Shown: positions 1 through 64,000 of the stretch, piece after piece
Numbering within the stretch: position 1 is the stretch's first letter
Layout: the number at the start of each line of letters is the position of its first letter
NCBI GenBank assembly: GCA_016219965.1
Contig: JACRJM010000002.1
Coordinates: forward strand, 48,233-112,232
DNA: 64,000 bases
Origin: Candidatus Schekmanbacteria bacterium
Lineage (GTDB): Bacteria; Schekmanbacteria; GWA2-38-11; J061
Direction: 5' to 3'
The notes under the pieces: generated by a model
Seen by the model: only the letters and a program-made list of their open reading frames with translations
Told to the model about the DNA's origin: nothing
The model's database searches: none
Position numbers and translations under genes: made by a program

Positions 1-561
1 TCCATTGGGATTCAATCTTGGCCCATAGCAGCTTGCGAACCTTAGTATTGTAATATCAAGCCCCCTTCCATGCAAAGCCTGACCAAGATGTTCGGCAAAG
101 TATTTTGAAGCTGCATATGACCATCTTGAAGTAGCGGAAGAACCCAAGACTACGCTGCTTTCTTCAGAAAAGGGAGTCTCATTGTTGCAACCGTAAACTT
201 CGGAGCTGGATGCAAATATCAGTTTTTTGCGATAATCCAATGCAAGCTGAAAAACTTTTTGATCCCCTGAAGTGTTGTTGAGCAAAGTCATAACCGGATT
301 TCGCAAGACGTAAGGGACTCCGACAATGGCGGCAAGATGGAAAATTATGTCAGATTCTCTTATTAATGTACTTAGAAGCTCTGTATCTAAAACACAGCCG
401 AAAACGAATCTGAATTTTTTATTGCTGAAGTTGTGTTCAATGTTTTTCAATCTTCCGGTGTAAAGGTTGTCTAAAACCGTAACTTCATGCCCTTCTCCGA
501 GAAGCCTGTCTGCCAAATTGGAACCGATATATCCTGCTCCTCCTGTAACAAGGCATTTCAT
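1..561 (-). CDS. NAD-dependent epimerase/dehydratase (extended SDR), C-terminus cut by the window edge
   Basis: My own translation of the minus strand from the ATG at 561-559 gives MKCLVTGGAGYIGSNLADRLLGEGHEVTVLDNL... It has the Rossmann motif TGGAGYIG and the catalytic YxxxK (YAASK). The frame stays open to position 1, so it is absent from the ORF track. Confidence 0.85.
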   Translation of the reverse strand, partial: MKCLVTGGAGYIGSNLADRLLGEGHEVTVLDNLYTGRLKNIEHNFSNKKFRFVFGCVLDTELLSTLIRESDIIFHLAAIVGVPYVLRNPVMTLLNNTSGDQKVFQLALDYRKKLIFASSSEVYGCNNETPFSEESSVVLGSSATSRWSYAASKYFAEHLGQALHGRGLDITILRFASCYGPRLNPNG

Positions 562-566
562 GGGGC

Positions 567-1550
567 TTATTCCTTTATTGCCGTAAGAGTCCAAAACCAG
601 CATAGGTTACTGCACAGGGGTATTTTGAGGAAAAGATTATCAGCTTTGATAATAATATTTTCCACTTTCCTGTTGATTTGCAGGTTTTCTCTGCCGGGAA
701 ATAACTTCTGTAACAGGTCAAGAATGGTTTGTGTGAATCCGCTTAAAAACCACTGCGGATTTATATCTATGGGTTTTAGGGAAGCTTTTTTAGCAAGAGC
801 TAAAATTTGTTTCTTTGAAAAACCCAATCTCTCATCAGGAGAAGCCGGAATGGAGGATGTTTTTTTGACAAATACATTTTTAATTGACCTTAGTGTTTCC
901 AGAAATCCTGTGACGAAAAAATTTGTCATCAGGTTGGGTTCCACAGCAAGAATAAAAGTTCCTTTTGGTTTAAGACAGCGCCGGATTTCGGAGAACACTT
1001 TTAAAGGGAACTTGCAGTGATGCAGGCATGACACCATGTAGATCAGCTCAAATGATTCATCTGCGAAGGGAAGGTAATGCGCATCAATAAGGCAAAAATA
1101 CGCTTCCTCAGAGATTTCTCTTTTTTCAAGAATTGCTTTAGTCCGGCTGGTTATTTCCATGCTGACATCGCTTACGACTACGCGGTATCCCTTTTTAAGC
1201 AGGTTGTATGCGTCTTCACCTCTCCCGCTTCCTATTTCAAGAAATATCGAATCCTCCGGCTGGCTGTTAACACGGCTTAGAAAGTCATTATGCATTAAAG
1301 AGTCAGCTGCTGAATTGAACACCCGCCTCTGGAAGAGAAACTCGAGTTCATTTCCTGAAAGAGTCCCGGATGCACTGCCTCTGTTATTTGAATTCACAGG
1401 AAGCAGGTTTGTTATTCCATCTCTTGCCTCATAGGAACTTGAACATGCGCTGCAAAAAAGATTTCTTCCATCGATAGATAATTTTCCCTTGCATTCCGGA
1501 CACGCCAGAATGTTGTCAATGTGGCTTTTGAAATTTTCTTTAGTTTTCAT
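567..1550 (-). CDS. Class I SAM-dependent methyltransferase with N-terminal Trm112-like zinc ribbon
   Basis: 327-aa ORF. It has a four-Cys ribbon (CPECKG...CSAC), SAM motif I (LEIGSGRGEDA) and an acidic VVVSD strand. It overlaps the upstream radical SAM gene by 4 nt. Confidence 0.8.
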   Translation of the reverse strand: MKTKENFKSHIDNILACPECKGKLSIDGRNLFCSACSSSYEARDGITNLLPVNSNNRGSASGTLSGNELEFLFQRRVFNSAADSLMHNDFLSRVNSQPEDSIFLEIGSGRGEDAYNLLKKGYRVVVSDVSMEITSRTKAILEKREISEEAYFCLIDAHYLPFADESFELIYMVSCLHHCKFPLKVFSEIRRCLKPKGTFILAVEPNLMTNFFVTGFLETLRSIKNVFVKKTSSIPASPDERLGFSKKQILALAKKASLKPIDINPQWFLSGFTQTILDLLQKLFPGRENLQINRKVENIIIKADNLFLKIPLCSNLCWFWTLTAIKE

Positions 1551-3052
1551 TTACTGAATGAAAATAACCTTATGATTTTTTTAAACCCTTTTGTTCTGTC
1601 TGAGATTAATATTGTAGAATATTTTCTAATCCATTGGAGTATTATAAATGGATTATTAAATATATATTTTAATTTATTTTTAATTCTATATCTGTGCTGA
1701 AATTTTGTAAAATCAATAATTATTTTTTCAAATTTCTTCTGCTCTAATCCCGTGAGATTTATATCCGGGTTATGCGGATAAAAGGCATACCATCTGAGTC
1801 CTTGAGGAATCATGTTTTTCATCTTCATATTATCATAAAACTCGGTTCTAGGGTAAGGGGTGGTAATGCTCATGTCGGGAGTGTAGATTCCGGTTTTTTT
1901 TACGAATTTCTTGAGCTTCTTTATGTCCTCCTGTGTTTCGCCGGGGAAGCCAAGCATTACGAAGCCATTGATTTTAATCCCATGATTGTGAACCAGTTTA
2001 ATCCGTTTTGCTATTTCTGAAGTGTCGATTCCTTTTCCGGTATTTTTGAGAGTGCTGTCATTGCAGGTTTCTATTCCAACCGATACCATCTCACATCCTG
2101 ATTGTTCCATTTTTTTAAGCAACATTTCATCAAGGGCATCGAGCCTTGTGTAGCAGCACCATGATATATTGAGCCCGTCATCTAAGATCATATCGCAGAT
2201 TTTCCCGACTCTTTTTTTATCAATTGTAAAGGTGTCATCAAAGAAACAGAAATCTCTGATATTAAATTTTCCCATCCTATCTTTTAATTCTGAGATGACA
2301 TTCTCCGGAGACCTTAATCTGACTTTCCTCGTCCATATGGTATTTGACGCACAGTAGGAGCAATTATAAGGACAGCCTCTTGACGTAAAAATATAACCTA
2401 AACCCCTCTTTGGAAAGTCTTCCAGGTTTAATAGGTTTTCAATCTGCGGGTAAGGAATGGAATCTATGTTTTCAATTAGCTCTCTTTCCGGCGTCTCAGA
2501 TATATTGTTCCCCTCCTTGTAAACCAGCCCCCTTATTTCCCTGAATACGTTTCCATGTTCCAAAGCGTCAATGAGTTCTCCAAAGGTTTTTTCTCCTTCA
2601 CCCTTTACGACAAAATCAACGTTGTCATTCTTAATGACATCAAGAGGGTATGCTGTTGGATGGATACCGCCAAATATGATTTTTGATGCAGGGTTTATTT
2701 CTCTGGTAAGCCGGGCAATATTAAGTGCGGAATCATATGTGGAGGAAACGCAGGTTAAGCCTACAATGTCAGGGTTAATTTCCGCGATGCGGGATTTTAT
2801 TTCCTGCCAGACCGGTGCCTGAATATTATTTATCGTTTCATAACATGTATGTCTGTTTTTAACATAAAGGAGATTGAAGTTTCTCAGGCCAAGGGATAAT
2901 AATTCTTTGTCTAACTCTGTGCAGAAAATGCTTATATCTCGTCCGTTTTTTTTGATTGAAGATGAAAGGTAACATAAGCCCCATGGAATGATGTTTTCCA
3001 ATGTGAAATCAAACAAACGATAATGAGGAGGGGATATTAATAATATTTTCAT
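1547..3052 (-). CDS. B12-binding-domain radical SAM protein
   Basis: 501-aa ORF. The N-terminus is a cobalamin-binding-like Rossmann segment (MKILLISPP..., DIVGLTCVSS). The radical SAM cluster motif is CPYNCSYC (CxxxCxxC). Confidence 0.85.
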   Translation of the reverse strand: MKILLISPPHYRLFDFTLENIIPWGLCYLSSSIKKNGRDISIFCTELDKELLSLGLRNFNLLYVKNRHTCYETINNIQAPVWQEIKSRIAEINPDIVGLTCVSSTYDSALNIARLTREINPASKIIFGGIHPTAYPLDVIKNDNVDFVVKGEGEKTFGELIDALEHGNVFREIRGLVYKEGNNISETPERELIENIDSIPYPQIENLLNLEDFPKRGLGYIFTSRGCPYNCSYCASNTIWTRKVRLRSPENVISELKDRMGKFNIRDFCFFDDTFTIDKKRVGKICDMILDDGLNISWCCYTRLDALDEMLLKKMEQSGCEMVSVGIETCNDSTLKNTGKGIDTSEIAKRIKLVHNHGIKINGFVMLGFPGETQEDIKKLKKFVKKTGIYTPDMSITTPYPRTEFYDNMKMKNMIPQGLRWYAFYPHNPDINLTGLEQKKFEKIIIDFTKFQHRYRIKNKLKYIFNNPFIILQWIRKYSTILISDRTKGFKKIIRLFSFSK

Positions 3053-3155
3053 AGTTTGAAACTGAAAACACTTCTCCTGTTCAATTAACTATGTTGTGTA
3101 TACTTTTTAAAATCCTTTTCTGTTTCTATGTCAATATTATTATTTATATCTAACT

Positions 3156-3180
3156 GGATTCCCTCTTGCGAGGGAATGAC
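3156..3180 (-). repeat. GTCATT-headed hairpin repeat
   Basis: The reverse complement reads gtcATTCCCTcgcaagAGGGAATcc. The architecture matches 9771-9795, 9848-9874 and 4080-4112: a GTCATT head with self-complementary arms. Confidence 0.6.
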
Positions 3181-3192
3181 AGAACTTTTTTT

Positions 3193-3315
3193 GGCAAATG
3201 CGAGATTTGAGAGTCAGGCGAGGAAGCGGAAGGTGAGCATACCGGAGCATACTTCTAGTATGTGAGGATTGCGAACCTGACGCTGACAAAGCATCACTCC
3301 AAAGCTTGCATTTGC
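3193..3315 (-). repeat. Extended-hairpin intergenic repeat of about 125 bp, copy A (inverted relative to copy B at 9571-9696)
   Basis: Terminal arms are GCAAATGCGAGATTTGAG and CTCCAAAGCTTGCATTTGC. Inner arms are GTCAGG and CCTGAC. The central hairpin is CATACT-tct-AGTATG. It aligns along its whole length with the reverse complement of 9571-9696. Confidence 0.7.
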
Positions 3316-3316
3316 T

Positions 3317-4006
3317 CTACAACAGACCTTCTTCTCGAAAACTGAAATACCCCTTCTCACTTATGATGATATGATCAAGCAGTTTTATATCCAAAGGCGA
3401 CAATGCCTCTTGCAGAAGTCGTGTGATGTTTTTATCATCCTCCGACGGGCGAAGGCTCCCGCCCGGATGGTTATGCGCTACAATGATTGCAGTGGAATGA
3501 TGCTTTAAGGCCTTTTCCACGACCTTGCGCGGATATAATGGCGCACGGTCAACTGTACCTTCCTGCACTGTCTCGGTATGGACAGGTCTATTCCCTTTGT
3601 TCAAAAATAAGACGACTATCTTTTCGTTTTTTTCCCCTTTAAGCTCTGCCATGAGATAGTCGCAGGCAGACTTTGGCGAAGTCACGAGTGCCTTATCATC
3701 AAGACGTTTCTGAAGGTAAATTTTCTGGATGTCCTTGATGATGCTTAATAGAGCTATGCAGTTTTCGCCTATGCCTTTAATGGATTTAAGCTCCGAAGCT
3801 TCTGCATCAAGCACGCCATTGAGAGAGCCGAATTTTTCAACCAGGGATTTTGCGATAGGTTTTATATCCCGCCGTGGTATGGCATAGGTAAGGAGAAGTT
3901 CGAGTAACTCGTAATCATGCCATCCTGCACAGCCACCTGAAATATATTTTTCCCTTATTCTTTTTCTATGGCCTTCAGAGGAAAAAATGTCCGCTTTATC
4001 TTTCAA
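3317..4006 (-). CDS. radC: RadC-family JAB/MPN-domain protein
   Basis: 229-aa ORF. It has an N-terminal HhH-like region (LKSIKGIGENCIALL) and the C-terminal JAMM motif HNHPGGSLRPSEDD. Confidence 0.9.
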   Translation of the reverse strand: MKDKADIFSSEGHRKRIREKYISGGCAGWHDYELLELLLTYAIPRRDIKPIAKSLVEKFGSLNGVLDAEASELKSIKGIGENCIALLSIIKDIQKIYLQKRLDDKALVTSPKSACDYLMAELKGEKNEKIVVLFLNKGNRPVHTETVQEGTVDRAPLYPRKVVEKALKHHSTAIIVAHNHPGGSLRPSEDDKNITRLLQEALSPLDIKLLDHIIISEKGYFSFREEGLL

Positions 4007-4079
4007 TCCTTCTCCATTGGTTTAATATTTTATAATTATCTAAAAAGATTTAAAATTAGCAACTTAAATTAAAAAATCA

Positions 4080-4112
4080 GATTGCTTTGTCGCTTTTGCT
4101 CCTCGCAATGAC
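4080..4112 (-). repeat. GTCATT-headed hairpin repeat
   Basis: The reverse complement reads gtcATTGCgaggagcaaaagcgacaaaGCAATc, with ATTGC/GCAAT arms. It lies between radC and the PNPOx-like gene. Confidence 0.5.
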
Positions 4113-4210
4113 GTGCTTTTGATGGGTTTTTCTGCAGCCTCAATTTGTTTGACTCTTATTTTTTTAAATATATTCTGTATGAAAAAATAAATTTAACAGG
4201 AGATTTTTTT

Positions 4211-4672
4211 ATGAGGAAAATGACTGAAAATGAAATGAGGGATTTTATCGAAGAATGGACATGGGGGACAATAATCGCAACTGATGAGAACAACAAGCCC
4301 TACGCTGTTGAAGTTTCCTATGGCTCGGACGGAAAAAATATTTACTGCGGCACAAGGCCGGGCGGCAAGATGTCAAAGTGTATAAGGAAAAACCCTGACA
4401 TTATTTTCAAGATCTGCGATGCTGACAAGCACTACATAGACTTCCGCGGAGTATCTGTCTTTGCAAAGGTAGAGATTATGAGTAAAGGGGAAGATATAAT
4501 GTACGGGATACAACAGATCGCTCACAAAGTAATAAATGTCGCACAAAGAAAGAGCATGTCAGCGGAAGATTTTGAGAAAATAGGTGAAAGAATGGCAGCT
4601 CATCCCGAAAAATCAAACGCCCTTCGCATTCCCATAGAGAATCTTACCGGAGTAATACGCGACTTAGGGTAA
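4211..4672 (+). CDS. Pyridoxamine 5'-phosphate oxidase-like (FMN-binding split barrel) family protein
   Basis: The ORF track starts this ORF at 4145. I prefer the ATG at 4211, preceded by AGGAG at 4198-4202. The N-terminus (MTENEMRDFIEEWTWGTIIATDENNKPYAVEVSY) is typical of the family. Confidence 0.65.
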   Translation: MRKMTENEMRDFIEEWTWGTIIATDENNKPYAVEVSYGSDGKNIYCGTRPGGKMSKCIRKNPDIIFKICDADKHYIDFRGVSVFAKVEIMSKGEDIMYGIQQIAHKVINVAQRKSMSAEDFEKIGERMAAHPEKSNALRIPIENLTGVIRDLG

Positions 4673-4679
4673 ATATTAT

Positions 4680-4708
4680 GCAGGGACCGTTCACTGAACG
4701 GTCCCTGC
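4680..4708. terminator. Bidirectional stem-loop between convergent genes
   Basis: A perfect 13-bp stem (GCAGGGACCGTTC and GAACGGTCCCTGC) with a 3-nt loop sits between the stops at 4672 (+) and 4716 (-). Confidence 0.7.
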
Positions 4709-4715
4709 TGCAATA

Positions 4716-5876
4716 CTAATCTTTCAGTATTTCCCTTGCTATCACTATGCGCTGGATCTGGTTGGTGCCGGCGAATATCTGGGTTATCTTGGCATCGCGC
4801 ATCATACGCTCGACCGGATATTCCCTTGTGCAGCCATAACCGCCGAGTATCTGCACCGCATCAACGGTGACCTTCATTGCAGTGTCTGATACAAAGGTCT
4901 TGCACATGGATGAGTAAAGCGTCGCATCCGGTGTGTGGTTCCATGCTTTTATGCAGGCAGTGTAGAGAAGAAGCTTTGACGCCTCTATCTGCATTTTCAT
5001 GTCTGCAAGCATGAACTGTATTGCCTGGAAATCTGCGATGGGACGACCAAACTGGACCCTCTGCTTCGCATAGTCGCGGGCATATTCATATGCACCTTCT
5101 GCCACGCCCATTGCCATTGATGCTGCAACAGGGCGTTCCATGTTAAGGCTCTTCATTGCCGTAACAAAACCTTCTCCTTCAGGTCCCATCATCATGCTCT
5201 TATGGCATCTGTATCCGTCAAGGACTATGTCTCCTGTCACCGAGCCGCGTGCTCCAAGCTTGTCCTCTTTTCTGCCAAGAGAAAAACCGGGCTGGTCTTT
5301 TTCCACTATAAAAGTACTTATCCCTTTTGCTTTCTTTGCTTCATCTGATGTGCGTGCAAAGAAGGAATAAAAATCAGCGACCCCTGCATTGGTTATCCAT
5401 CTCTTCTCACCGGTGATCACATAGTAATCGCCGTCCTTCACAGCGCGCGCCTTTAAGTTTGCAAGGTCTGAGCCTGCCTCTGGTTCGCTCATTGCAACTG
5501 CGCCCAAAATCTCACCTGCCGCTATCCGGGGGAAATATTTTTTCTTCTGCTCGTCGTTAGCCATGTGAAACATTGGGAATATGGCAAGACAGTTGGTGGC
5601 AAGTATCATGGCGCATGACATGTCAGCCTTTGCAATCTCTGTAAGGACCATGCAGACAGTGAGAAGGTCTGCCCCCAGCCCGTCATACTCAATAGGTATA
5701 GGGAGTGCCAGTAGCCCTTCACGTGCGAATACCTCTTTTACGTCCCACGGGTATTTCCCTTCCTTGTCTATCTCTTCTGCCCTCGGGATAATGATATCTT
5801 TGCAAATCTTTTTTACGGTTTGCAGAATAGATTTCTGGTCTTCTGTAAGTTCAAAATCAAGTTTCAGCTCGCTCAT
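4716..5876 (-). CDS. Acyl-CoA dehydrogenase (short/medium-chain type)
   Basis: 386-aa ORF with full-length ACAD character. Examples are AMSEPEAGSD, KRWITNAGVADFY, and the C-terminal QILGGYGCTREYPVERMMRDAKITQIFAGTNQIQR. Confidence 0.9.
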   Translation of the reverse strand: MSELKLDFELTEDQKSILQTVKKICKDIIIPRAEEIDKEGKYPWDVKEVFAREGLLALPIPIEYDGLGADLLTVCMVLTEIAKADMSCAMILATNCLAIFPMFHMANDEQKKKYFPRIAAGEILGAVAMSEPEAGSDLANLKARAVKDGDYYVITGEKRWITNAGVADFYSFFARTSDEAKKAKGISTFIVEKDQPGFSLGRKEDKLGARGSVTGDIVLDGYRCHKSMMMGPEGEGFVTAMKSLNMERPVAASMAMGVAEGAYEYARDYAKQRVQFGRPIADFQAIQFMLADMKMQIEASKLLLYTACIKAWNHTPDATLYSSMCKTFVSDTAMKVTVDAVQILGGYGCTREYPVERMMRDAKITQIFAGTNQIQRIVIAREILKD

Positions 5877-5907
5877 CTTTACTCTCCTGCGTAGAATCGT
5901 TTTATTC

Positions 5908-5973
5908 TTGACAAATCAAGGGGTTGCTTTTATACAAAGCCTTTACTTATAGATTCCTGATTTTATTTGTCAA
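5908..5973. promoter_or_regulatory. Putative divergent sigma-70 promoters sharing a 10-bp inverted repeat
   Basis: Plus strand: TTGACA at 5908-5913, 17-nt spacer, TATACA at 5931-5936. Minus strand: TTGACA at 5973-5968, 16-nt spacer, TATAAG at 5951-5946. CTTGACAAAT and ATTTGTCAAG form an inverted repeat. Confidence 0.4.
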
Positions 5974-6019
5974 GCCTAAAGTGGGCCTGCAGTGGACATG
6001 AAACAGAGAGAGGGATGAG

Positions 6020-7420
6020 ATGGAAGGACAGTTCTTAGATTATTTGTTTAATCCGCAGTCAATTGCCCTTGTTGGTGCCTCGGGCAAGGAGGGGAAGCTG
6101 GGTTATTTTTATCTTAAAAATCTTCTTGAATATAAAGGGAAGGTTTATCCGGTTAATCCCAATGAGGAAGAGGTGCTTGGTGTAAAATGTTACAAGAGTG
6201 TAAGTGCCATCGGGGCGCCAGTTGACCTTGTAGTGGTCGTTGTGGCATCGAAGTTCGTCCTAGATGTTATTAAAGAGTGCGCTGAAACAGGGGTGAAGGT
6301 CGTCCTTGTGACTACGGCAGGATTCAGTGAAGCGGGCCCTGATGGAAAAGCCCTCGAAGAAGAGATGCTAAGAATCGCGCGTAATGCAAAGATGAGGATA
6401 GTGGGGCCAAACTGCTTTGGCATAAGGAACTGCAATGCACAGCTAAATGCAACATTCTCATTTGAAGCATCAAAAGAGCCGGGAACGATCTCATTCCTTA
6501 CCCAGAGCGGCGGCGGCGGTGAGGTTATCTATATTCAGGGGAAAGACGAGGGGCTGAAATTCTCCAAATTCATGGTCTGCGGCAACAAAAGCGATTTGGA
6601 CGACTATGAGGTGATAGATTACTTTGGCGATGATCCGGAAACAAAGATAATCTGCCTTTTCCTTGAATCCATAAAGGAAGGAAGGAAGTTCTTTGAATCT
6701 ACTAAAAAAGTCACTGCCAAAAAACCTGTTGTTGTCTGCAAGGTAGGAAGGACAGAAGGCGCGGCACGTGCAGCATCATCACATACAGCCGCCATTGCAG
6801 GAAACTTCACTGCATATGAAACTGCCTTTAAGCAGGCAGGGCTTATAACAACGCGCAATGCTCAGGAAATGCTTGATGTAATAAAAGCAGTTGACTGGCA
6901 GCCTTTGCCGCAGGGTCCAAAGCTTGGAATAATAACAGCTTCAGGCGGTCTTGGCGTTGAACTCACAGATCTCTCAGAGGAAGCGGGACTAAGCGTTATC
7001 GAGCTTGAGCAGCATATTCAGGATCGCATAAAGCCGCTTATCCCTGATTTTGCATGTGCAAAGAACCCGGTGGACATGACTCCGATCTGGGGACAGTTCA
7101 GCGAGGTTATGAAAAAAACAATTGAGGCTTTCTACGATAGCGCCAATGTTGATATAATAGTTCCAATAATCGTACTTCGTGCAACGAGGATGATTGATGT
7201 TTTGGAATCAGTGCGGGATGCAATTCTTTCCTGCCAGGCAAACAGCAAAGTTAAGAAACCTACCTATATATGCTGGGTGAGCTTAAAGGATTCACTTAAG
7301 AACAAAGAGATATTTGAAAAGGCGAAGATACCATGTTTTGAATGGACCGGACGTGTTGCAAGGACTTCTTCTCTTGTTTATGGCTATGCCCAGTACTTAA
7401 AAAAATTGAGAGGTGAATAA
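6020..7420 (+). CDS. ADP-forming acyl-CoA synthetase, alpha part (CoA-binding plus succinyl-CoA-synthetase-like flavodoxin domains)
   Basis: 466-aa ORF. The N-terminus is PQSIALVGASGKEGKLGY...VYPVNP. A GPNCFG loop and the SHTAAIAG phosphohistidine-type segment are present. Confidence 0.8.
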   Translation: MEGQFLDYLFNPQSIALVGASGKEGKLGYFYLKNLLEYKGKVYPVNPNEEEVLGVKCYKSVSAIGAPVDLVVVVVASKFVLDVIKECAETGVKVVLVTTAGFSEAGPDGKALEEEMLRIARNAKMRIVGPNCFGIRNCNAQLNATFSFEASKEPGTISFLTQSGGGGEVIYIQGKDEGLKFSKFMVCGNKSDLDDYEVIDYFGDDPETKIICLFLESIKEGRKFFESTKKVTAKKPVVVCKVGRTEGAARAASSHTAAIAGNFTAYETAFKQAGLITTRNAQEMLDVIKAVDWQPLPQGPKLGIITASGGLGVELTDLSEEAGLSVIELEQHIQDRIKPLIPDFACAKNPVDMTPIWGQFSEVMKKTIEAFYDSANVDIIVPIIVLRATRMIDVLESVRDAILSCQANSKVKKPTYICWVSLKDSLKNKEIFEKAKIPCFEWTGRVARTSSLVYGYAQYLKKLRGE

Positions 7421-7424
7421 AGAA

Positions 7425-8123
7425 ATGCGTGGAGAAGAGAGAGCGAGACGGATATTTTCAACAGCGCGTGAAGAGAAACGCTCATATGTACTTGAGTATG
7501 AGGTAAAAGAGATTCTCAAGGGATATGATATAGATGTAACGAAAGAAGTTGTCTGCAAGACAGTGGACGAAGCCGTACAGGTGGCGAAGAACATAGGGTT
7601 TCCCATCGTGCTTAAAATAGTTTCCACCGAGGTTGTGCATAAGAGCGATTCCGGCGGAGTTAAACTTGGGATAAAGAGCGAAGAAGAGCTCAAAGCTGAA
7701 TTCGATAAAATGCTAGCACTTTACAGCGGAAAGTTTTCAGCCGAGGCGCTAAAGGGTATCTCAGTTCAGGAAATGGTTTCAGGAGAAGAGGTAATAATTG
7801 GAGTGCTAAAAGATTCGCAGTTCGGCCACATGATGATGGTAGGTATGGGAGGAGTTTTCGTAGAAGTGTTTAAGGATGTGGCATACAGGCTTGCCCCGAT
7901 CACCGAGGCAGAAGCAATGGAAATGTTAAAAGAGCTTAAGGGATTCAGGCTCCTTGACGGATACAGGGGGAGAAAACCTGCAAATGTTAAGAGTCTCTGC
8001 GAGACGCTCTCTCGCGTATCAACAGCGCTTGAAGAACTCCCTGAAATAAAGGAGATGGATTTAAATCCTGTTTTTGTCAATGACAAAAGGGCAGTGATAG
8101 CTGACGGCCGCATTTTTATCTGA
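7425..8123 (+). CDS. ADP-forming acyl-CoA synthetase, beta part (ATP-grasp domain)
   Basis: The ORF track starts at GTG 7413. The ATG at 7425 has GAGAGGTG upstream. ATP-grasp character is seen in LEYEVKEILKGYDIDV, GFPIVLKIVS..VHKSDSGGVKLG and DLNPV. Confidence 0.8.
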   Translation: MRGEERARRIFSTAREEKRSYVLEYEVKEILKGYDIDVTKEVVCKTVDEAVQVAKNIGFPIVLKIVSTEVVHKSDSGGVKLGIKSEEELKAEFDKMLALYSGKFSAEALKGISVQEMVSGEEVIIGVLKDSQFGHMMMVGMGGVFVEVFKDVAYRLAPITEAEAMEMLKELKGFRLLDGYRGRKPANVKSLCETLSRVSTALEELPEIKEMDLNPVFVNDKRAVIADGRIFI

Positions 8124-8165
8124 CCTTAATCATTAGGTTTTTATTTTAATCAAGTGGAGAACAGA

Positions 8166-9569
8166 ATGAGCACTTATAATGATCTCAGAGATTTTATAAA
8201 AATTCTGGAAGAGAAGGATGAGCTTAAGCACATAACAAAAGAAGTGAGCTGGGACGAAGAAGCCGCCGCGGTTTTTATAAAATCAGCAAAGAAGAATAAC
8301 AGGGCCCTCATATTTGATAAAGTAAAAGACTCAAAGTTTCCTCTCATCATAGGCACGCTTGCATCGCCTGAAAGGATAAAGCTTGCAATCGGAAAAAGCG
8401 GAGAGGGCTTTGATGATTTTGTGGATAAAGTTCTAAATACCAAGAGAGATGACTTCCCTGCAACAACTGTCGCAAGCGCGCCTTGCCAGGAGGTTGTTAT
8501 CACTGGTGATGATGTTGATCTCCTCTCGCTTCCTATTCCTAAGTTTAACGAGAAGGAAGGGGGGCGCTATATCACGGCAGGCGTTTCGATAAGCTATGAT
8601 CCTGAGACCGGCGCACGTAATGCCGGCGTTTACCGCATGATGGCAAGAGATAAGAACGAGCTCAATGTCAATTTCGGATTCCCCAACAGGCATCTTCTTA
8701 TGCATGCCAAGAAAAGCCAGAAGATGGGAAAGCCCCTTCAGGTTGCCATTGCATTAGGGTGTGATCCGGCTGTCTGGCTTTGTGCTGCAATGCCGCTTCC
8801 TGCAAGCTATGACGAGGTCAATCAGGCAGGCGCGATAAAAGGAAAAGGCATTGAGATGGTAAAGGGGAAGACTATTGATATCAATGTCCCAGCCACTGCG
8901 GAAATTATCCTTGAATGCGAGATGGACATCTCTGTCATGAAGCCTGAAGGTCCTTACAATGATTTTCAGGGCTATTACACAAGAGTAAAAGATAACTATG
9001 TCATCAAAGTTAAAGCTATTACACACCGCAAGGGCGCGATTTTTGAAACAAGCATGACAGGTGCAGTCCCTGAAGGCGAGATGGAAGTTTACCGCCATTT
9101 GCTTTTAAGCCAACAGAAAGTACAGTTGAAAAAAGTGATACCGCAGGTCGAGGCAATGACATTCGATGCGGCGAGCATGGGGCATATTTATATAGTTTCA
9201 GTGCGCAACAAAAGACCATTCATGGCTAACCAGATAGGCAGTGCCATCCTTTCGTTCCCGTGGAGCAACATGGTTAAGATGGTGATCGTTGTTGACAATG
9301 ACATAGATATCTTTGACCCTGCCCAGGTCATGTGGGCGATTGCCACAAGGGTTGATTTTGAAAAGGATGTCACACTTCTTCCCAATATGCCGGGTGCAAG
9401 CTTTGATGTCGGCACAGGCGGAAGAAAAGGCGTAAGCAAGATGATACTTGATGCCACCATGAAGCTTGAAGATGAAGGCTATCCGGGCAAATTCCCCGAG
9501 GCAGGAAGACAGTCAGCGAAGATAGTGCAATTCGTAAGAGATAACTGGAAGTCCTACGGTCTGGATTGA
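8166..9569 (+). CDS. UbiD-family (prenyl-FMN-dependent) decarboxylase
   Basis: The track ORF starts at GTG 8154. The ATG at 8166 follows GGAGA. The protein is about 467 aa and begins DLRDFIKILEEKDELKHI, which is typical UbiD. GRYITAGV and YRMM motifs are present. Confidence 0.85.
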   Translation: MSTYNDLRDFIKILEEKDELKHITKEVSWDEEAAAVFIKSAKKNNRALIFDKVKDSKFPLIIGTLASPERIKLAIGKSGEGFDDFVDKVLNTKRDDFPATTVASAPCQEVVITGDDVDLLSLPIPKFNEKEGGRYITAGVSISYDPETGARNAGVYRMMARDKNELNVNFGFPNRHLLMHAKKSQKMGKPLQVAIALGCDPAVWLCAAMPLPASYDEVNQAGAIKGKGIEMVKGKTIDINVPATAEIILECEMDISVMKPEGPYNDFQGYYTRVKDNYVIKVKAITHRKGAIFETSMTGAVPEGEMEVYRHLLLSQQKVQLKKVIPQVEAMTFDAASMGHIYIVSVRNKRPFMANQIGSAILSFPWSNMVKMVIVVDNDIDIFDPAQVMWAIATRVDFEKDVTLLPNMPGASFDVGTGGRKGVSKMILDATMKLEDEGYPGKFPEAGRQSAKIVQFVRDNWKSYGLD

Positions 9570-9570
9570 G

Positions 9571-9696
9571 GGCAAACGTAAGATTTAGCAGCATACTTTG
9601 TCAGCAGCCAGCTCGCAAATCCTCATGTACAGAAAAGTACACTCCGGTATTGCTCGCCGTCCGCTTTCGCGTCTGCTATCTAAATCTTACGTTTGC
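9571..9696 (+). repeat. Extended-hairpin intergenic repeat of about 125 bp, copy B
   Basis: Perfect 17-bp terminal inverted repeat: GCAAACGTAAGATTTAG at 9572-9588 and CTAAATCTTACGTTTGC at 9680-9696. The central hairpin is TGTAC-agaaaa-GTACA at 9626-9641. The reverse complement aligns with 3193-3315. Confidence 0.75.
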
Positions 9697-9770
9697 AAAA
9701 AAATATATTCAGCTTCCTCGTCTTCCACGCAAAACTTGAATTTGCAAAAAAATGTATTCAGCTTTTCTCT

Positions 9771-9795
9771 GTCATTCCCGTGAAAACGGGAATCC
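9771..9795 (+). repeat. GTCATT-headed hairpin repeat
   Basis: The sequence is gtcATTCCCGtgaaaaCGGGAATcc, with perfect 7-bp arms. Confidence 0.6.
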
Positions 9796-9828
9796 AGTGA
9801 TTTTTTGTTTATTCCTTTTTTTGTATGC

Positions 9829-9910
9829 CATTCTGAGTCCTTCGCTTGTCATTCTGAGCGTAGCGAAGAATCTCATGTTTCGGCTCAGGATAAACTCCGC
9901 GAAGAATCTC
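9829..9910 (+). repeat. Block of short GC-rich repeats (CATTCTGAG x2, GCGAAGAATCTC x2)
   Basis: CATTCTGAG occurs at 9829 and 9850. GCGAAGAATCTC occurs at 9863 and 9899. The block includes the hairpin gtcATTCTgagcgtagcgaAGAATctc at 9848-9874. The track ORFs here are translations of these repeats. Confidence 0.6.
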
Positions 9911-9970
9911 GTTTTTTTCTGTTACTTTTACTCGCTCATCTATAATTTTCAATGGGGGTTTTAAAAAGTA

Positions 9971-10080
9971 GTAGCAATCTCAAACCTATTTATGCCACTT
10001 TATTGTCAGCTTTAATCAAGTTTAAGTTACTATTTTAGACTTTTAATCTTGACTGGCTATCTGCGAGAAATGTATAGAGT
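9971..10080 (+). promoter_or_regulatory. Conserved promoter-bearing leader, copy 1
   Basis: It aligns without gaps to 13790-13899; by my count 87 of the first 100 positions are identical. It contains TTGACT at 10049-10054, an 18-nt spacer, and TATAGA at 10073-10078. Confidence 0.6.
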
Positions 10081-10125
10081 AAGAAAATAGAAGACGTATA
10101 AAAAGAATGTTGGGCATAAAATGCA

Positions 10126-11370
10126 ATGGATCAGAATATGAAAATTTATCCGTTCAACGATGGAGATATATTTGCCACATTTCGTAATATCGTAGACAAG
10201 GTAACACAAGAGATTCAGGCATTAGAAAACGAATATGTGCTTAAAGCGTCACTTGCTGAGCTTGAAAATTACTATATCGAAAAGGTCTTTATTCATCCAC
10301 TTGTCCTACACACAGATCATTATTACATTGAGAATCAATCAGGCACGCAGATAGATATTAGTCATGATTTCCGCAGAGCCGTATTTCCTGGACAGCGTGC
10401 TGTTGTCAGAGGGACCTGTTTAGATATAGCCATTCCATACGATGGGGATTCTATTCTTTGGAGAATTCAAGCTTCCACGTTTAGCTTAAGTGGCTTTCCT
10501 GAGATAGAAATACGTGATGATACGATAGTTCTAACTGTTAGTTTCCCAGATGACATGGCAAACCCTGACCAACTTAAGGTAGATATAGATAGGAGCATTA
10601 GGTCATTAACTGATGCAGTAAAAAATCTAAGTACTGACGTAGAAAAACATAACAATTCAGTGCCGCAAATTATTAAGGCTACCTTACAGCGCAAGAGAAT
10701 GTTAGCCGAATCTACCATTGGTACTGTGTCATCTCTTGGAATTCCAATAAAACGGCGCGACAAGCCATTAACATTCACAGCACCTATGAAACGACGAGAG
10801 TCTCCCATACCTAAGCCAAAAGTTCAAATCGAAGCATATAAACTTGAACCAGTCTTATCAGAAGAAGAGTACCAACATATACTGGAAATTATGCGAAGCA
10901 TGTCTTTAGTAATTGAAAGGAATCCAGCCGTTTTTTCTTCTCTGGATGAGGAGGCTATTCGAACCCACTTTCTCTTACAGTTAAATGGCCACTATAATGG
11001 AAGCGCTACAGGCGAAACCTTTAACGCTTCAGGCAAAACAGACATTCTCATTAGAGTTGAAAATAGAAACATATTTATCGCTGAATGCAAGTTCTGGAGA
11101 GGTTCTTCGGGATTTAATGAAGCTATTAATCAGCTCCTTGGTTATTTATCCTGGCGGGACACTAAGTGCGCATTGCTAATATTTAATAAAACTAAAGATT
11201 CCTCTGGTGTTTGTCAAAAAATGCATGAAACAATGAACTCTCGTCCAGAACATAAAAGAACAATCACATTTAATCCTAATAGTGATGCAAGATACATTTT
11301 CGTAAAAGAAACAGATCCAGGTCGTGAAATTATAATTACAACACAATTGTATGACTTGCCCATTATTTAG
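10126..11370 (+). CDS. Hypothetical protein with C-terminal PD-(D/E)xK-type nuclease motif (cassette ORF 1)
   Basis: 414-aa ORF; an alternative start is ATG 10138. The C-terminal core is GKTDILIRVENRNIFIAECKFWRG (D-x13-E-C-K), followed by QLLGYL. The middle has a basic, Pro-rich linker (KRRDKPLTFTAPMKRRESPIPKPK). I do not recognise the N-terminal half. Confidence 0.55.
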   Translation: MDQNMKIYPFNDGDIFATFRNIVDKVTQEIQALENEYVLKASLAELENYYIEKVFIHPLVLHTDHYYIENQSGTQIDISHDFRRAVFPGQRAVVRGTCLDIAIPYDGDSILWRIQASTFSLSGFPEIEIRDDTIVLTVSFPDDMANPDQLKVDIDRSIRSLTDAVKNLSTDVEKHNNSVPQIIKATLQRKRMLAESTIGTVSSLGIPIKRRDKPLTFTAPMKRRESPIPKPKVQIEAYKLEPVLSEEEYQHILEIMRSMSLVIERNPAVFSSLDEEAIRTHFLLQLNGHYNGSATGETFNASGKTDILIRVENRNIFIAECKFWRGSSGFNEAINQLLGYLSWRDTKCALLIFNKTKDSSGVCQKMHETMNSRPEHKRTITFNPNSDARYIFVKETDPGREIIITTQLYDLPII

Positions 11371-11383
11371 GATAATTGCAGAT

Positions 11384-11475
11384 GGCTAACAAAACGCTAA
11401 AGAGGGACGAGGATTAGCCGTCTTTTTTTCATTTCGGACTCTGTGCACCCGCGCCCTTCATGTTGGGTGTTAGGC
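11384..11475 (+). other. Integron attC-like recombination site 1 (92 bp)
   Basis: The 5' box is GGCTAAC (RYYYAAC-like) and lies 14 nt after the stop codon. The 3' box is GTTAGGC (a perfect GTTRRRY). The two boxes are complementary with one mismatch. The interior is only imperfectly palindromic. Confidence 0.5.
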
Positions 11476-11555
11476 AAGATAGTACATTAGGAAAAAATAA
11501 AGAGATGATTATCGTTAGACAATTGATGACGATGATTCCCAAATATGAGGTGTAA

Positions 11556-13055
11556 ATGAGAGGACGTAAGAATTTAATAGATGAATTAAGCCCCATTCTC
11601 TTGGTGTTGGGGGTTGTGGCAAATTTAGCTGCTATAGTGACGCCACTTTTGCCATCCGCAGCACCATGGATGTCTTTATTGTTCCTTGTGTTCGCAGTTT
11701 TGTTTTGGCTGTTTATTTTGTACAAAAGAATAAATACACCACATAAAGCACGCACTGCACCTGTTCACCTTCACTCTGATTGGGACGCAACTGCACTTGT
11801 GTCCAGTTTATCAAATGCTAAAATTTCGGTGATTAAGCCATCTTTGAAGATTCTTGAGTCACTTTCATTGCATCTTATAATAGCCGACAGGCTCGATACA
11901 GGAGGATGGTCAAAAACGCAGACTTGGCGTTTTGTTCGAGTTAAAAAACCTCTTTCTCCTGTTGGAACTCTAACAGGCACATACTTCGCATTCGAGGCGC
12001 TTAGGCCTTATGGTTATCTGCATTCCTCAGAAGCAAATCATCTTAAAAGTAAACTGTCTGAAATAGTAATGCCAGATGGACGAGTTAAGCGACAAGTTCA
12101 ACTTACGGGCACTGGCATAACAGAAATAGTTTCGGAAAACCTGCGGCACTCTTCTGCGTGGTTTCTTCTTCGTGCATCAACAGGTGATCATCCTACACCC
12201 GCCGATAGAAATTGCGCACTACGAATTGCTGCTGACCTTGCTGGTAGGCTCGAGGTGGCAGAGAGTTTAAAAGGTTTAAAAGAAGATAAAGATATGATGG
12301 GCACTGCATTTGCAACTGTTGCACTCATTGCTGAAGAGCCATGGTTCCAAAACAGAAAACCAGAGCATCAAGAACTGGTTCGATTGTCAATCAAGGCGTT
12401 CTGTAAGTCAAATGAGTTAAGTACTCCGGGTCATCCCTCTTGGGGTGCTGAAGGAGGTGGCTCAGCTGCTGCAGAAACTGCTGCACAGTGGTGTACAGTA
12501 TGGCTCTTATGTTCTATTGCTGACTGGCATGGCTTGGATAGCAGTTTGAAATATGCTTTGTCTGATCAATTACTTGACCTCATTGAGGCAAACATTGCCG
12601 CAGCGACCACTAAGGACATTTTATTGCCATACGCTTTCACTCGTGACGCATCGCGAACGCCAATAGGAGAGTCACTTTTGGCGACGGCAATAGCATGCTA
12701 TGCTTCTATGATACTTTTGGGCATTCAAACCCAGCGAGCAGACACAGAAAGAGTGGAAAGAGCAATTCATGATCTTCTGCATCGAATTATAGACCGAGGT
12801 ATTAAATACTCAACAATTGATTCTTTAGTAGAGCCTTACGAAGGGTACCTGTCATGGGCTGCCTTGCTTTTTGCACTGAGACCAATTCTTCATCCTGTTG
12901 CTTTAAAAGCGACAAATTTTATTTCTGAAATATTGTCAGACACTGCAATTAATTTAGGATCTAATGACTTAATGTTAGCCCATGAAAAAATTAACTTCTT
13001 GTATAACGAAGCTGGAATTACTCTGCACCCTAATGGTCTAATGCAGGATTTGTAG
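11556..13055 (+). CDS. Membrane-anchored protein with alpha/alpha-toroid (prenyltransferase/terpene-cyclase-like) repeats (cassette ORF 2)
   Basis: 499-aa ORF with a GAGGTG RBS. Two N-terminal TM helices are predicted (ILLVLGVVANLAAIV..., MSLLFLVFAVLFWLFILY). Repeated GGW...T.Y.A.EAL-type segments follow (DTGGWSKTQTW...GTYFAFEAL, HSSAWFLL, GTAFATVALIA, EGGGSAAAETAAQW). Confidence 0.45.
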   Translation: MRGRKNLIDELSPILLVLGVVANLAAIVTPLLPSAAPWMSLLFLVFAVLFWLFILYKRINTPHKARTAPVHLHSDWDATALVSSLSNAKISVIKPSLKILESLSLHLIIADRLDTGGWSKTQTWRFVRVKKPLSPVGTLTGTYFAFEALRPYGYLHSSEANHLKSKLSEIVMPDGRVKRQVQLTGTGITEIVSENLRHSSAWFLLRASTGDHPTPADRNCALRIAADLAGRLEVAESLKGLKEDKDMMGTAFATVALIAEEPWFQNRKPEHQELVRLSIKAFCKSNELSTPGHPSWGAEGGGSAAAETAAQWCTVWLLCSIADWHGLDSSLKYALSDQLLDLIEANIAAATTKDILLPYAFTRDASRTPIGESLLATAIACYASMILLGIQTQRADTERVERAIHDLLHRIIDRGIKYSTIDSLVEPYEGYLSWAALLFALRPILHPVALKATNFISEILSDTAINLGSNDLMLAHEKINFLYNEAGITLHPNGLMQDL

Positions 13056-13111
13056 AGAAAACGACATTTATGAGTCTATAGGTATCAAATGAATAATGAA
13101 CGAATATAAAT

Positions 13112-13176
13112 TCCTAACAACCGCATCAAGGCCGACGCCGAGAAATGCGGCGGCGCCACTGGTGAGGCCGTTAGCC
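13112..13176 (+). other. Integron attC-like recombination site 2 (65 bp)
   Basis: The sequence is TCCTAACAACCGCATCAAGGCCGACGCCGAGAAATGCGGCGGCGCCACTGGTGAGGCCGTTAGCC. The arms are complementary with bulges. As I remember it, the layout closely resembles the classical 60-bp aadA-type attC. Confidence 0.75.
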
Positions 13177-13191
13177 CCGAAAGGATTTAAC

Positions 13192-13710
13192 ATGAGACGA
13201 GAAGAAAGAACAATCCCATCAGAAGAGATCCTACTGAAAGCAATGGAGCTTGCATGGAAAGACCATCATCACGCGCGAGACCAAACATGGAAGACAGTAC
13301 AGATGGTTGCGGTATTAGGCGCGGGTCTATTGACTATAGATCTCCAATACAAGAGTTTGCTGGCAACCGCACTAGCAGCCCTTCTCGTGGTCCTTGCTTC
13401 GGCCGTTGGTGTTGGGATCACCTGGAATCATAGGAAGTTAGAAAGGAGAAAATTTATACATTTGATGAATTGTGAAGAACTTCTCGGACTACACCGCGAC
13501 GATATCATTCCTCTTGCCTGCAATGATGACTCGATGAAGAACAAAAGTGATCTTGTAAAAGACAGCGCAGTCAGCGTTCCGAAGAAATACAAGTTCATCG
13601 ACGTTATCAATCCTTTCAAGCAAAATACTTCACTTTTCATCCTTCGAATTCACCTTGCTATCATGGTGTTTGCATTACTCATCATATTCCTAAGGTGGCG
13701 TATCACATGA
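13192..13710 (+). CDS. Small membrane protein, three predicted TM helices (cassette ORF 3)
   Basis: The track ORF starts at 13096 but reads through attC-2. The ATG at 13192 lies 16 nt after the GTTAGCC box. Predicted TM segments are VQMVAVLGAGLLTI, LATALAALLVVLASAVGVGI and LFILRIHLAIMVFALLIIFL. Confidence 0.55.
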   Translation: MRREERTIPSEEILLKAMELAWKDHHHARDQTWKTVQMVAVLGAGLLTIDLQYKSLLATALAALLVVLASAVGVGITWNHRKLERRKFIHLMNCEELLGLHRDDIIPLACNDDSMKNKSDLVKDSAVSVPKKYKFIDVINPFKQNTSLFILRIHLAIMVFALLIIFLRWRIT

Positions 13711-13789
13711 GTAAAAATAAGGAGAGCGCCTGTTTTTTATGGAATCTATAAAGGCGGAATTTTAAATCTTATTCTTCTGGTCACTGCCG

Positions 13790-13900
13790 TAACAATCTGA
13801 TACCCATTTATGCCAATTTATTGTCAACTTTGATCAAGTTTAAGTTACTATTTTAAACTTTCCTTCTTGACTGACTATCTGCGAGAGAGATATATAAGTA
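13790..13900 (+). promoter_or_regulatory. Conserved promoter-bearing leader, copy 2
   Basis: Paralogue of 9971-10080. It contains TTGACT at 13868-13873, an 18-nt spacer, and TATATA at 13892-13897. The spacing and offset are the same as in copy 1. Confidence 0.6.
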
Positions 13901-13991
13901 TATGAAGTACAATATATATAAAAAAGAATATTACGTTTACCAATTTTATCCAAATTAGTATCTAAGTTCAAAGCTTACAAGATAGAAGATT

Positions 13992-15671
13992 TTGAATAAT
14001 TCTCCAACAAATATGTGGATTGTAATTGATGAAATGCCCCCCGGCTCAATGAATTTTGAGAAAATTGGTGGTATAAAGATTTTTCGCCCTCGAGCATCTA
14101 ATGAGGTAGCACTTTGTGTTGAGGCTGAAAATAATCTTCGATCTGAATTTGAGGTTGGAAAATATACTGATAGGGAAACTATAAACAGGATTCTAAAACA
14201 TCAGTTTAGTTTTTTTATTAATTTACTTAACCAGTTATTGCCCACCTTAGCATCTTTAGATTTTTTGAGATTTCTTCTGACCGAATATGATAAGACCTCA
14301 GAAATTGATCGCTTGTATAAAAACAATCAGCTTAATGATGATAAGGAAAAATGGGCTGATTTAGGCCCAACTATACGGCGAGCAATAAAATATCTCGCAG
14401 AGCGAGTAATTCTGTTTCGACCAGTAGAACTGCCTGATGTGTCAGATGAAATAATAATAGAAGCTACAGAAAAAATATGGATTTGTGCAGAAGAATTGGT
14501 GAAGCACTACATTTTAAGCGACCAGACGTTTATGATCTTTCCTGATGATACAATTTTTGAAGTCAATCCAGTAGGTAATCACAACTATTGGACGCTTAAG
14601 ATAAATAATAATTATGCCACAGAAGTGCGAGAACGTATAAGAATTGATACAATGAATCGGGATAAATTTATACATTCCCCGTCATTTGACCTGCAATCCA
14701 GTGAGCATGAAAAAATATTGGGGGATGCATTCAAAAATACTATGAGTTTATCATATCTGGAAGTTTTAGGGACTTTACGAACTTTCATTGATTTAGCTCA
14801 ACCACCTCAAGAGGGTTTTCCTATTCCGTTTGTACACCGAGAACAAACTCTCAACTTGCTAGCAAGCTACTTAAACTTCCCGCAACCAGCTATTGAGCAG
14901 GTTATTGCCGGTTTCTCCATTTCCCAATCCAATTTAGAAACCGAAGGTCGTGAGATATGGAAACCGAAACAGGAGTATAGGGCTTTCAGAAGGGGTATTT
15001 TTGAAGCCCCTCATTCTACAGGAACTCATCTAATTTTTTCCAAAGCAATGGCAGAAGAGAGCGCACTTCAGCTTGTAGGGGGAATAGTATTTAAAGACAT
15101 TCCACCAGAATGGCGCAGTGATGAAGTAAATGTGGCTCTGGAAACTTTGTCAAACGAAGCTGGAAAGTGGTTTGAGCAAGTAGTTTTAAAAAATTTTGAA
15201 ATGGTTGGCGTTTTTGGCATAAAATCTATGAAGAATGGGATTGGACAGCAAAATAAGAGAATTACAATTCCTCCAGATGTTGGCGAGATTGATTATCTTG
15301 GATATTCTCCATGTGAAAATCTATTGGTTTTGTGTGAGTGTAAAATGGTCAGAGCAGGCTTTGAACCAAAATATTTCCGCGATGAGATATATGAATTTGT
15401 GGGCAGCAACACATCTTATTTTAAGAAGTTTCAAAGGAAAATTGATTGGGTACGTCAGAACGTAAATGATATATGTGATGCTCTATCATCTGTTCGGGTA
15501 CATGATGTACCCATTACACCGACCCGTATTGCAACAGTAATTGTCACACTCTATCCGTCTATCGTTTCTTGTTTTACTACTGATTTTCCATGCGTCTCTA
15601 TCACCGAAATCATGATGGGATACAAACAGAATGGGAATTGGCCCTATAAATTGGGAGTACTTATTTGCTGA
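13992..15671 (+). CDS. Hypothetical protein with C-terminal PD-(D/E)xK-type nuclease motif (cassette ORF 4)
   Basis: 559-aa ORF starting at TTG; an alternative start is ATG 14013. The C-terminal core is WFEQVV...GEIDYLGYSPCENLLVLCECKMV (E...D-x14-E-C-K). I do not recognise the N-terminal 430 aa or so. Confidence 0.55.
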   Translation: MNNSPTNMWIVIDEMPPGSMNFEKIGGIKIFRPRASNEVALCVEAENNLRSEFEVGKYTDRETINRILKHQFSFFINLLNQLLPTLASLDFLRFLLTEYDKTSEIDRLYKNNQLNDDKEKWADLGPTIRRAIKYLAERVILFRPVELPDVSDEIIIEATEKIWICAEELVKHYILSDQTFMIFPDDTIFEVNPVGNHNYWTLKINNNYATEVRERIRIDTMNRDKFIHSPSFDLQSSEHEKILGDAFKNTMSLSYLEVLGTLRTFIDLAQPPQEGFPIPFVHREQTLNLLASYLNFPQPAIEQVIAGFSISQSNLETEGREIWKPKQEYRAFRRGIFEAPHSTGTHLIFSKAMAEESALQLVGGIVFKDIPPEWRSDEVNVALETLSNEAGKWFEQVVLKNFEMVGVFGIKSMKNGIGQQNKRITIPPDVGEIDYLGYSPCENLLVLCECKMVRAGFEPKYFRDEIYEFVGSNTSYFKKFQRKIDWVRQNVNDICDALSSVRVHDVPITPTRIATVIVTLYPSIVSCFTTDFPCVSITEIMMGYKQNGNWPYKLGVLIC

Positions 15672-15683
15672 GATTGAAGGTAA

Positions 15684-15793
15684 ACCTAACAAGCGTTTGC
15701 AGCCACTATGTTTTTCAGCTTTGTTTTGTCAGCCAAGTTGTCGTAAACTGAAACTGCTTATCTTGCCCCGCAAAGGTTCAAAAGGGGTTAGGT
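15684..15793 (+). other. Integron attC-like recombination site 3 (110 bp)
   Basis: The 5' box ACCTAAC is a perfect RYYYAAC and lies 13 nt after the stop. The 3' box GTTAGGT is a perfect GTTRRRY. The two boxes are perfectly complementary. There is an inner TTTGC/GCAAA pairing and a partly palindromic centre. Confidence 0.6.
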
Positions 15794-16037
15794 CTTGAAA
15801 GATAAGTTTTGTTATGTAATCTGAAGACTGTAAAGCTTGGACATACAATGAAACAAATTGCTTCATATTTACAAGTCCATTCTACAGATGCAAGCAAGTT
15901 AATAATACGTTAGAAAAAAAGTGATAATTCAAGAAATGGCCCCTCTAATTTCCCTGCTTTTTGACTTACTATTCAAACGAACTTGACACGGGATTTTCTG
16001 ATGGATATTCTTTGGATATACGCAGGAGGTAGCGTTA

Positions 16038-16286
16038 ATGGTTACGAAAATTCAAAAATGGGGAAACAGCCAGGGGCTGCGTATTGCCAGACAGGTTCTT
16101 GAGGACGCGCACATTTCGGTGGGCGACGAGGTTGACGTGACAATAAGGAAAGGCATGCTTATCATTGCTCCGATAAAATGCATTCGTGGTCTCAGGAGTC
16201 TGGAAGAACTGGTCTCACGCATACCCAAGAGCTACAAGCCCAAAGAGACTGATTGGGGCAAACCAGTGGGTAAAGAGGTCTGGTAG
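16038..16286 (+). CDS. mazE: AbrB/MazE/SpoVT-family antitoxin
   Basis: 82-aa ORF with the signature N-terminus VTKIQKWGNSQGLRIARQVLE. The RBS is AGGAGG. Confidence 0.85.
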   Translation: MVTKIQKWGNSQGLRIARQVLEDAHISVGDEVDVTIRKGMLIIAPIKCIRGLRSLEELVSRIPKSYKPKETDWGKPVGKEVW

Positions 16287-16394
16287 GTGAAAGAAGATAT
16301 TCCTGAAAAGGGCGATTTTATTGCAGTCACATTCAATCCCCAGTCCGGGCATGAACAGAAAGGCCGCCGCGCGCGTGGGACCTGCGCATTATAA
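16287..16394 (+). pseudogene. mazF: Truncated MazF/PemK-family toxin (N-terminal 28 aa or so only)
   Basis: A GTG lies directly after the mazE stop. The translation is VKEDIPEKGDFIAVTFNPQSGHEQKGRR, which matches the MazF N-terminus (GD.....F.P..GhEq.G.R). It then diverges (ARGTCAL) and stops at 16392-16394. Confidence 0.7.
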
Positions 16395-16454
16395 AAGATA
16401 CACCCCCGAAGTTAATCCTGCGACGAAAAAAGAGATTTTCACCATCTAAATTAA

Positions 16455-16487
16455 CATAGTATGTCGAAAAAATGTCGACATACTATG
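16455..16487. promoter_or_regulatory. Perfect 12-bp inverted repeat upstream of abiEi (candidate operator)
   Basis: CATAGTATGTCG (16455-16466) and CGACATACTATG (16476-16487) are separated by 9 nt. The site ends about 30 nt upstream of the AbiEi ORF. Confidence 0.55.
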
Positions 16488-16514
16488 CTCAAATGTGCTA
16501 TTTTATAGTATGGG

Positions 16515-17177
16515 ATGTTTCAAGGAGACGGTAGAGTGACAATAAACATACTTCGTAAAAAGGTAAAGGGTGAGGAGTTTGATTATCAGATCCTCCTTGA
16601 CTGTCTAAAGGGAGTGAAATGCCCGCGCGACAAGATTACAAACATGCTCAAGCGTGGTATGATAATTCGTATTAAGAAGGGCATCTATGTCTTTGGCAAG
16701 GATTATGCCCGAAGTCCTTTCTCAAGGGAAGTGCTTGCTAATATGATTTATGGACCTTCCTATATATCGCTTGAATATGCCCTTCATTATTATGGGTTTA
16801 TTCCTGAGCGCGTCGAGGCATTGACATCAAGTACATGCGGACGCGGGCGGAAATTTTCAACGCCTGCCGGATTGTTTATTTATTGTTCGATACCGCGAAA
16901 GGCTTACAGCAAAGGGATAGACAGAGTAGAAATCTCGGGTGGAAGCTCCTTTCTGATAGCTGTACCGGAGAAGGCGCTTGCAGACAAGGTATTCCTTGAC
17001 AGGGGGACAGGCATAAAGACACAAAGAGAAATGGAAAGATATCTGAGCGAGAACCTTCGTATTGACTTTAGTCAACTGGAACGTCTTAACCATAATTTGA
17101 TTTGTGAGCTTGCATCTTGCTATGGCTCAAGGAAGATAAGGCTGTTAAGCGAGCTCATCCATAAGTCAGCAAAATAA
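16515..17177 (+). CDS. abiEi: AbiEi-family type IV TA antitoxin / transcriptional regulator
   Basis: 220-aa ORF; the GTG at 16536 after AAGGAG is an alternative start. It has the IRIKKGIYVF motif typical of AbiEi winged-helix N-domains. It sits directly upstream of abiEii. Confidence 0.7.
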   Translation: MFQGDGRVTINILRKKVKGEEFDYQILLDCLKGVKCPRDKITNMLKRGMIIRIKKGIYVFGKDYARSPFSREVLANMIYGPSYISLEYALHYYGFIPERVEALTSSTCGRGRKFSTPAGLFIYCSIPRKAYSKGIDRVEISGGSSFLIAVPEKALADKVFLDRGTGIKTQREMERYLSENLRIDFSQLERLNHNLICELASCYGSRKIRLLSELIHKSAK

Positions 17178-17192
17178 AAAAATGAATGATAT

Positions 17193-18059
17193 ATGAATGA
17201 AGTAATTTCAAAAATGATTTCTGCCTATGAGTGCAGGACGCTCGACGACTATGTAAAGGCACTTCGCGAGATTATGCAGGAAGTTGCCCTCCTCGGACTT
17301 TGGAGAAGCAAATTTTTCGAGCATTCTGCTTTTTACGGCGGAACAGCGCTGCGGCTTCTTTACGGATTGGACCGCTATTCGGAGGATCTTGATTTCTCGC
17401 TTCTTAAAGCTAACCCGGATTTTAACATTTCGCGGTATCTTAATGTCCTGAGAAATGAGCTGGTGTCATATGGCTTTGATGTAAGCCTTGAGAAAAAGAA
17501 GAAAGGAGAAGGCACTGCAATCCAATCTGCTTTTCTAAAGGCTGATACATTGAAGCAGCTTATCGTAGTTGAAGCTCAGAAAAATATAGTAGCAGAACTG
17601 CCGCGAGGAAGAATAATAAAAATTAAACTCGAAATCGATACAAATCCACCGGCAGGATTTGAAACTGAAACAAAGTTCCTGCTTCAGCCTATCCCTTTTT
17701 CAGTCAAAGTCTTTTCATTGCCTGATCTTTTTGCGGGAAAGATGCACGCACTTCTCTGCAGAAACTGGAAAAGCAGGGTTAAGGGACGTGACTGGTATGA
17801 CTTTGTCTGGTATGTTTCAAATCATCCGAATTTAAGGCTTTCACATCTTGAAAAAAGAATGCAGCAGAGTGGACATATAAGGGAAGAAGAACATCTTGAA
17901 GAAGATGAATTCCGCTCAATGTTGAGGGAAAAAATAAAAGCGGTTGACGTAGTACAAATTAAAAAAGAGGTAACTCCATTCCTAAAAAATCCGGATATGA
18001 TTGCAATATGGTCTGAAAAGTTTTTCCTGAGCCTGATAGAGAAAATTAAAATTGTATAG
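17193..18059 (+). CDS. abiEii: AbiEii/AbiGii-family nucleotidyltransferase toxin (DUF1814)
   Basis: 288-aa ORF with the signature FYGGTALRLLYGLDRYSEDLDFS, and K.HALL.R...RDWYD downstream. Confidence 0.85.
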   Translation: MNEVISKMISAYECRTLDDYVKALREIMQEVALLGLWRSKFFEHSAFYGGTALRLLYGLDRYSEDLDFSLLKANPDFNISRYLNVLRNELVSYGFDVSLEKKKKGEGTAIQSAFLKADTLKQLIVVEAQKNIVAELPRGRIIKIKLEIDTNPPAGFETETKFLLQPIPFSVKVFSLPDLFAGKMHALLCRNWKSRVKGRDWYDFVWYVSNHPNLRLSHLEKRMQQSGHIREEEHLEEDEFRSMLREKIKAVDVVQIKKEVTPFLKNPDMIAIWSEKFFLSLIEKIKIV

Positions 18060-18095
18060 AGAAGAAAAACATTTCTTATCCTAAACAGGCTTTTT

Positions 18096-18308
18096 TTATG
18101 CGACTATAAGTTCAACAGGGAAAGGCTGGTCAATGCCGACGGTTTTGCTGACATAAAGTTTTTCAATCCCTATTACTTTGCCATTCTTATCTTTTTTAAG
18201 AATAACACCTTCCCCTACCTCTTCGCATAGAACCTCATCCTCGGGATTCCCAAACCAGATATCCATTGTGTCCGATTTCTTGTGATAATAAACAATTACC
18301 TTGTCCAT
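18096..18308 (-). CDS. DUF2283-domain protein (putative antitoxin-like partner)
   Basis: 70-aa ORF. The segment DTMDIWFGNPEDE...GVILKKDKNGKVIGIEKL is typical of DUF2283. It overlaps the upstream small ORF by 13 nt. Confidence 0.7.
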   Translation of the reverse strand: MDKVIVYYHKKSDTMDIWFGNPEDEVLCEEVGEGVILKKDKNGKVIGIEKLYVSKTVGIDQPFPVELIVA

Positions 18309-18613
18309 ATCACATCTCCTTCCTTTACTTTCTCTGTTGGATAAGCTGTAATTATAAAACCTTTCATTCCCGAATTCTTAACTACTACACAATATAGTCT
18401 ATCAATCAGTTTGTAGTAAAGGAAAACATTCCTGTCTGTCCTGCTCTGTTTGATTTCATCAGGAAATTTCAAAGTATTTTTTACAGCTTCTTTCTTCCCC
18501 TTCATAATCGGGTGCTTTATTGTGGTGATATAAAGCCAATAGTTTTTTGTTGTTCTTACCTCAATATTAAGAGGTGTCATTATTGAAAAAAATATTTTTT
18601 CCTCAAAATACAT
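18296..18613 (-). CDS. Small hypothetical protein, putative toxin-like partner of DUF2283
   Basis: 105-aa ORF; the real start may be the internal Met (MTPLNIEV...). The C-terminus (GFIITAYPTEKVKEGDVIW) resembles small toxin families that pair with DUF2283. The family name is not certain. Confidence 0.4.
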   Translation of the reverse strand: MYFEEKIFFSIMTPLNIEVRTTKNYWLYITTIKHPIMKGKKEAVKNTLKFPDEIKQSRTDRNVFLYYKLIDRLYCVVVKNSGMKGFIITAYPTEKVKEGDVIWTR

Positions 18614-18635
18614 AAGATGTTCTCAGACTTTATAC

Positions 18636-19364
18636 TTAGCTTTTCCTGAAACGGTAGCTTAGGAATACCATTGCAAGACCTGCCGGAAATAGAAGGCCAG
18701 AGCTTGGTTCAGGCACCGGATTGACACATATCTGCTGGCCGTTGTTAAGTTTGCCCGGATTGCCGAAACCTGTTCCCCAGGGGCTTATGGCTGATGCTGC
18801 AAATGATGATAAAAGGGTTTCGTCAGATGACGTTATAAAGAGTTTGTAGATTGAGTTGTTAATGGCAATATCTGGGAAAATAAAATCCTGAAGCAATATG
18901 TCATTTCCGTTTCCTGCAATTCCGTCAATGCTGTCAATGAGCGAGATTTCCTCGCCGGTGTTAAGCAGGCTCATTGCCGAGGAAGTGACTCCTGCATAAA
19001 TTGACGAATCCGTATAGAGGGAAGAAAAACTCACAGCGCCTGCCGGCTCGCTTATAACAGCAAATGTGCCGTCGGGTATTGAATGTATGTCAGCATATCC
19101 GGAAAGCTGTATGATGGATTTGTAGCTTGCCCCGCCATTGTCGCTAAACATGAGTCTTGAAAGGTTAAGGATATTTCCGGTGCCATTGTATATCTCGATC
19201 CATTCTCCGCCGGTATCAGAAACCGGATGGTCATACATTAGTTCGCTTATCTCAATACCGTCGCTGATATTAATTGGCGAAGCTACGGAGACAGAGGTGA
19301 GAGTGATGAGGCATACAAAAGATAAAACAGCACAGCAGATAAAACCAAAGTTACATTTTTTCAT
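18636..19364 (-). CDS. Secreted lamin-tail-domain protein with PEP-CTERM sorting signal
   Basis: The start at 19364 follows AAGGAGG. A signal peptide is present (MKKCNFGFICCAVLSFVCLITLTSVSVA). The LTD-like motif is ISELMYDHPVSDTGGEWIEIYNGTG. The C-terminus is VPEPSSGLLFPAGLAMVFLSYRFRKS. Confidence 0.75.
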   Translation of the reverse strand: MKKCNFGFICCAVLSFVCLITLTSVSVASPINISDGIEISELMYDHPVSDTGGEWIEIYNGTGNILNLSRLMFSDNGGASYKSIIQLSGYADIHSIPDGTFAVISEPAGAVSFSSLYTDSSIYAGVTSSAMSLLNTGEEISLIDSIDGIAGNGNDILLQDFIFPDIAINNSIYKLFITSSDETLLSSFAASAISPWGTGFGNPGKLNNGQQICVNPVPEPSSGLLFPAGLAMVFLSYRFRKS

Positions 19365-19494
19365 ATTATCCTCCTTGTTTGTTAAAATAATATAAAATAA
19401 ACAAAAAAGAGCAAATAATGTCAATAGAAAAGTTTGTGGAAATTTTAAGGTTAAAAAGCAGAAGTTGAAAAAAGAGGTGAAGCTATTAGTAGTT

Positions 19495-20655
19495 TTAGCT
19501 TCTAAGCGCTGTCACTATATTAGTTCTTGAGGCTTTGAATGCAGGGAGCACGCCTCCGATAAAGCCCATGATAACGGCAAAGAGCATGGACTGAAAAGCA
19601 ATGCGCGGGGAAAGTTCGAACTTGAAGGCTATTTCCGAGAAGGTCTGAAAATTCATTGTAGAGACTGTTATAAGCTGCATGAAAGATGCAGCGGCAAGAC
19701 CGATTATTCCACCTGATAATGATAAGAAAAGGCATTCAATCATAAATGCCATCAGTATGCTTCTCCTTCTAAACCCTATGGCGCGCAATGTCCCGATCTC
19801 TCCGGTCCTTGCACCTACCGATGCATACATCGTTATCATTGCTCCTATTGTGGCGCCAAGGCTGAAGATAATAGTGATGGTAAGCCCCAGAAATTTTATG
19901 AATGTAGAGAATACTTCAGATTGTTCCGCGTAGTATACTCTTTCCCTCTTAATCTCTGCTGTGAGCCTCTGATCAGCCTCAATCCGTTCCTTTAGCGCTT
20001 CAAAATCTGAAACGGCTCTAAGTCTCATGGTGACAGATGAATAGACAGGTCTTCTGAAAGCGCTCATAATCTGTTCCGAATCACCCCAAATCTCGGAATC
20101 AAAGCCGCTGTTCTGTGCATCGAAGATACCAACAACCTTCCAATCCTGCCCTGAAAATCTTATTGTCGCCCCGAGCTCAACTCCGAGGAAATTCTTGTGT
20201 ATAGAGCTTCCCACAATTATTTCGCGAAGCCCTTTCTGCCATGCTCTTCCTGACTTTATCTTTACCTGTGGACGGAGGGACATACCGTTTTCTCCTGTCC
20301 CTCTTACGGTTACATTTGACATTGCCCCTGTTGACTTCTTGGGAAGAGTTATGAGGATGACTGTTTCTTTAGCTACCATAGGTTCGCCGCCTCTGCTAAC
20401 TGCAATCTCAGGATTGTTTATAATCAGGTTTGCCTGTTCACGGGTAAGACTGCTCTGGATTTCTGTTTGTGATGACTTCCTGATGACAATTACATTATCA
20501 TCTGAGCCTGTATCCACTAATGTTTTTTCAAGTCCATGCGAAAGCATGAGCACGTCTGCGAAGACAAACACTACCAGCGCTATTCCAAGCGCAGTAAGAG
20601 TGCTTGTAAACCTCCTGGCAAGCACATTCTTGATATTGTAGCTGATGGGTATCAT
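19495..20655 (-). CDS. ABC transporter permease, FtsX/MacB-like
   Basis: 386-aa ORF. It has an N-terminal TM helix, a large periplasmic domain, and a C-terminal FtsX-type 3-TM bundle (GTLRAIGFRR...). Confidence 0.8.
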   Translation of the reverse strand: MIPISYNIKNVLARRFTSTLTALGIALVVFVFADVLMLSHGLEKTLVDTGSDDNVIVIRKSSQTEIQSSLTREQANLIINNPEIAVSRGGEPMVAKETVILITLPKKSTGAMSNVTVRGTGENGMSLRPQVKIKSGRAWQKGLREIIVGSSIHKNFLGVELGATIRFSGQDWKVVGIFDAQNSGFDSEIWGDSEQIMSAFRRPVYSSVTMRLRAVSDFEALKERIEADQRLTAEIKRERVYYAEQSEVFSTFIKFLGLTITIIFSLGATIGAMITMYASVGARTGEIGTLRAIGFRRRSILMAFMIECLFLSLSGGIIGLAAASFMQLITVSTMNFQTFSEIAFKFELSPRIAFQSMLFAVIMGFIGGVLPAFKASRTNIVTALRS

Positions 20656-20665
20656 AATCCTGTCT

Positions 20666-21820
20666 TCATCCTATTTTTCTCAAGCTTGTAGCTATTGGCG
20701 TATTGATTGCTCTCCATGCAGGAAAGAGTGATGCAAGAATACCTACTGCGAATGCAATCAGGAGTCCCATCCATATGGTATCGTTTGATACGCTGATTAC
20801 AGGAAGGTATGTTTCAATAGCCTTGCCGAATATTTTTACCAGCGGGAATGTAAGCGGGATCCCGATAGCTGCTCCGCCTGCGGCAATGGTGAGCGATTCC
20901 CCCAATATAAGCGAAAAGAGTTTTCTTCCGCCGAATCCCATCGCTTTTAAGGTTGCATATTCCGGTATTCTTTCTCTTGCCGCCATTGCCATGGTGTTTA
21001 AAAGTATGACGAGTATTATGACTATTATTATGGCTGAGACAATTCTAAGAGCCTTTACAATCGCCTCCACCATGGAAAGAAAGCCAAGCTGGAAGGCCTT
21101 TTCAGTCTCGGTGATTGTCTCTGATGAGGAGTTCTTGAACATAGCGTCAATCTCGTTGCTTATTTTTGCCGCATCATCAGGGTTCTCTATCCAGAAGAGA
21201 AACCATCCCACATGATCTACTTCTGAGGGCATAATGATTTTTTTTCTCTCATTGAGATAATCCCATCTGAAGAAGAACATGGTCTCATCCACGGATTTTT
21301 TCGATGCCTTGTAAAGACCTTCAATTACAAAATCCCATTCCCCGGCAAATATGTTCCCCGTAATTCTTACGGTGTCCCCTTTTTTCCAGCCGAACCGGGC
21401 AGCAAGTTTTTTCCCCACTATGCAGCCATTGCGGTGAATCTCAAAGTTTCTTCTTTCCTCAGGGGTGATCAGTATTTCCGGATAGAGCTTGAGATAGTTG
21501 GTGTCTATGGCAAAATTGGACATGAAGTTTTTTTCATCCTTGTAATAACCTCCAAACCAGTTTCCATAGCCTATGTTTTTTATTCCCTTAATCTTGGCAA
21601 TTTTTTCTTTATAGGAAAGCGGGATCGGAGTGATTATAGAAATGGAATTTCTTGTCACCATGCGGTTATCCGATGCCATCTCGACTCCAAAGTACCATGC
21701 AGAGATTACCGTCCTTATAAGGATGAAAGACATTATTGCTATGGCAAGTCCAAGGATGGTAAGCGCAGAGCGGAGCTTGTGCCGGGTAACGTTTCTTATC
21801 GCAAGTTTTGCAAGGTTCAT
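20666..21820 (-). CDS. ABC transporter permease, FtsX/MacB-like
   Basis: 384-aa ORF with the same architecture as its neighbour. The segment YATLKAMGFGGRKL is present. Confidence 0.8.
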   Translation of the reverse strand: MNLAKLAIRNVTRHKLRSALTILGLAIAIMSFILIRTVISAWYFGVEMASDNRMVTRNSISIITPIPLSYKEKIAKIKGIKNIGYGNWFGGYYKDEKNFMSNFAIDTNYLKLYPEILITPEERRNFEIHRNGCIVGKKLAARFGWKKGDTVRITGNIFAGEWDFVIEGLYKASKKSVDETMFFFRWDYLNERKKIIMPSEVDHVGWFLFWIENPDDAAKISNEIDAMFKNSSSETITETEKAFQLGFLSMVEAIVKALRIVSAIIIVIILVILLNTMAMAARERIPEYATLKAMGFGGRKLFSLILGESLTIAAGGAAIGIPLTFPLVKIFGKAIETYLPVISVSNDTIWMGLLIAFAVGILASLFPAWRAINTPIATSLRKIG

Positions 21821-21835
21821 ATTTATTTAAAGATG

Positions 21836-22510
21836 CTAAACCAAAACACCTTTATCCAGATGCCTTATGGTGTGTGCTTTTTCAGATGCACGCGGATCAT
21901 GGGTGACCATGATTATGGTTTTTTTAAAGTCCTGGTTCATTTGACCAAGCAGTGCGAGGACCTCTTCTGCAGAGCGCTTGTCAAGTTCACCGGTCGGCTC
22001 ATCTGCCACTATCAGGTTTGGATCGGCGACTATTGCACGCGCTATGGCAACCCTCTGTTCCTGCCCCCCAGAAAGCTGGCGTGGATAATGATCCATCCTG
22101 TTTGCAAGCCCCACCAGGTTTAACGCAGTGATGACATGTTCTTCCCGTTCCTTCTTTGAAAGGTTTGTAAGGAGCAAAGGGACCTCCACGTTGTCAAAAG
22201 CAGTGAGTACCGGGATTAAATTATATGACTGAAAGACAAAGCCCACGTTTCTTGCCCTCCATCTGGCAAGGTCCGTTTCATTGAGCGTGGTTATGTCAAC
22301 ACCGTCAATTATGATAGAGCCTCTGTCTGCTCTGTCTATGCCAGCTATGAGATTTAAAAGAGTAGTCTTTCCAGACCCTGATGGTCCCATGAGGGTAAGG
22401 AATTCTCCCTCCGGGATTGAAAGTGAGATATCTTCAAGCACTGGAATCTCTAAACTTTCCCTCCAGTATGACTTGAAAACATCTTTGATCTCTACAAGAA
22501 CCGCACTCAT
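21836..22510 (-). CDS. ABC transporter ATP-binding protein (MacB/LolD type)
   Basis: Walker A is GPSGSGKTT, the ABC signature is LSGGQEQR, and Walker B is LIVADEPTG. Confidence 0.9.
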
Positions 22511-23805
22511 TTTTCCGCTACCTCTATTTTAGCTCCGGATTTGAGAGAATCAGATGGATTAAGTACGAGCTTCTCTCCGGGGTTTACACCGCTTTTTATT
22601 TCAACGAGGTCTCCAAGTTGTCCACCAGTCTCAATCTGTTTTTCCGTTACGGTAGAGTCGGTTACAACGAATACGACTTTCCTGCCGTCCCTTGTCGCGA
22701 TTGCAGTTGAGGTAATGGCTGTTCGGGGATTTGATAACATGTCATCAGTTGCTTCTTCCGAAAGGAATGATATCCTTGAGCTCATCTCAGGGAGGACCTT
22801 TGAATCAATGTCCGTGAATTTTACCTTGGTCATTATAGTCGCCTTGGCTCGCTCTGCGGTTGGTACTATCATGTGGACCTTACCGCGGTATCTTTTGTCA
22901 GGATATGCATCGAGAGTAATGATGCAGGGCTGTCCTATTTTTACGAGATTTATATTTGACTCTGAAACATCAGCCTCTACAAGAAGCGATGACATATCAG
23001 CCATAGTGACAACTGCGGCACGCGAATTTACAGAAGATGCAAATGGAGCGACAATCTCGCCTACGTCTGCATTTTTTGTAAGAATCGTGCCGTCAAATGG
23101 AGCCCGGATGTATGTATAATCAAGCCCGACCCTTGCCTCAGAAACGCTTGCCTTTGCTGACAAAGCTAAAGCTTCCGCAGAGTCAAAACCTGCAACCGCT
23201 TTTTTGTATCTAGCCTCGGCAATATCGAAAGATGATTTTGATACCGTGCCGCTGTCTACGAGTTTCTTTTTCCGGTCGAGGTCAAGCTTGGAATCATCAA
23301 GCTCTGCCTTAGCCTGTTTGTGAAGGAAAAGGGCAGAATCAAGGTTAGCCTCGGCTCTCTTTAAAGCTGCTTCCGTATCCCTGTTTTCAAGCCTGCCGAT
23401 TATTTCTCCCTTTTTTACCTGGTCACCCTCTTCAACGTTAAGGACCTCAAGTCGCCCTGTGCCTTTGGAAGCCACTGCGGCTTTGCGTTCAGCAACCACA
23501 TATCCTGTGGCGTTGAGAGTTGTTTTTGCCTGGAATGGATATACGGAACTCACAGTAGTTATCTCGACTTTTGCAGTTGGCGTGAATACTCCTTTTTGGT
23601 AAAGAAGAAAGGCGAGAAATATTAATACTACTGCTGTTATGGAACGCGTTATGTATCTGCGCCGTTTCTGTTTAGCATAAAACTGATTTTCTGATGTCCT
23701 GTTAATCTTTAATTTGTCAATTTCCATAAGTTCCCTCGCTGGCAGCAGTGAAATTTCTCTTCTCTTAAAATATCCTTCTTTATATGAAATAAAAGAGTTT
23801 TTCAA
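22507..23805 (-). CDS. Efflux periplasmic adaptor (HlyD/MacA family)
   Basis: 432-aa ORF. It has an N-terminal TM helix, a coiled-coil hairpin region, lipoyl and beta-barrel segments (IRAPFDGTI), and a 4-nt overlap with the ATPase gene. Confidence 0.8.
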   Translation of the reverse strand: MKNSFISYKEGYFKRREISLLPARELMEIDKLKINRTSENQFYAKQKRRRYITRSITAVVLIFLAFLLYQKGVFTPTAKVEITTVSSVYPFQAKTTLNATGYVVAERKAAVASKGTGRLEVLNVEEGDQVKKGEIIGRLENRDTEAALKRAEANLDSALFLHKQAKAELDDSKLDLDRKKKLVDSGTVSKSSFDIAEARYKKAVAGFDSAEALALSAKASVSEARVGLDYTYIRAPFDGTILTKNADVGEIVAPFASSVNSRAAVVTMADMSSLLVEADVSESNINLVKIGQPCIITLDAYPDKRYRGKVHMIVPTAERAKATIMTKVKFTDIDSKVLPEMSSRISFLSEEATDDMLSNPRTAITSTAIATRDGRKVVFVVTDSTVTEKQIETGGQLGDLVEIKSGVNPGEKLVLNPSDSLKSGAKIEVAEK

Positions 23806-24069
23806 TAAGTATGGGTTTCTGAAAAAGAATTTACATAAGCTGTAAATAAATGTTGATTAATATGTAAAACTCTTTAATATTGCTTCTTAACAAAAAAACA
23901 AGTACTCGAACACTGATCCTGCGAAGTACGATTCCCCATCCACAATACCTGATCCAAAAGCCGATAGTCGCAATATTTTTTTTCTGGCTCTGATTTAGAC
24001 TGACATTTTGGAAAAGAGAATTGTCTTTATTTCTAACTTTAAAACGGGGTATAGCTCTAAATTAACACT

Positions 24070-25395
24070 ATGAAAGATGATTCATTTACATTAAATGACG
24101 GCTCCAATATAGCTGTAATCGGAAGCGGTCCGGCAGGTTCTTTTTTCAGCATCTTTGCCTTAAAGATGGCTAAGCTTGTTGGAAAAGAAATCAATATCAC
24201 CATATTCGAGCCTAAAGACTTCCAGAAGAAAGGACCCAGAGGATGCAACCATTGCGGCGGTGTCATTTCTGAGCGCTTAATCCAGATGCTTGCCGTTGAA
24301 GGAATAAATGTTCCACCTGAAGTAGTGCAGAGAGGAATAGATTCATATTATTTTTATACCAACTCCGGCGATGTCCATATTAAAACTCCTTCGGACGAGA
24401 AAAGAATAGCAGCCGTTTATCGCGGCATAGGACCAATAGATACTGAAGAGAGCATAAAAAGTTTTGATCAGTTCCTGCTTGATATCGCAATTGAAGAAGG
24501 AGCTGTACATCAGCCTGTAAAGGTAGACCATGTTATTTGCGGAAAGAAGCCCATGCTTTTTTCAAAGCTTGATAAACTTATGGAGGCTGATCTTGTTGTG
24601 GGAGCTTTTGGAGTGAACAGCGTGTCATCGGCAATTTTTGAATCCGCCGGGTTCGGCTATAAAAAGCCTGAAACAACTACTGCATCTATTTCGGAATTCC
24701 ATCTTGGCAAAGAAAAGGTGAGGGAGTATTTTGGAAGTTCAATACATCTCTTTTTATTGCCTATCAAGGATATAAAATTTGCAGCTATTATTCCCAAGGT
24801 GGAACATGTGACGGTCTGCATACTTGGCAGGGAAGTGAATAAGGAAACAGTTCAAAACTTTCTAAGCCATCCATCGGTAAAAAAGGTGCTCCATGAAGAA
24901 GTGCTGACAGAGCAGTCGTGCATGTGTTTTCCCAAGATGAATGTAAGCGCCGCGAAGAATCCTTTTACCGACAGGGTAGTCGTGATAGGGGATTCAGGGT
25001 CTGCAAGATTGTATAAGGATGGTATCGGGGCTGCATATACCACGGGGAAAGCAGCGGCAAAAACTGCTATCCTTTACGGAGTGGGTAGGAATGATTTCAG
25101 GAAATATTTTTCTTCTGCCTGCAAAGGTATAAATACTGATAATCTGTATGGGAAATTCCTCTTTGGAGTGACGGATACTTTAAGGGAAAGATTAATTCTC
25201 TGCGAAGGAGTTATGGAAACACTCAGAAAAGAACAAGCTTTTAATGGTGAACCAAAAAGATTGAGTTCAATTTTATGGGATATGTTTACAGGGAACGAGC
25301 TTTATAAGAATATCTTTTTCAATTCTCTTCATCCTAAAATGAATGTAAGATTGTTATCAGATTTTGCAACTACGGTGTGGAGGAGACTCAAATGA
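24070..25395 (+). CDS. FAD-dependent oxidoreductase (geranylgeranyl-reductase-like)
   Basis: 441-aa ORF. The N-terminal dinucleotide fold is IAVIGSGPAGSFFS, and a VIGDSGS segment is present. Confidence 0.65.
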   Translation: MKDDSFTLNDGSNIAVIGSGPAGSFFSIFALKMAKLVGKEINITIFEPKDFQKKGPRGCNHCGGVISERLIQMLAVEGINVPPEVVQRGIDSYYFYTNSGDVHIKTPSDEKRIAAVYRGIGPIDTEESIKSFDQFLLDIAIEEGAVHQPVKVDHVICGKKPMLFSKLDKLMEADLVVGAFGVNSVSSAIFESAGFGYKKPETTTASISEFHLGKEKVREYFGSSIHLFLLPIKDIKFAAIIPKVEHVTVCILGREVNKETVQNFLSHPSVKKVLHEEVLTEQSCMCFPKMNVSAAKNPFTDRVVVIGDSGSARLYKDGIGAAYTTGKAAAKTAILYGVGRNDFRKYFSSACKGINTDNLYGKFLFGVTDTLRERLILCEGVMETLRKEQAFNGEPKRLSSILWDMFTGNELYKNIFFNSLHPKMNVRLLSDFATTVWRRLK

Positions 25396-26261
25396 AAGAT
25401 GGGGAACTTGGCAGAGTTTATAAGAATGATGAAATAATCTTCAGGGAGGGAGATCCGGGAGATGTGATGTTTATTGTCCAAACTGGGAAGGTGAGGATTT
25501 CTAAGCAGACTCAGTCGGGGGATATTGACCTTGTGACACTCGGAAATGGAGAGATTTTCGGAGAGATGGCGCTTTTCGACCATCTTCCCCGTTCTGCAAC
25601 AGCCAGGGTGGTTGGAGAAGCACGGATTATCAGCGTAGATAAGAAAAGTTTTTTTGCCCGCGCTGGTAAAGACCCTACTCTGGTTTTTAAGATACTTCAA
25701 TCCATGAGCGAGAGAATGAGGAAGATGAATGAGGAATTATCAAAATTAAAAAAAGTTGAAAGGAATTTTCTTAATTCTTTTATAGATTCCGGAGAGATAT
25801 GCCGGATTGTTTTAGAGGAGGCAAGGAATAACATTAAATCGGATAATGCTTCAATAATGCTTCTCGATGAGAATGAAAAGACTCTTTCCATAATATCAGC
25901 GTTTGGTATTGAAGTTAACCCAAAAGTGAAACTCTCTGCTGGCAAAGGAATAGCAGGAAGTGTGCTGAACAGCGGCAAGGCAGAACTGGTAAATAATGTT
26001 TCCATAGATAACAGATTCGTTGCCGGTGGCACCAATATCAAGTCAATGCTTTGTGCTCCTCTTAAATTGAAGGGGCGCGTATTCGGAGTTATAAATTTAA
26101 GCAGCAGTACAGAACAGCTTTTCACACTCGATGACCTGAAGCGTCTCCATCTTTTATCTATCTATGCATCCATTGCAATTCAAAATGCCATCGAATGTTC
26201 TTCTGTAAAAAATGCGGTAGGAGATATCATAGAAAATGCAACCCTCATGGATGAGTGGTGA
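25392..26261 (+). CDS. Cyclic-nucleotide-binding domain plus GAF domain protein
   Basis: The ATG at 25392 overlaps the upstream stop (ATGA), with GGAGGAG upstream. cNMP motifs are GDPGDVMFIVQTGKVRI, GEIFGEMALF and PRSATA. The C-terminal GAF-like segment includes GIAGSVLNSGKAELVNNV. Confidence 0.75.
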   Translation: MKDGELGRVYKNDEIIFREGDPGDVMFIVQTGKVRISKQTQSGDIDLVTLGNGEIFGEMALFDHLPRSATARVVGEARIISVDKKSFFARAGKDPTLVFKILQSMSERMRKMNEELSKLKKVERNFLNSFIDSGEICRIVLEEARNNIKSDNASIMLLDENEKTLSIISAFGIEVNPKVKLSAGKGIAGSVLNSGKAELVNNVSIDNRFVAGGTNIKSMLCAPLKLKGRVFGVINLSSSTEQLFTLDDLKRLHLLSIYASIAIQNAIECSSVKNAVGDIIENATLMDEW

Positions 26262-26397
26262 GCTGTTCAAACATTTATCATACCCGCTGTTTGAAAGAGA
26301 ACAAATTGATCATCTTTTAAAAACACACCTCAGCCTATCAAGGCGTATCATTCTGATTATCAAGCCTTTTCAACATTAAAGCTGTTTTTTAAAATTC

Positions 26398-26413
26398 TGG
26401 CACATTGTTTGCA
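26398..26413 (+). promoter_or_regulatory. Sigma-54 (-24/-12) promoter upstream of amtB
   Basis: The sequence TGGCAC-attgt-TTGCA is an exact match to the TGGCAC-N5-TTGCW consensus. It lies 36 nt upstream of the amtB ATG. Confidence 0.75.
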
Positions 26414-26448
26414 CTGCTTATTGGTGTAAACAATTTGGAGGATAAAAT

Positions 26449-27657
26449 ATGTTAAACTCCTGCGATACAGCTTTTGTGTTAATTTGTTCGGCTCTGGTTT
26501 TTATAATGACGCCGGGACTTGCCTTTTTTTACGGGGGGCTGGTGCGCAATAAGAATGTGCTTTCTTTAATGATGCAGAATTTTATCGCCATGGGGATGGT
26601 GACGGTCATATGGGCTGTCATAGGATTCTCTCTTATCTTCGGGCATGATGTTGACGGCATAATTGGCGGGCTCGATTATCTGCTGATGAATAACATAGGA
26701 ATCAATTCGATTTATCCCGGAACAGGAATCCCTGTCTGGACATTCTTTATATTCCAGCTGATGTTTGCGGTTATCACACCCGGTCTTATAACCGGCGCAT
26801 TCGTTGACCGCTTCAAGTTCTCAAGCTACCTTATTTTTATGAGCCTCTGGAGCGTGCTTGTCTATTCAGTCATTGCGCATTGGATCTGGGGGGGAGGAAT
26901 TCTTGCAAAGTTAGGTGCAATAGATTTTGCGGGTGGTACGGCAGTGCATATAAGCGCCGGCATGGCGGCACTCGCAACTGCAATGTTCATCGGCAAAAGA
27001 CGTCTTGGCGAAGCCCAGCCTCACAATATCACCTACGTCGCCCTTGGAGCAGGACTCTTGTGGTTTGGATGGTTTGGATTTAACGGCGGAAGCGCATTGT
27101 CCGCAAACTTCATCGCAAGCATCGCCTTTGTGAATACAACGCTTGCCGCCTCTGTGGCCATGCTTGTCTGGCTCTTTATCTCATGGACTCAAAAAGGAAA
27201 ACCAAGCCTTATCGGTGCCTTAACTGGCGCTATTGCAGGGCTTGTGGCTATAACACCTGCCGCCGGATACGTTACTCCTAAAGCGGCCATGATAATAGGA
27301 ATTGTTGCAGGAGTGGTCTGCTATTTTGCAATGGTGTTCAAGATTAAAAGGGAGTGGGATGATGCGCTCGATGTATGGGCATGTCACGGGGTAGGAGGAA
27401 TTGTGGGCTCCATTCTTACCGGCGTCTTTGCATCGCCTGAAGTCAACTCATATACAGGACTGGTCTTTGGAGGCTACGAGCTTTTCAAGGCGAATCTCAT
27501 TGCCACTGTTGTTGCCGCCGGATACAGCTTCGGAGTCACCTATCTTATCCTGTTTGTTCTTTCAAAATTCATGGATATAAGGGTTGAAAAGGAAGTAGAA
27601 GAACAGGGACTTGATTTTCATCTCCACGGTGAGCAGGCATATAATCTGGATTGGTAG
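26449..27657 (+). CDS. amtB: Ammonium transporter (Amt family)
   Basis: 402-aa polytopic ORF with the signatures DFAGGTAVHISAG, LWFGWFGFNGGS and VHGVGGIVG. Confidence 0.95.
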   Translation: MLNSCDTAFVLICSALVFIMTPGLAFFYGGLVRNKNVLSLMMQNFIAMGMVTVIWAVIGFSLIFGHDVDGIIGGLDYLLMNNIGINSIYPGTGIPVWTFFIFQLMFAVITPGLITGAFVDRFKFSSYLIFMSLWSVLVYSVIAHWIWGGGILAKLGAIDFAGGTAVHISAGMAALATAMFIGKRRLGEAQPHNITYVALGAGLLWFGWFGFNGGSALSANFIASIAFVNTTLAASVAMLVWLFISWTQKGKPSLIGALTGAIAGLVAITPAAGYVTPKAAMIIGIVAGVVCYFAMVFKIKREWDDALDVWACHGVGGIVGSILTGVFASPEVNSYTGLVFGGYELFKANLIATVVAAGYSFGVTYLILFVLSKFMDIRVEKEVEEQGLDFHLHGEQAYNLDW

Positions 27658-27660
27658 TTT

Positions 27661-28086
27661 CTAATCATCTGAAAATTTCGTTACACGCCGCGCGCGCTTC
27701 AATTCGCCGCGGCGTTTTTTTTCTTCAAGCCTTTTCTCTTTTAATATCCGTGGCGGTCTGGTTTTTCTCCTGATTACAGGCTTTACTGCGGCTTTGCGGA
27801 TAAGTTCAATGAGACGGGCTAAAGCGTCTTCACGGTTTTTTTCCTGAGTCCTGTATCGGCGGGCATCGATTACAAGAATGCCTTCAGATGTGATTCTCTT
27901 GCCGCACAGTTTAACAAGGCGTTCACGCACATCGCCGGGGAGCGAAGGAGAGCCTGCGGCATCAAAACGGAGTTTCACGGCTGTCGAGACTTTGTTGACA
28001 TTCTGTCCGCCTGCCCCTGATGCGCGGACAAACTCCATCTCTATCTCTGCTTCGCTTATTGCTATTTCATCAGTTATCTTTATCAT
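27661..28086 (-). CDS. arfB: Alternative ribosome-rescue factor ArfB (class I peptidyl-tRNA hydrolase domain)
   Basis: 141-aa ORF. The GGQ motif is present (SGAGGQNVNKVSTAV), followed by a basic C-terminal tail. Confidence 0.9.
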   Translation of the reverse strand: MIKITDEIAISEAEIEMEFVRASGAGGQNVNKVSTAVKLRFDAAGSPSLPGDVRERLVKLCGKRITSEGILVIDARRYRTQEKNREDALARLIELIRKAAVKPVIRRKTRPPRILKEKRLEEKKRRGELKRARRVTKFSDD

Positions 28087-28159
28087 TATTTTTTTGGTTC
28101 TAATGTTTGGTCTGGCAGTTCCCTACCTCTTCCTTTTTGTTGTGTTGAGAGCGTTAGTA

Positions 28160-28224
28160 ATTGGTTTGGCAGTTCCGCGGCAGGCGCCTGAATTTTGAAG
28201 CCTAAGCGGGACTGCCAAACCAAT
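28160..28224. repeat. Long inverted repeat (19-bp arms, one mismatch) with a third partial copy at about 28105-28123
   Basis: The arms are ATTGGTTTGGCAGTTCCGC (28160-28178) and GCGGGACTGCCAAACCAAT (28206-28224). GTTTGGTCTGGCAGTTCCC lies upstream. The repeat sits just 3' of the minus-strand gene that ends at 28242. Confidence 0.5.
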
Positions 28225-28241
28225 TTGTAGCTTAATAATTA

Positions 28242-29690
28242 TTATTGTCTCACCCTTACCCTGTATATCAGTTTTGCCTCACCATCATTCGGGACATTGA
28301 TGTTAAACTCAGCAGTTGAAGCATCAGGTTTCTTGTACTCATGGGAAGACAGGATTATTGTCCAGTCCCCCGGAATTGGCTCGGTTACTTTGACTGTAAT
28401 GTCCTCTTTCTTGTGATTTCTTAATGTTATCTCATAAGCTGACTCATATGTATCATTTGCGAGCTTCCTCCAGTCTGTCTGTTTTCTTTCACCTACGACA
28501 TCAAAAGCCTCGCCGATCTTTATGGTTATCTTTTCATTTTCAGGGGTGTGATTTATGGAATCCTCGCCAATAAATTGCAGGCTTCCTTCAGTATCGCCTT
28601 TGTATGTCCTTATTATTCCTTTTGGCAATGGGATGCCGAGATTGTTTTCTTTCCTGTTTGCTATTTCAATGAATACTTTTACTTTCTGCTCCCCTCCAAA
28701 TCCGGGGTCACTGTCAAAGTAATTATAGTTGTTGGAAGAGAAACGGAATTCCTTTTTAACTTTTATTCCTTCGGCGGTAATAAGGTTTATCTGTTTTGTC
28801 TGATTGTCTTTTACTGTTGCAGGTCTCTGGAGTGTATAAATGTGATATTCGAAAAAACCCTCTTCTTTAAACTGCGGAGCAGCCTCTGCAATATCGGCTG
28901 CCATAAATACAGCGCCTTTCCTTCTTACTTTTCTTTCAACCTTGTTCACATCCCCTGCGACAAGCTTTAATTTCGCATTTTTATATGTCGTGCCGCTTTT
29001 GTTATCAATTGTAACCCAGCCGGAAAGGTCTGCTGCATCATCTTTCTCATTCAATATGAGCACATAGTCAGACTGCCAGTTAATCCCTTCCGTTAAATAT
29101 GAGACTTCGACCTTTTGCTCATCTCTAAGGTTATTCTCTGCAAGCCAGACAAGTGTGGGCTTTGAGATTAGATTCTCCGGCACACTTGGGAAGATTATTC
29201 TTCCCGGATGATTGAAGGTAATCTCATTGCCAATCTGAAATACGGGTTTCTCATTATTTGCAAGCAGGGTCGCAGTTACAACTTCTTCCCTCTCTGTGTA
29301 AGGGTTCTTCTGATAGAGTTTGATCTCCTTGCCCACAAATTTGTCCAGAAGCTTTCCGGGACTTAGTAGGTCATACTCATAGTTTTGTTCCAGAATATTG
29401 AGGCTATCAGGTTTAACGATGGATTTAATACTGACGCTTGCCGGTATTATATCTGCTGCCACGTCCATGAACCTTATCTCCCCGATACCTTTCGGGATGC
29501 TCATACTCCTCTGGTCTTTAACAAGTCCCAGATTGTTGTTGTAAACAGTTAAGGCGATTCCTGTCTGAGTCTCATCTTCGCAGGTTATAAGCCAGTTTTT
29601 ACCATCTTCTTTTTCGGCTGCTGCTATACTGGATAGCTGAAACAGGAAAATCATGAATAGAGCGAAATAAAGATATTTTCCTTTTTTCAT
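28242..29690 (-). CDS. Secreted DUF4139-like protein
   Basis: 482-aa ORF with a signal peptide. The N-terminus (TVYNNNLGLVKDQR) and the overall beta-rich composition recall the DUF4139 / CHP02231 family. This assignment is from memory only. Confidence 0.4.
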   Translation of the reverse strand: MKKGKYLYFALFMIFLFQLSSIAAAEKEDGKNWLITCEDETQTGIALTVYNNNLGLVKDQRSMSIPKGIGEIRFMDVAADIIPASVSIKSIVKPDSLNILEQNYEYDLLSPGKLLDKFVGKEIKLYQKNPYTEREEVVTATLLANNEKPVFQIGNEITFNHPGRIIFPSVPENLISKPTLVWLAENNLRDEQKVEVSYLTEGINWQSDYVLILNEKDDAADLSGWVTIDNKSGTTYKNAKLKLVAGDVNKVERKVRRKGAVFMAADIAEAAPQFKEEGFFEYHIYTLQRPATVKDNQTKQINLITAEGIKVKKEFRFSSNNYNYFDSDPGFGGEQKVKVFIEIANRKENNLGIPLPKGIIRTYKGDTEGSLQFIGEDSINHTPENEKITIKIGEAFDVVGERKQTDWRKLANDTYESAYEITLRNHKKEDITVKVTEPIPGDWTIILSSHEYKKPDASTAEFNINVPNDGEAKLIYRVRVRQ

Positions 29691-29802
29691 TTAATGCCTC
29701 CTTTAATTTGAATAGAATAAATAAAAAAATTGCTTATTAATAAAATAAGCTTAGCACAGCTTTTGGGAAGTGAAATTTAAAAATTACTAAGGGATTTTTT
29801 TT

Positions 29803-30903
29803 ATGCTTGAAATAAGCATCTGCAATTCACTTGAAAGACTTATTCAGTTAGAGCGCGAATGGAATTCTCTGGAGACAGAGCAGAAGGGTTTCAATGTATT
29901 CATGTCATTCCCCTGGATTGCAGGATGGTTTAGGCATATCGGGAATGATGCAGTTCCTTTAATTATTACAGCCAGATGCGATGGAAAGCTTGCAGGCCTT
30001 ATCCCCCTTGCAGTAAAAACTGGAATGGTCATCCCTGCCGGTTATCCAGAGTCTGACTTTATTGATGTCCTTTGCGAAGATGAAGTCCGGGAGGAATTCC
30101 TGAGCGAGATATTTAAATTTCTATTTGCGAACTTTTCAACATCAAAACTGGTCTATATAAAATCTGTGCCGGAAGAATCAGGATTATACAAATGCTTTAG
30201 CAGGTTTCCTGCACCTTCAGGATTTGGCAGTTCTCTCACATATCTTTCATCATGCAATACGTCGGACATAAGTTCAGGATGGGAGGATTATTTTAAGAGC
30301 TTTTCCACAAAGGTATGTGCTGATTTTCGCAGGCGCTGGAAAATCGCATCAGGTTACGGAGAGGTAGGATTTCATGTTATTGCCGGAGACGAGATAACGG
30401 AAGAGGTAATCAATGATGCAGTATCAATCAATCTGGCAGGGAGAAAGGCTTTAAAAAAGACCGCATTTTTTCAGGATAACCGCCGCATTGAATTTTTCAA
30501 AGACCTTGTAAAGAGCAGTGTGATTAAGAAACAAATGCTCGTTGCATTCCTTAAAATTGGAGACAAGCCCGCTGCCTACAAGATATGTTTCATTAACGGC
30601 GATGAAGTCTGGGAATACAATACTGCATTCAGAGAAGAATACGCGAGCTGCTCTCCCGGAAAACTCCTTACTCTGCGGCTTTTGGAATATTTGGCTCAAA
30701 AAGGCTTTAAATCATACAATTTTTTAAAAGGGGATGAGCCTTACAAAAAAGATTTCGCAGTTCCAGGCAGAAGGTTGTTCATCATCTCTCTCTACAGGAA
30801 AAATCTTATCTCCATGCTTTCCTATTTCTATATGGTAAGGGGGAGAGAGATATTGAGAAGGTCGAAATTTATCACAGACATCTATGACAGGTTTTTTTCA
30901 TAG
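29803..30903 (+). CDS. GNAT-fold acetyltransferase, CelD/BcsL-like (FemAB-type)
   Basis: 366-aa ORF. The C-terminal segment SPGKLL...YNFLKGDEPYKKDF is typical of the family. It lies in an EPS context. Confidence 0.6.
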   Translation: MLEISICNSLERLIQLEREWNSLETEQKGFNVFMSFPWIAGWFRHIGNDAVPLIITARCDGKLAGLIPLAVKTGMVIPAGYPESDFIDVLCEDEVREEFLSEIFKFLFANFSTSKLVYIKSVPEESGLYKCFSRFPAPSGFGSSLTYLSSCNTSDISSGWEDYFKSFSTKVCADFRRRWKIASGYGEVGFHVIAGDEITEEVINDAVSINLAGRKALKKTAFFQDNRRIEFFKDLVKSSVIKKQMLVAFLKIGDKPAAYKICFINGDEVWEYNTAFREEYASCSPGKLLTLRLLEYLAQKGFKSYNFLKGDEPYKKDFAVPGRRLFIISLYRKNLISMLSYFYMVRGREILRRSKFITDIYDRFFS

Positions 30904-30932
30904 AAGAAGATTATATAGGAACTGAGAAGAGC

Positions 30933-32201
30933 ATGGCTTTTGAACGGAAAAAAATAATAAAGGAAAGCGGTCTCATACTTTCTGCAAACGGGGTAAAACT
31001 TTTCTCAGGTTTTATCACCTTCATGATTTTTTCCCGTACTCTTGGGAGCGAGGCGCTCGGGATTTTTGCGGTCACTGTCTCCTTTGCAGAAATAGTAAAT
31101 GAACTATTCGAGTTTGGCTTTGATACTGCCTCGGTTTCAGTGGGGGCAAAATATGATGCCCCTAATAATAAAATTGATAACAGTAATAAACTTTCATCAA
31201 TAGTCAGTACAAATCTTATACTCAAGCTGATCACAGGGGTGGCATTGTTTGCTTTAGGAGGAGTCCTTTCAAGACCTTTTGCAGAACTTATATTCCAGAA
31301 TCCTGAGATGAGCTCTTACCTCTTCATAGGTTTTTGCGCAATACCGGGACTGCTGATATTTGATGTGGCACTTTCTGTTTTCAGGATGGAACAGTCTTTC
31401 ACAGCATATGCGATTTTAAGGGGAGGTGGTGCAATTCTCACCCTTTCCGTTTCAGCAGTTCTTGCATTTTACGGAATACTCACCCTTAAGTCAGCTCTCA
31501 TAGTTTATCTTGTCGCCATTCCTGTTGTTACGGGATTTGCAGGGATAGCATATGGTTACAGAAGGTACAGGCTTTCAGCCCCGGATATAAAAACAACATC
31601 TGCCGAGCTTTTCAGGTTCGGAAGATGGATTTATCTTGCCAATATAACAGAGGCATTAAGGCTTAAGATGAATAATTTCCTTCTCGTAAAGTACTCGTCT
31701 CCAAAAAGTGCAGGGCTTTATTATACAGCGGACAGATTATCAGAGGCGCTGGTTCTTATTTCTTCAACTATATCTACACTGCTTTTGCCAAAGGCTTCAT
31801 CAATGACAGAAAAAGCGGAGCTTCGTTCTTTTACCATAAAAAGCGTAAAGGTGATTTCTCTTATCTCCATTCCTGTTCTCATTGTGATCCCTTTTTCAGG
31901 GGATATTATCTCTCTTCTTTTCGGGGAAGGCTTTAAGGGTGCGGCTGCGGCGTTTATCCTGATCTTTCTAAGCCTGCTGGTTGAGATTATATGCAAGCCT
32001 TTCCTTTTTGCCCTCTTTTCTCTTGGCGATTCAAAGGTCATCTTCAGACAGAATGTTATAATCCTTCCGGTCCTTCTTTTAGCGGCTTATTTTATGATAC
32101 CGGCATATGCTGAGAAAGGCGCAGCTCTCGCACTTTTAATTGCAAGATTTTTCGGAAATCTCTATCTCCTTCGCGAAGGGTATGTGAAGATTATTAAATA
32201 A
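30933..32201 (+). CDS. Oligosaccharide flippase (MOP/Wzx family)
   Basis: 422-aa polytopic ORF in the EPS locus, with Wzx-like N-terminal helices (SGLILSANGVKLFSGFITFMIFSR). Confidence 0.7.
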   Translation: MAFERKKIIKESGLILSANGVKLFSGFITFMIFSRTLGSEALGIFAVTVSFAEIVNELFEFGFDTASVSVGAKYDAPNNKIDNSNKLSSIVSTNLILKLITGVALFALGGVLSRPFAELIFQNPEMSSYLFIGFCAIPGLLIFDVALSVFRMEQSFTAYAILRGGGAILTLSVSAVLAFYGILTLKSALIVYLVAIPVVTGFAGIAYGYRRYRLSAPDIKTTSAELFRFGRWIYLANITEALRLKMNNFLLVKYSSPKSAGLYYTADRLSEALVLISSTISTLLLPKASSMTEKAELRSFTIKSVKVISLISIPVLIVIPFSGDIISLLFGEGFKGAAAAFILIFLSLLVEIICKPFLFALFSLGDSKVIFRQNVIILPVLLLAAYFMIPAYAEKGAALALLIARFFGNLYLLREGYVKIIK

Positions 32202-32294
32202 AAGATTATTAAATAAACGTTTGACCCTGATTTCAGAAAACCTATAATCAGACAAATATAAAAAAAGGTATTTAAAAATTAAGGAGGGGCTAAC

Positions 32295-32813
32295 ATGACT
32301 ATTAGCAAAGAAGATCTGGAAAAGAAAATAATAGATTTCCTTGATGGGGGCGGCTATCTTGCCCTTGGTACCTGCAAAGACAATATCCCGCGCGTGACTC
32401 CAGTGGCTTTCGAAGCAGATGGGATGACTATTTGGATAGTGGCAGATCCGGGCGGGAAGATGGAGAATATGAGGGCCAACCCAAATATTGCATGTGCAGT
32501 TTATTCAAGGATTGAAGATGATGTGGAGAATATAAGCCTTCAGATTCAGGCGAAAGCCAAGCTAATAACCTATGATTCTGACAAAGACCAGTTCATGAAA
32601 ATGGCGGAAAAAAGGGGTATGATTGGAAGGATTGAATCGCGGAAGAACAAGGAAACAGGCCTCATATATTCCCCCTTTCTCAAGAAAGAAGTTGCGATGG
32701 AAGATATCCTGAGAAGGATTACTTTTCTTAGAATCGATCCTGATGAAGTCACTTATCTGAGTCTTGGCGGGGCTCAGGGGGGATTTAAAGCTAAATGGAA
32801 AAGGAACGAATAA
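32295..32813 (+). CDS. Pyridoxamine 5'-phosphate oxidase-like family protein
   Basis: 172-aa ORF. The segment GGYLALGTCKDNIPRVTPVAFEADGMTIWI is typical of the split-barrel family. The RBS is AAGGAGG. Confidence 0.65.
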   Translation: MTISKEDLEKKIIDFLDGGGYLALGTCKDNIPRVTPVAFEADGMTIWIVADPGGKMENMRANPNIACAVYSRIEDDVENISLQIQAKAKLITYDSDKDQFMKMAEKRGMIGRIESRKNKETGLIYSPFLKKEVAMEDILRRITFLRIDPDEVTYLSLGGAQGGFKAKWKRNE

Positions 32814-32829
32814 AACCGGAGGATATCTG

Positions 32830-33567
32830 ATGAGAAAACAATCTCTCGGCGGATACGGAAAAGTTTGGAACGAGGAGGTTGACGGCTACGAACAGTTTCA
32901 GAGCATTGTTATCCCTAAAAAAGATGAGATGCTTGCTACCATTGTTGAAATGGTTCCATTCGAAAGCGAAAGTCACATTCGCATCCTTGAAATAGGCGGT
33001 GGGAAAGGGGCTCTCACGGAAAAGACACTTGCGGCATTCCCGAAATCATCTTATGTTTTCTCTGATGCTTCGGAAGGGATGGTGAAGGCATCGGTAGAGA
33101 AATTTTCTGGAAGAAGTTATGATATCCACTTTGAAGAGGCTGACTTTAATAAACCGGGGTGGAACAAACCATTAGGAAATAAAAAGTTCGATCTCATTTT
33201 ATCTTCCCTTTGTTTTCATTACATAGCTACTAAACGCAGGGCTCCATTTTTTAAAGAGCTTGGCACAATGCTCAAAAAGGTCGGAGTTCTTATGTATTCT
33301 ACTGCTGTTCAGTCACCGTACGAGATAATCCAGAAAAAAATAGAGCGCAATCATAGAGCATATCTGAAACATCGGTTCGCTGAAGTTATGGGCTTGGAAG
33401 TAACTGATGAAGACATGGACAAGATGTATAAAGAAAAACGAGGAAGGCTTGGCGTGAATTCCATGACTGTCAGTGAGCACCTTGGCTATCTGAAGAAATC
33501 CGGGTTTGCAAGATATGAGCTTATATGGCGCTACAGGCACTATGCAATATTCATGGCAGTGAAGTGA
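32830..33567 (+). CDS. Class I SAM-dependent methyltransferase
   Basis: The track ORF begins at 32764. The ATG at 32830 follows GGAGG. SAM motif I is ILEIGGGKGALT. Confidence 0.75.
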   Translation: MRKQSLGGYGKVWNEEVDGYEQFQSIVIPKKDEMLATIVEMVPFESESHIRILEIGGGKGALTEKTLAAFPKSSYVFSDASEGMVKASVEKFSGRSYDIHFEEADFNKPGWNKPLGNKKFDLILSSLCFHYIATKRRAPFFKELGTMLKKVGVLMYSTAVQSPYEIIQKKIERNHRAYLKHRFAEVMGLEVTDEDMDKMYKEKRGRLGVNSMTVSEHLGYLKKSGFARYELIWRYRHYAIFMAVK

Positions 33568-33582
33568 AATAACTCTGCTGAC

Positions 33583-34746
33583 TTAAGCAACCCAGTAGGC
33601 ATGCGTGAAGAGCAATGTGAAAAAGGTGAGCAGTACGATAGACAAGTAAACTGCTGTCTTGAACCATATTTCTTTTTTAAGCATCAGGGCAAATGAAATA
33701 AAGAGCGGGAAGATTGTGGATGTATATCTTCCCATGCTTTTCCATCCCATAAAGGATAACAATACCATCAATATTGCCCACGAAGCATAGGCTATGCCAA
33801 GTTTTTTCCACGAGATAATGCAAAAGATAAGGCAAAGAAAGAAAAGCAGGATGTAGAATAACCTAAGCACCGGATAAAATCGCTCTACAAGAGTGCTTGC
33901 TGAAAGAAAAACACTGATGCTTTCCCTCGCTGTTTCAAGGGGAGTCCCGGCATTCCAGCCATGGGCAGTCTGATTTGTGGCAAATAGAAGCGGATTCCCG
34001 AATGTAATTGAGAGGTAGAGCATATAACTTCCAACTCCCAGTCCGGCAAGTGCTATCCATAGTATATCAGGGCGTATTTTTTTTCTGTCCCATCCGGACT
34101 TATCGAGATAGAGGACTAAGAGACCGGCAATCGTTAAAAATCCTACGATACGGGTTGCACCCGCTCCGGCAGCCATGATTGAGGCGAAAATCCACTTTTT
34201 CTTTTCGCCAAAATAAAAGGCGGAAACCACAAGGAGAATGAATAGGGATTCAGTGTACATTGCCCTATAAAAAAGAGAAAAAGGATAAACCGAAATAAGT
34301 ATGATCGCCTGTTTTGCAACCTTGATATCGTAGTTCATTCTTATGATGCGGAATAGCAGGATGAGGGCAGCGAGGAATGAAATGTTGGATATAAGAACTC
34401 CACAGAAATATACATTGGGAATGATTTTATTAAGCGCTCTTATGAACAGAGGATATAATGGGAAAAAAGCGGTATCTTTTTGACCTTCAATATTCTTTGC
34501 TATATTCGTATAGCCGGACTCTGCGATTCCCAGGTACCACCCTGCATCCCATCTCACCCAGCCTTCAAGGAAAATGTTTTGTGGGAAAATGCACCAGTTA
34601 AGGCTTGCGGCCCTCATGGGAAATAAATAAAGCATGGTGCATGACAGAAGATTGAGCCATAGCCATGTTAGGGAAAAAACGATAACAGGGAAGTTATTGT
34701 CATTCCACCATTGCCGCAAATATGAAGTTTTTTCGCTATAGTTCAC
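33583..34746 (-). CDS. Polytopic membrane glycosyltransferase, PIG-V/GT-C-like mannosyltransferase
   Basis: 387-aa ORF with many TM helices. The motif WVRWDAGWYLGIAESGY is characteristic of PIG-V-type enzymes. Confidence 0.6.
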   Translation of the reverse strand: MNYSEKTSYLRQWWNDNNFPVIVFSLTWLWLNLLSCTMLYLFPMRAASLNWCIFPQNIFLEGWVRWDAGWYLGIAESGYTNIAKNIEGQKDTAFFPLYPLFIRALNKIIPNVYFCGVLISNISFLAALILLFRIIRMNYDIKVAKQAIILISVYPFSLFYRAMYTESLFILLVVSAFYFGEKKKWIFASIMAAGAGATRIVGFLTIAGLLVLYLDKSGWDRKKIRPDILWIALAGLGVGSYMLYLSITFGNPLLFATNQTAHGWNAGTPLETARESISVFLSASTLVERFYPVLRLFYILLFFLCLIFCIISWKKLGIAYASWAILMVLLSFMGWKSMGRYTSTIFPLFISFALMLKKEIWFKTAVYLSIVLLTFFTLLFTHAYWVA

Positions 34747-34847
34747 AATTCACCTAATTTTCTTGACATTATACTACAACCCCAATACATATAAAACCTT
34801 CATCTTAAACCCTTTGTTACATATTTTCCCATTTAAGGAGGTTTTGA

Positions 34848-35984
34848 ATGTATCAATTAACAGAAGAACAGAAGATGATAAAAACTCTGGCAAGGAAGAT
34901 TGCCGATGAAAAAATACTGCCCATAAGAGCAAAGCTCGATGAGTCGGAGGAATTTCCGCACGATGTATTGAAGGCTCTTACAGAGGCTGGTCTTACCGGG
35001 CTTTATATCGACGAGGAATTCGGCGGCGCGGGGATGGGAACTTTCGAGATGTCTCTTGTCATGGAGGAATTATCAAGAGCCTGTGCAGGTATAGCCATAT
35101 CATACGGAGCCTGTGGTCTTGGCGCCTATCCTTTGATACTTTTTGGAAGCAAGGAACAGAACAAAAAATACCTTTCCAGGATTGCATCTGGTGAATGTTA
35201 TGCAGCCTTCGCTCTTACAGAGGCAGAGGCAGGAAGCGATGCCGGAAACGTAAAGACCCGCGCAGAGAAGAAAGGCAACAAATATATCCTCAACGGGACC
35301 AAGCAGTGGATAACCAATGGAAGCGTTGCAGAGATATATACGGTCATTGCCTCGACTAACCGCGCAAGGGGAGCGCGAGGGCTTTCAGCTTTTGTAGTTG
35401 AAAAGGGGACTCCGGGTTTCACATTCGGCAACAAGGCTGAAAAGATGGGAATAAGGGCATCGGTTACATCAGAGCTTATTTTCGAGGACTGCGAAATACC
35501 TGCTGAAAACCTCATATATAAAGAAGGCGCGGGGTTTGCAGTTACTATGAAAACCCTCGACAGAGCGCGTCCCGGAGTTGCAGCACAGGCTTTAGGGATT
35601 GCACAGGGTGCATTTGATGAGGCGCTCCAGTATTCAAAGATAAGGGAGCAGTTCGGAAAACCCATATCAGCGAACCAGACCATACAGAACATGCTTGCCG
35701 ACATGGCTACGGAGATAGAAGCGGCACGCTCTCTTCTTTATAATGTTGCAAAATACGTTGATTCAGGAGCTGCCGATATTTCCAAGGAATCTGCAATGTG
35801 CAAGCTTTACGCATCTGACGTTGCAATGAAGGTGACTGTTGATGCTGTCCAGATACTTGGCGGCTACGGCTACATGAGGGATTATCCTGTTGAGAAGATG
35901 ATGCGTGATGCCAAGATTACGCAGATATACGAAGGCACAAACCAGATCCAGCGGCTCGTAATTGCAAACAAACTGCTGAAGTAA
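34848..35984 (+). CDS. Acyl-CoA dehydrogenase (butyryl-CoA dehydrogenase-like)
   Basis: 378-aa ORF with ALTEAEAGSD, KQWITNGSVAEIY and QILGGYGYMRDYPVEKMMRDAKITQIYEGTNQIQR. It is a paralogue of 4716-5876. Confidence 0.9.
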   Translation: MYQLTEEQKMIKTLARKIADEKILPIRAKLDESEEFPHDVLKALTEAGLTGLYIDEEFGGAGMGTFEMSLVMEELSRACAGIAISYGACGLGAYPLILFGSKEQNKKYLSRIASGECYAAFALTEAEAGSDAGNVKTRAEKKGNKYILNGTKQWITNGSVAEIYTVIASTNRARGARGLSAFVVEKGTPGFTFGNKAEKMGIRASVTSELIFEDCEIPAENLIYKEGAGFAVTMKTLDRARPGVAAQALGIAQGAFDEALQYSKIREQFGKPISANQTIQNMLADMATEIEAARSLLYNVAKYVDSGAADISKESAMCKLYASDVAMKVTVDAVQILGGYGYMRDYPVEKMMRDAKITQIYEGTNQIQRLVIANKLLK

Positions 35985-35997
35985 ATTTTAATTTTAT

Positions 35998-36032
35998 GGC
36001 AGCCGCCGGATTTAGTCTGCGGCTGCCTTTTT
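35998..36032 (+). terminator. Rho-independent terminator
   Basis: A 9-bp stem (GGCAGCCGC and GCGGCTGCC) is followed by TTTTT. It lies 14 nt after the stop codon. Confidence 0.75.
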
Positions 36033-36101
36033 AATTTAATTCCGTCTATGCCCGACATCTTTCCTTTTTTTTAACCATTGAAGTCTATTATAATATAAAA
36101 A

Positions 36102-37667
36102 ATGGAAAGCATGGAAAACAGAGAGAGCCTTACCGGCAGAATATCAGAGAAGATAATCGGCAATACCATCTTCAACTATCTTGGCAACATCTGGCAGATT
36201 CTCATAAGCTTTTTTCTTACTCCCTATATTTTAAGACAACTTGGCATGGAGCGCTTTGGGATCTGGGCTGTAACCTTTGCAATTACAAGCTACTTTTCTC
36301 TTCTTGACCTTGGAGTCGGCGGGTCTTTTACAAAATTTATTGCCGAGTATGATGCTAAAAAAGATGTGCGGAGAATTAATAATGTCATAAGTCATGGTTT
36401 TCTTTTCTATCTCCCGCTTGGGGCATTGCAGTTTGCCATTGGGTTCCTGATCATTGAGCACATCACGGATTTTATTAATATCAGTGCAGAGCTGCGCACC
36501 GAAGCTAAAGATGTTTTTCTTCTTGGTCTGATCGCATTCACTATCCAGAATATCGGAATACCGCTTCGCTCTCTTTTCGAGGGTTTTCAGAAGATGGGGT
36601 TGTTAAACTGGATAAGGGCTTTAAGCACTATACCGAGGATAGCCGGTACTGTTTTTTTCCTTCAAATGGGATACGGCATTATAGGGCTTGCCATCAATGA
36701 GATAATCCTTGCGGTTATTATAAATTTTATATCTCTTTTTTATTCCTACAGGATATTCCCGCAGATGAAGATGGTACCCAGAGAGCTTGACAGGGAGATT
36801 CTAAAGAATGTCTTTACTTTTGGCTATAAACTGCAGGTTAGCAAGATAGCCTACCTTATAAATTTTCAGACAGACAAGTTTATCATTGGCTATTTTCTCA
36901 ATACTGTAATGGTTGGTTTCTACGACATAGGGGCGCGTGTGGCTTCACTTGTACGCTCATTTCCGGTTCTCATGGTTTCTGCCATTACTCCTGCCGCCTC
37001 TGAGCTTGATTCGAAAGGTTCTTCCGAGATGGTATGGAAACTTTATATCAAGTCTTCCCGCTATCTTCTGCTCTTTACAACACCGCTCTTTGTTTTCACT
37101 CTTTTTAATTCAAGTATAATCCTTGAGGTCTGGCTTGGCGCTGTTTATGCGCCTGCAGTTTTAGTCCTTCAGATACTCTGTGTGGCTTATTTTTTTAACC
37201 TCATATCAGGTGCGGCAAATGTGATTGCCATAGGTATAGGAAAGCCTGAGTTTGAAATGGAAACAAGCATCTATGCGTCGATCATTAACATAGGGTTAAG
37301 CATTCTCCTCATCATGAAATACGGGCTTACGGGATGCGTTGGCGCTACTGCCGTATCTTTTGTTTTTTATTCATTCTATCTTATATATAAATTTCATTCT
37401 TATTACGGAAAATCTCTAAGCATTTTTTTGAGGCTTATGGCTCTTCCCTTATTATCATCTCTTGTTTCGGCTTCATTGGCATTAGGATTTCAGCAACTGT
37501 TCATAAGCCAGTCTTATTTGATGAAGGTGATGGTCTTTGGAGGAGAATCCCTGATATTTGTAATCGTCTATGGCGCACTTATCTATTTACTAAAATTGGT
37601 TGGAAGCGAGGAGATGGAAATAGCACGCAACATGATAAAGAGATTTAACTATGGTAAGGACATATAA
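36102..37667 (+). CDS. Polysaccharide biosynthesis protein / flippase (MOP superfamily)
   Basis: 521-aa polytopic ORF. It is the second Wzx-like gene of the locus. Confidence 0.7.
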   Translation: MESMENRESLTGRISEKIIGNTIFNYLGNIWQILISFFLTPYILRQLGMERFGIWAVTFAITSYFSLLDLGVGGSFTKFIAEYDAKKDVRRINNVISHGFLFYLPLGALQFAIGFLIIEHITDFINISAELRTEAKDVFLLGLIAFTIQNIGIPLRSLFEGFQKMGLLNWIRALSTIPRIAGTVFFLQMGYGIIGLAINEIILAVIINFISLFYSYRIFPQMKMVPRELDREILKNVFTFGYKLQVSKIAYLINFQTDKFIIGYFLNTVMVGFYDIGARVASLVRSFPVLMVSAITPAASELDSKGSSEMVWKLYIKSSRYLLLFTTPLFVFTLFNSSIILEVWLGAVYAPAVLVLQILCVAYFFNLISGAANVIAIGIGKPEFEMETSIYASIINIGLSILLIMKYGLTGCVGATAVSFVFYSFYLIYKFHSYYGKSLSIFLRLMALPLLSSLVSASLALGFQQLFISQSYLMKVMVFGGESLIFVIVYGALIYLLKLVGSEEMEIARNMIKRFNYGKDI

Positions 37668-37713
37668 GGAGGAATAAGCAATAAAGATAAGTATAATCTG
37701 CTATCTCGATGTT

Positions 37714-38856
37714 GTGACGCTTAACGCCGAGAGCATACAGGTGATAAACTTCGCAAAGGGGTTTAAAGAGCTGGGGCATGACGTAGAGATAATTGCGCCT
37801 TTTATTAGGAGTGCTATTAGACATGACAAATCCATAAAACAGAGCAAATACAAAGAGGGAATAAATATTAATTTTGTCCCGGTAATTAATCTCAAATATC
37901 TAAGGCCGCTCAGTTTTCTTTTTCTTTCCCCCATATACATCCTTTTTTATCTCTTTAAAAAAAGAACTGATGTTGTCATCTGTTTTGACCTTTGCAATGC
38001 GCCTTTTATTGTTCCCGTAGTGAAGGCCGCAGGCTTTCCTGTACTTTTGTATCTTAACAGCATTATTTCAGAGGACATGGAGATCGCGGGGAGAAACAGG
38101 CTTCTAATATGGCTTGTTGAACGCTGCTACAGGATGAATGTGCGGATCAGTAATTTAGTTGCTGTCGTGGCAGTGCCTATAAGGGAGTATATCATAGAGA
38201 AAAAATGTAAAACTCCGGATAAAGTGGAAGTCATAAGAGATGCTGTTGATACAGAGCATTTCAAAGTAATGGATAAAGAGATAGCCTGCCGCGAGCTTGG
38301 ACTGTCCCCCTCATTCATTTATATAGGTTTCGTAGGAAGCCTCTGCCCCTGGCATGGTGTTGACTATCTTATAAAAGCCGCGCCACTTATTTTGAAAGAA
38401 GACGAGCGTGTAAGGTTCATTATCGTAGGCGATGGAAGGATGAGAAAAGAGCTTTCCGAAATGGCAGATAAGCGTGCCATATCGGATAAGATTATATGGA
38501 CCGGCTTTGTACCATACGAAAAAGTTCCGCTATATATCGCAGCCTTTAATGCTGCCGTAGTATTTTTTAAGCCGCTGCGGAGAAACTATGGTTCTCCAAT
38601 GAAGATATTTGAATACCTTGCATGCGGCAGAGCTGTCATTGCAAGCCCCGGACCGGAGTACGGGGATTTTGTGGAAGAGTTAGGGGCTGGTCTGTCAATA
38701 GACCCGGAGAATAGTGAAGACTTTGCGAAAAAAGTTATAAGTCTGATTAAAGACAAAGAAAGATTAAGGCAGATGGGAAACAATGGAAGAGAGGAAATGG
38801 TTAAAAAACATACATGGAAGACAAGAGCAAAAGAGATAGAAGAATTGTTAAAATAA
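37714..38856 (+). CDS. Glycosyltransferase family 4 (GT-B); the true start may be upstream at 37681
   Basis: 380-aa ORF from a GTG. The C-terminal EX7E-type region is present (SPMKIFEYLACGRAVIAS). The in-frame upstream codons encode IKISIICYLDV, a typical GT4 first beta-strand. Confidence 0.8.
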   Translation: MTLNAESIQVINFAKGFKELGHDVEIIAPFIRSAIRHDKSIKQSKYKEGININFVPVINLKYLRPLSFLFLSPIYILFYLFKKRTDVVICFDLCNAPFIVPVVKAAGFPVLLYLNSIISEDMEIAGRNRLLIWLVERCYRMNVRISNLVAVVAVPIREYIIEKKCKTPDKVEVIRDAVDTEHFKVMDKEIACRELGLSPSFIYIGFVGSLCPWHGVDYLIKAAPLILKEDERVRFIIVGDGRMRKELSEMADKRAISDKIIWTGFVPYEKVPLYIAAFNAAVVFFKPLRRNYGSPMKIFEYLACGRAVIASPGPEYGDFVEELGAGLSIDPENSEDFAKKVISLIKDKERLRQMGNNGREEMVKKHTWKTRAKEIEELLK

Positions 38857-39989
38857 CACATATCATCTCTGCCGGTGGAGTTGGCGGCGGCGAAAGACAG
38901 CTCCTTATTTTCGCAAAGGGCTTTGCAAGAGATAGATACGAACTTGGCTTTATAGTTCCTGAAAGAGGTGCGCTTTCCTCTAAGCTCGAAGCTCTTGGGT
39001 TTAAGCCGGAGGTGATTGATATAAACAGAAGCCTTTTAAGCATTCCTGTTATGCATAAACTTATAAAATATCTAATGGAAACAAGACCGGATATTGTCCA
39101 CACCCATGGTGCAAGGGCGAACTTTTACGGAAGGATCGCAGCTTCACTTGCCGGCGTGCCTTTCTCTGTATCAACTATACATAATTCAATCTCTGATTAT
39201 CCTGTAAGCAGTTTCAAAAAAAGGATTTACATAACAGCCGAGAAATTAACGGTACGAAAAGCCGCAAAGATTGTGACAGTTTCTAATTATCTTAAAAATG
39301 AACTTGTAAGTGAATATGGGATTTCTTCAAAAAAAATCATTACCATATATCCGGCAATTGATGAAATCGCTTTACAGGTGACAGATGACCGCTTTGCAAC
39401 AAGAAAAAAACTCGGCGTAAATGATTCAGAACTTCTTATTTCCCAGATGGGGAGGATGACCCCTCAGAAGGGTTTCCATTATTTTATAGAGGCGGCAGGA
39501 CTCCTCTCGAAAAAGCATGGCAATCTTAAATGGCTTTTTGTCGGAGATGGTCCTTTGCGCGGGGAGCTTGAAGCTCTATGCAGTAAAAAAGGAATAAGTG
39601 AGAGATGCATATTCACAGGCTTTAGAGAGGATGTTGGAAATCTTATCTCAGCCTCAGATATCTTTGTCTCTTCCTCACTCTCCGAAGGTTTCCCAATTAC
39701 GTTAATAGAAGCCTCTTACATGGGAAAGCCTGTTGTGGCAACGCGTGTGTCCGGCGTGCCGGAGTTTATAGAAGACAGTGTGAATGGGATTCTCGTCAAG
39801 CCGCAAAACAGTGAAGCTCTTGCTTTGGCAATAGAAAGATTGATAGTTAGCTCATTTCTTCGCGAACAACTTGGCAATTCTGCGAAACAAAGCGTTTCAG
39901 AAAAATTCTCAGCAGAATATATGATTGGTAAGTTTAGCGACCTATACGAAACATTGCTTTTAAAACACACAATGATTAGTAGTTTTTAG
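38814..39989 (+). CDS. Glycosyltransferase family 4
   Basis: 391-aa ORF with VKITHIISAGGVGGGERQLL and SEGFPITLIEASYMGKPVVATRVSGVPEFI. Confidence 0.85.
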   Translation: MEDKSKRDRRIVKITHIISAGGVGGGERQLLIFAKGFARDRYELGFIVPERGALSSKLEALGFKPEVIDINRSLLSIPVMHKLIKYLMETRPDIVHTHGARANFYGRIAASLAGVPFSVSTIHNSISDYPVSSFKKRIYITAEKLTVRKAAKIVTVSNYLKNELVSEYGISSKKIITIYPAIDEIALQVTDDRFATRKKLGVNDSELLISQMGRMTPQKGFHYFIEAAGLLSKKHGNLKWLFVGDGPLRGELEALCSKKGISERCIFTGFREDVGNLISASDIFVSSSLSEGFPITLIEASYMGKPVVATRVSGVPEFIEDSVNGILVKPQNSEALALAIERLIVSSFLREQLGNSAKQSVSEKFSAEYMIGKFSDLYETLLLKHTMISSF

Positions 39990-40087
39990 TAATGTGCTAC
40001 AGAATGTTCTCTTGAAAATGGTTGAGCTTCAGGATATTTTAAATTTTATAATAAGGTAATTGTTGCTACAGCAAATTGAGGCAGCTT

Positions 40088-41137
40088 ATGGGATTTAAGC
40101 CAAAATACATTATAATTCCGAAGATTAATAAGTCGCTTGTAGAGATTGAACGGGTACGGGGCTTTTTAGATGCGGTTAAGCTAAAGGATGATTGGATTGC
40201 CGACATGCAGGAAAAGGCGCTTATCCTTGAGTCGCATCATTCCACGCATATCGAAGGTACGGCTCTAAGCCTTGAACAGGCAAAGAGCATCTTAGAAGGC
40301 AAAAAGGTTAAGGGTATCAACCGTGATGATGAAAAAGAGCTTTTAAATTATAAGAAGGCGATGGATTTTCTTTCAAGGTACCTTGGGAAGGACGATCCTG
40401 TTACTGAAGGTGTCATCCGCGAGCTACATAAGATCATTGTTAAAAATGTCCGTGGTGGTCAGGCAGATCCGGGGAGTTACCGTAAGATTCAAAACTTTGT
40501 CGTTAATTCCCGCACGAGAGAAGTTATTTATACACCACCGACACCCATAGAGGTTCCGCACCTTATGCGTCAGCTTGTGGAATGGATAAATTCGGCTGAA
40601 GATGTGTCTCCTATAATTGTGGCTGGCATAGCGCAGTTTCAGTTTGTGCATGTTCACCCCTTTATTGACGGTAATGGCAGGACGGCACGGCTTCTTTCAA
40701 CACTTATCCTCTACAAGACCGGTTATGATTTTAAACGGCTTTTTACGATATCGGAGTATTACGACAAGAACCGTTCCGCCTATTATCAGGCAATACAATC
40801 TGTGAGAAACAGCAATATGGACATGACGGTGTGGCTTTCCTATTTCATCGATGGGCTGCAGTCACAGATGAAAGAAATCCAGCAAAAGGGAGAACAATTA
40901 ATTAAGCAGGATTCAATGTTGCAGAAGATTAAGAAAGTTGGCATAAGCACGCGGCAGGAAATGGCGCTTAAATACCTTTTAAGAAACGGCACTATCAGCG
41001 TGAATGAATACCAGTCTGTCATTTCCTGTATCAGACGTACTGCACAGAGGGATTTGGAAGACTTGGTTGAGAAAGGAATCATAAAAGCCGTGTCAAAAAG
41101 TGCTACCGATCCTACCAAACACTATCTTTTACTGTGA
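40088..41137 (+). CDS. Fic-family protein (class II, intramolecular inhibitory helix) with C-terminal wHTH
   Basis: The Fic motif is HPFIDGNGRTARLL. The N-terminal STHIEG matches the (S/T)xxxE(G/N) inhibitory motif. The track ORF starts at TTG 40076; the ATG at 40088 is preferred. Confidence 0.85.
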   Translation: MGFKPKYIIIPKINKSLVEIERVRGFLDAVKLKDDWIADMQEKALILESHHSTHIEGTALSLEQAKSILEGKKVKGINRDDEKELLNYKKAMDFLSRYLGKDDPVTEGVIRELHKIIVKNVRGGQADPGSYRKIQNFVVNSRTREVIYTPPTPIEVPHLMRQLVEWINSAEDVSPIIVAGIAQFQFVHVHPFIDGNGRTARLLSTLILYKTGYDFKRLFTISEYYDKNRSAYYQAIQSVRNSNMDMTVWLSYFIDGLQSQMKEIQQKGEQLIKQDSMLQKIKKVGISTRQEMALKYLLRNGTISVNEYQSVISCIRRTAQRDLEDLVEKGIIKAVSKSATDPTKHYLLL

Positions 41138-41177
41138 CAGGTTACTGTGACATACTGTGACAGGTTACTGTGACAGG
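41129..41177 (+). repeat. Tandem repeat, 4 copies of (T)TACTGTGACA(GG)
   Basis: The ACTGTGACA core occurs at 41131, 41144, 41154 and 41167, giving periods of 13, 10 and 13 nt. Each core carries CTGT-n-ACAG dyad symmetry. The first unit contains the fic stop codon. Confidence 0.8.
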
Positions 41178-41220
41178 GTTAGCTGAAACTATAAGGGATT
41201 TAGTAGAAAACAATATATGT

Positions 41221-41985
41221 TCAATTTTGCCTCAAAACAATCCTTCTCATTTTCCATACAGTATGACTCGCTTTATCCTCCGAGTTTGTGAGCTTAAAGA
41301 GAGCATTTGATATATTCTCGATTTCAGGGGGACTTAAACGTTTCTGTACAAACTCGCTTTGCCTCCAGGTTGTAGTAGTATTTGGTAAAAACCATGTCGC
41401 AGCCTGGCTGTCCGCAACCGGTAGAATAGCGCAATCATCGATAAGAATCTCTGCATCGTAATTTTTTCCCGCCAATTCCTGACCGACAAAAAGATGAGCG
41501 CCTTGCGTTGCCACGAGGGCTTCATTGGTAGAAAGATATAGCTTGAATACTTCGATTTCAGTTTCAATAGCCTCAACTTCCTCGATCACTATGGTGCCGC
41601 CTGTCTTCAGTTGAGTGACCCAATTTTTAATAACTTCTACAGGGTTTGGCAGATGGGATAAGATAAATCGCGCATACATGACATCCCCCATTACCGGGAA
41701 AGGTGCTACAGTGATATCATGCTCTATGAAATGGCAATGCGGGAACCTGCTCTTAGCTATGTCAAGAAAGACGGGTGAATTGTCCAGTCCATAAATCTCG
41801 TGCGGTTTTATGGCTTGATAAAGCATATCTGTCGTAAAGCCCGGACCGCATCCTATATCAAAAGCTATGGCGGGAGATTTTTTAATGTACTGTGTGAGCA
41901 GCGCAGAAGCCAGGGGATTGAAGAATTTAGAGATTTCTTCCAGCCTGGAGGCAGCTTCGTTTCCTGTTCCGAATGTGTACTTCAT
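41221..41985 (-). CDS. Class I SAM-dependent methyltransferase
   Basis: 254-aa ORF. Motif I is AFDIGCGPGFTT. Confidence 0.8.
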   Translation of the reverse strand: MKYTFGTGNEAASRLEEISKFFNPLASALLTQYIKKSPAIAFDIGCGPGFTTDMLYQAIKPHEIYGLDNSPVFLDIAKSRFPHCHFIEHDITVAPFPVMGDVMYARFILSHLPNPVEVIKNWVTQLKTGGTIVIEEVEAIETEIEVFKLYLSTNEALVATQGAHLFVGQELAGKNYDAEILIDDCAILPVADSQAATWFLPNTTTTWRQSEFVQKRLSPPEIENISNALFKLTNSEDKASHTVWKMRRIVLRQN

Positions 41986-42014
41986 ATAATATAGCTACTC
42001 TCCGGAAGGCGACC

Positions 42015-42031
42015 GGTCAAGAAGATTGTCT
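42015..42031 (+). repeat. 17-bp direct repeat, left copy
   Basis: GGTCAAGAAGATTGTCT is identical to 43776-43792. Here it forms part of the hairpin AAGAAGATTG-tctaaag-CAATCTTCTT. Confidence 0.8.
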
Positions 42032-42149
42032 AAAGCAATCTTCTTCTAAAAGGACGCTAAGTCAAAATGGGATTATTGTTTTAATGTAGAGAGTTTACGT
42101 ATTCTTCTGGTGGTTAAGAAAATTACAAGCATTTAATACTAAACTCTTA

Positions 42150-43493
42150 TCAGTTAATCTTGTGGGATCTTGTGGATTTTCGTGGATGTCGCTTAAGTCG
42201 GTTGGAAGGCGGTGGTTCAATTTCTCTAACATCTTCCTCTTTGCTGGTAGTTTGCTCAAGTACAAAAGGTTCTCCGTAGCATTGTTGATACACTTCGGGG
42301 AATTCTTTCTGTTGTCTTAATTCCTTGAAGATTGGCCATTGCTTATAGTAGGCTTGGTGAAATTCTGCATCATGCTTAAGCTTACCCATCAGCTTGTATG
42401 CTTTTAGATAGTCTCCTTTAAGTACAGCTACTGCCAACTTAAATTTATCTTCGCATGCACTCCAATCTTCCAAAGATATAATTTGCTCACATTGCTTATT
42501 GTCGCCAAGCCATTTATATGCTTGGGCTCTATTTAATATCATCATTCTTTTACTTGTCTCATCCGAATGCTTCATTTGGTCTTGTGTAAATAAATCTAAT
42601 ATCCGAATTGCTAATGAATACTCTCCTTTGCGGATGAGTTCATATGTTATATCCACTATATTTGTATCTGAGTCTTCGAGACGGTCTGGACAAAGACGTC
42701 TCCAAATGACATGAGCTAACTTAACGCCAATTTCATAAATGCAATTATACGCTTCGGCGAAATATGAAATTGGTGCTTCTAGTTGATCACCGATTTTGCA
42801 CTGATCCGGGAGTGGACATTTGTGTTCAGAACAGACTCTCAGGTACTGAGAACATATTTTTCCGTCACAATGTACAAATAAATTGCGTCTTTCTGTTAGT
42901 TCGATAAAAGTTGGCCAGCTTAATAGTTCCTTATTGAAGGAGGTCTTAAGTTTCTCCTTGAGCCATGCAAACTGATCAACATGACTCCTTCTAATAATTG
43001 ATTCTACCTCTTTTTCAATAATATACTCCTTTACCGCTTCGATATTTTGAAATCGTATGAGGTCAGTGTACGGTATTGCCTTCTCTGAAGCATTCAGCAT
43101 TTCCGGCTTTACAGCGAAGATAAACCTTATAACTTGCCCCAGAAAAGAGTCATATTGGGATACTAGAGAAATAACAAAATGGCGAGGAACTAGCCGACAT
43201 GCAGTTCTTAAATTTCCATACTCTCTTTCTAACTGTGCTAACGGGCCAGAATGACCAGCGTCGACAGAATATATAAATATTTTTCCTTCTTTCTTAATTT
43301 CGATGTGGTGCTTCTCTATATATAAATTCTTTTTTTTTCTAGCCTCGCTAAGAACATAGCCAGTGACATTTGTTAATAATGGAAGAGTAGTCCACAGGCT
43401 CTCAATATCTTGGGTGAACTTACCAATTTCTCCGGCAAGAATTTCGGTAGGATGTTTACCTGTTGAGGTTTCTGAGTCCACATGTTTCCTCAT
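42150..43493 (-). CDS. HEPN-like (Rx4-6H) domain protein with TPR-like C-terminal region, putative abortive-infection/defence gene
   Basis: About 447 aa from the ATG at 43493; the track uses TTG 43508. ELTERRNLFVHCDG matches the HEPN Rx4-6H motif. The C-terminus has TPR-like helices (AQAYKWLGDNKQCEQII, AVAVLKGDYLKAYKLMGKL). Both flanks are AT-rich. Confidence 0.45.
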   Translation of the reverse strand: MRKHVDSETSTGKHPTEILAGEIGKFTQDIESLWTTLPLLTNVTGYVLSEARKKKNLYIEKHHIEIKKEGKIFIYSVDAGHSGPLAQLEREYGNLRTACRLVPRHFVISLVSQYDSFLGQVIRFIFAVKPEMLNASEKAIPYTDLIRFQNIEAVKEYIIEKEVESIIRRSHVDQFAWLKEKLKTSFNKELLSWPTFIELTERRNLFVHCDGKICSQYLRVCSEHKCPLPDQCKIGDQLEAPISYFAEAYNCIYEIGVKLAHVIWRRLCPDRLEDSDTNIVDITYELIRKGEYSLAIRILDLFTQDQMKHSDETSKRMMILNRAQAYKWLGDNKQCEQIISLEDWSACEDKFKLAVAVLKGDYLKAYKLMGKLKHDAEFHQAYYKQWPIFKELRQQKEFPEVYQQCYGEPFVLEQTTSKEEDVREIEPPPSNRLKRHPRKSTRSHKIN

Positions 43494-43775
43494 CTGGTGG
43501 TTGAGCAATCAATATATTAAGCTACTTTTGTAGTCTTATTATATTCTAAAATAATTTTATATAATTTTTAAAGGTATCTGGTCAAGATAATTACCTAAGA
43601 CAAAAAGTAAATGGTAAAATATTTAGCTCTTTCTTTATTTCGTTTCCTTACAATTAACGCTATGTTAATAAGTTATTAATAGAAGAGCAGAGAATTACCA
43701 AATAGAATCAAATTATTTGTAAAGCCTATTTCTAAAAAGCATACTATCCATTTTATATAATTCTGCAAAACTCCT

Positions 43776-43792
43776 GGTCAAGAAGATTGTCT
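43776..43792 (+). repeat. 17-bp direct repeat, right copy
   Basis: GGTCAAGAAGATTGTCT is identical to 42015-42031. Confidence 0.8.
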
Positions 43793-43908
43793 TATTGAAA
43801 GGGCACTTTTCTCTTGAATTTTGTTCGTCAATGTGTCTTTAGATTTTATAATTGGAAGATGAGCTATGAGCTTTTAGCTGTTTAACTTCTCTTTGAGGGG
43901 GGATCCTG

Positions 43909-45738
43909 ATGGAAACGCTCAATATTGCAAGGCCGGATTACAACCCAAAAGTATCAAAAATCCCGGAGTTAATAGGCAGGCACCCAGGAACGATTGCACC
44001 TGTTATCAAATGCAGGCCGCAGGCTGTACAGATCGTAACACCTGTAAGCGGCTCCCGCGTTTCAGGAAAAATTGAGATTAAAGTGAGAATCAGGGATGGT
44101 TATCCTGAGGTCTCCGACAACCTTAAGAAAATAGCCGTCACAGTGAACGGGGAGAAATTTGAGTTCAATCAATCACCCTGTTCTGTTTTTTATGACACGG
44201 CACCGCTCGGTTTCCGCATTATGAAAATAAAAGCAGAGGCCATAGGGAAGGGTGAAGAAGGGGAAAACGATGTCCTTTCATCATACTACATAAATGTTGC
44301 CGCAGAGAACGGCGCATTTGACAGGACAAAGCCCCTTATCCTTTTTACAGGCGTCATAGAGCCAAAGCTCACCAACATAGACAAGCCGTGGACTTCTCAA
44401 ATGTACAAGGACTGTTATCTTTTTTCTAAGAACATAATGGACCATCTCATGCATTATGGGTTTGTTCCATCATTTTTAAAAGAGGTCGATCAGTTGAGCG
44501 TGCTTATCGATCCCACTCAGCCTAAAAAAGGTTTTGAGGAATACACGCCTGTTAAACTTATTGATGTGCTTGGAAGGGAAAAGGGACCAGGACAGGAAAA
44601 GACATACACGGAGATGATTCCAGACTGTGTCTGGATGGAGCCTACCAAGACAAGGCTAGGAACTGTGCTTCGCGGCTATCATACTCCGAACTCCTTTACA
44701 CCGAATGATATGGCGGATATTTACGAAGTCTTTGCCGCAAGGGTGTGCACATACTACAATCAATTTGAAAAGTTTTCCGGAATGAGGGGATGGGACCAGA
44801 CCCAGATGCTTTTTAACGACGTAATGGAGAGGCTCGAAAAGGCGGGTTATAATTATCCCTGGGAACCATATTCACTTCTCATTGGTGAAAAGCCGCATAC
44901 CCTGAAGGAAAAGATAAAAAAACATGTTCTTCAAAACAACATCTCAAGCGTTCTTCTTTCAGACTATCTCACAGACCTTTCAGATTTTGAAGATGCCAAG
45001 TGCCTCTGGGAGGAAGCGCAGGAGGCTGTTGATCTTGTGGCGCAGGAAACTGGCAGGAAGCTTCAGCTCGCAGTCCTCTGGTCAACCGGGGGAAGACTGA
45101 TGGGAATCCATCCGGGTTTTGCGGAGGCGGCGTTAAAAGTCACGCAAAATGAGATAGAGTCATCTGGCATCCCTGAAAATGCAAAAATTGGTATGATCCT
45201 TGGCGAGCATGGCTATCCTCCGGGCAATGGCGACGAGGACGTGATCGGGATCAACATGGAGCGGGTTAGACAGAACATGAGAAGCCATTATGACAGGAAG
45301 CTTAAAGGGCTGAGAAAAGGATATACAGAGTACCATCTTGGCATGAATGAATTTAACAACAATCCGGAATCATACCAGATTGGCTCAATGGAATGGATGG
45401 TTGACTATCTCCACAGGGGCTTTGACTGTATCATCTTCCAGCCCTACTACTTTACGAACGAGACCATAGACCTCTTTGAACATCTGCGCCACTGGGCATT
45501 TGAAGTGGATGGCGTTGATGGCCATGAATTCCACGGCGGCCATGAGGTGCTTGACAATTACAGGAGCGATTTCAATTTCAGAGGGACAAGGATAATAATC
45601 ACCGGCTCTATCGTCGGCAGGTATGAAAAAGACGGCGCAAAATCGCCGCTCCTAAAGGAAGGCTATAATCTTTTCACAGGAGCGATTGCAGAGCAGATCG
45701 GGGAAAGGATAGAAGAGCTCGGTGTTCCTTCAATATGA
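43909..45738 (+). CDS. Hypothetical protein (Ig-like N-terminal segment; weakly chelatase-like C-terminal region)
   Basis: 609-aa ORF with a GAGGGGGG RBS. An Ig-like segment is VQIVTPVSGSRVSGKIEIKVRIRDG. The C-terminal GEHGYPPG ... FQPYYFTNETIDLFEHL weakly recalls class II chelatase/ferrochelatase motifs. Confidence 0.3.
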   Translation: METLNIARPDYNPKVSKIPELIGRHPGTIAPVIKCRPQAVQIVTPVSGSRVSGKIEIKVRIRDGYPEVSDNLKKIAVTVNGEKFEFNQSPCSVFYDTAPLGFRIMKIKAEAIGKGEEGENDVLSSYYINVAAENGAFDRTKPLILFTGVIEPKLTNIDKPWTSQMYKDCYLFSKNIMDHLMHYGFVPSFLKEVDQLSVLIDPTQPKKGFEEYTPVKLIDVLGREKGPGQEKTYTEMIPDCVWMEPTKTRLGTVLRGYHTPNSFTPNDMADIYEVFAARVCTYYNQFEKFSGMRGWDQTQMLFNDVMERLEKAGYNYPWEPYSLLIGEKPHTLKEKIKKHVLQNNISSVLLSDYLTDLSDFEDAKCLWEEAQEAVDLVAQETGRKLQLAVLWSTGGRLMGIHPGFAEAALKVTQNEIESSGIPENAKIGMILGEHGYPPGNGDEDVIGINMERVRQNMRSHYDRKLKGLRKGYTEYHLGMNEFNNNPESYQIGSMEWMVDYLHRGFDCIIFQPYYFTNETIDLFEHLRHWAFEVDGVDGHEFHGGHEVLDNYRSDFNFRGTRIIITGSIVGRYEKDGAKSPLLKEGYNLFTGAIAEQIGERIEELGVPSI

Positions 45739-46760
45739 TGGATAAAGCAACTTTCAGGTACACGGTTTTCTTTATGATCCTTGCTGTCCTGCTGATGGTT
45801 TCCATTCTCTTTGGATATTCATTCTGGAAACCGGGGTTAGATGTCACAGACGGAAGATATGATGTAGGGAAAAACGGCATCTGGATCCAGCACGGCTGGA
45901 TTGGCGGCGACGAATGGTTTGTTGAAAACGATAAAAAAGACAGGATCATTGATTTCAGGAATGCCGAACGGGTTAAAGCGCTTGCAACGCAATTGAGGGA
46001 ACACAATATCACATATGTGTTCCCTCACCTTTGTCCCACTTCTGTAAACGGTGTAATCCCGAACGTTGATTCTGAACAGACCAAACTCTTTCTTAAGACT
46101 TTTGAAGGTTTAAATGTCATGCCCTGGGTTGGCGGAGTCAGAGGCATTCAGGCTTTCCCTGAAAAACCTGAATGGAGGAAAAACTTTGCCGGGTCTATCC
46201 GCAATCTGCTTACAACTTATCCGGAATTTTCAGGCATCCATATCAATATTGAACCATCCCCTGTTAGCTCAAGGGAATTCCTTGTTTTGCTCGATGAAGT
46301 GAAAAGTGCGTTTCCGGAAGATGGAAAAAAGAGGATACTGTCTGTTGCAATATCCTCGCCTCCAATGCTTTCGAATCCATTCTCCAAAGCAAACAGGAAG
46401 AAGGATTACTACCGCGAAGTTGCAAAGCATTGCGACCAGATGGTGGTCATGATGTATGATACGTCTATCCAGTTTGAGAAGGTATATCAATATTTAATGG
46501 CTAAATGGACGCAGGAGATAATCTCCTGGTCAGGCGAGAGAGACGTTCTTCTGGGGATTCCTGCCTACAAGGACGAAGGAGTTTATTATCATAATCCAAG
46601 GGTTGAGAACATTGAGAATGCACTTCTTGGAATTAATGCAGGGCTTAGCCATTACGCTACGCTTCCCAAAAACTATCAGGGAATATCTATATATTGCGAA
46701 TGGGAGATGGAACCCGACGAATGGAAGTTATTGGAGGAGCACTTCCAGCAGTTAAAGTAA
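45735..46760 (+). CDS. Membrane-anchored GH18-like (chitinase-fold TIM barrel) protein
   Basis: 341-aa ORF whose ATG overlaps the upstream stop (ATGA). It has an N-terminal TM helix. SGIHINIEP sits where GH18 has DGxDxDxE. MMYD and LLGIPAY match the GH18 MxYD and GxPxYG strands. Confidence 0.45.
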   Translation: MMDKATFRYTVFFMILAVLLMVSILFGYSFWKPGLDVTDGRYDVGKNGIWIQHGWIGGDEWFVENDKKDRIIDFRNAERVKALATQLREHNITYVFPHLCPTSVNGVIPNVDSEQTKLFLKTFEGLNVMPWVGGVRGIQAFPEKPEWRKNFAGSIRNLLTTYPEFSGIHINIEPSPVSSREFLVLLDEVKSAFPEDGKKRILSVAISSPPMLSNPFSKANRKKDYYREVAKHCDQMVVMMYDTSIQFEKVYQYLMAKWTQEIISWSGERDVLLGIPAYKDEGVYYHNPRVENIENALLGINAGLSHYATLPKNYQGISIYCEWEMEPDEWKLLEEHFQQLK

Positions 46761-46797
46761 ACTATCCATATTTGTGAAGCTGGTTGAGTTTTAAACT

Positions 46798-47127
46798 TTA
46801 TTGACTCAGCTTAGTGCTGGTAAGACGATTAAGGCTGACTCCTGCCTCAGCAGCCTGGATTGCAAGCTTCTGATGGACTTGCGGAGGAACGCGCACCATA
46901 AATTTACCGCTGTAATGTCTTGATGCAATTGGTTCTGGCACATCTTCTCCTTCGTTACGCATGTCTTTTACCACTTTTTCAACTAATTTACGGATTCCTT
47001 TTAATGCCCCCTCAGGAGTCTTTGCCAGCCAGCTTAGACTGTGGAATTCAGCGCACAACCCAGCATATTCATTGTCGTCCTCGGACCATGTTATCCGGTA
47101 CGTGTACTTATCTTTTTTCATAGTCAT
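46798..47127 (-). CDS. hicB: HicB-family antitoxin
   Basis: The ATG at 47127 follows GGAGGT. YRITWSEDDNEYAGLCAEFHSLSWLAKTPEGALKGI is the HicB N-domain. The C-terminal RHH-like part is FMVRVPPQVHQKLAIQAAEAGVSLNRL. Confidence 0.85.
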   Translation of the reverse strand: MTMKKDKYTYRITWSEDDNEYAGLCAEFHSLSWLAKTPEGALKGIRKLVEKVVKDMRNEGEDVPEPIASRHYSGKFMVRVPPQVHQKLAIQAAEAGVSLNRLTSTKLSQ

Positions 47128-47161
47128 GATATACCTCCAATCGTTCAAGAGCGAGAAGCAC

Positions 47162-47320
47162 CTACTTTACCTGATATACTTTTGCCTTTCCCTTGTTATT
47201 CTGAATATTTATTCTTGGGTATCCTTGCCATGGGGTTTTGTAAATTCGATGACTGCTCCCATGTTGACGAGGGGAAGTTGTTAGAAAATCATTTTGTGCG
47301 GGGAAAATAAAATCACCAGT
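47162..47320 (-). pseudogene. hicA: HicA-family toxin remnant (5' end interrupted by the IS30 element; apparent premature TAG)
   Basis: My own minus-strand translation gives ...RQHGSSHRIYKTPWQGYPRINIQNNKGKAKVYQVK*. The GSxH and KGKAKxYQVK motifs are HicA-like. There is no start codon between the IS end and the motif. The frame past the TAG continues as VLLALERLEV. Confidence 0.6.
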
Positions 47321-48370
47321 TCAATAATGAAGTGCAACACTTGGGAAAGCAGAAAGGAAGATGCTATCCTAAGTTGCTATGTCAAAAGAATACATTCATT
47401 TAAGTATATTTGAAAGAGATAAAATTACTATTATGCTTTCAGAGAAGAAAACACTTGGAGAGATAGGAAAAGAGCTTGGGCGAAGTAAAAGCACTATCTC
47501 GCGGGAGTTAAAGCGCAATTCTTCTCCAGAGTATAAGCTCTACTTGTCACACAGAGCTCATACTCGTTCTGTTTTGAGACGAGAGGCGGCAAGTTCACGC
47601 GCGAGGCTTAAAGACAAGCACATCAAGTTATATGTGCGCGACAAGCTCAAGGAAGGCTGGTCGCCTGAGCAGATATCAGGAAGAATAGGCATTGATTTTC
47701 CATGCCTCTCAATAAGCCATGAGGCGATTTATCAGTATGTTTACAGCTCTGAAACAGAGGGACGTCAGGATTTGATTCAGTGCCTGAGACGGTCACATCG
47801 TAAGCGCAAAAGCAAGGGGATCTCGAGGAAAGTGCGTAAAACAAAGATACCCAACAGGATATCTATAGAGCAAAGACCGGCAGCAGTGGAAGCACGTCTT
47901 GAGGCTGGACACTGGGAATCAGACAGCCTGGTATCCAGAAAAAGCCATGTTGCCCTTAACTCGCTGGTAGAACGAAAGAGCCGGTTGCTGAGGCTCACGA
48001 AACTGAACCGAAAAACAGCCGCATCTACATACGAGGTTATTGTTGAAAGGTTAAAAGACCTTCCTATTGAGGCGAGAAGGACGCTAACCATGGATAACGG
48101 CACTGAAAATGCAGAGCATCAGGAGATTACTGCTGCCATTGGAATAAAATGTTATTTTGCTCATCCATACGCCTCATGGGAGCGCGGAACTAATGAAAAT
48201 ATCAATGGTCTCATAAGGTGGTACTTACCAAAAGGTACTGACTTTAATACCATAACCAACGAACAAATAGCTCGCATCGAATCATTGATTAACAATAGGC
48301 CAAAAAAGTGCCTTGACTATAAAACACCATTAGAAGTAGCTTCTCAATTTGTTGCACTTCGAGGTTGAAT
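47320..48370 (+). mobile_element. IS30-family insertion sequence (about 1.05 kb)
   Basis: Imperfect terminal inverted repeats are TTCAATAATGAAGTGCAACACTTG (left) and CAATTTGTTGCACTTCGAGGTTGAA (right), sharing the core GAAGTGCAACA. The transposase stop lies inside the right IR. The exact ends are uncertain by a few bp. Confidence 0.75.
47379..48368 (+). CDS. IS30-family transposase
   Basis: 329-aa ORF. The N-terminal HTH is LGEIGKELGRSKSTISRELKRN. It also has GHWESD and LTMDNGTE..H...........YFAHPYASWERGTNENINGLIR, the IS30 DDE signature. Confidence 0.9.
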   Translation: MSKEYIHLSIFERDKITIMLSEKKTLGEIGKELGRSKSTISRELKRNSSPEYKLYLSHRAHTRSVLRREAASSRARLKDKHIKLYVRDKLKEGWSPEQISGRIGIDFPCLSISHEAIYQYVYSSETEGRQDLIQCLRRSHRKRKSKGISRKVRKTKIPNRISIEQRPAAVEARLEAGHWESDSLVSRKSHVALNSLVERKSRLLRLTKLNRKTAASTYEVIVERLKDLPIEARRTLTMDNGTENAEHQEITAAIGIKCYFAHPYASWERGTNENINGLIRWYLPKGTDFNTITNEQIARIESLINNRPKKCLDYKTPLEVASQFVALRG

Positions 48371-48417
48371 GTAGGAATATATGTCTGTACCCAACGAAAA
48401 AAATTGCTGAAAAAAAA

Positions 48418-49053
48418 TTATTTTTTTCTTGGAGGCCATAGGGCTTCTTTTATTAATCTTTTTTCAATAACTTGTTCAGAAACTCCAAAATATCGCGCTA
48501 TCCCCGGTGAAATGTATTCTCGTGTAGATTCACCTGACGAGTCCCATGTATCAAAGCCTTTAGTTTGCGCTATTGATACAGAGTGATCGAGCCTTTCAAC
48601 TAGTTTTTCTCTTGGGACAAGCAACCTCCCTGCAAATTCATAGGCATGTTGTTCAATCCATGTATATTCATCATCTGGTATTTCTTGAAAAAAATCTATC
48701 CATTCTTCAACTGAGGAATACTGAATTTTTGAAAAGATATCGGGATGAAGTACAAAGTGGCCTACTTCATGAGCCATGGAGAATCTCAATCTGTTTTCTG
48801 CGCGTTCATTTAAGAAGTCTTTTTGATCAACGACAATTGTTTTAAGATCTCCAAGCAGAAGGGCATCAACATCACCAGCTTCTCGCAAATTATTAATCGG
48901 GCGTATTTCTATTTCTAATTCAAATTCAATAAGCTCAAAAATATCAATAGGGATAATATTGGAAGGCCAATACTTGGAGCGAAATGCATCAGCTTTAGCT
49001 CTTATATCATCAATCTTTATAAAAGGTGCTTTAAATTTTTTTGGCTCTAACAC
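48418..49053 (-). CDS. ImmA/IrrE-family zinc metallopeptidase
   Basis: 211-aa ORF with an HEXXH motif (MAHEVGHFVLH). It sits immediately downstream of an XRE-type gene. Confidence 0.8.
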   Translation of the reverse strand: MLEPKKFKAPFIKIDDIRAKADAFRSKYWPSNIIPIDIFELIEFELEIEIRPINNLREAGDVDALLLGDLKTIVVDQKDFLNERAENRLRFSMAHEVGHFVLHPDIFSKIQYSSVEEWIDFFQEIPDDEYTWIEQHAYEFAGRLLVPREKLVERLDHSVSIAQTKGFDTWDSSGESTREYISPGIARYFGVSEQVIEKRLIKEALWPPRKK

Positions 49054-49059
49054 GGAAGA

Positions 49060-49437
49060 TTAACTTTTCTTAATTTTATCTGCTAATTTACGCATTTCTT
49101 CTTTGGTTGGTTTTTGTCCTCGCAATGTTCGAAAAAACACCGGGAGCAAATTGACGACTTCTGCATCAGATATAAGGTCCTTAGGTATAATTCCCCGCGC
49201 TATGGAAGCAAGATCAACAAATGTGTACCAGTCATCACTGCCAACATCAATTCCAAGAGCTTTAGCGTACCTTTCGAGAATATCCGGGTCCTGAGGAGGC
49301 GGCATAGTGTCGCGTTCAAGCCGGCTGATATTGGCTGGGTCTGCCAATGCCTTCAAACAAAATTCTCTTAAAGTTATCCTCTTTTTCTTGCGGAGACTCT
49401 TAAGGAATTCTCCAAAAGACTTATATTGGTTAGCCAT
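49060..49437 (-). CDS. XRE-family helix-turn-helix transcriptional regulator
   Basis: The start is the Met at 49437 (MANQYKSFGEFLKSLRKKKRITLREFCLKA...ISRLERD). The longer track ORF adds an implausible N-terminus. Confidence 0.75.
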   Translation of the reverse strand: MANQYKSFGEFLKSLRKKKRITLREFCLKALADPANISRLERDTMPPPQDPDILERYAKALGIDVGSDDWYTFVDLASIARGIIPKDLISDAEVVNLLPVFFRTLRGQKPTKEEMRKLADKIKKS

Positions 49438-49779
49438 AACCTGCCCTCTTTTTGAATTTGTATTTATTGTACAAATAATACAACATATTTTGTTGATGTC
49501 AAATGATTTATAATTGTAAATTGTTGTAGTCTGGTCTTCAGCTATCAAATATTTATTTCAAACCGTTTTTATTTTCTTAAATTTTTCCATTTCTGGCAAC
49601 AAGCCGTGAAGTTTACCCCCATCTCTTTTTAAATTGTCATTATTAATACATGGTGTCGGATTTCAGGACATTTTATTTCTTTTTGAAAAAACAGAAAACC
49701 ATCTGGGAATCTGTTATTGCAAAATATTATCTAAATATTTCAATTAGTAGCAGTTATCTTCAATAAATTATCAAATAAG

Positions 49780-49795
49780 TGGCATGTGTCTTGCT
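49780..49795 (+). promoter_or_regulatory. Sigma-54-type (-24/-12) promoter upstream of a PEP-CTERM protein gene
   Basis: TGGCAT-gtgtc-TTGCT has the GG and GC dinucleotides at the correct spacing. It lies 38 nt upstream of the ATG at 49833. Confidence 0.55.
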
Positions 49796-49832
49796 ATATT
49801 TTTCTTTGAAATGTGAAAACGGGGGGTATGTC

Positions 49833-50387
49833 ATGAAGAAGTCTATTTCCTTTTCAATAATAGCATGTCTTTTTTTATGTTTATGCGCTCTCACAGAAGT
49901 GAACGCAATACAGGTTCCGGTTACACTTACAATAGATGAAATATTAACTGAAAGTAACCCTTATGAGGTAAACGTTGGAGATACATTTGACTGGCTTGTA
50001 AAATATGATGAAACTCAAATAGTCACATACGGTACAGATGAATGGCTGTTTCCCTATCTGGACCCTACGTTTGACATAAATGGCGCAGTTGGAACATTCT
50101 CATTTGATATTAATGACGTCTTTGCCATGACTTTAATGTATCCTCTGCATTTCACCGGCGGGTCTCTTGACGGATTTTATATGCTCTATATTCTTGATCT
50201 GCCATCATACGTTAATTATGCAGGCGGCATGAATCAGTATCTATTGATGAATGCTGATGGTAACGAGCTTTATAGAGGATCATTTGTTTTTGGAGCAGTA
50301 TCACCTGTCCCTGAACCATCCACCTTTATTCTTCTCCTTGCAGGCTTGGCAGGTATTGCCGGCTTTAAGATTATGAGAAGAAGATAG
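49833..50387 (+). CDS. PEP-CTERM sorting-domain protein
   Basis: A signal peptide is present (MKKSISFSIIACLFLCLCAL). The C-terminus is VPEPSTFILLLAGLAGIAGFKIMRRR. Confidence 0.8.
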   Translation: MKKSISFSIIACLFLCLCALTEVNAIQVPVTLTIDEILTESNPYEVNVGDTFDWLVKYDETQIVTYGTDEWLFPYLDPTFDINGAVGTFSFDINDVFAMTLMYPLHFTGGSLDGFYMLYILDLPSYVNYAGGMNQYLLMNADGNELYRGSFVFGAVSPVPEPSTFILLLAGLAGIAGFKIMRRR

Positions 50388-50501
50388 TTAAGCGGTATAG
50401 CAAAGCCAATATCGCGCTCAACATAACCTGTCACAATATTACATGTCGTGTTGCTTTTTGCCCCTATGTGAAGAAATAATTTGAACACACTATTTAGTGT
50501 T

Positions 50502-51449
50502 TCAATTCCTCTCCCTCAGGAAAACATATATCTCCGTAAAAAGAATATTCCTTCTGATTATGGTGAGAAGACTGCTTGCGAACGCACGTGGTGTTTTGAA
50601 TGTGAGAAGGTGCGGGAGCTGAATTGTTAACGGCACTTTTACTTCTTCCATCCCTGCTGCTTCAGCCATCTTGAGGACTGAGTTCCGTGTGAAACAGTTG
50701 ATGTGCTCGAGAGGGCTTACTGGGTTGAGAGAGTTCTTAGTTCCCTTTGGTGCCTGCCAGTTTTCAATGCGGAGTCTTCTTTTTATGTCAGAACCATCAG
50801 GAACGCTGATTTTTATGAGGCCAGCCTCTCTCAGACCTTTTTTTAGATATTTCAAAGTCTCAAGTGGATTGGAGATATGCTCAAAGACCTGCTCTGTGGT
50901 TATAAAATCAAAATTGCCGCCGGGAATTTCATCCCATGAAATTGTTTTAACTCCCTGCGATTTTGCATGAGAAATTCTTTCTTCTGAGAGTTCGGTGCCA
51001 AAACAATCACAGCCGGCTTTATTTGCCTCAATGCACCAGAGCCCCCATCCCATACCAAAATCAAGCATCTTAATGTCAGATGGGTTTTCTCCCATAAAAG
51101 AGATAATCATCTCTATTTCACGCGCATATTTATAGGCAAAACTCTCTCCCTTTTCTTCCACCTCGGTTTTTCGCGCAAGCTCAGGGGATATCCATTCACA
51201 ATAAATTTTTTTAGAAAGAAGATCATTGGGGACTTCTTTCTGATAGATGTTCCCGCAGAGAGTGCACTCCTCAAGTTGAAAAAGTGCATCTTCAAGATAT
51301 TCGAATTCTATTTTCCCCTGAGGCGTGTAGAAAGATTGAAGGAATTCTTTTATTGGAGAGCTTAGATAGTTTTTAGAATATATTGTTTTCGAACTGCTGT
51401 TCCCGCATGCAGGGCAGGATTGCCTAAGAGAGAAGTATTTCCCGCTCAT
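50502..51449 (-). CDS. SAM-dependent methyltransferase with N-terminal Cys4 zinc ribbon
   Basis: 315-aa ORF with CPACG...CTLCG. Motif I is MLDFGMGWGLW. Confidence 0.7.
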   Translation of the reverse strand: MSGKYFSLRQSCPACGNSSSKTIYSKNYLSSPIKEFLQSFYTPQGKIEFEYLEDALFQLEECTLCGNIYQKEVPNDLLSKKIYCEWISPELARKTEVEEKGESFAYKYAREIEMIISFMGENPSDIKMLDFGMGWGLWCIEANKAGCDCFGTELSEERISHAKSQGVKTISWDEIPGGNFDFITTEQVFEHISNPLETLKYLKKGLREAGLIKISVPDGSDIKRRLRIENWQAPKGTKNSLNPVSPLEHINCFTRNSVLKMAEAAGMEEVKVPLTIQLPHLLTFKTPRAFASSLLTIIRRNILFTEIYVFLRERN

Positions 51450-51451
51450 CT

Positions 51452-52642
51452 TTAATCGTTATTTTCCGGATGTCTGTTTTTTTGTGACTCTCCATTCAGT
51501 CTTATTTTATTCCCGATCCTTTCAAGGATTGTCACGATTGTAAGAAAAACCACTGACTGCACTACAAGGATAATCGAGTCTACTGTGTCAGCATTTCGAA
51601 GTGCAAGGGCGGAACAGCCCAACCCTATATTTAGAAGAAAAATGAAATGAACGGTTTTTCTTTTTCCGTGAAGGAGAGCATCGAGTCTGTGATGGAGATG
51701 GTCGCGCCCGGTGTATTCAACCCATTCTGTGAAATTATGTATTTTTCCGGTCATGTACCTGTCTATGGTTATATAGAACATGTCATATATGAGGACGCTG
51801 AATATGAGTACAGGGGCAAGGGCTGAGACCACGATACTGTTTTCAGACCAGTCCCCGTTTATTGCCATGCAGGCAAGGACAAAGCCCAAGAAATTCGAGC
51901 CGCTGTCTCCAAGAAAGATTGAAGCATCGCCCTTTAATTTCAGATTGTATGGAAGAAAGCCAAGGCATCCTCCTACAATTGCTATGGCGGTCCAGCCGAG
52001 AAAGGGCTGATGGTTCTGATAGGCAAGGATGCCTATAAATGTTGAGATTATCACAGAGATTCCCGCAGCAAGCCCGTCCATCCCATCAAAGAAATTCATC
52101 GCATTTGTAAGCCCAAGTATCCAGAGGAACGTAAACGGAATATTGAGATACCAGAGCGGAGTATGGGAAGGAAAGATGGTGAGCACAGTTCCTGTGTATA
52201 TAACGATTGCAGTAGCAGCTATCTGAACTAAAAGTCTGTATGCAGCCCTGAGATGGAATTTAACGTCCAGCAGTCCAATAATAATTATGAGAGAAACGGC
52301 TATTAATATCCCTACAAGCTCTTTTGAAAAAATATAATTCACAGCAAGTGAAACAATGAATGATACAAATATGGAAAGCCCTCCCAAAAGCGGAGTTCCT
52401 TTCATGTGGAGCTTGCGCGCGTGGTCTGGCAGATCAAGGAACATCTCTTTTATAGCAACCAACTGTGCCAGAGGGACAAGGAGATAAGTCAGCAGTGATG
52501 AAAAAAGGAGAACATAAACCCACCTGTGCCCAACGCTGTTAAACCAGAATTTTGTTGCCGGCAATACAAGGATCAGGAAGGCGATTAAAGCCGGGATATA
52601 TAGTGGATATGTTATATCTATCTGGCGGCTCTTCTTATCCAA
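51452..52642 (-). CDS. Polyprenyl-phosphate N-acetylhexosamine-1-phosphate transferase (WecA/MraY family)
   Basis: 396-aa polytopic ORF with the signature NAMNFFDGMDGLAAG and the LGDSGSNFLGF motif. Confidence 0.85.
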   Translation of the reverse strand: MDKKSRQIDITYPLYIPALIAFLILVLPATKFWFNSVGHRWVYVLLFSSLLTYLLVPLAQLVAIKEMFLDLPDHARKLHMKGTPLLGGLSIFVSFIVSLAVNYIFSKELVGILIAVSLIIIIGLLDVKFHLRAAYRLLVQIAATAIVIYTGTVLTIFPSHTPLWYLNIPFTFLWILGLTNAMNFFDGMDGLAAGISVIISTFIGILAYQNHQPFLGWTAIAIVGGCLGFLPYNLKLKGDASIFLGDSGSNFLGFVLACMAINGDWSENSIVVSALAPVLIFSVLIYDMFYITIDRYMTGKIHNFTEWVEYTGRDHLHHRLDALLHGKRKTVHFIFLLNIGLGCSALALRNADTVDSIILVVQSVVFLTIVTILERIGNKIRLNGESQKNRHPENND

Positions 52643-53702
52643 TAATTATCTCCTTTGCCGAGCTTGCGACCTTATTCATTTCTATCTTTTTAAGAGCCGG
52701 ATAGATGGGAATTGATAAAGCCTCGCGGTAAAGCTTTTCTGCTCCGAGGTAATTTTTATTGTCCAGTCCGAGGTATCTATGTAAAGGAAGATAAAGCGGA
52801 AGCTCAGTGTTTACACCCAATCTCTTAAACCGTGCAACAGTATTGATAGCGGTCATCTTGTTAAGCCTTATCACGTATCTGAAGAATACATGTCTTGTCC
52901 CGGATTTTTCTGCCGGATGGAATAAGTTATCAGATTTAATTTTTTGTCTGTAATAGTCTGCGATTGCTCTTCTGCTTTTTATAAAAGACTCTATTTTTAG
53001 AAGTTGGCATCTCCCTATTGCTGCGGCAATGTCAGTCATCTTATAATTAAAGCGTACTTTGTAGTCGTCCCTGTGATCATAGGAGCGAAGGTCATTTACT
53101 TTATCTATTAATTTTCTGTCATTGGAGAGGACCATTCCCCCTTCTGCGGTTGTCATCATCTTTGTTGCATAAAAAGAGAAGATTGATATTTGCCCAATTC
53201 CCCCTGCCTTGCGGTTGCTCTGCTCAGCTCCTATAGCCTGTGCGCAGTCTTCAATCACAGGGACTCCCAATGATGCGATGCCCTTTATATCAGCAGGCGA
53301 GCCGAACATGTGCGGCACGATTATCGCCTTTGTCCTTCTTGTCAGTTTCTTTTTTACATCCTGAAGCATGATATTCCCATCATCGGGAGAAACATCTGCT
53401 ATGACCGGCGTTGCCCCTGTGTAGTTAACTGCATTTAAAAGTGCAGTGCATACAAATGTCGGGATTATCACCTCGTCTCCTGCTTTGATGTTGAGAGCAA
53501 GCAGGGCGAGATGCAATGCCGAAGTCCCGCTGTTTACAGCAGATGCATATTTTACGCTTATGTATTTTTTGAATTCGCTTTCGAATTTTTGAACTTCTTC
53601 CCCTGAAGATAACATTCCGCTTTTTATTACACGGATTGCGGCAGATATCTCATCCTTCCCTAAACAGGGCTTTGAATGAGGAATGGGATTTTTAATTGTC
53701 AT
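52635..53702 (-). CDS. DegT/DnrJ/EryC1/StrS-family aminotransferase
   Basis: 355-aa ORF with SGTSALHLAL and SFYATKMMTTAEGGM (the PLP-binding lysine region). Confidence 0.85.
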   Translation of the reverse strand: MTIKNPIPHSKPCLGKDEISAAIRVIKSGMLSSGEEVQKFESEFKKYISVKYASAVNSGTSALHLALLALNIKAGDEVIIPTFVCTALLNAVNYTGATPVIADVSPDDGNIMLQDVKKKLTRRTKAIIVPHMFGSPADIKGIASLGVPVIEDCAQAIGAEQSNRKAGGIGQISIFSFYATKMMTTAEGGMVLSNDRKLIDKVNDLRSYDHRDDYKVRFNYKMTDIAAAIGRCQLLKIESFIKSRRAIADYYRQKIKSDNLFHPAEKSGTRHVFFRYVIRLNKMTAINTVARFKRLGVNTELPLYLPLHRYLGLDNKNYLGAEKLYREALSIPIYPALKKIEMNKVASSAKEIIIG

Positions 53703-53704
53703 CG

Positions 53705-54325
53705 CTACTCGGTTATGTTTATGAACATCCTTACAGGTACAAAAGCTTCAGCATTTTTTACTCGTCCCTGAACTCCCCTGAAGTTTGCAGATGAAAGGAC
53801 TATGTCAACTATTGAGAGCCCTGATATGTTTGTCCTTTCAACCTGCGATGCGTGGGCTTTTACAAGTGCTACCTTCTCTTCCAGCACTTCATTTATATCT
53901 ATGAATATCGTTGGCTGGAAGCCGTGTGTTGTCGGACCTTCGTAGAAAAGGACATTCTTGGTATAGCGGGCGGCAGATGTCACGGCACTGCTTAAATGCC
54001 TGTGGTCCTGATGAGTGTCATCAGGGTAATGTGTAAAAATAAAAACAGGATTTATGGTTTTAATTATTTTTTCTATTGTCTGAATAGTTTCAAGGTTTGC
54101 ATGAATCTCTGTGTCCTTTGATTTTCCCCAGAACAGTTTTTTTGCTTTAACCAGTTTTGCGGCTTTTTCCTGCTCGGTTTTCCTCAGTTTTTCCGTACCT
54201 CCCTGTTCTCCTTCGGTCATTACAAGAAGGTATATCTCATGTCCTTCTTTCGAGTATTTTGTAAGTGTGCCGCCGCATCCGACTTCAATGTCATCCGGAT
54301 GCGACCCGATAGCAAGGATTCTCAT
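53705..54325 (-). CDS. PIG-L/LmbE-family deacetylase
   Basis: The segments ILAIGSHPDDIEVGCGGT and HQDH are present. Confidence 0.85.
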   Translation of the reverse strand: MRILAIGSHPDDIEVGCGGTLTKYSKEGHEIYLLVMTEGEQGGTEKLRKTEQEKAAKLVKAKKLFWGKSKDTEIHANLETIQTIEKIIKTINPVFIFTHYPDDTHQDHRHLSSAVTSAARYTKNVLFYEGPTTHGFQPTIFIDINEVLEEKVALVKAHASQVERTNISGLSIVDIVLSSANFRGVQGRVKNAEAFVPVRMFINITE

Positions 54326-55011
54326 TTATTTCCTCCTGTCAGAATTGAAAGGCTTTCGCTGCCGCAGTTGAAGAGAAGGTCAACGGCTGAAAGATGGGAA
54401 AGAAAATCATCAAACTTCTGCTTGTAAACAGGGTGCCTGTATTCCTGAAAAATGACTTTTATTCCTGCGTCGCTGTATTTATTCAGGTCCATATAATTTT
54501 TCCCGCCTTCACCGGCAAGGTATGTGTCTGCTTCATACATCCTGCATAAGCTTATAAGCCTTTCATCCGGGTCTTCGGGAAACTCTCCAATTTTTGATGC
54601 TATCATAGTTCTTTTGAATATGCCAAGACAGCTCATCAGCTCTTCTATTAAAGCGATATTGAGAGCGCTTAAATATCCCCACCGGCTTTTTATTATTTTC
54701 TGTATGGAGGCAAAGTATTTTTTAAAAAATGATGTGTTTGAATAGTTAAGTTCCAAAGATGCGATATGTTTTTTCTGCCAATGAGAATTTTCATCAATTG
54801 TTACTTCCATAATCTTCTGGGGGAACCTGTAATGCACCGGCACTGTGAGCCATGCAGGACCGGTGTCTGTCTTTATGCGGTTGCGGTTTTGCCATTCATT
54901 TTTTTTATACTGGACATTGTCAAGAAAAACGAAGATGTCGCTTCTGTAAATCTTTTCAAAATAACCAAGCCAGGGGAGGTACTGAGGCTGGTGTGCTGCA
55001 AGTATCATCAA
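54322..55011 (-). CDS. WbqC-family protein
   Basis: The N-terminus AAHQPQYLPWLGYFEKI is characteristic of WbqC. Confidence 0.8.
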   Translation of the reverse strand: MMILAAHQPQYLPWLGYFEKIYRSDIFVFLDNVQYKKNEWQNRNRIKTDTGPAWLTVPVHYRFPQKIMEVTIDENSHWQKKHIASLELNYSNTSFFKKYFASIQKIIKSRWGYLSALNIALIEELMSCLGIFKRTMIASKIGEFPEDPDERLISLCRMYEADTYLAGEGGKNYMDLNKYSDAGIKVIFQEYRHPVYKQKFDDFLSHLSAVDLLFNCGSESLSILTGGNK

Positions 55012-56582
55012 TTACCTCCGGTTGACCGGGCATAATCAAAAAAAATCGGATTAGACACAATATGGTCACCTTTCCCAGTTTTAATAATGAGCCTGTAATA
55101 TCCCTTTTCTTTTTTGTCGGGTTCGTCTGTAAATTTCTCTGAATATGGCGCCTCTCCTTTGATTTCCCTGATGCGTCTGCCGTTTCTAATCAGCTCAAGG
55201 TTAAACGGGAAAGTGTGCCCGCTTTTTTCGCCTATTTTTATTGATAGCTCGGGATTGCCGGTGAGTTTAACAAGCTCTCCCATCCCGTACCGGGTTTCGC
55301 TCTCCGTATTCCCGATAGTGAAATCTTGAAGGATAACCTTATTCTCCTTTCCATTTCTCCTTGCATAACAATGTCCTTTTCTTATGGCATCAAGGACTGC
55401 GTTTTTGTTCAGAGTGTCCGCGGTATCAATGAGTAATACGGTTTCTACCTCGTCTATCCTTTCATCGCCATTGGCATGGTAGTCAATTCCCCCCACCCCC
55501 CAGACCGGATTTTTTCTTTCACCATTGCAATACTGAAGCAGTATTGTGTCCCATTCTTTTCCTGATTCTATCATTTTTGATTTGTCGCGGTAAAGCGCTT
55601 CAAATCCTGTGTAATCCTGAGATCTTACAAGATCTTCTGCATGCGACGGAGTGTAAATGTTAATGGAGTCAATTTTCCTTTCCTCATAATTTGACTCCGG
55701 ATGCGCCCAGATTGATAGAGCGCCGCTTTTCTCTGCATAATCTATAAGCTCCTGATATGGAAAGAGCTCCGCATCACTGTCATACTGGGAAAACATGGAG
55801 CTTTTGAAAGGATGATAATTTATAGCAAAGAGGATAGAGATAATCATAAAGGCTAATGCAATTTTTCTGAGAGTTCCCTCTCCTTTTAAATATAGTACGA
55901 ACGAAAGTATGAATGCAGCAATGAATGGGAGAAAGCCGGGAAGAAGTTCTTTTATGTAGGATGTTGAGAAACCGTTGTGTATGACCGGCAGTGCTGTATA
56001 TTTTTCCAGTGTGTCAAGTCCAATGATGGTTATATGTTTATGCCAGTTATTTGAGACAAGGGTATCGTTAAAAAAACTTCCGGTCCAGAAATAGTGAGCT
56101 GTTGATTCAACCCCAGGAATGATAATCATGTCATCGTACTTTGAATTTACTCTTTTTATCTCAGAGAGATATTTTGCAGGTCCAATGCTGTTTACGCTTT
56201 TTTGCTCTACGGTTTTTTTAAGTATGTTTCTAAAGGGGGGGATACCGTATTCCATTCTTATAACATCATGGTCGGTAAGGAAGAGAATCTTGTCTCCGGT
56301 GTTTCTTGCTTTTGCAACTACTTCTTCAACTGTTCCATTGCCTGATGAATATACTGTGTGCAGATGAAGAAGGCTGTCAGCCTGAAACTTCTCTGCTGTT
56401 CCTACAGGTGGAAATACGAAAAAAAACAGGATAATAAGAACAACACTGATTAAAGGCTTGGCTGTTCCCTCGGCAGGCACCTGCTGTTCAGTGCCCCCTA
56501 GTGAAATATAGAGGGACTGCCAAGCCTTTAATAATCTATTGTAATTTTTTTTCTTTGAGCACTTCTTCATATAACGATTCAA
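55008..56582 (-). CDS. Membrane-associated PHP-domain protein
   Basis: 524-aa ORF with TM segments. The PHP-type motifs are HLHTVYSSGNG...FLTDHD. Confidence 0.55.
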   Translation of the reverse strand: MNRYMKKCSKKKNYNRLLKAWQSLYISLGGTEQQVPAEGTAKPLISVVLIILFFFVFPPVGTAEKFQADSLLHLHTVYSSGNGTVEEVVAKARNTGDKILFLTDHDVIRMEYGIPPFRNILKKTVEQKSVNSIGPAKYLSEIKRVNSKYDDMIIIPGVESTAHYFWTGSFFNDTLVSNNWHKHITIIGLDTLEKYTALPVIHNGFSTSYIKELLPGFLPFIAAFILSFVLYLKGEGTLRKIALAFMIISILFAINYHPFKSSMFSQYDSDAELFPYQELIDYAEKSGALSIWAHPESNYEERKIDSINIYTPSHAEDLVRSQDYTGFEALYRDKSKMIESGKEWDTILLQYCNGERKNPVWGVGGIDYHANGDERIDEVETVLLIDTADTLNKNAVLDAIRKGHCYARRNGKENKVILQDFTIGNTESETRYGMGELVKLTGNPELSIKIGEKSGHTFPFNLELIRNGRRIREIKGEAPYSEKFTDEPDKKEKGYYRLIIKTGKGDHIVSNPIFFDYARSTGGN

Positions 56583-57726
56583 CCTTTCTTACCATGGAAT
56601 GTGTGTCGTATAGCGCTGCTCTTTCTCTTCCCCTTTCTCCCATAGATGAGCGGAGATTTTTATCAAGATAAAGCCTTTCTATCCTGTCAGCTATTGCTTC
56701 TGCGTTTCCGGGAGGTACTATAAATCCGGTTTCACCCTCAACTACTATTTCACTTATTCCTCCAACATCGGTGCCAACCACGGGAAGGCCTGCTGCCATG
56801 GCTTCCACTATGGCTTTTCCCATTCCTTCATTAAGGGAAGAAAGAACAAAGATGTCTGCACCATTAAGAAAATTTCCTATATCTTCACGCCATCCTGCAA
56901 ATTTAAATCTTTCAGCAGCTCCGGCATTTTTTATTATTTGTTCCAGATTTTCTCTCAGTTCCCCTTCTCCTGCAATAGCGAAGTAGATATCATCATATTT
57001 TTTAGAAAGTATAATACCTGCTTTTATGAAATATTCATAACCTTTAACTCTGCTTAACCTTCCCATACTTGCCGCAACTATTGCGCCAGCAGGCATGGAA
57101 AGTGTTTCTCTCAATGATATATGGGATTTTGGGCATTGGCTGGTTTTATCAGCATCAGTTCTCTGTATTAATCCAATATCCACACCGCTGTGGATCGGTA
57201 TGAATTTATCAGGCTTGGCGACGCCGAAGCGGATATGTTCTTTTTTCCCCCGTTCTGTAAGTGTGATGATCCTGTCTGTGATAAGAGCTGATATCTTTTC
57301 AGCCCATACGAACAACTTTGATACAAGAGGTACGTAATATCCATAAAAAACATGGCCGTGCGGTGTGTGAACTATAACTGGTACCCCAGCCAGCCAGCCA
57401 GCCCATCTCCCCAGTATCCCTGCCTTTGAGCTGTGAGTGTGAAGAATCTGGTAGTTCCCCTTTTTTATGAATGAGTAAATCTGATAAAAAGCTTTTAAAT
57501 CATGGAGAGGACTTATCTTTCTTACCAGATCCGGGATACATGAAAATTCCGATGCTGACTCCTTTGCCTTTTCAAAGTATTTAACGTCAGGAGAGAGCGT
57601 AAGCCCATAGAGAAGTGATGGGGTGTATTTACCCCTGTCAAGGTTCATGACCGTGATTAGCGTGTTCTCTGCTGAGCCTCCCCTGTCAAGCCTTGTTATG
57701 ACATGAAGGACTTTTACCGGTTTCAT
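56536..57726 (-). CDS. Glycosyltransferase family 4
   Basis: The N-terminus is KVLHVITRLDRGGSAE. The segment EGMGKAIVEAMAAGLPVVGTDVGG is present. Confidence 0.85.
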   Translation of the reverse strand: MKPVKVLHVITRLDRGGSAENTLITVMNLDRGKYTPSLLYGLTLSPDVKYFEKAKESASEFSCIPDLVRKISPLHDLKAFYQIYSFIKKGNYQILHTHSSKAGILGRWAGWLAGVPVIVHTPHGHVFYGYYVPLVSKLFVWAEKISALITDRIITLTERGKKEHIRFGVAKPDKFIPIHSGVDIGLIQRTDADKTSQCPKSHISLRETLSMPAGAIVAASMGRLSRVKGYEYFIKAGIILSKKYDDIYFAIAGEGELRENLEQIIKNAGAAERFKFAGWREDIGNFLNGADIFVLSSLNEGMGKAIVEAMAAGLPVVGTDVGGISEIVVEGETGFIVPPGNAEAIADRIERLYLDKNLRSSMGERGRERAALYDTHSMVRKVESLYEEVLKEKKLQ

Positions 57727-58949
57727 AAAAGCTCTCTATAAAGGTCTTCTAGCTCTGCGGCAGTGTTATCCCAGCTATATTTTTCTTCCACCAGTTTTCT
57801 TCCCCGCTTTGCTGTTTCATCATAAACTGCTTTTTCATTTTTAAATATCGAGATCCATTTTACTATTCCCTTTGCCATATCAATACTTCCGGCTGATTCT
57901 AAAATAAGGTCATGGCTTAACTGTCCGAGGATCTCAGGTGTAGCGCCAACTGGAGTTCCGATGACGGGGGTGCCGCATGCGAGTGATTCAACGGTTACAA
58001 GACCGAAGCCTTCTTCAGATTTTGTGGGGAGGATGAAGAAATCAGATCCCCTGTAAAAGTCGGCAAGCGCTTCTTCTTTTACAAACCCTGTAAATCTGAC
58101 ATTTGAGGAGATCCCTTCCCCGATTGCTATTTTTTCAAGCTTTTCCCTTAATGGTCCTTCTCCGCCGATTACAAGGAGGGTATCATTGTGGGTTTTCAAT
58201 ATCTCCTTCATGGAGTAAAGGAGGTTTTCAAGCCCCATCCGCGGTTCCATATTTCTCAGGGTTGATATTATTACTTTGTTTTCAGGACAGGAGAATTTCT
58301 TTCTAATCTCTTTTTTATCTCCGGCGGGATTAAACCTTAAAGTGTCAACTCCTCCCGGCACTATTTTTATTTTAGTTTCTGAGATTTTGCAGAAATCTCT
58401 TATAAGCTTTGATGTATAGGAGCTTAAGGTCCTGACCCTGTCACATCGCAAAAAGTTGAATATCTCAATAAACTTTATAAAAGGAATTGTGACCGCTCTG
58501 TCTGATAATGAGAGGGGTTTATTGGATATGGTTTGGCGTGTCGCATATTCCATATGTCCCAAAGAAAGGCATGTATAAATTTTTGGTATTTTTTTTGCTG
58601 CTTGAAAAATGTTAAGCGCAAATGCAGAAAAAGGCTGATGGAAGTTTATTATGTCCACATCTTTTTTGATTTTGCTAAAGATATCACGCGGTCCTGAAAT
58701 GGTTCTGTAAAGGAAATCTAATGGAGAAGCAGGGTCTGCATAAAAGGTCCGGATTGCAATATCTTTCAGCTTGAATTTTTCTCCGGATTCTTTTTCTTTT
58801 CTTCTCGCAATAAGGGATATCTGGTTTCCTCTTCTTGCAAGGGCCTGTAGCTCTTCGAAGAGGACCCGTTCAGCGCCGCTAAAATGAAAGTCCGCGGAAT
58901 TGTTTTCTAAAGACGGAATGTTTACATCTGAAACTATAAGGATATGCAT
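57723..58949 (-). CDS. Glycosyltransferase family 4
   Basis: The segment EGFGLVTVESLACGTPVIGTPVGATPE is present. The gene overlaps its downstream neighbour by 4 nt. Confidence 0.85.
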   Translation of the reverse strand: MHILIVSDVNIPSLENNSADFHFSGAERVLFEELQALARRGNQISLIARRKEKESGEKFKLKDIAIRTFYADPASPLDFLYRTISGPRDIFSKIKKDVDIINFHQPFSAFALNIFQAAKKIPKIYTCLSLGHMEYATRQTISNKPLSLSDRAVTIPFIKFIEIFNFLRCDRVRTLSSYTSKLIRDFCKISETKIKIVPGGVDTLRFNPAGDKKEIRKKFSCPENKVIISTLRNMEPRMGLENLLYSMKEILKTHNDTLLVIGGEGPLREKLEKIAIGEGISSNVRFTGFVKEEALADFYRGSDFFILPTKSEEGFGLVTVESLACGTPVIGTPVGATPEILGQLSHDLILESAGSIDMAKGIVKWISIFKNEKAVYDETAKRGRKLVEEKYSWDNTAAELEDLYRELL

Positions 58950-58968
58950 TTATTATATTTCCAAGTAC

Positions 58969-60351
58969 TCACATTATCCTGGTGTCTTCAGGAAGTTTGT
59001 TTTCTGTCTTTATGTGCCCGAGCGATATTATAAGACCTGTCACAAGCCAGAATGGCTCCATTATTCTGATTATTATGAAGGTGTTCGCCCCGATGCTGTG
59101 GACTGTGAGTGCAGTCAATCCCGCGATATAGCCCAGCGTAAGTCCTTTATAGCTGTTTGAAGGAAGATTCCTGTATATCCTTATGCTTTCCCTGAAAAGA
59201 TTGAAAAGAAGATTAATGAAAGCTGCGAGACCTATAAGACCTGTTTCGAGCAATGCCCTCACATACTGGGCATCCCTGAATTTATAGCCTGTAATCCCAA
59301 AGCCAAGAAGAGGATGTTTGAGAAAATCGTCAGTGCTTTCTATCCATGTTTTAAGTCTTTCAGATGTCGAAGTATCAAGTTTAATGTTGCCTATCTTGTA
59401 TTGTCCATGCTCCGGTTTCTGGTGAAAAGTGTATTCCAGCCTTTCTGTGACAGGTGTTGGAAGAAAGTAAGGGGTAACAATAATAACAAGAAGAACTGCT
59501 ATGAGTACTATTACTCTTTTTCTTATGGAAATTATGAAAACTATCGCAGCCGGGATAAATGCAAGATAAGAAGTTCTCGAGAGAGTAAACAGAAATGGGA
59601 ATACTATTATCAGTAAAAGACCGGCAGCAAGCACTCTCTCTCTCCTGTATCTTGAAAATAGAAAAACTCCTGCAGACAGAAAAAACATGATTAAAAGATA
59701 ACCGCCAAGGGTATTGGGTTCACCGGTTTCACCTTCAAAGGGGGCACTGACTCTCTTCCCTCCCGGTATCTGGTATATTCCGTAAATGCATATAACGGCG
59801 CATGTGATGAAAACAGCGTGTATGATATGGTTTATATGTTTTGGTTCGTCTATGTTGTTGACCACTATGAAATAGAGAACAAAATATTCGAAATATTTCA
59901 GAACATAGAATACTCCGGTTAGAAACTTCACATCACCTGCAAAGACTCCAAAAAGAGTAGAAATGAAGCAGACGCCGATATAAATAAAAATAGGTTTATT
60001 CAAAGGTGTCCTTGTGATGAGCCCGAGTTCTTTGTGGATTGCAGTCTTGGTAAACCAGATGAGCCCCAGGAGAATAAGCAATATGTCTTCAGCCCTGATG
60101 GTTATGCTTCTGGCTGATTCGGTCTGCGGGCCAAGGGTTCCAAGTGTTATTTCAGGAGACAGTAACATTGAAAATATAACGAGTATAAGTGCGACTTCGT
60201 TGCTGATAAAAGAAACAACAGCTATCAGGATTATCATGGCTATCAAAAAGGATTTTACCGGCACAAGGACAGATATGCCTATGGCTGCGATGAGCGATAT
60301 GGCTATTGTAAATGCTAATGTTATATTAGTGGAACTTATTGCCCGGTTCAT
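58969..60351 (-). CDS. O-antigen ligase / Wzy-like polymerase family membrane protein
   Basis: 460-aa polytopic ORF. A large loop carries SRTSYLAF, typical of the Wzy_C domain. It lies in an EPS context. Confidence 0.65.
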   Translation of the reverse strand: MNRAISSTNITLAFTIAISLIAAIGISVLVPVKSFLIAMIILIAVVSFISNEVALILVIFSMLLSPEITLGTLGPQTESARSITIRAEDILLILLGLIWFTKTAIHKELGLITRTPLNKPIFIYIGVCFISTLFGVFAGDVKFLTGVFYVLKYFEYFVLYFIVVNNIDEPKHINHIIHAVFITCAVICIYGIYQIPGGKRVSAPFEGETGEPNTLGGYLLIMFFLSAGVFLFSRYRRERVLAAGLLLIIVFPFLFTLSRTSYLAFIPAAIVFIISIRKRVIVLIAVLLVIIVTPYFLPTPVTERLEYTFHQKPEHGQYKIGNIKLDTSTSERLKTWIESTDDFLKHPLLGFGITGYKFRDAQYVRALLETGLIGLAAFINLLFNLFRESIRIYRNLPSNSYKGLTLGYIAGLTALTVHSIGANTFIIIRIMEPFWLVTGLIISLGHIKTENKLPEDTRIM

Positions 60352-60391
60352 ATTTTGAGCAAAGGATTTAATCTGTTAAACAGCATTTCTT

Positions 60392-62809
60392 TTATTTTTG
60401 CTGTTGTTGGAGGTATTCGTAAACCTTCCCCTTCGTCCGCACTGATGCACTGCTTATACCGCATCCTTTAAACTGCCAGAACCACCCGAATAGAAGGGAG
60501 AATATGATGAGAGCGAGAATAACGGACTTCCATAAATTTTTCCCGCTTAACTGAACTTTAAGTTTTGTCAGTCCATCTTTTGAGAAAAGATTTTCAACCT
60601 TGCGGGAAAGGTTTTCAAGTCTTGTTTGAAATCCCTTTCCATCTTTTTTATCTTTGTCCTCGGAATACGTCCTGTAACCGAATTTAAAATACTCAGGGTT
60701 GATTTCCGGACGAAGCCCAAGAAGTACTATGCCTATGACGTTTGCCTTTACATTGTCCAGAATTGATTTTGCTCTCTTAAGCCCTGATCTTGCTATTTTC
60801 CCGGCACGGTAAACAAGGAGAACTGAATCTGCCTTTGACCCTAGGATTACTGCGTCAGTTACGGGAAGGACCGGAGGAACGTCGATTATTATAAGATCAT
60901 AGTATTCTTTGACCTCCTTCAATAATTCTTCCAGCTTTTTGGAATTTAAAAACTCCGACGGATTCGGCGGAAGGCTTCCGCAGGTTATTATAGACAGGTT
61001 GTCCAGTCCCGGTGTCTTGAGAAGCTGTTCGAATTCAAGACTGCCGAGCATCATATCAGTCACTGTTTTTACCACGCTCTTCCATGGGCTGTTTCCTATT
61101 ATTATCTCAGTAAGTCCCGGTTCCCTTTCGAGCCCGAACATATGATGAAGTCTGGGCTTTCTTAAATCACCTTCTATGAGTAGTATCTTTTTTCCGAGCT
61201 GTGCCAGAGTTATCGAGAGATTGATAGCTACAGATGTTTTCCCCTCGCCCAGCGAGGCGCTTGTGACTACGATATTCTTATACTCTTTTTCGAGCAGGAG
61301 GAACTGTATGTTTGTCCTCATTGCCCGGTAGCTTTCAGCCAATATTGAATTTGGTACAAAATGGGATATGAGTTTTGAATATAAGTCCGCCGCTTCCTCG
61401 TCCACTGTCCCGCGTTTTACTCCGGCTTCAACTATCTCATCGATTATTGCCTCGTTTTTGACATCCGGTATAAGACCCATTACAGGGACATTGACATAAT
61501 GCTCAAGGTCTTCAATGGTTCCTATTGATGTATCAAGAGTTTCAATAACAAGTGCAGCTACAAATCCAAGTGCAATCCCTATAAGTATTCCGACAAAGGT
61601 TTTTTGAAGTATATTAGACGGATTAATCTCTTCCGGTTCTTCATAGGCAGGCTTGACTATTGAGACCTCATCTACCTTTTCAGCCTCTTTGATCAACGCT
61701 TCCTGATGTTTGGTATTGAGCAGTGTGTAAAGTTCGGTGTTTACATCTACCTCTCTTTTTGCCCTCTGCACCTGCAGGATATCATCCGGTTTCCTCTGAA
61801 GAGACTCTGAAAGGACTTCCGTTCCGCTGAGAAGGACTTTTTTCTTTTCCTGCAGGGTGTATATTTTCTGCTTTATCTGTTTTTTCATCTCCATTATGAT
61901 GCCGGTAAGCTGGGATTTTACCTCCATTACCGCAGGATAATCAGGATTGAACTGCTCTTTAAGGGATTTATATTTCAGGATTGTGGTAAGTAATTCTCTG
62001 TTAAGTTCATAGAGATGAGAATAGTAATCCGGCGTGTACACCCTTCCCAGTTCATCTTCTCCGCCGCCGCTCTTTTCAAGTATGGAAAGCTGGTTCCTGG
62101 AATCAGCAAGATCAGCATCAATCTTCTGTATCTCTTCATTGAAAAGGTATTTTTCTTTTACTATGTTATCAAATGAAGTTGCGCCTTCATTTAAGATGCC
62201 GGTTTGCTGTTGAAGCCCTTTTAAGTTTTCCTCGGAGTCATGCAGTTTCTTCTCAACTATCTCTAGCTGGGATTCTATGAATTTCCTGGTCTCAATTACC
62301 TGAGAGTTCCTTTCCTTGCTGCTTTCTTCCCTGTAAACCTGCACAATAGTATTGGCTAAAAGTGTTGCCTCGGCAGGATCTATAGACTTCACAGATACAT
62401 TGATGATGTTCGTGTCTTCACTCTGTTTTGCCTCTACGTTTTTCTGAAGTTCTGAAATGATGTTAACAAGTTTTGGGTTATTCCTTATCTGCTCGGAGTT
62501 TAAATTTTCAGGAATGCGGTTAAGCCTTTGCATTGTTTTTTCCATTATGGGATAACTCGTGATGACCACTGACTGGGTTGCAATGTTGTCCCATGTTGAC
62601 CATGAAACTACTTCGGTTAAAAGTCCGGTGAGGCTTGTTGACCTTTCGACTTTAACGCTTGCAACCGCCTTGTAGACCGGCGCCGGTTTCTGGATAAGGC
62701 TTATAAGAAATGTGAATATGGTTACAATGATTGCAATCGATGCGATTACGAATCTTCTTTTTCTTATGACACGCCAGTAATCTCTAAGATCAAGTTCGTA
62801 CTGAGGCAT
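60392..62809 (-). CDS. Polysaccharide co-polymerase / tyrosine autokinase (Wzc/GumC-like)
   Basis: 805-aa ORF. It has an N-terminal Wzz-type domain with a long coiled coil, and a C-terminal P-loop kinase domain (SASLGEGKTSVAINL, IIIDVPPVLPVTDA). Confidence 0.85.
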   Translation of the reverse strand: MPQYELDLRDYWRVIRKRRFVIASIAIIVTIFTFLISLIQKPAPVYKAVASVKVERSTSLTGLLTEVVSWSTWDNIATQSVVITSYPIMEKTMQRLNRIPENLNSEQIRNNPKLVNIISELQKNVEAKQSEDTNIINVSVKSIDPAEATLLANTIVQVYREESSKERNSQVIETRKFIESQLEIVEKKLHDSEENLKGLQQQTGILNEGATSFDNIVKEKYLFNEEIQKIDADLADSRNQLSILEKSGGGEDELGRVYTPDYYSHLYELNRELLTTILKYKSLKEQFNPDYPAVMEVKSQLTGIIMEMKKQIKQKIYTLQEKKKVLLSGTEVLSESLQRKPDDILQVQRAKREVDVNTELYTLLNTKHQEALIKEAEKVDEVSIVKPAYEEPEEINPSNILQKTFVGILIGIALGFVAALVIETLDTSIGTIEDLEHYVNVPVMGLIPDVKNEAIIDEIVEAGVKRGTVDEEAADLYSKLISHFVPNSILAESYRAMRTNIQFLLLEKEYKNIVVTSASLGEGKTSVAINLSITLAQLGKKILLIEGDLRKPRLHHMFGLEREPGLTEIIIGNSPWKSVVKTVTDMMLGSLEFEQLLKTPGLDNLSIITCGSLPPNPSEFLNSKKLEELLKEVKEYYDLIIIDVPPVLPVTDAVILGSKADSVLLVYRAGKIARSGLKRAKSILDNVKANVIGIVLLGLRPEINPEYFKFGYRTYSEDKDKKDGKGFQTRLENLSRKVENLFSKDGLTKLKVQLSGKNLWKSVILALIIFSLLFGWFWQFKGCGISSASVRTKGKVYEYLQQQQK

Positions 62810-62821
62810 TAAGTTTCCCTG

Positions 62822-63895
62822 TTATTTGATGTTCTGGAAGAGTTTGTAGATATAGAAAGGCTGCAACCCTTCATTGATAGTCCTGAGTACGGGTGCAATC
62901 TTTTCAAGGATTTTATCAACTCTTCCAATTGCTGTGTCAGGAACATAAACAATATCGCCTGGCTCTAATTCCACATTCTTGATCTCTAAGTTTTCTTCTA
63001 CGTTCCTGAGATTTGACAGGTTTGCTGTTATTACCTCCGGGTTGCTAACTGCGCCTCTCAGAATCTTTATATTGTCCTTGACTGCAAAGATAGTGAAGTC
63101 TCCTGAGGATGCTATTGCAGATATAAGATTAATCCTGTCATTAGTCATTTTTACTGCTCCGGGAGTTTTTACTTCTCCCAGAACATAGACTATCTTTTCA
63201 TCCTTTTTGGGTATGAATATGAAGTCGTTCGTTGTTATCTCAATATTCATCCCCGTTGCTCCATTGTTTAAGAGCTTTTCAAAATCAACGGGGAGTATCT
63301 TGTTGTCCCTTATCACATAGGCTTTTTTAAGGTCAGATGTCTGTGTGATACCTCCTGCTATTGATATAGCCTGAAGCAGAGAAACTGGGTGTTTTATTTC
63401 ATAAGTTCCGGAATTTTTCACTTCACCGAGAATATAGAAGTATTTGCTTCCATAATTCTGGATGCTTACTATTACCTGCGGATTCTTTACATATTTTGCA
63501 TAAGCTCTTGTTACAACTTCCCTTGCCTCTCCGAGTGTAAGGCCTGCAACTTTTATTTCTCCAACAACGGGAAGAAATATGACTCCATTGTCTTCAACAG
63601 GCGTACCTCCTTTGTCAGCAAGAACTGCCGGGGTTCCCAGTTCAGGATGCTCCCACAGGGATATGAACATTCTGTCTCCTGCTCCGATCCGGTAATTTGT
63701 GTCTTTTACAAGCAACTCTGAGAGGTCATTGTCCGACTCAGGAGCAGCATTTTGGATTGAAGAAGATTCAGCAGTGTTTCCGGTAGCTTTCGCATTAACG
63801 GCAATATCCGGATTTGAAGTTCCGCACCCCGCCATGAATACAACTATTGCTGTGGCAAAATACATTAAGAATTTCATTTTCCGTAAAATAAACAT
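62822..63895 (-). CDS. Polysaccharide export outer-membrane protein (Wza-like, Poly_export plus SLBB domains)
   Basis: 357-aa ORF with a lipoprotein-like signal (FMAGCG). The segments YRIGAGDRMFISLWEHPEL and GEVKNSGTYE are present. Confidence 0.8.
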   Translation of the reverse strand: MFILRKMKFLMYFATAIVVFMAGCGTSNPDIAVNAKATGNTAESSSIQNAAPESDNDLSELLVKDTNYRIGAGDRMFISLWEHPELGTPAVLADKGGTPVEDNGVIFLPVVGEIKVAGLTLGEAREVVTRAYAKYVKNPQVIVSIQNYGSKYFYILGEVKNSGTYEIKHPVSLLQAISIAGGITQTSDLKKAYVIRDNKILPVDFEKLLNNGATGMNIEITTNDFIFIPKKDEKIVYVLGEVKTPGAVKMTNDRINLISAIASSGDFTIFAVKDNIKILRGAVSNPEVITANLSNLRNVEENLEIKNVELEPGDIVYVPDTAIGRVDKILEKIAPVLRTINEGLQPFYIYKLFQNIK

Positions 63896-64000
63896 CAGTG
63901 AAGATCCTCATAAAAAACTGGGCCTGTTATATTAAGCAGTGTATCCCTGTTAAGGTCAACTATCTCTTTTTTGGAAAGCTTCTCGCCGGAAGAATCGTAT
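63895..64000 (-). CDS. 3' end of an unidentified upstream gene (partial)
   Basis: My own translation gives ...YDSSGEKLSKKEIVDLNRDTLLNITGPVFYEDLH*. The stop overlaps the Wza-like start (ATGA). Confidence 0.4.
   Translation of the reverse strand, partial: YDSSGEKLSKKEIVDLNRDTLLNITGPVFYEDLH

Follow-up and report, generated by a model that had tools for sequence, protein, structure and literature searches.

A 1,761-bp unit, made up of a 1,744-bp block and one copy of a 17-bp direct repeat, is a real indel between two bacterial lineages that are about 92% identical in DNA, and insertion of this one-gene block is supported in the window (the whole 64,000-nucleotide stretch analysed here). The explanation that best covers all of our observations, which we hold to be somewhat better than an even bet when taken as a whole, is that the block entered by integration of a circular form within the 17 bp and that its cargo is a solitary HEPN-type RNase.

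The block is bordered by a gene for a class I SAM-dependent methyltransferase (41221-41985, minus strand) and one for a 609-aa protein with a weak Big_7 match (43909-45738, plus strand), in a neighbourhood that includes polysaccharide-synthesis genes, Fic and IS30. An earlier note on this DNA had proposed that the repeat bounds an inserted one-gene module, in which case a relative might be expected to keep a single repeat copy between the methyltransferase and the 43909 gene. Metagenome contig L085 has this arrangement, with the methyltransferase (93% identical in protein), a single 17-mer and the 609-aa gene (97% identical in protein) in succession and no block between; in both the window and L085 the next gene is GH18-like (45735-46760 in the window). 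Positions 1-672 of L085 align to 41360-42031 of the window with 90.0% identity, positions 656-3113 align to 43776-46235 with 92.8% identity, and the two alignments break exactly on the 17-mer. Because their overlap is exactly these 17 bp, the unit is a real indel. A Logan contig from run X5 reproduces positions 300-1100 of L085 across the junction with zero differences. The empty site was found via the 609-aa neighbour gene; the exact 26-nt empty-site pattern had 0 matches in genome and metagenome contigs; the true empty site has two substitutions just outside the repeat. The gene lies on a contig of roughly 300 kb, from a groundwater sample.

Whether the event was an insertion here or a precise deletion in L085 is judged from composition, with a single close relative for comparison; the remaining relatives of the 609-aa gene, at about 60% identity, lack synteny and so provide no outgroup for polarity. 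With a GC content of 0.357, the insert ranks among the lowest 0.6% of 1,744-bp windows, and the GC3 of its ORF is 0.335 versus 0.43-0.51 in neighbouring genes, and these low values favour insertion.

The repeat (GGTCAAGAAGATTGTCT) occurs as two exact plus-strand copies, just as first reported, at 42015-42031 (29 nt 5' of the start codon of the methyltransferase gene) and 43776-43792 (116 nt 5' of the 609-aa gene). The minus strand of the left copy contains TTGACC, a -35-like hexamer. No further copies with up to 3 mismatches are present in the 64-kb window, and a chance origin is indeed unlikely, as had been argued, since none of 100 shuffles contained two matches at up to 2 mismatches and only one did at up to 3. 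Both insert junctions are supported by independent assemblies from three runs: a 7,130-bp Logan contig of run X1 covers 40216-47000 with zero differences, and the left and right junctions are also crossed in low-coverage contigs of runs X2 and X3. We also sought a longer, older duplication behind the 17-mer and rejected it: outside the 17 bp, the methyltransferase side shows marginal similarity (p 0.035 with L085, 0.125 with the copy in the window) and the opposite side shows none (p about 0.9). In viral contigs, the 17-mer had 9 matches in 3 unrelated sequence families, which we dismissed as chance matches. As an addition to the earlier description of the locus, there is a third, diverged copy of the 17-mer (13/17) within the insert at about 43580-43596, which is part of a 39-nt, 74% repeat (43554-43592 versus 43750-43788).

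Between the two repeat copies we found one intact minus-strand ORF (42150-43493), encoding 447 aa from an ATG or 443 aa from a GTG at 43481 (P0001), together with AT-rich non-coding DNA; no other credible gene lies there, as had been described. There is no credible partner ORF of at least 20 aa in the insert flanks, and the adjacent small partner gene of a type II toxin-antitoxin system is missing. Rfam yielded no matches in the insert flanks, window or locus, and a tRNA-targeting island was discarded because neither the window nor the locus has tRNA genes. The 3' non-coding part of the insert (42032-42149, minus strand, GC 0.30) contains an imperfect hairpin, the second at this locus, immediately after the stop codon of the ORF. 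The AT-rich 5' non-coding part (43494-43775, minus strand, GC 0.25) contains two promoter-like modules, P2 (43554-43592, minus strand), which reads TCTTGACC, 16-18 nt and TATATAAAAT and matches the 17-mer at 13/17 positions, and P1 (43750-43788, minus strand), which is 74% identical to P2 and has the right 17-mer copy as its -35 side. Four promoter-like sequences can be aligned as TAAGACAATCTTCTTGACC, 16-18 nt and then a TATA-rich box.

At the left junction, the repeat contributes to a perfect 10-7-10 palindrome (42019-42045), with arms AAGAAGATTG (42019-42028) and CAATCTTCTT (42036-42045) around the spacer TCTAAAG. The hairpin with 10-bp arms noticed earlier at this copy is real, with z = -3.3 and -3.8 for the two strands folded as DNA. 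The left arm lies within the repeat, while the right arm is insert-specific and missing from the empty site. The complete palindrome is confined to the left junction, the empty site and the right junction having one arm each, and the 7-bp spacers of the two junctions are unlike (TCTAAAG versus TCTTATT). The 27-nt palindrome had 0 matches in viral contigs.

Integrase-less att-flanked elements that are mobilised in trans are known, such as CIME-type elements and Xer-dependent IMEX, and NBU/CTnDOT-type sites have a 10-14-bp common core beside a heterologous overlap. The unit in the window resembles such elements in that att-like core direct repeats, identical at both junctions, flank the cargo and a single core is found in the empty site, and in having, at the left junction, inverted arms around a 7-bp spacer, with identity confined to one side of the spacer. 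It differs from them in the far smaller size of the unit (1.7 kb), its one gene, the lack of a cognate recombinase among our finds, a target that is a promoter region rather than a tRNA gene or dif, and the absence of an excised form from the contigs.

The palindrome geometry at the left junction would fit a core-type recombination site and suggests the following route. A foreign block of 1,744 bp, with a single gene, its own pair of promoter-like sequences and a hairpin on the 3' side, would have arrived in the short divergent promoter region between the methyltransferase gene and the 609-aa gene, a putative surface-protein gene, in a polysaccharide locus. Most likely, the block was circular and was integrated through a single reciprocal exchange within the 17 bp, which would be sequence common to the incoming DNA and the target and would leave one copy per junction. 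The expected circular junction (...ACTCCT-GGTCAAGAAGATTGTCT-AAAGCAATC...) would carry the complete 10-7-10 palindrome, an arrangement typical of the core sites of tyrosine recombinases, and the chromosome would supply one palindrome arm and 3 nt of the spacer. As the block encodes no transposase or recombinase, the enzyme would have to act in trans. With the exchange at the -35 end of the promoter of the methyltransferase gene, both genes would end up behind a promoter-like sequence containing TTGACC. Some observations count against this route: a classical lambda-type exchange would not tolerate the differing junction spacers, and the empty site is one-armed. In addition, crude searches of the 64 kb, including a Pfam scan over part of the ORFs, turned up no recombinase, no tyrosine-recombinase-like ORF was found in the window by motif search or BLAST, and four runs (X1-X4) gave no excision joint or circular form in contig data, which drop rare variants.

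The 17 bp may be an att core, a target duplication or a shared promoter element. If the 17-mer is not a recombination site but a conserved element of a promoter or operator, no dedicated mobility would be needed: a cis-regulatory element (a -35 plus an upstream site) would precede the methyltransferase gene as well as the HEPN-motif gene, the latter would have come earlier by any route, and the L085 lineage would have lost it via recombination or slippage between the copies. We regard this account as unlikely, though it draws on several features of the locus. TTGACC in the 17-mer is in register with the TATA-rich boxes of the four promoter-like sequences, one of which is the third, 13/17 copy inside the insert; the 17-mer is unchanged between lineages whose flanking DNA differs by 7-10%; and deletion between direct repeats yields the exact L085 picture. 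However, it leaves the partner arm of the palindrome without explanation, and it does not sit well with identity that ends abruptly at both 17-bp edges, with the lack of any other copy at up to 3 mismatches in the 64 kb, or with the foreign composition of the block. Two identical copies would, moreover, still require an insertion-type event.

Very unlikely, in our judgement, is a non-autonomous transposon or cargo element moved by a transposase in trans with a 17-bp staggered cut, the repeat being its target-site duplication. IS1202/ISTde1-like insertion-sequence groups and casposons make 14-17-bp duplications, and the window unit resembles long-duplication IS/MITE-like elements of these kinds in its size class (1.5-1.9 kb), in having one ORF of about 450 aa and in its flanking repeats of 15-17 bp. 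The window, with two repeat copies versus one in L085 as a target duplication would give, and another locus of the family (L072) are independent sites with exactly 17-bp repeats of unrelated sequence around 1.5-1.8 kb units, and a further locus (L035) has a 15-bp repeat. Unlike these elements, the window unit lacks terminal inverted repeats, its ends (AAAGCAATCTTC... and AGGAGTTTTGCA...) being unrelated by the inverted-repeat list and end inspection, and its ORF, predicted to be all-alpha and to lack a DDE/RNase H-like or Cas1 fold, matches no transposase family. The sole transposase in the vicinity is of IS30 type, and such transposases produce 2-3-bp duplications; the complementarity between insert end and target would also be a coincidence of about 1e-5. 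Less likely again is an integron gene cassette, whose circular form an integron integrase would have inserted at a secondary site other than attI. In L025, members of the family are true cassettes within an attC array, and they probably are cassettes also in L022, L061, L032 and L065, where attC-like sites adjoin the gene; integron cassettes with defence genes have been documented (Kieffer 2025, Darracq 2025 and Getz 2025, as cited in bioRxiv 10.64898/2026.03.17.712381). Such cassettes share with the window block a one-gene, roughly 1.5-kb mobile unit and a structured site 3' of the ORF. The window block nonetheless differs from them in lacking attC and an integron platform, and in having its own 280-bp promoter region and a 17-bp repeat rather than a GTT-type junction repeat, whereas IntI exchange gives a GTT-type junction alone and no 17-bp duplication. 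Reading and folding revealed no RYYYAAC...GTTRRRY site in the 118 nt 3' of the stop codon; no intI-like gene was found in the window and the block is not in an array next to intI/attI. Our home-made attC detector, which is crude, found 16 sites in L025 and no attC-like site in the window, and the attC array with which the earlier note had contrasted this block was accordingly not recovered. Finally, a chance repeat or assembly chimera, for which nothing speaks beyond the metagenomic origin of the data, has a negligible probability given the shuffles, the independent assembly of both junctions in three runs and an empty site that breaks exactly at the repeat. Assembler k-mers are usually longer than 17 bp, and a repeat shorter than these also argues against a chimera.

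Turning to the cargo, the predicted layout of the protein comprises a helical hairpin at the N-terminus, tipped by a beta-hairpin, then an all-alpha domain in the centre and, at the C-terminus, a TPR-like solenoid; AF2 models are confident and all-alpha. The ORF contains ELTERRNLFVHCDG, and the central domain of the predicted protein carries E164-x3-R168 and R203-N-L-F-V-H208. The motif ERRNLFVH (Rx4H), with an Ex3R upstream, was scored as invariant; at single residues, R203, N204, E160-K-E162 and R168 are invariant in 30 relatives (37-62% identity), and E164 (in E164-S-I-I-R168) and H208 are each kept in at least 90% of them. The HEPN signature consists of Rx4-6H with a polar residue (N/D/H) after the R and an upstream Ex3[KR] (PMC3710099), and both elements are present here. 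Across the family, the Rx4H, the N after R and the upstream Ex3R constitute strong motif evidence, at the level of sequence, for a HEPN domain.

Formal tests of the HEPN assignment all failed, and it is not confirmed. The window protein matches 0 Pfam families at E<=0.01 and no NCBIfam, PADLOC or PHROG model. HEPN_RiboL-PSP was seen below threshold in 3 of the 30 relatives (E 0.016-0.09; 13-16 bits versus a cut-off of 28.4), with matches that span the region up to the motif. Comparison with an Abi_2 profile by hhalign gave a probability of 0.3%, against a narrow reference whose members are at least 60% identical to the query. Sequence and profile searches of the PDB found nothing, as did Foldseek against the PDB with a domain-only model; the whole protein gave weak TPR/PCI-type matches alone (E >= 0.03), and a HEPN match in BFVD had E = 1.3. 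The description of the gene as HEPN-like is therefore upheld for the motif, which is conserved, and not for the fold, on which the Pfam, Foldseek PDB and hhalign Abi_2 checks brought no confirmation.

Compared with HEPN abortive-infection and toxin RNases (AbiD/AbiF, 'Ribo L-PSP-HEPN' and the TPR-fused LA2681; Anantharaman et al. 2013, PMC3710099), the window protein has the same R-N-x3-H with a polar residue after the R, the same upstream acidic Ex3R, an all-alpha domain and a fusion to TPR-like repeats, and like theirs its gene is solitary and patchy, sometimes beside R-M or BREX. It differs in having no significant match to a Pfam HEPN profile, a solved-structure fold or, by hhalign, Abi_2, and in its long N-terminal helical hairpin, which is not a described HEPN accessory. 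The cargo is probably a solitary, metal-independent RNase of HEPN type in which R203/N204/H208, together with E164, would be catalytic, the N-terminus would form a coiled coil and the TPR-like C-terminus would act as a sensor. Its motifs and genomic contexts suggest that the gene may be an accessory one of abortive-infection or toxin-like type. Defence by a HEPN protein is a plausible but unproven role, the case that had been made for defence being one of guilt by association.

The protein family comprises 1,221 clusters in many phyla, including Lentisphaerota, Planctomycetota, Acidobacteriota, Bacteroidota, Cyanobacteriota and Proteobacteria, and in many of them the gene is solitary between unrelated genes; no model of Pfam, NCBIfam, PADLOC or PHROG matches the family. 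It is also found on plasmids of Crinalium and Nostoc; phage genomes yielded no homologue. Neighbours related to defence include BREX (L001), type I R-M (pCRI9333.03), TIR, GmrSD and Abi_2 proteins, while the majority of neighbours are housekeeping genes. The architecture of the window recurs in L072, where a low-GC 1,535-bp unit with a 17-bp repeat occupies a divergent intergenic site. Exact flanking repeats of at least 15 bp occur at 4 of 76 family loci versus 0.7% of same-locus control placements; this control replaced a mismatched-pair null that was too lenient, upon which the enrichment fell to about 7-fold. Contigs of the closest homologue (P0002) showed no flanking repeats, circular overlap or conserved non-coding DNA. 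It is conceivable, if quite improbable, that the family is a new minimal selfish cassette with one gene, its own promoter and a terminal palindrome, which would insert into promoter regions wherever a short sequence matches its own end, leave repeats of about 17 bp, be moved by a hijacked host recombinase or by the encoded protein, and also travel as an integron cassette.

The window and L085 provide a before/after pair for the gain of a single accessory gene, with junctions that are exact to the base and no mobility gene, and such base-exact one-gene acquisitions are rarely documented outside integrons. The block sits in the promoter of a gene of the polysaccharide locus with the -35-like element of that gene kept, which suggests how such cassettes could become established at no obvious cost to their host. 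With more than 1,000 clusters, a HEPN-type signature, occurrence as integron cargo and R-M/BREX neighbours, the family makes a good candidate for a new phage-defence or toxin system that consists of one protein.

A perfect 17-bp direct repeat (GGTCAAGAAGATTGTCT, forward strand) lies at 42015-42031 and 43776-43792 and brackets a 1,744-bp block with a single long ORF, on the minus strand at 42150-43493 (447 aa from ATG; the gene caller starts at GTG 43481, giving the 443-aa product P0001). The remainder of the block, 118 nt 3' and 282 nt 5' of the ORF, is non-coding and holds no further credible ORF and no Rfam match. No third copy of the 17-mer with up to 3 mismatches occurs elsewhere in the 64-kb window, and two matches at up to 2 mismatches arose in none of 100 dinucleotide shuffles. 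Both junctions were assembled independently in three sequencing runs from the same groundwater study. All three occurrences of the repeat core AAGAAGATTG in the window fall at this locus: each repeat copy has one, and the third, inverted at 42036-42045, makes a perfect 10-7-10 palindrome with the left copy alone. The exact repeat around one gene and the hairpin at its left copy are as an earlier note on this DNA had described them.

That note had proposed insertion of a one-gene module and suggested looking for related DNA with a single repeat copy; the module reading is now supported by such an empty site. Searching JGI metagenomes for relatives of the 609-aa protein encoded beyond the block (43909-45738, plus strand) returned contig L085 (3,115 bp), whose methyltransferase, 609-aa and GH18-like proteins are 93%, 97% and 92% identical to those of the window, and in which a single 17-mer lies within the 160 bp from the methyltransferase start to the 609-aa start. 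Window positions 41360-42031 align with L085 1-672 (90.0% identity) and 43776-46235 with L085 656-3113 (92.8%). Because these alignments overlap by exactly the 17-mer, the presence or absence of the 1,761-bp unit (the 1,744 bp and one copy of the repeat) is a genuine polymorphism, its boundaries defined to the base. Positions 300-1100 of L085, spanning the empty-site junction, show 0 differences from an independent Logan assembly of landfill run X5. One 180-nt contig from microbial mat run X8 matches L085 at 98% identity from position 654 to the right; the 11 letters before that (CCTCAGGATTG), which stop 2 nt short of the 17-mer on its left side, have no match. The contig is very short, but may represent a third arrangement at the same breakpoint.

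L085 is the only syntenic relative of the locus, the remaining relatives of the 609-aa gene (~60% identity) having different neighbours, and the polarity of the event therefore rests on composition. Of the 1,744-bp windows in this sequence, the block (GC 0.357) belongs to the 0.6% with the lowest GC content, and GC3 is 0.335 for its ORF vs 0.43-0.51 for the flanking genes. Given this composition, and because the gene family is distributed patchily and in no fixed context, an insertion on the window's side explains the data more economically. The L085 lineage may conceivably have undergone a precise deletion instead, but how two repeat copies arose would then still need explaining.

The main rival to a mobile unit holds that the 17-mer is a conserved regulatory element and that L085 lost the gene by recombination between two copies. 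On the minus strand the 17-mer reads AGACAATCTTC-TTGACC, and four sequences align in register as TAAGACAATCTTCTTGACC, 16-18 nt and a TATA-rich box: the methyltransferase upstream regions of the window and of L085, and two promoter-like modules of the insert itself, one (P1) at the right-hand repeat copy and another (P2, with 13/17 positions matching the 17-mer) 196 bp farther inward. This register speaks for a regulatory element; it also implies that exchange would have occurred on the -35 side of a promoter-like sequence, both genes ending up behind such a sequence. However, identity ends abruptly, similarity beyond the 17 bp being marginal on the methyltransferase side (p 0.035 vs L085, 0.125 vs the window copy) and absent on the other (p ~0.9), the 17-mer has no other copy in the window, and the palindromic arm is left unexplained by this model.

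For a mobile unit, the palindrome may hint at a mechanism. Next to the left repeat copy, across a 7-nt gap, the insert has a sequence of its own that is exactly the repeat core in inverted orientation. If the block were circular, it would therefore contain the full 10-7-10 site; the chromosomal site, as seen in L085, has one palindrome arm and the first 3 nt of the spacer. Core sites of tyrosine recombinases consist of inverted arms of ~10 bp around a 6-8-bp spacer, and systems that exchange one strand or tolerate heterology, such as Xer-dependent elements, integrons and CTnDOT/NBU-type sites, are known to have identity confined to one side of a heterologous spacer. No excised form was seen in the runs, examined as assembled contigs, and no tRNA gene lies near the block. 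Crude searches of the 64 kb found no tyrosine-recombinase-like ORF and, as sole transposase, an IS30-type gene 3.6 kb from the block. This element (47320-48369) has imperfect 31-nt inverted repeats (47320-47350 and 48339-48369) and an HTH_38 + rve transposase (47379-48368), and is followed by an M78-peptidase/XRE-HTH gene pair (48418-49548).

The earlier note had read the product as a HEPN protein with TPR-like C-terminal helices. An AlphaFold2 model built with a 30-sequence alignment was confident (pLDDT 87, pTM 0.82) and has three parts: at the N-terminus, residues 15-128 form a long helical hairpin tipped by a beta-hairpin; the central domain is helical; and the C-terminal part is an alpha-solenoid. 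Fold searches with the whole protein gave weak TPR/PCI-type matches alone (E >= 0.03, probability up to 0.96), in keeping with the TPR-like description. Conservation in the central domain peaks at D115, R123, E160-K-E162, E164, R168 and H171 and in the block W193-x2-F-x-E-x-T-E-R-R-N-L-F-V-H208; these residues match the published HEPN signature of Rx4-6H, in which R is followed by a polar residue, with Ex3[KR] upstream of it (PMC3710099). The motif part of the HEPN reading stands, but the fold went unconfirmed in profile, PDB and hhalign tests. Pfam, NCBIfam, PADLOC and PHROG gave no match for the protein, and PDB sequence searches returned nothing. Sub-threshold HEPN_RiboL-PSP matches occur in 3 of 30 relatives, two of them (E 0.016 and 0.09) pairing residues 98-209 with profile positions 27-160 of 191. 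With a model of the domain alone (pLDDT 89), no PDB fold match reached E<1; the best BFVD match was to an uncharacterised protein of a siphovirus (E 4e-4, TM 0.72), and a MAE_28990-like HEPN protein came up at E 1.3 only. Alignment by hhalign to an Abi_2 alignment, a narrow reference profile, was negative (probability 0.3%). On motif grounds, we consider P0001 somewhat likely to be a HEPN-type RNase. If toxic, the protein must be self-restrained, because it has no partner gene, and the TPR-like tail would be the obvious candidate for this role.

Relatives of P0001 number 1,221 at E<=1e-3 in a clustered collection, all ~420-460 aa and all named 'hypothetical'. Scanning one genome per species showed a relative encoded in 225 genomes, from which 80 loci were kept, spanning Lentisphaerota, Planctomycetota, Verrucomicrobiota, Acidobacteriota, Bacteroidota, Cyanobacteriota, Actinomycetota, Chloroflexota, Nitrospirota and Proteobacteria; phage genomes yielded no homologue. 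The gene is solitary amid unrelated neighbours: 130 immediate neighbours are mostly housekeeping genes, and a few match defence models (HEC-05, PDC-S35, TIR effectors, GmrSD/RmrA, Abi_2). Individual members adjoin BREX genes (L001), lie beside integrases and IS66 (L003), directly follow a type I R-M operon on Crinalium plasmid pCRI9333.03, or lie on Nostoc plasmids. At L035, a Flavobacterium MAG locus, two HEPN-motif genes stand side by side, a classical Abi_2 (AbiD/F) protein with LRNTCAHH (2326-3219) lying directly downstream of the family gene. A ~163-aa protein directly beside the member at L003:5211-5702, L007:5199-5690 and L061:2537-3025 has its own R-N-x3-H motif (EQLRNNIIH, TIRNNLFHGG) and no Pfam domain on record; in certain lineages it may be a second HEPN-like partner. 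Two Acidobacteria MAG loci, L118 and L119, have the same family member (P0087), but only one has a 91-aa + PIN_3 gene pair after it, which makes a second small accessory-module indel at loci of this kind.

The architecture of the window's block is repeated at L072, where an exact 17-bp repeat of unrelated sequence surrounds a 1,535-bp unit (GC 0.30 vs 0.38-0.41 in the flanks) in a divergent intergenic region, its downstream copy 22 nt before the next co-oriented ORF. At L035 a 15-bp repeat surrounds a 1,942-bp unit (GC 0.29). Exact flanking repeats of at least 15 bp occur at 4/76 real loci vs 0.7% of same-locus control placements (Poisson p ~0.002, our own calculation), a real but modest enrichment. 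Some flanking repeats have other causes, namely attC sites (L025), a 108-nt upstream-region repeat (L080) and paired terminators (L067). In L025, a Ca. Eiseniibacteriota MAG, the family gene (5944-7326) is unmistakably an integron cassette, lying between two members of a chromosomal array (L025:700-13000; CALOCN010000008.1) of at least 11 sites of ~135 nt, spaced 565-1,766 bp, each opening with CCTAAC and closing with GTTAGGC. In L022, L061, L032 and L065, too, the gene has candidate attC-like sites directly beside it. At L080:5861-7538 (Cyclobacterium sp.) the member is probably decaying, since it is split into two ORFs (6001-6495 and 6583-7353); the flanking 108-nt repeat (81% identity) doubles as the upstream region of the next gene (7558-8292).

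An attC array in the window itself, mentioned in the earlier note, was not borne out: a home-made R''/R' and folding detector that recovers the L025 array found 0 sites, and direct-repeat searches of the whole window found no array. Elsewhere in the window, a 106-nt repeat (86% identity) lies within 9660-10076 and at 13789-13894, upstream of two different genes (starts 10126 and 13992), with a 49-nt tandem pair at 9660-9757; neither has an Rfam match. Part of the Fic/DOC gene (40076-41137) at 40205-40800 reaches a word depth of ~575 vs ~33 for the surrounding contig in run X1; dozens of short variant contigs map to it at 85-95% identity, and the gene is either multi-copy or common to many community members. 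Where the Fic gene and the methyltransferase gene (the latter at 41221-41985, minus strand) converge, the gap between them holds a tandem repeat of TACTGTGACAGGT in 23-nt double units (41130-41188).

Among known systems, the closest likenesses of the block are an integrase-less, att-flanked cassette and an integron cassette escaped from its platform; the cargo resembles a HEPN Abi protein that stands alone. It shares core repeats and an empty site with site-specific elements, but differs in that neither recombinase (none is encoded in the block) nor excised form was found. The block does not qualify as an integron cassette proper (no attC site by our detector, no integron platform), a transposon (no terminal inverted repeats at the block ends, no transposase within) or a toxin-antitoxin pair (no partner gene). 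P0001 may serve in defence. The locus combines a HEPN-motif family that is uncharacterised with a minimal cassette of one gene bounded by repeats.
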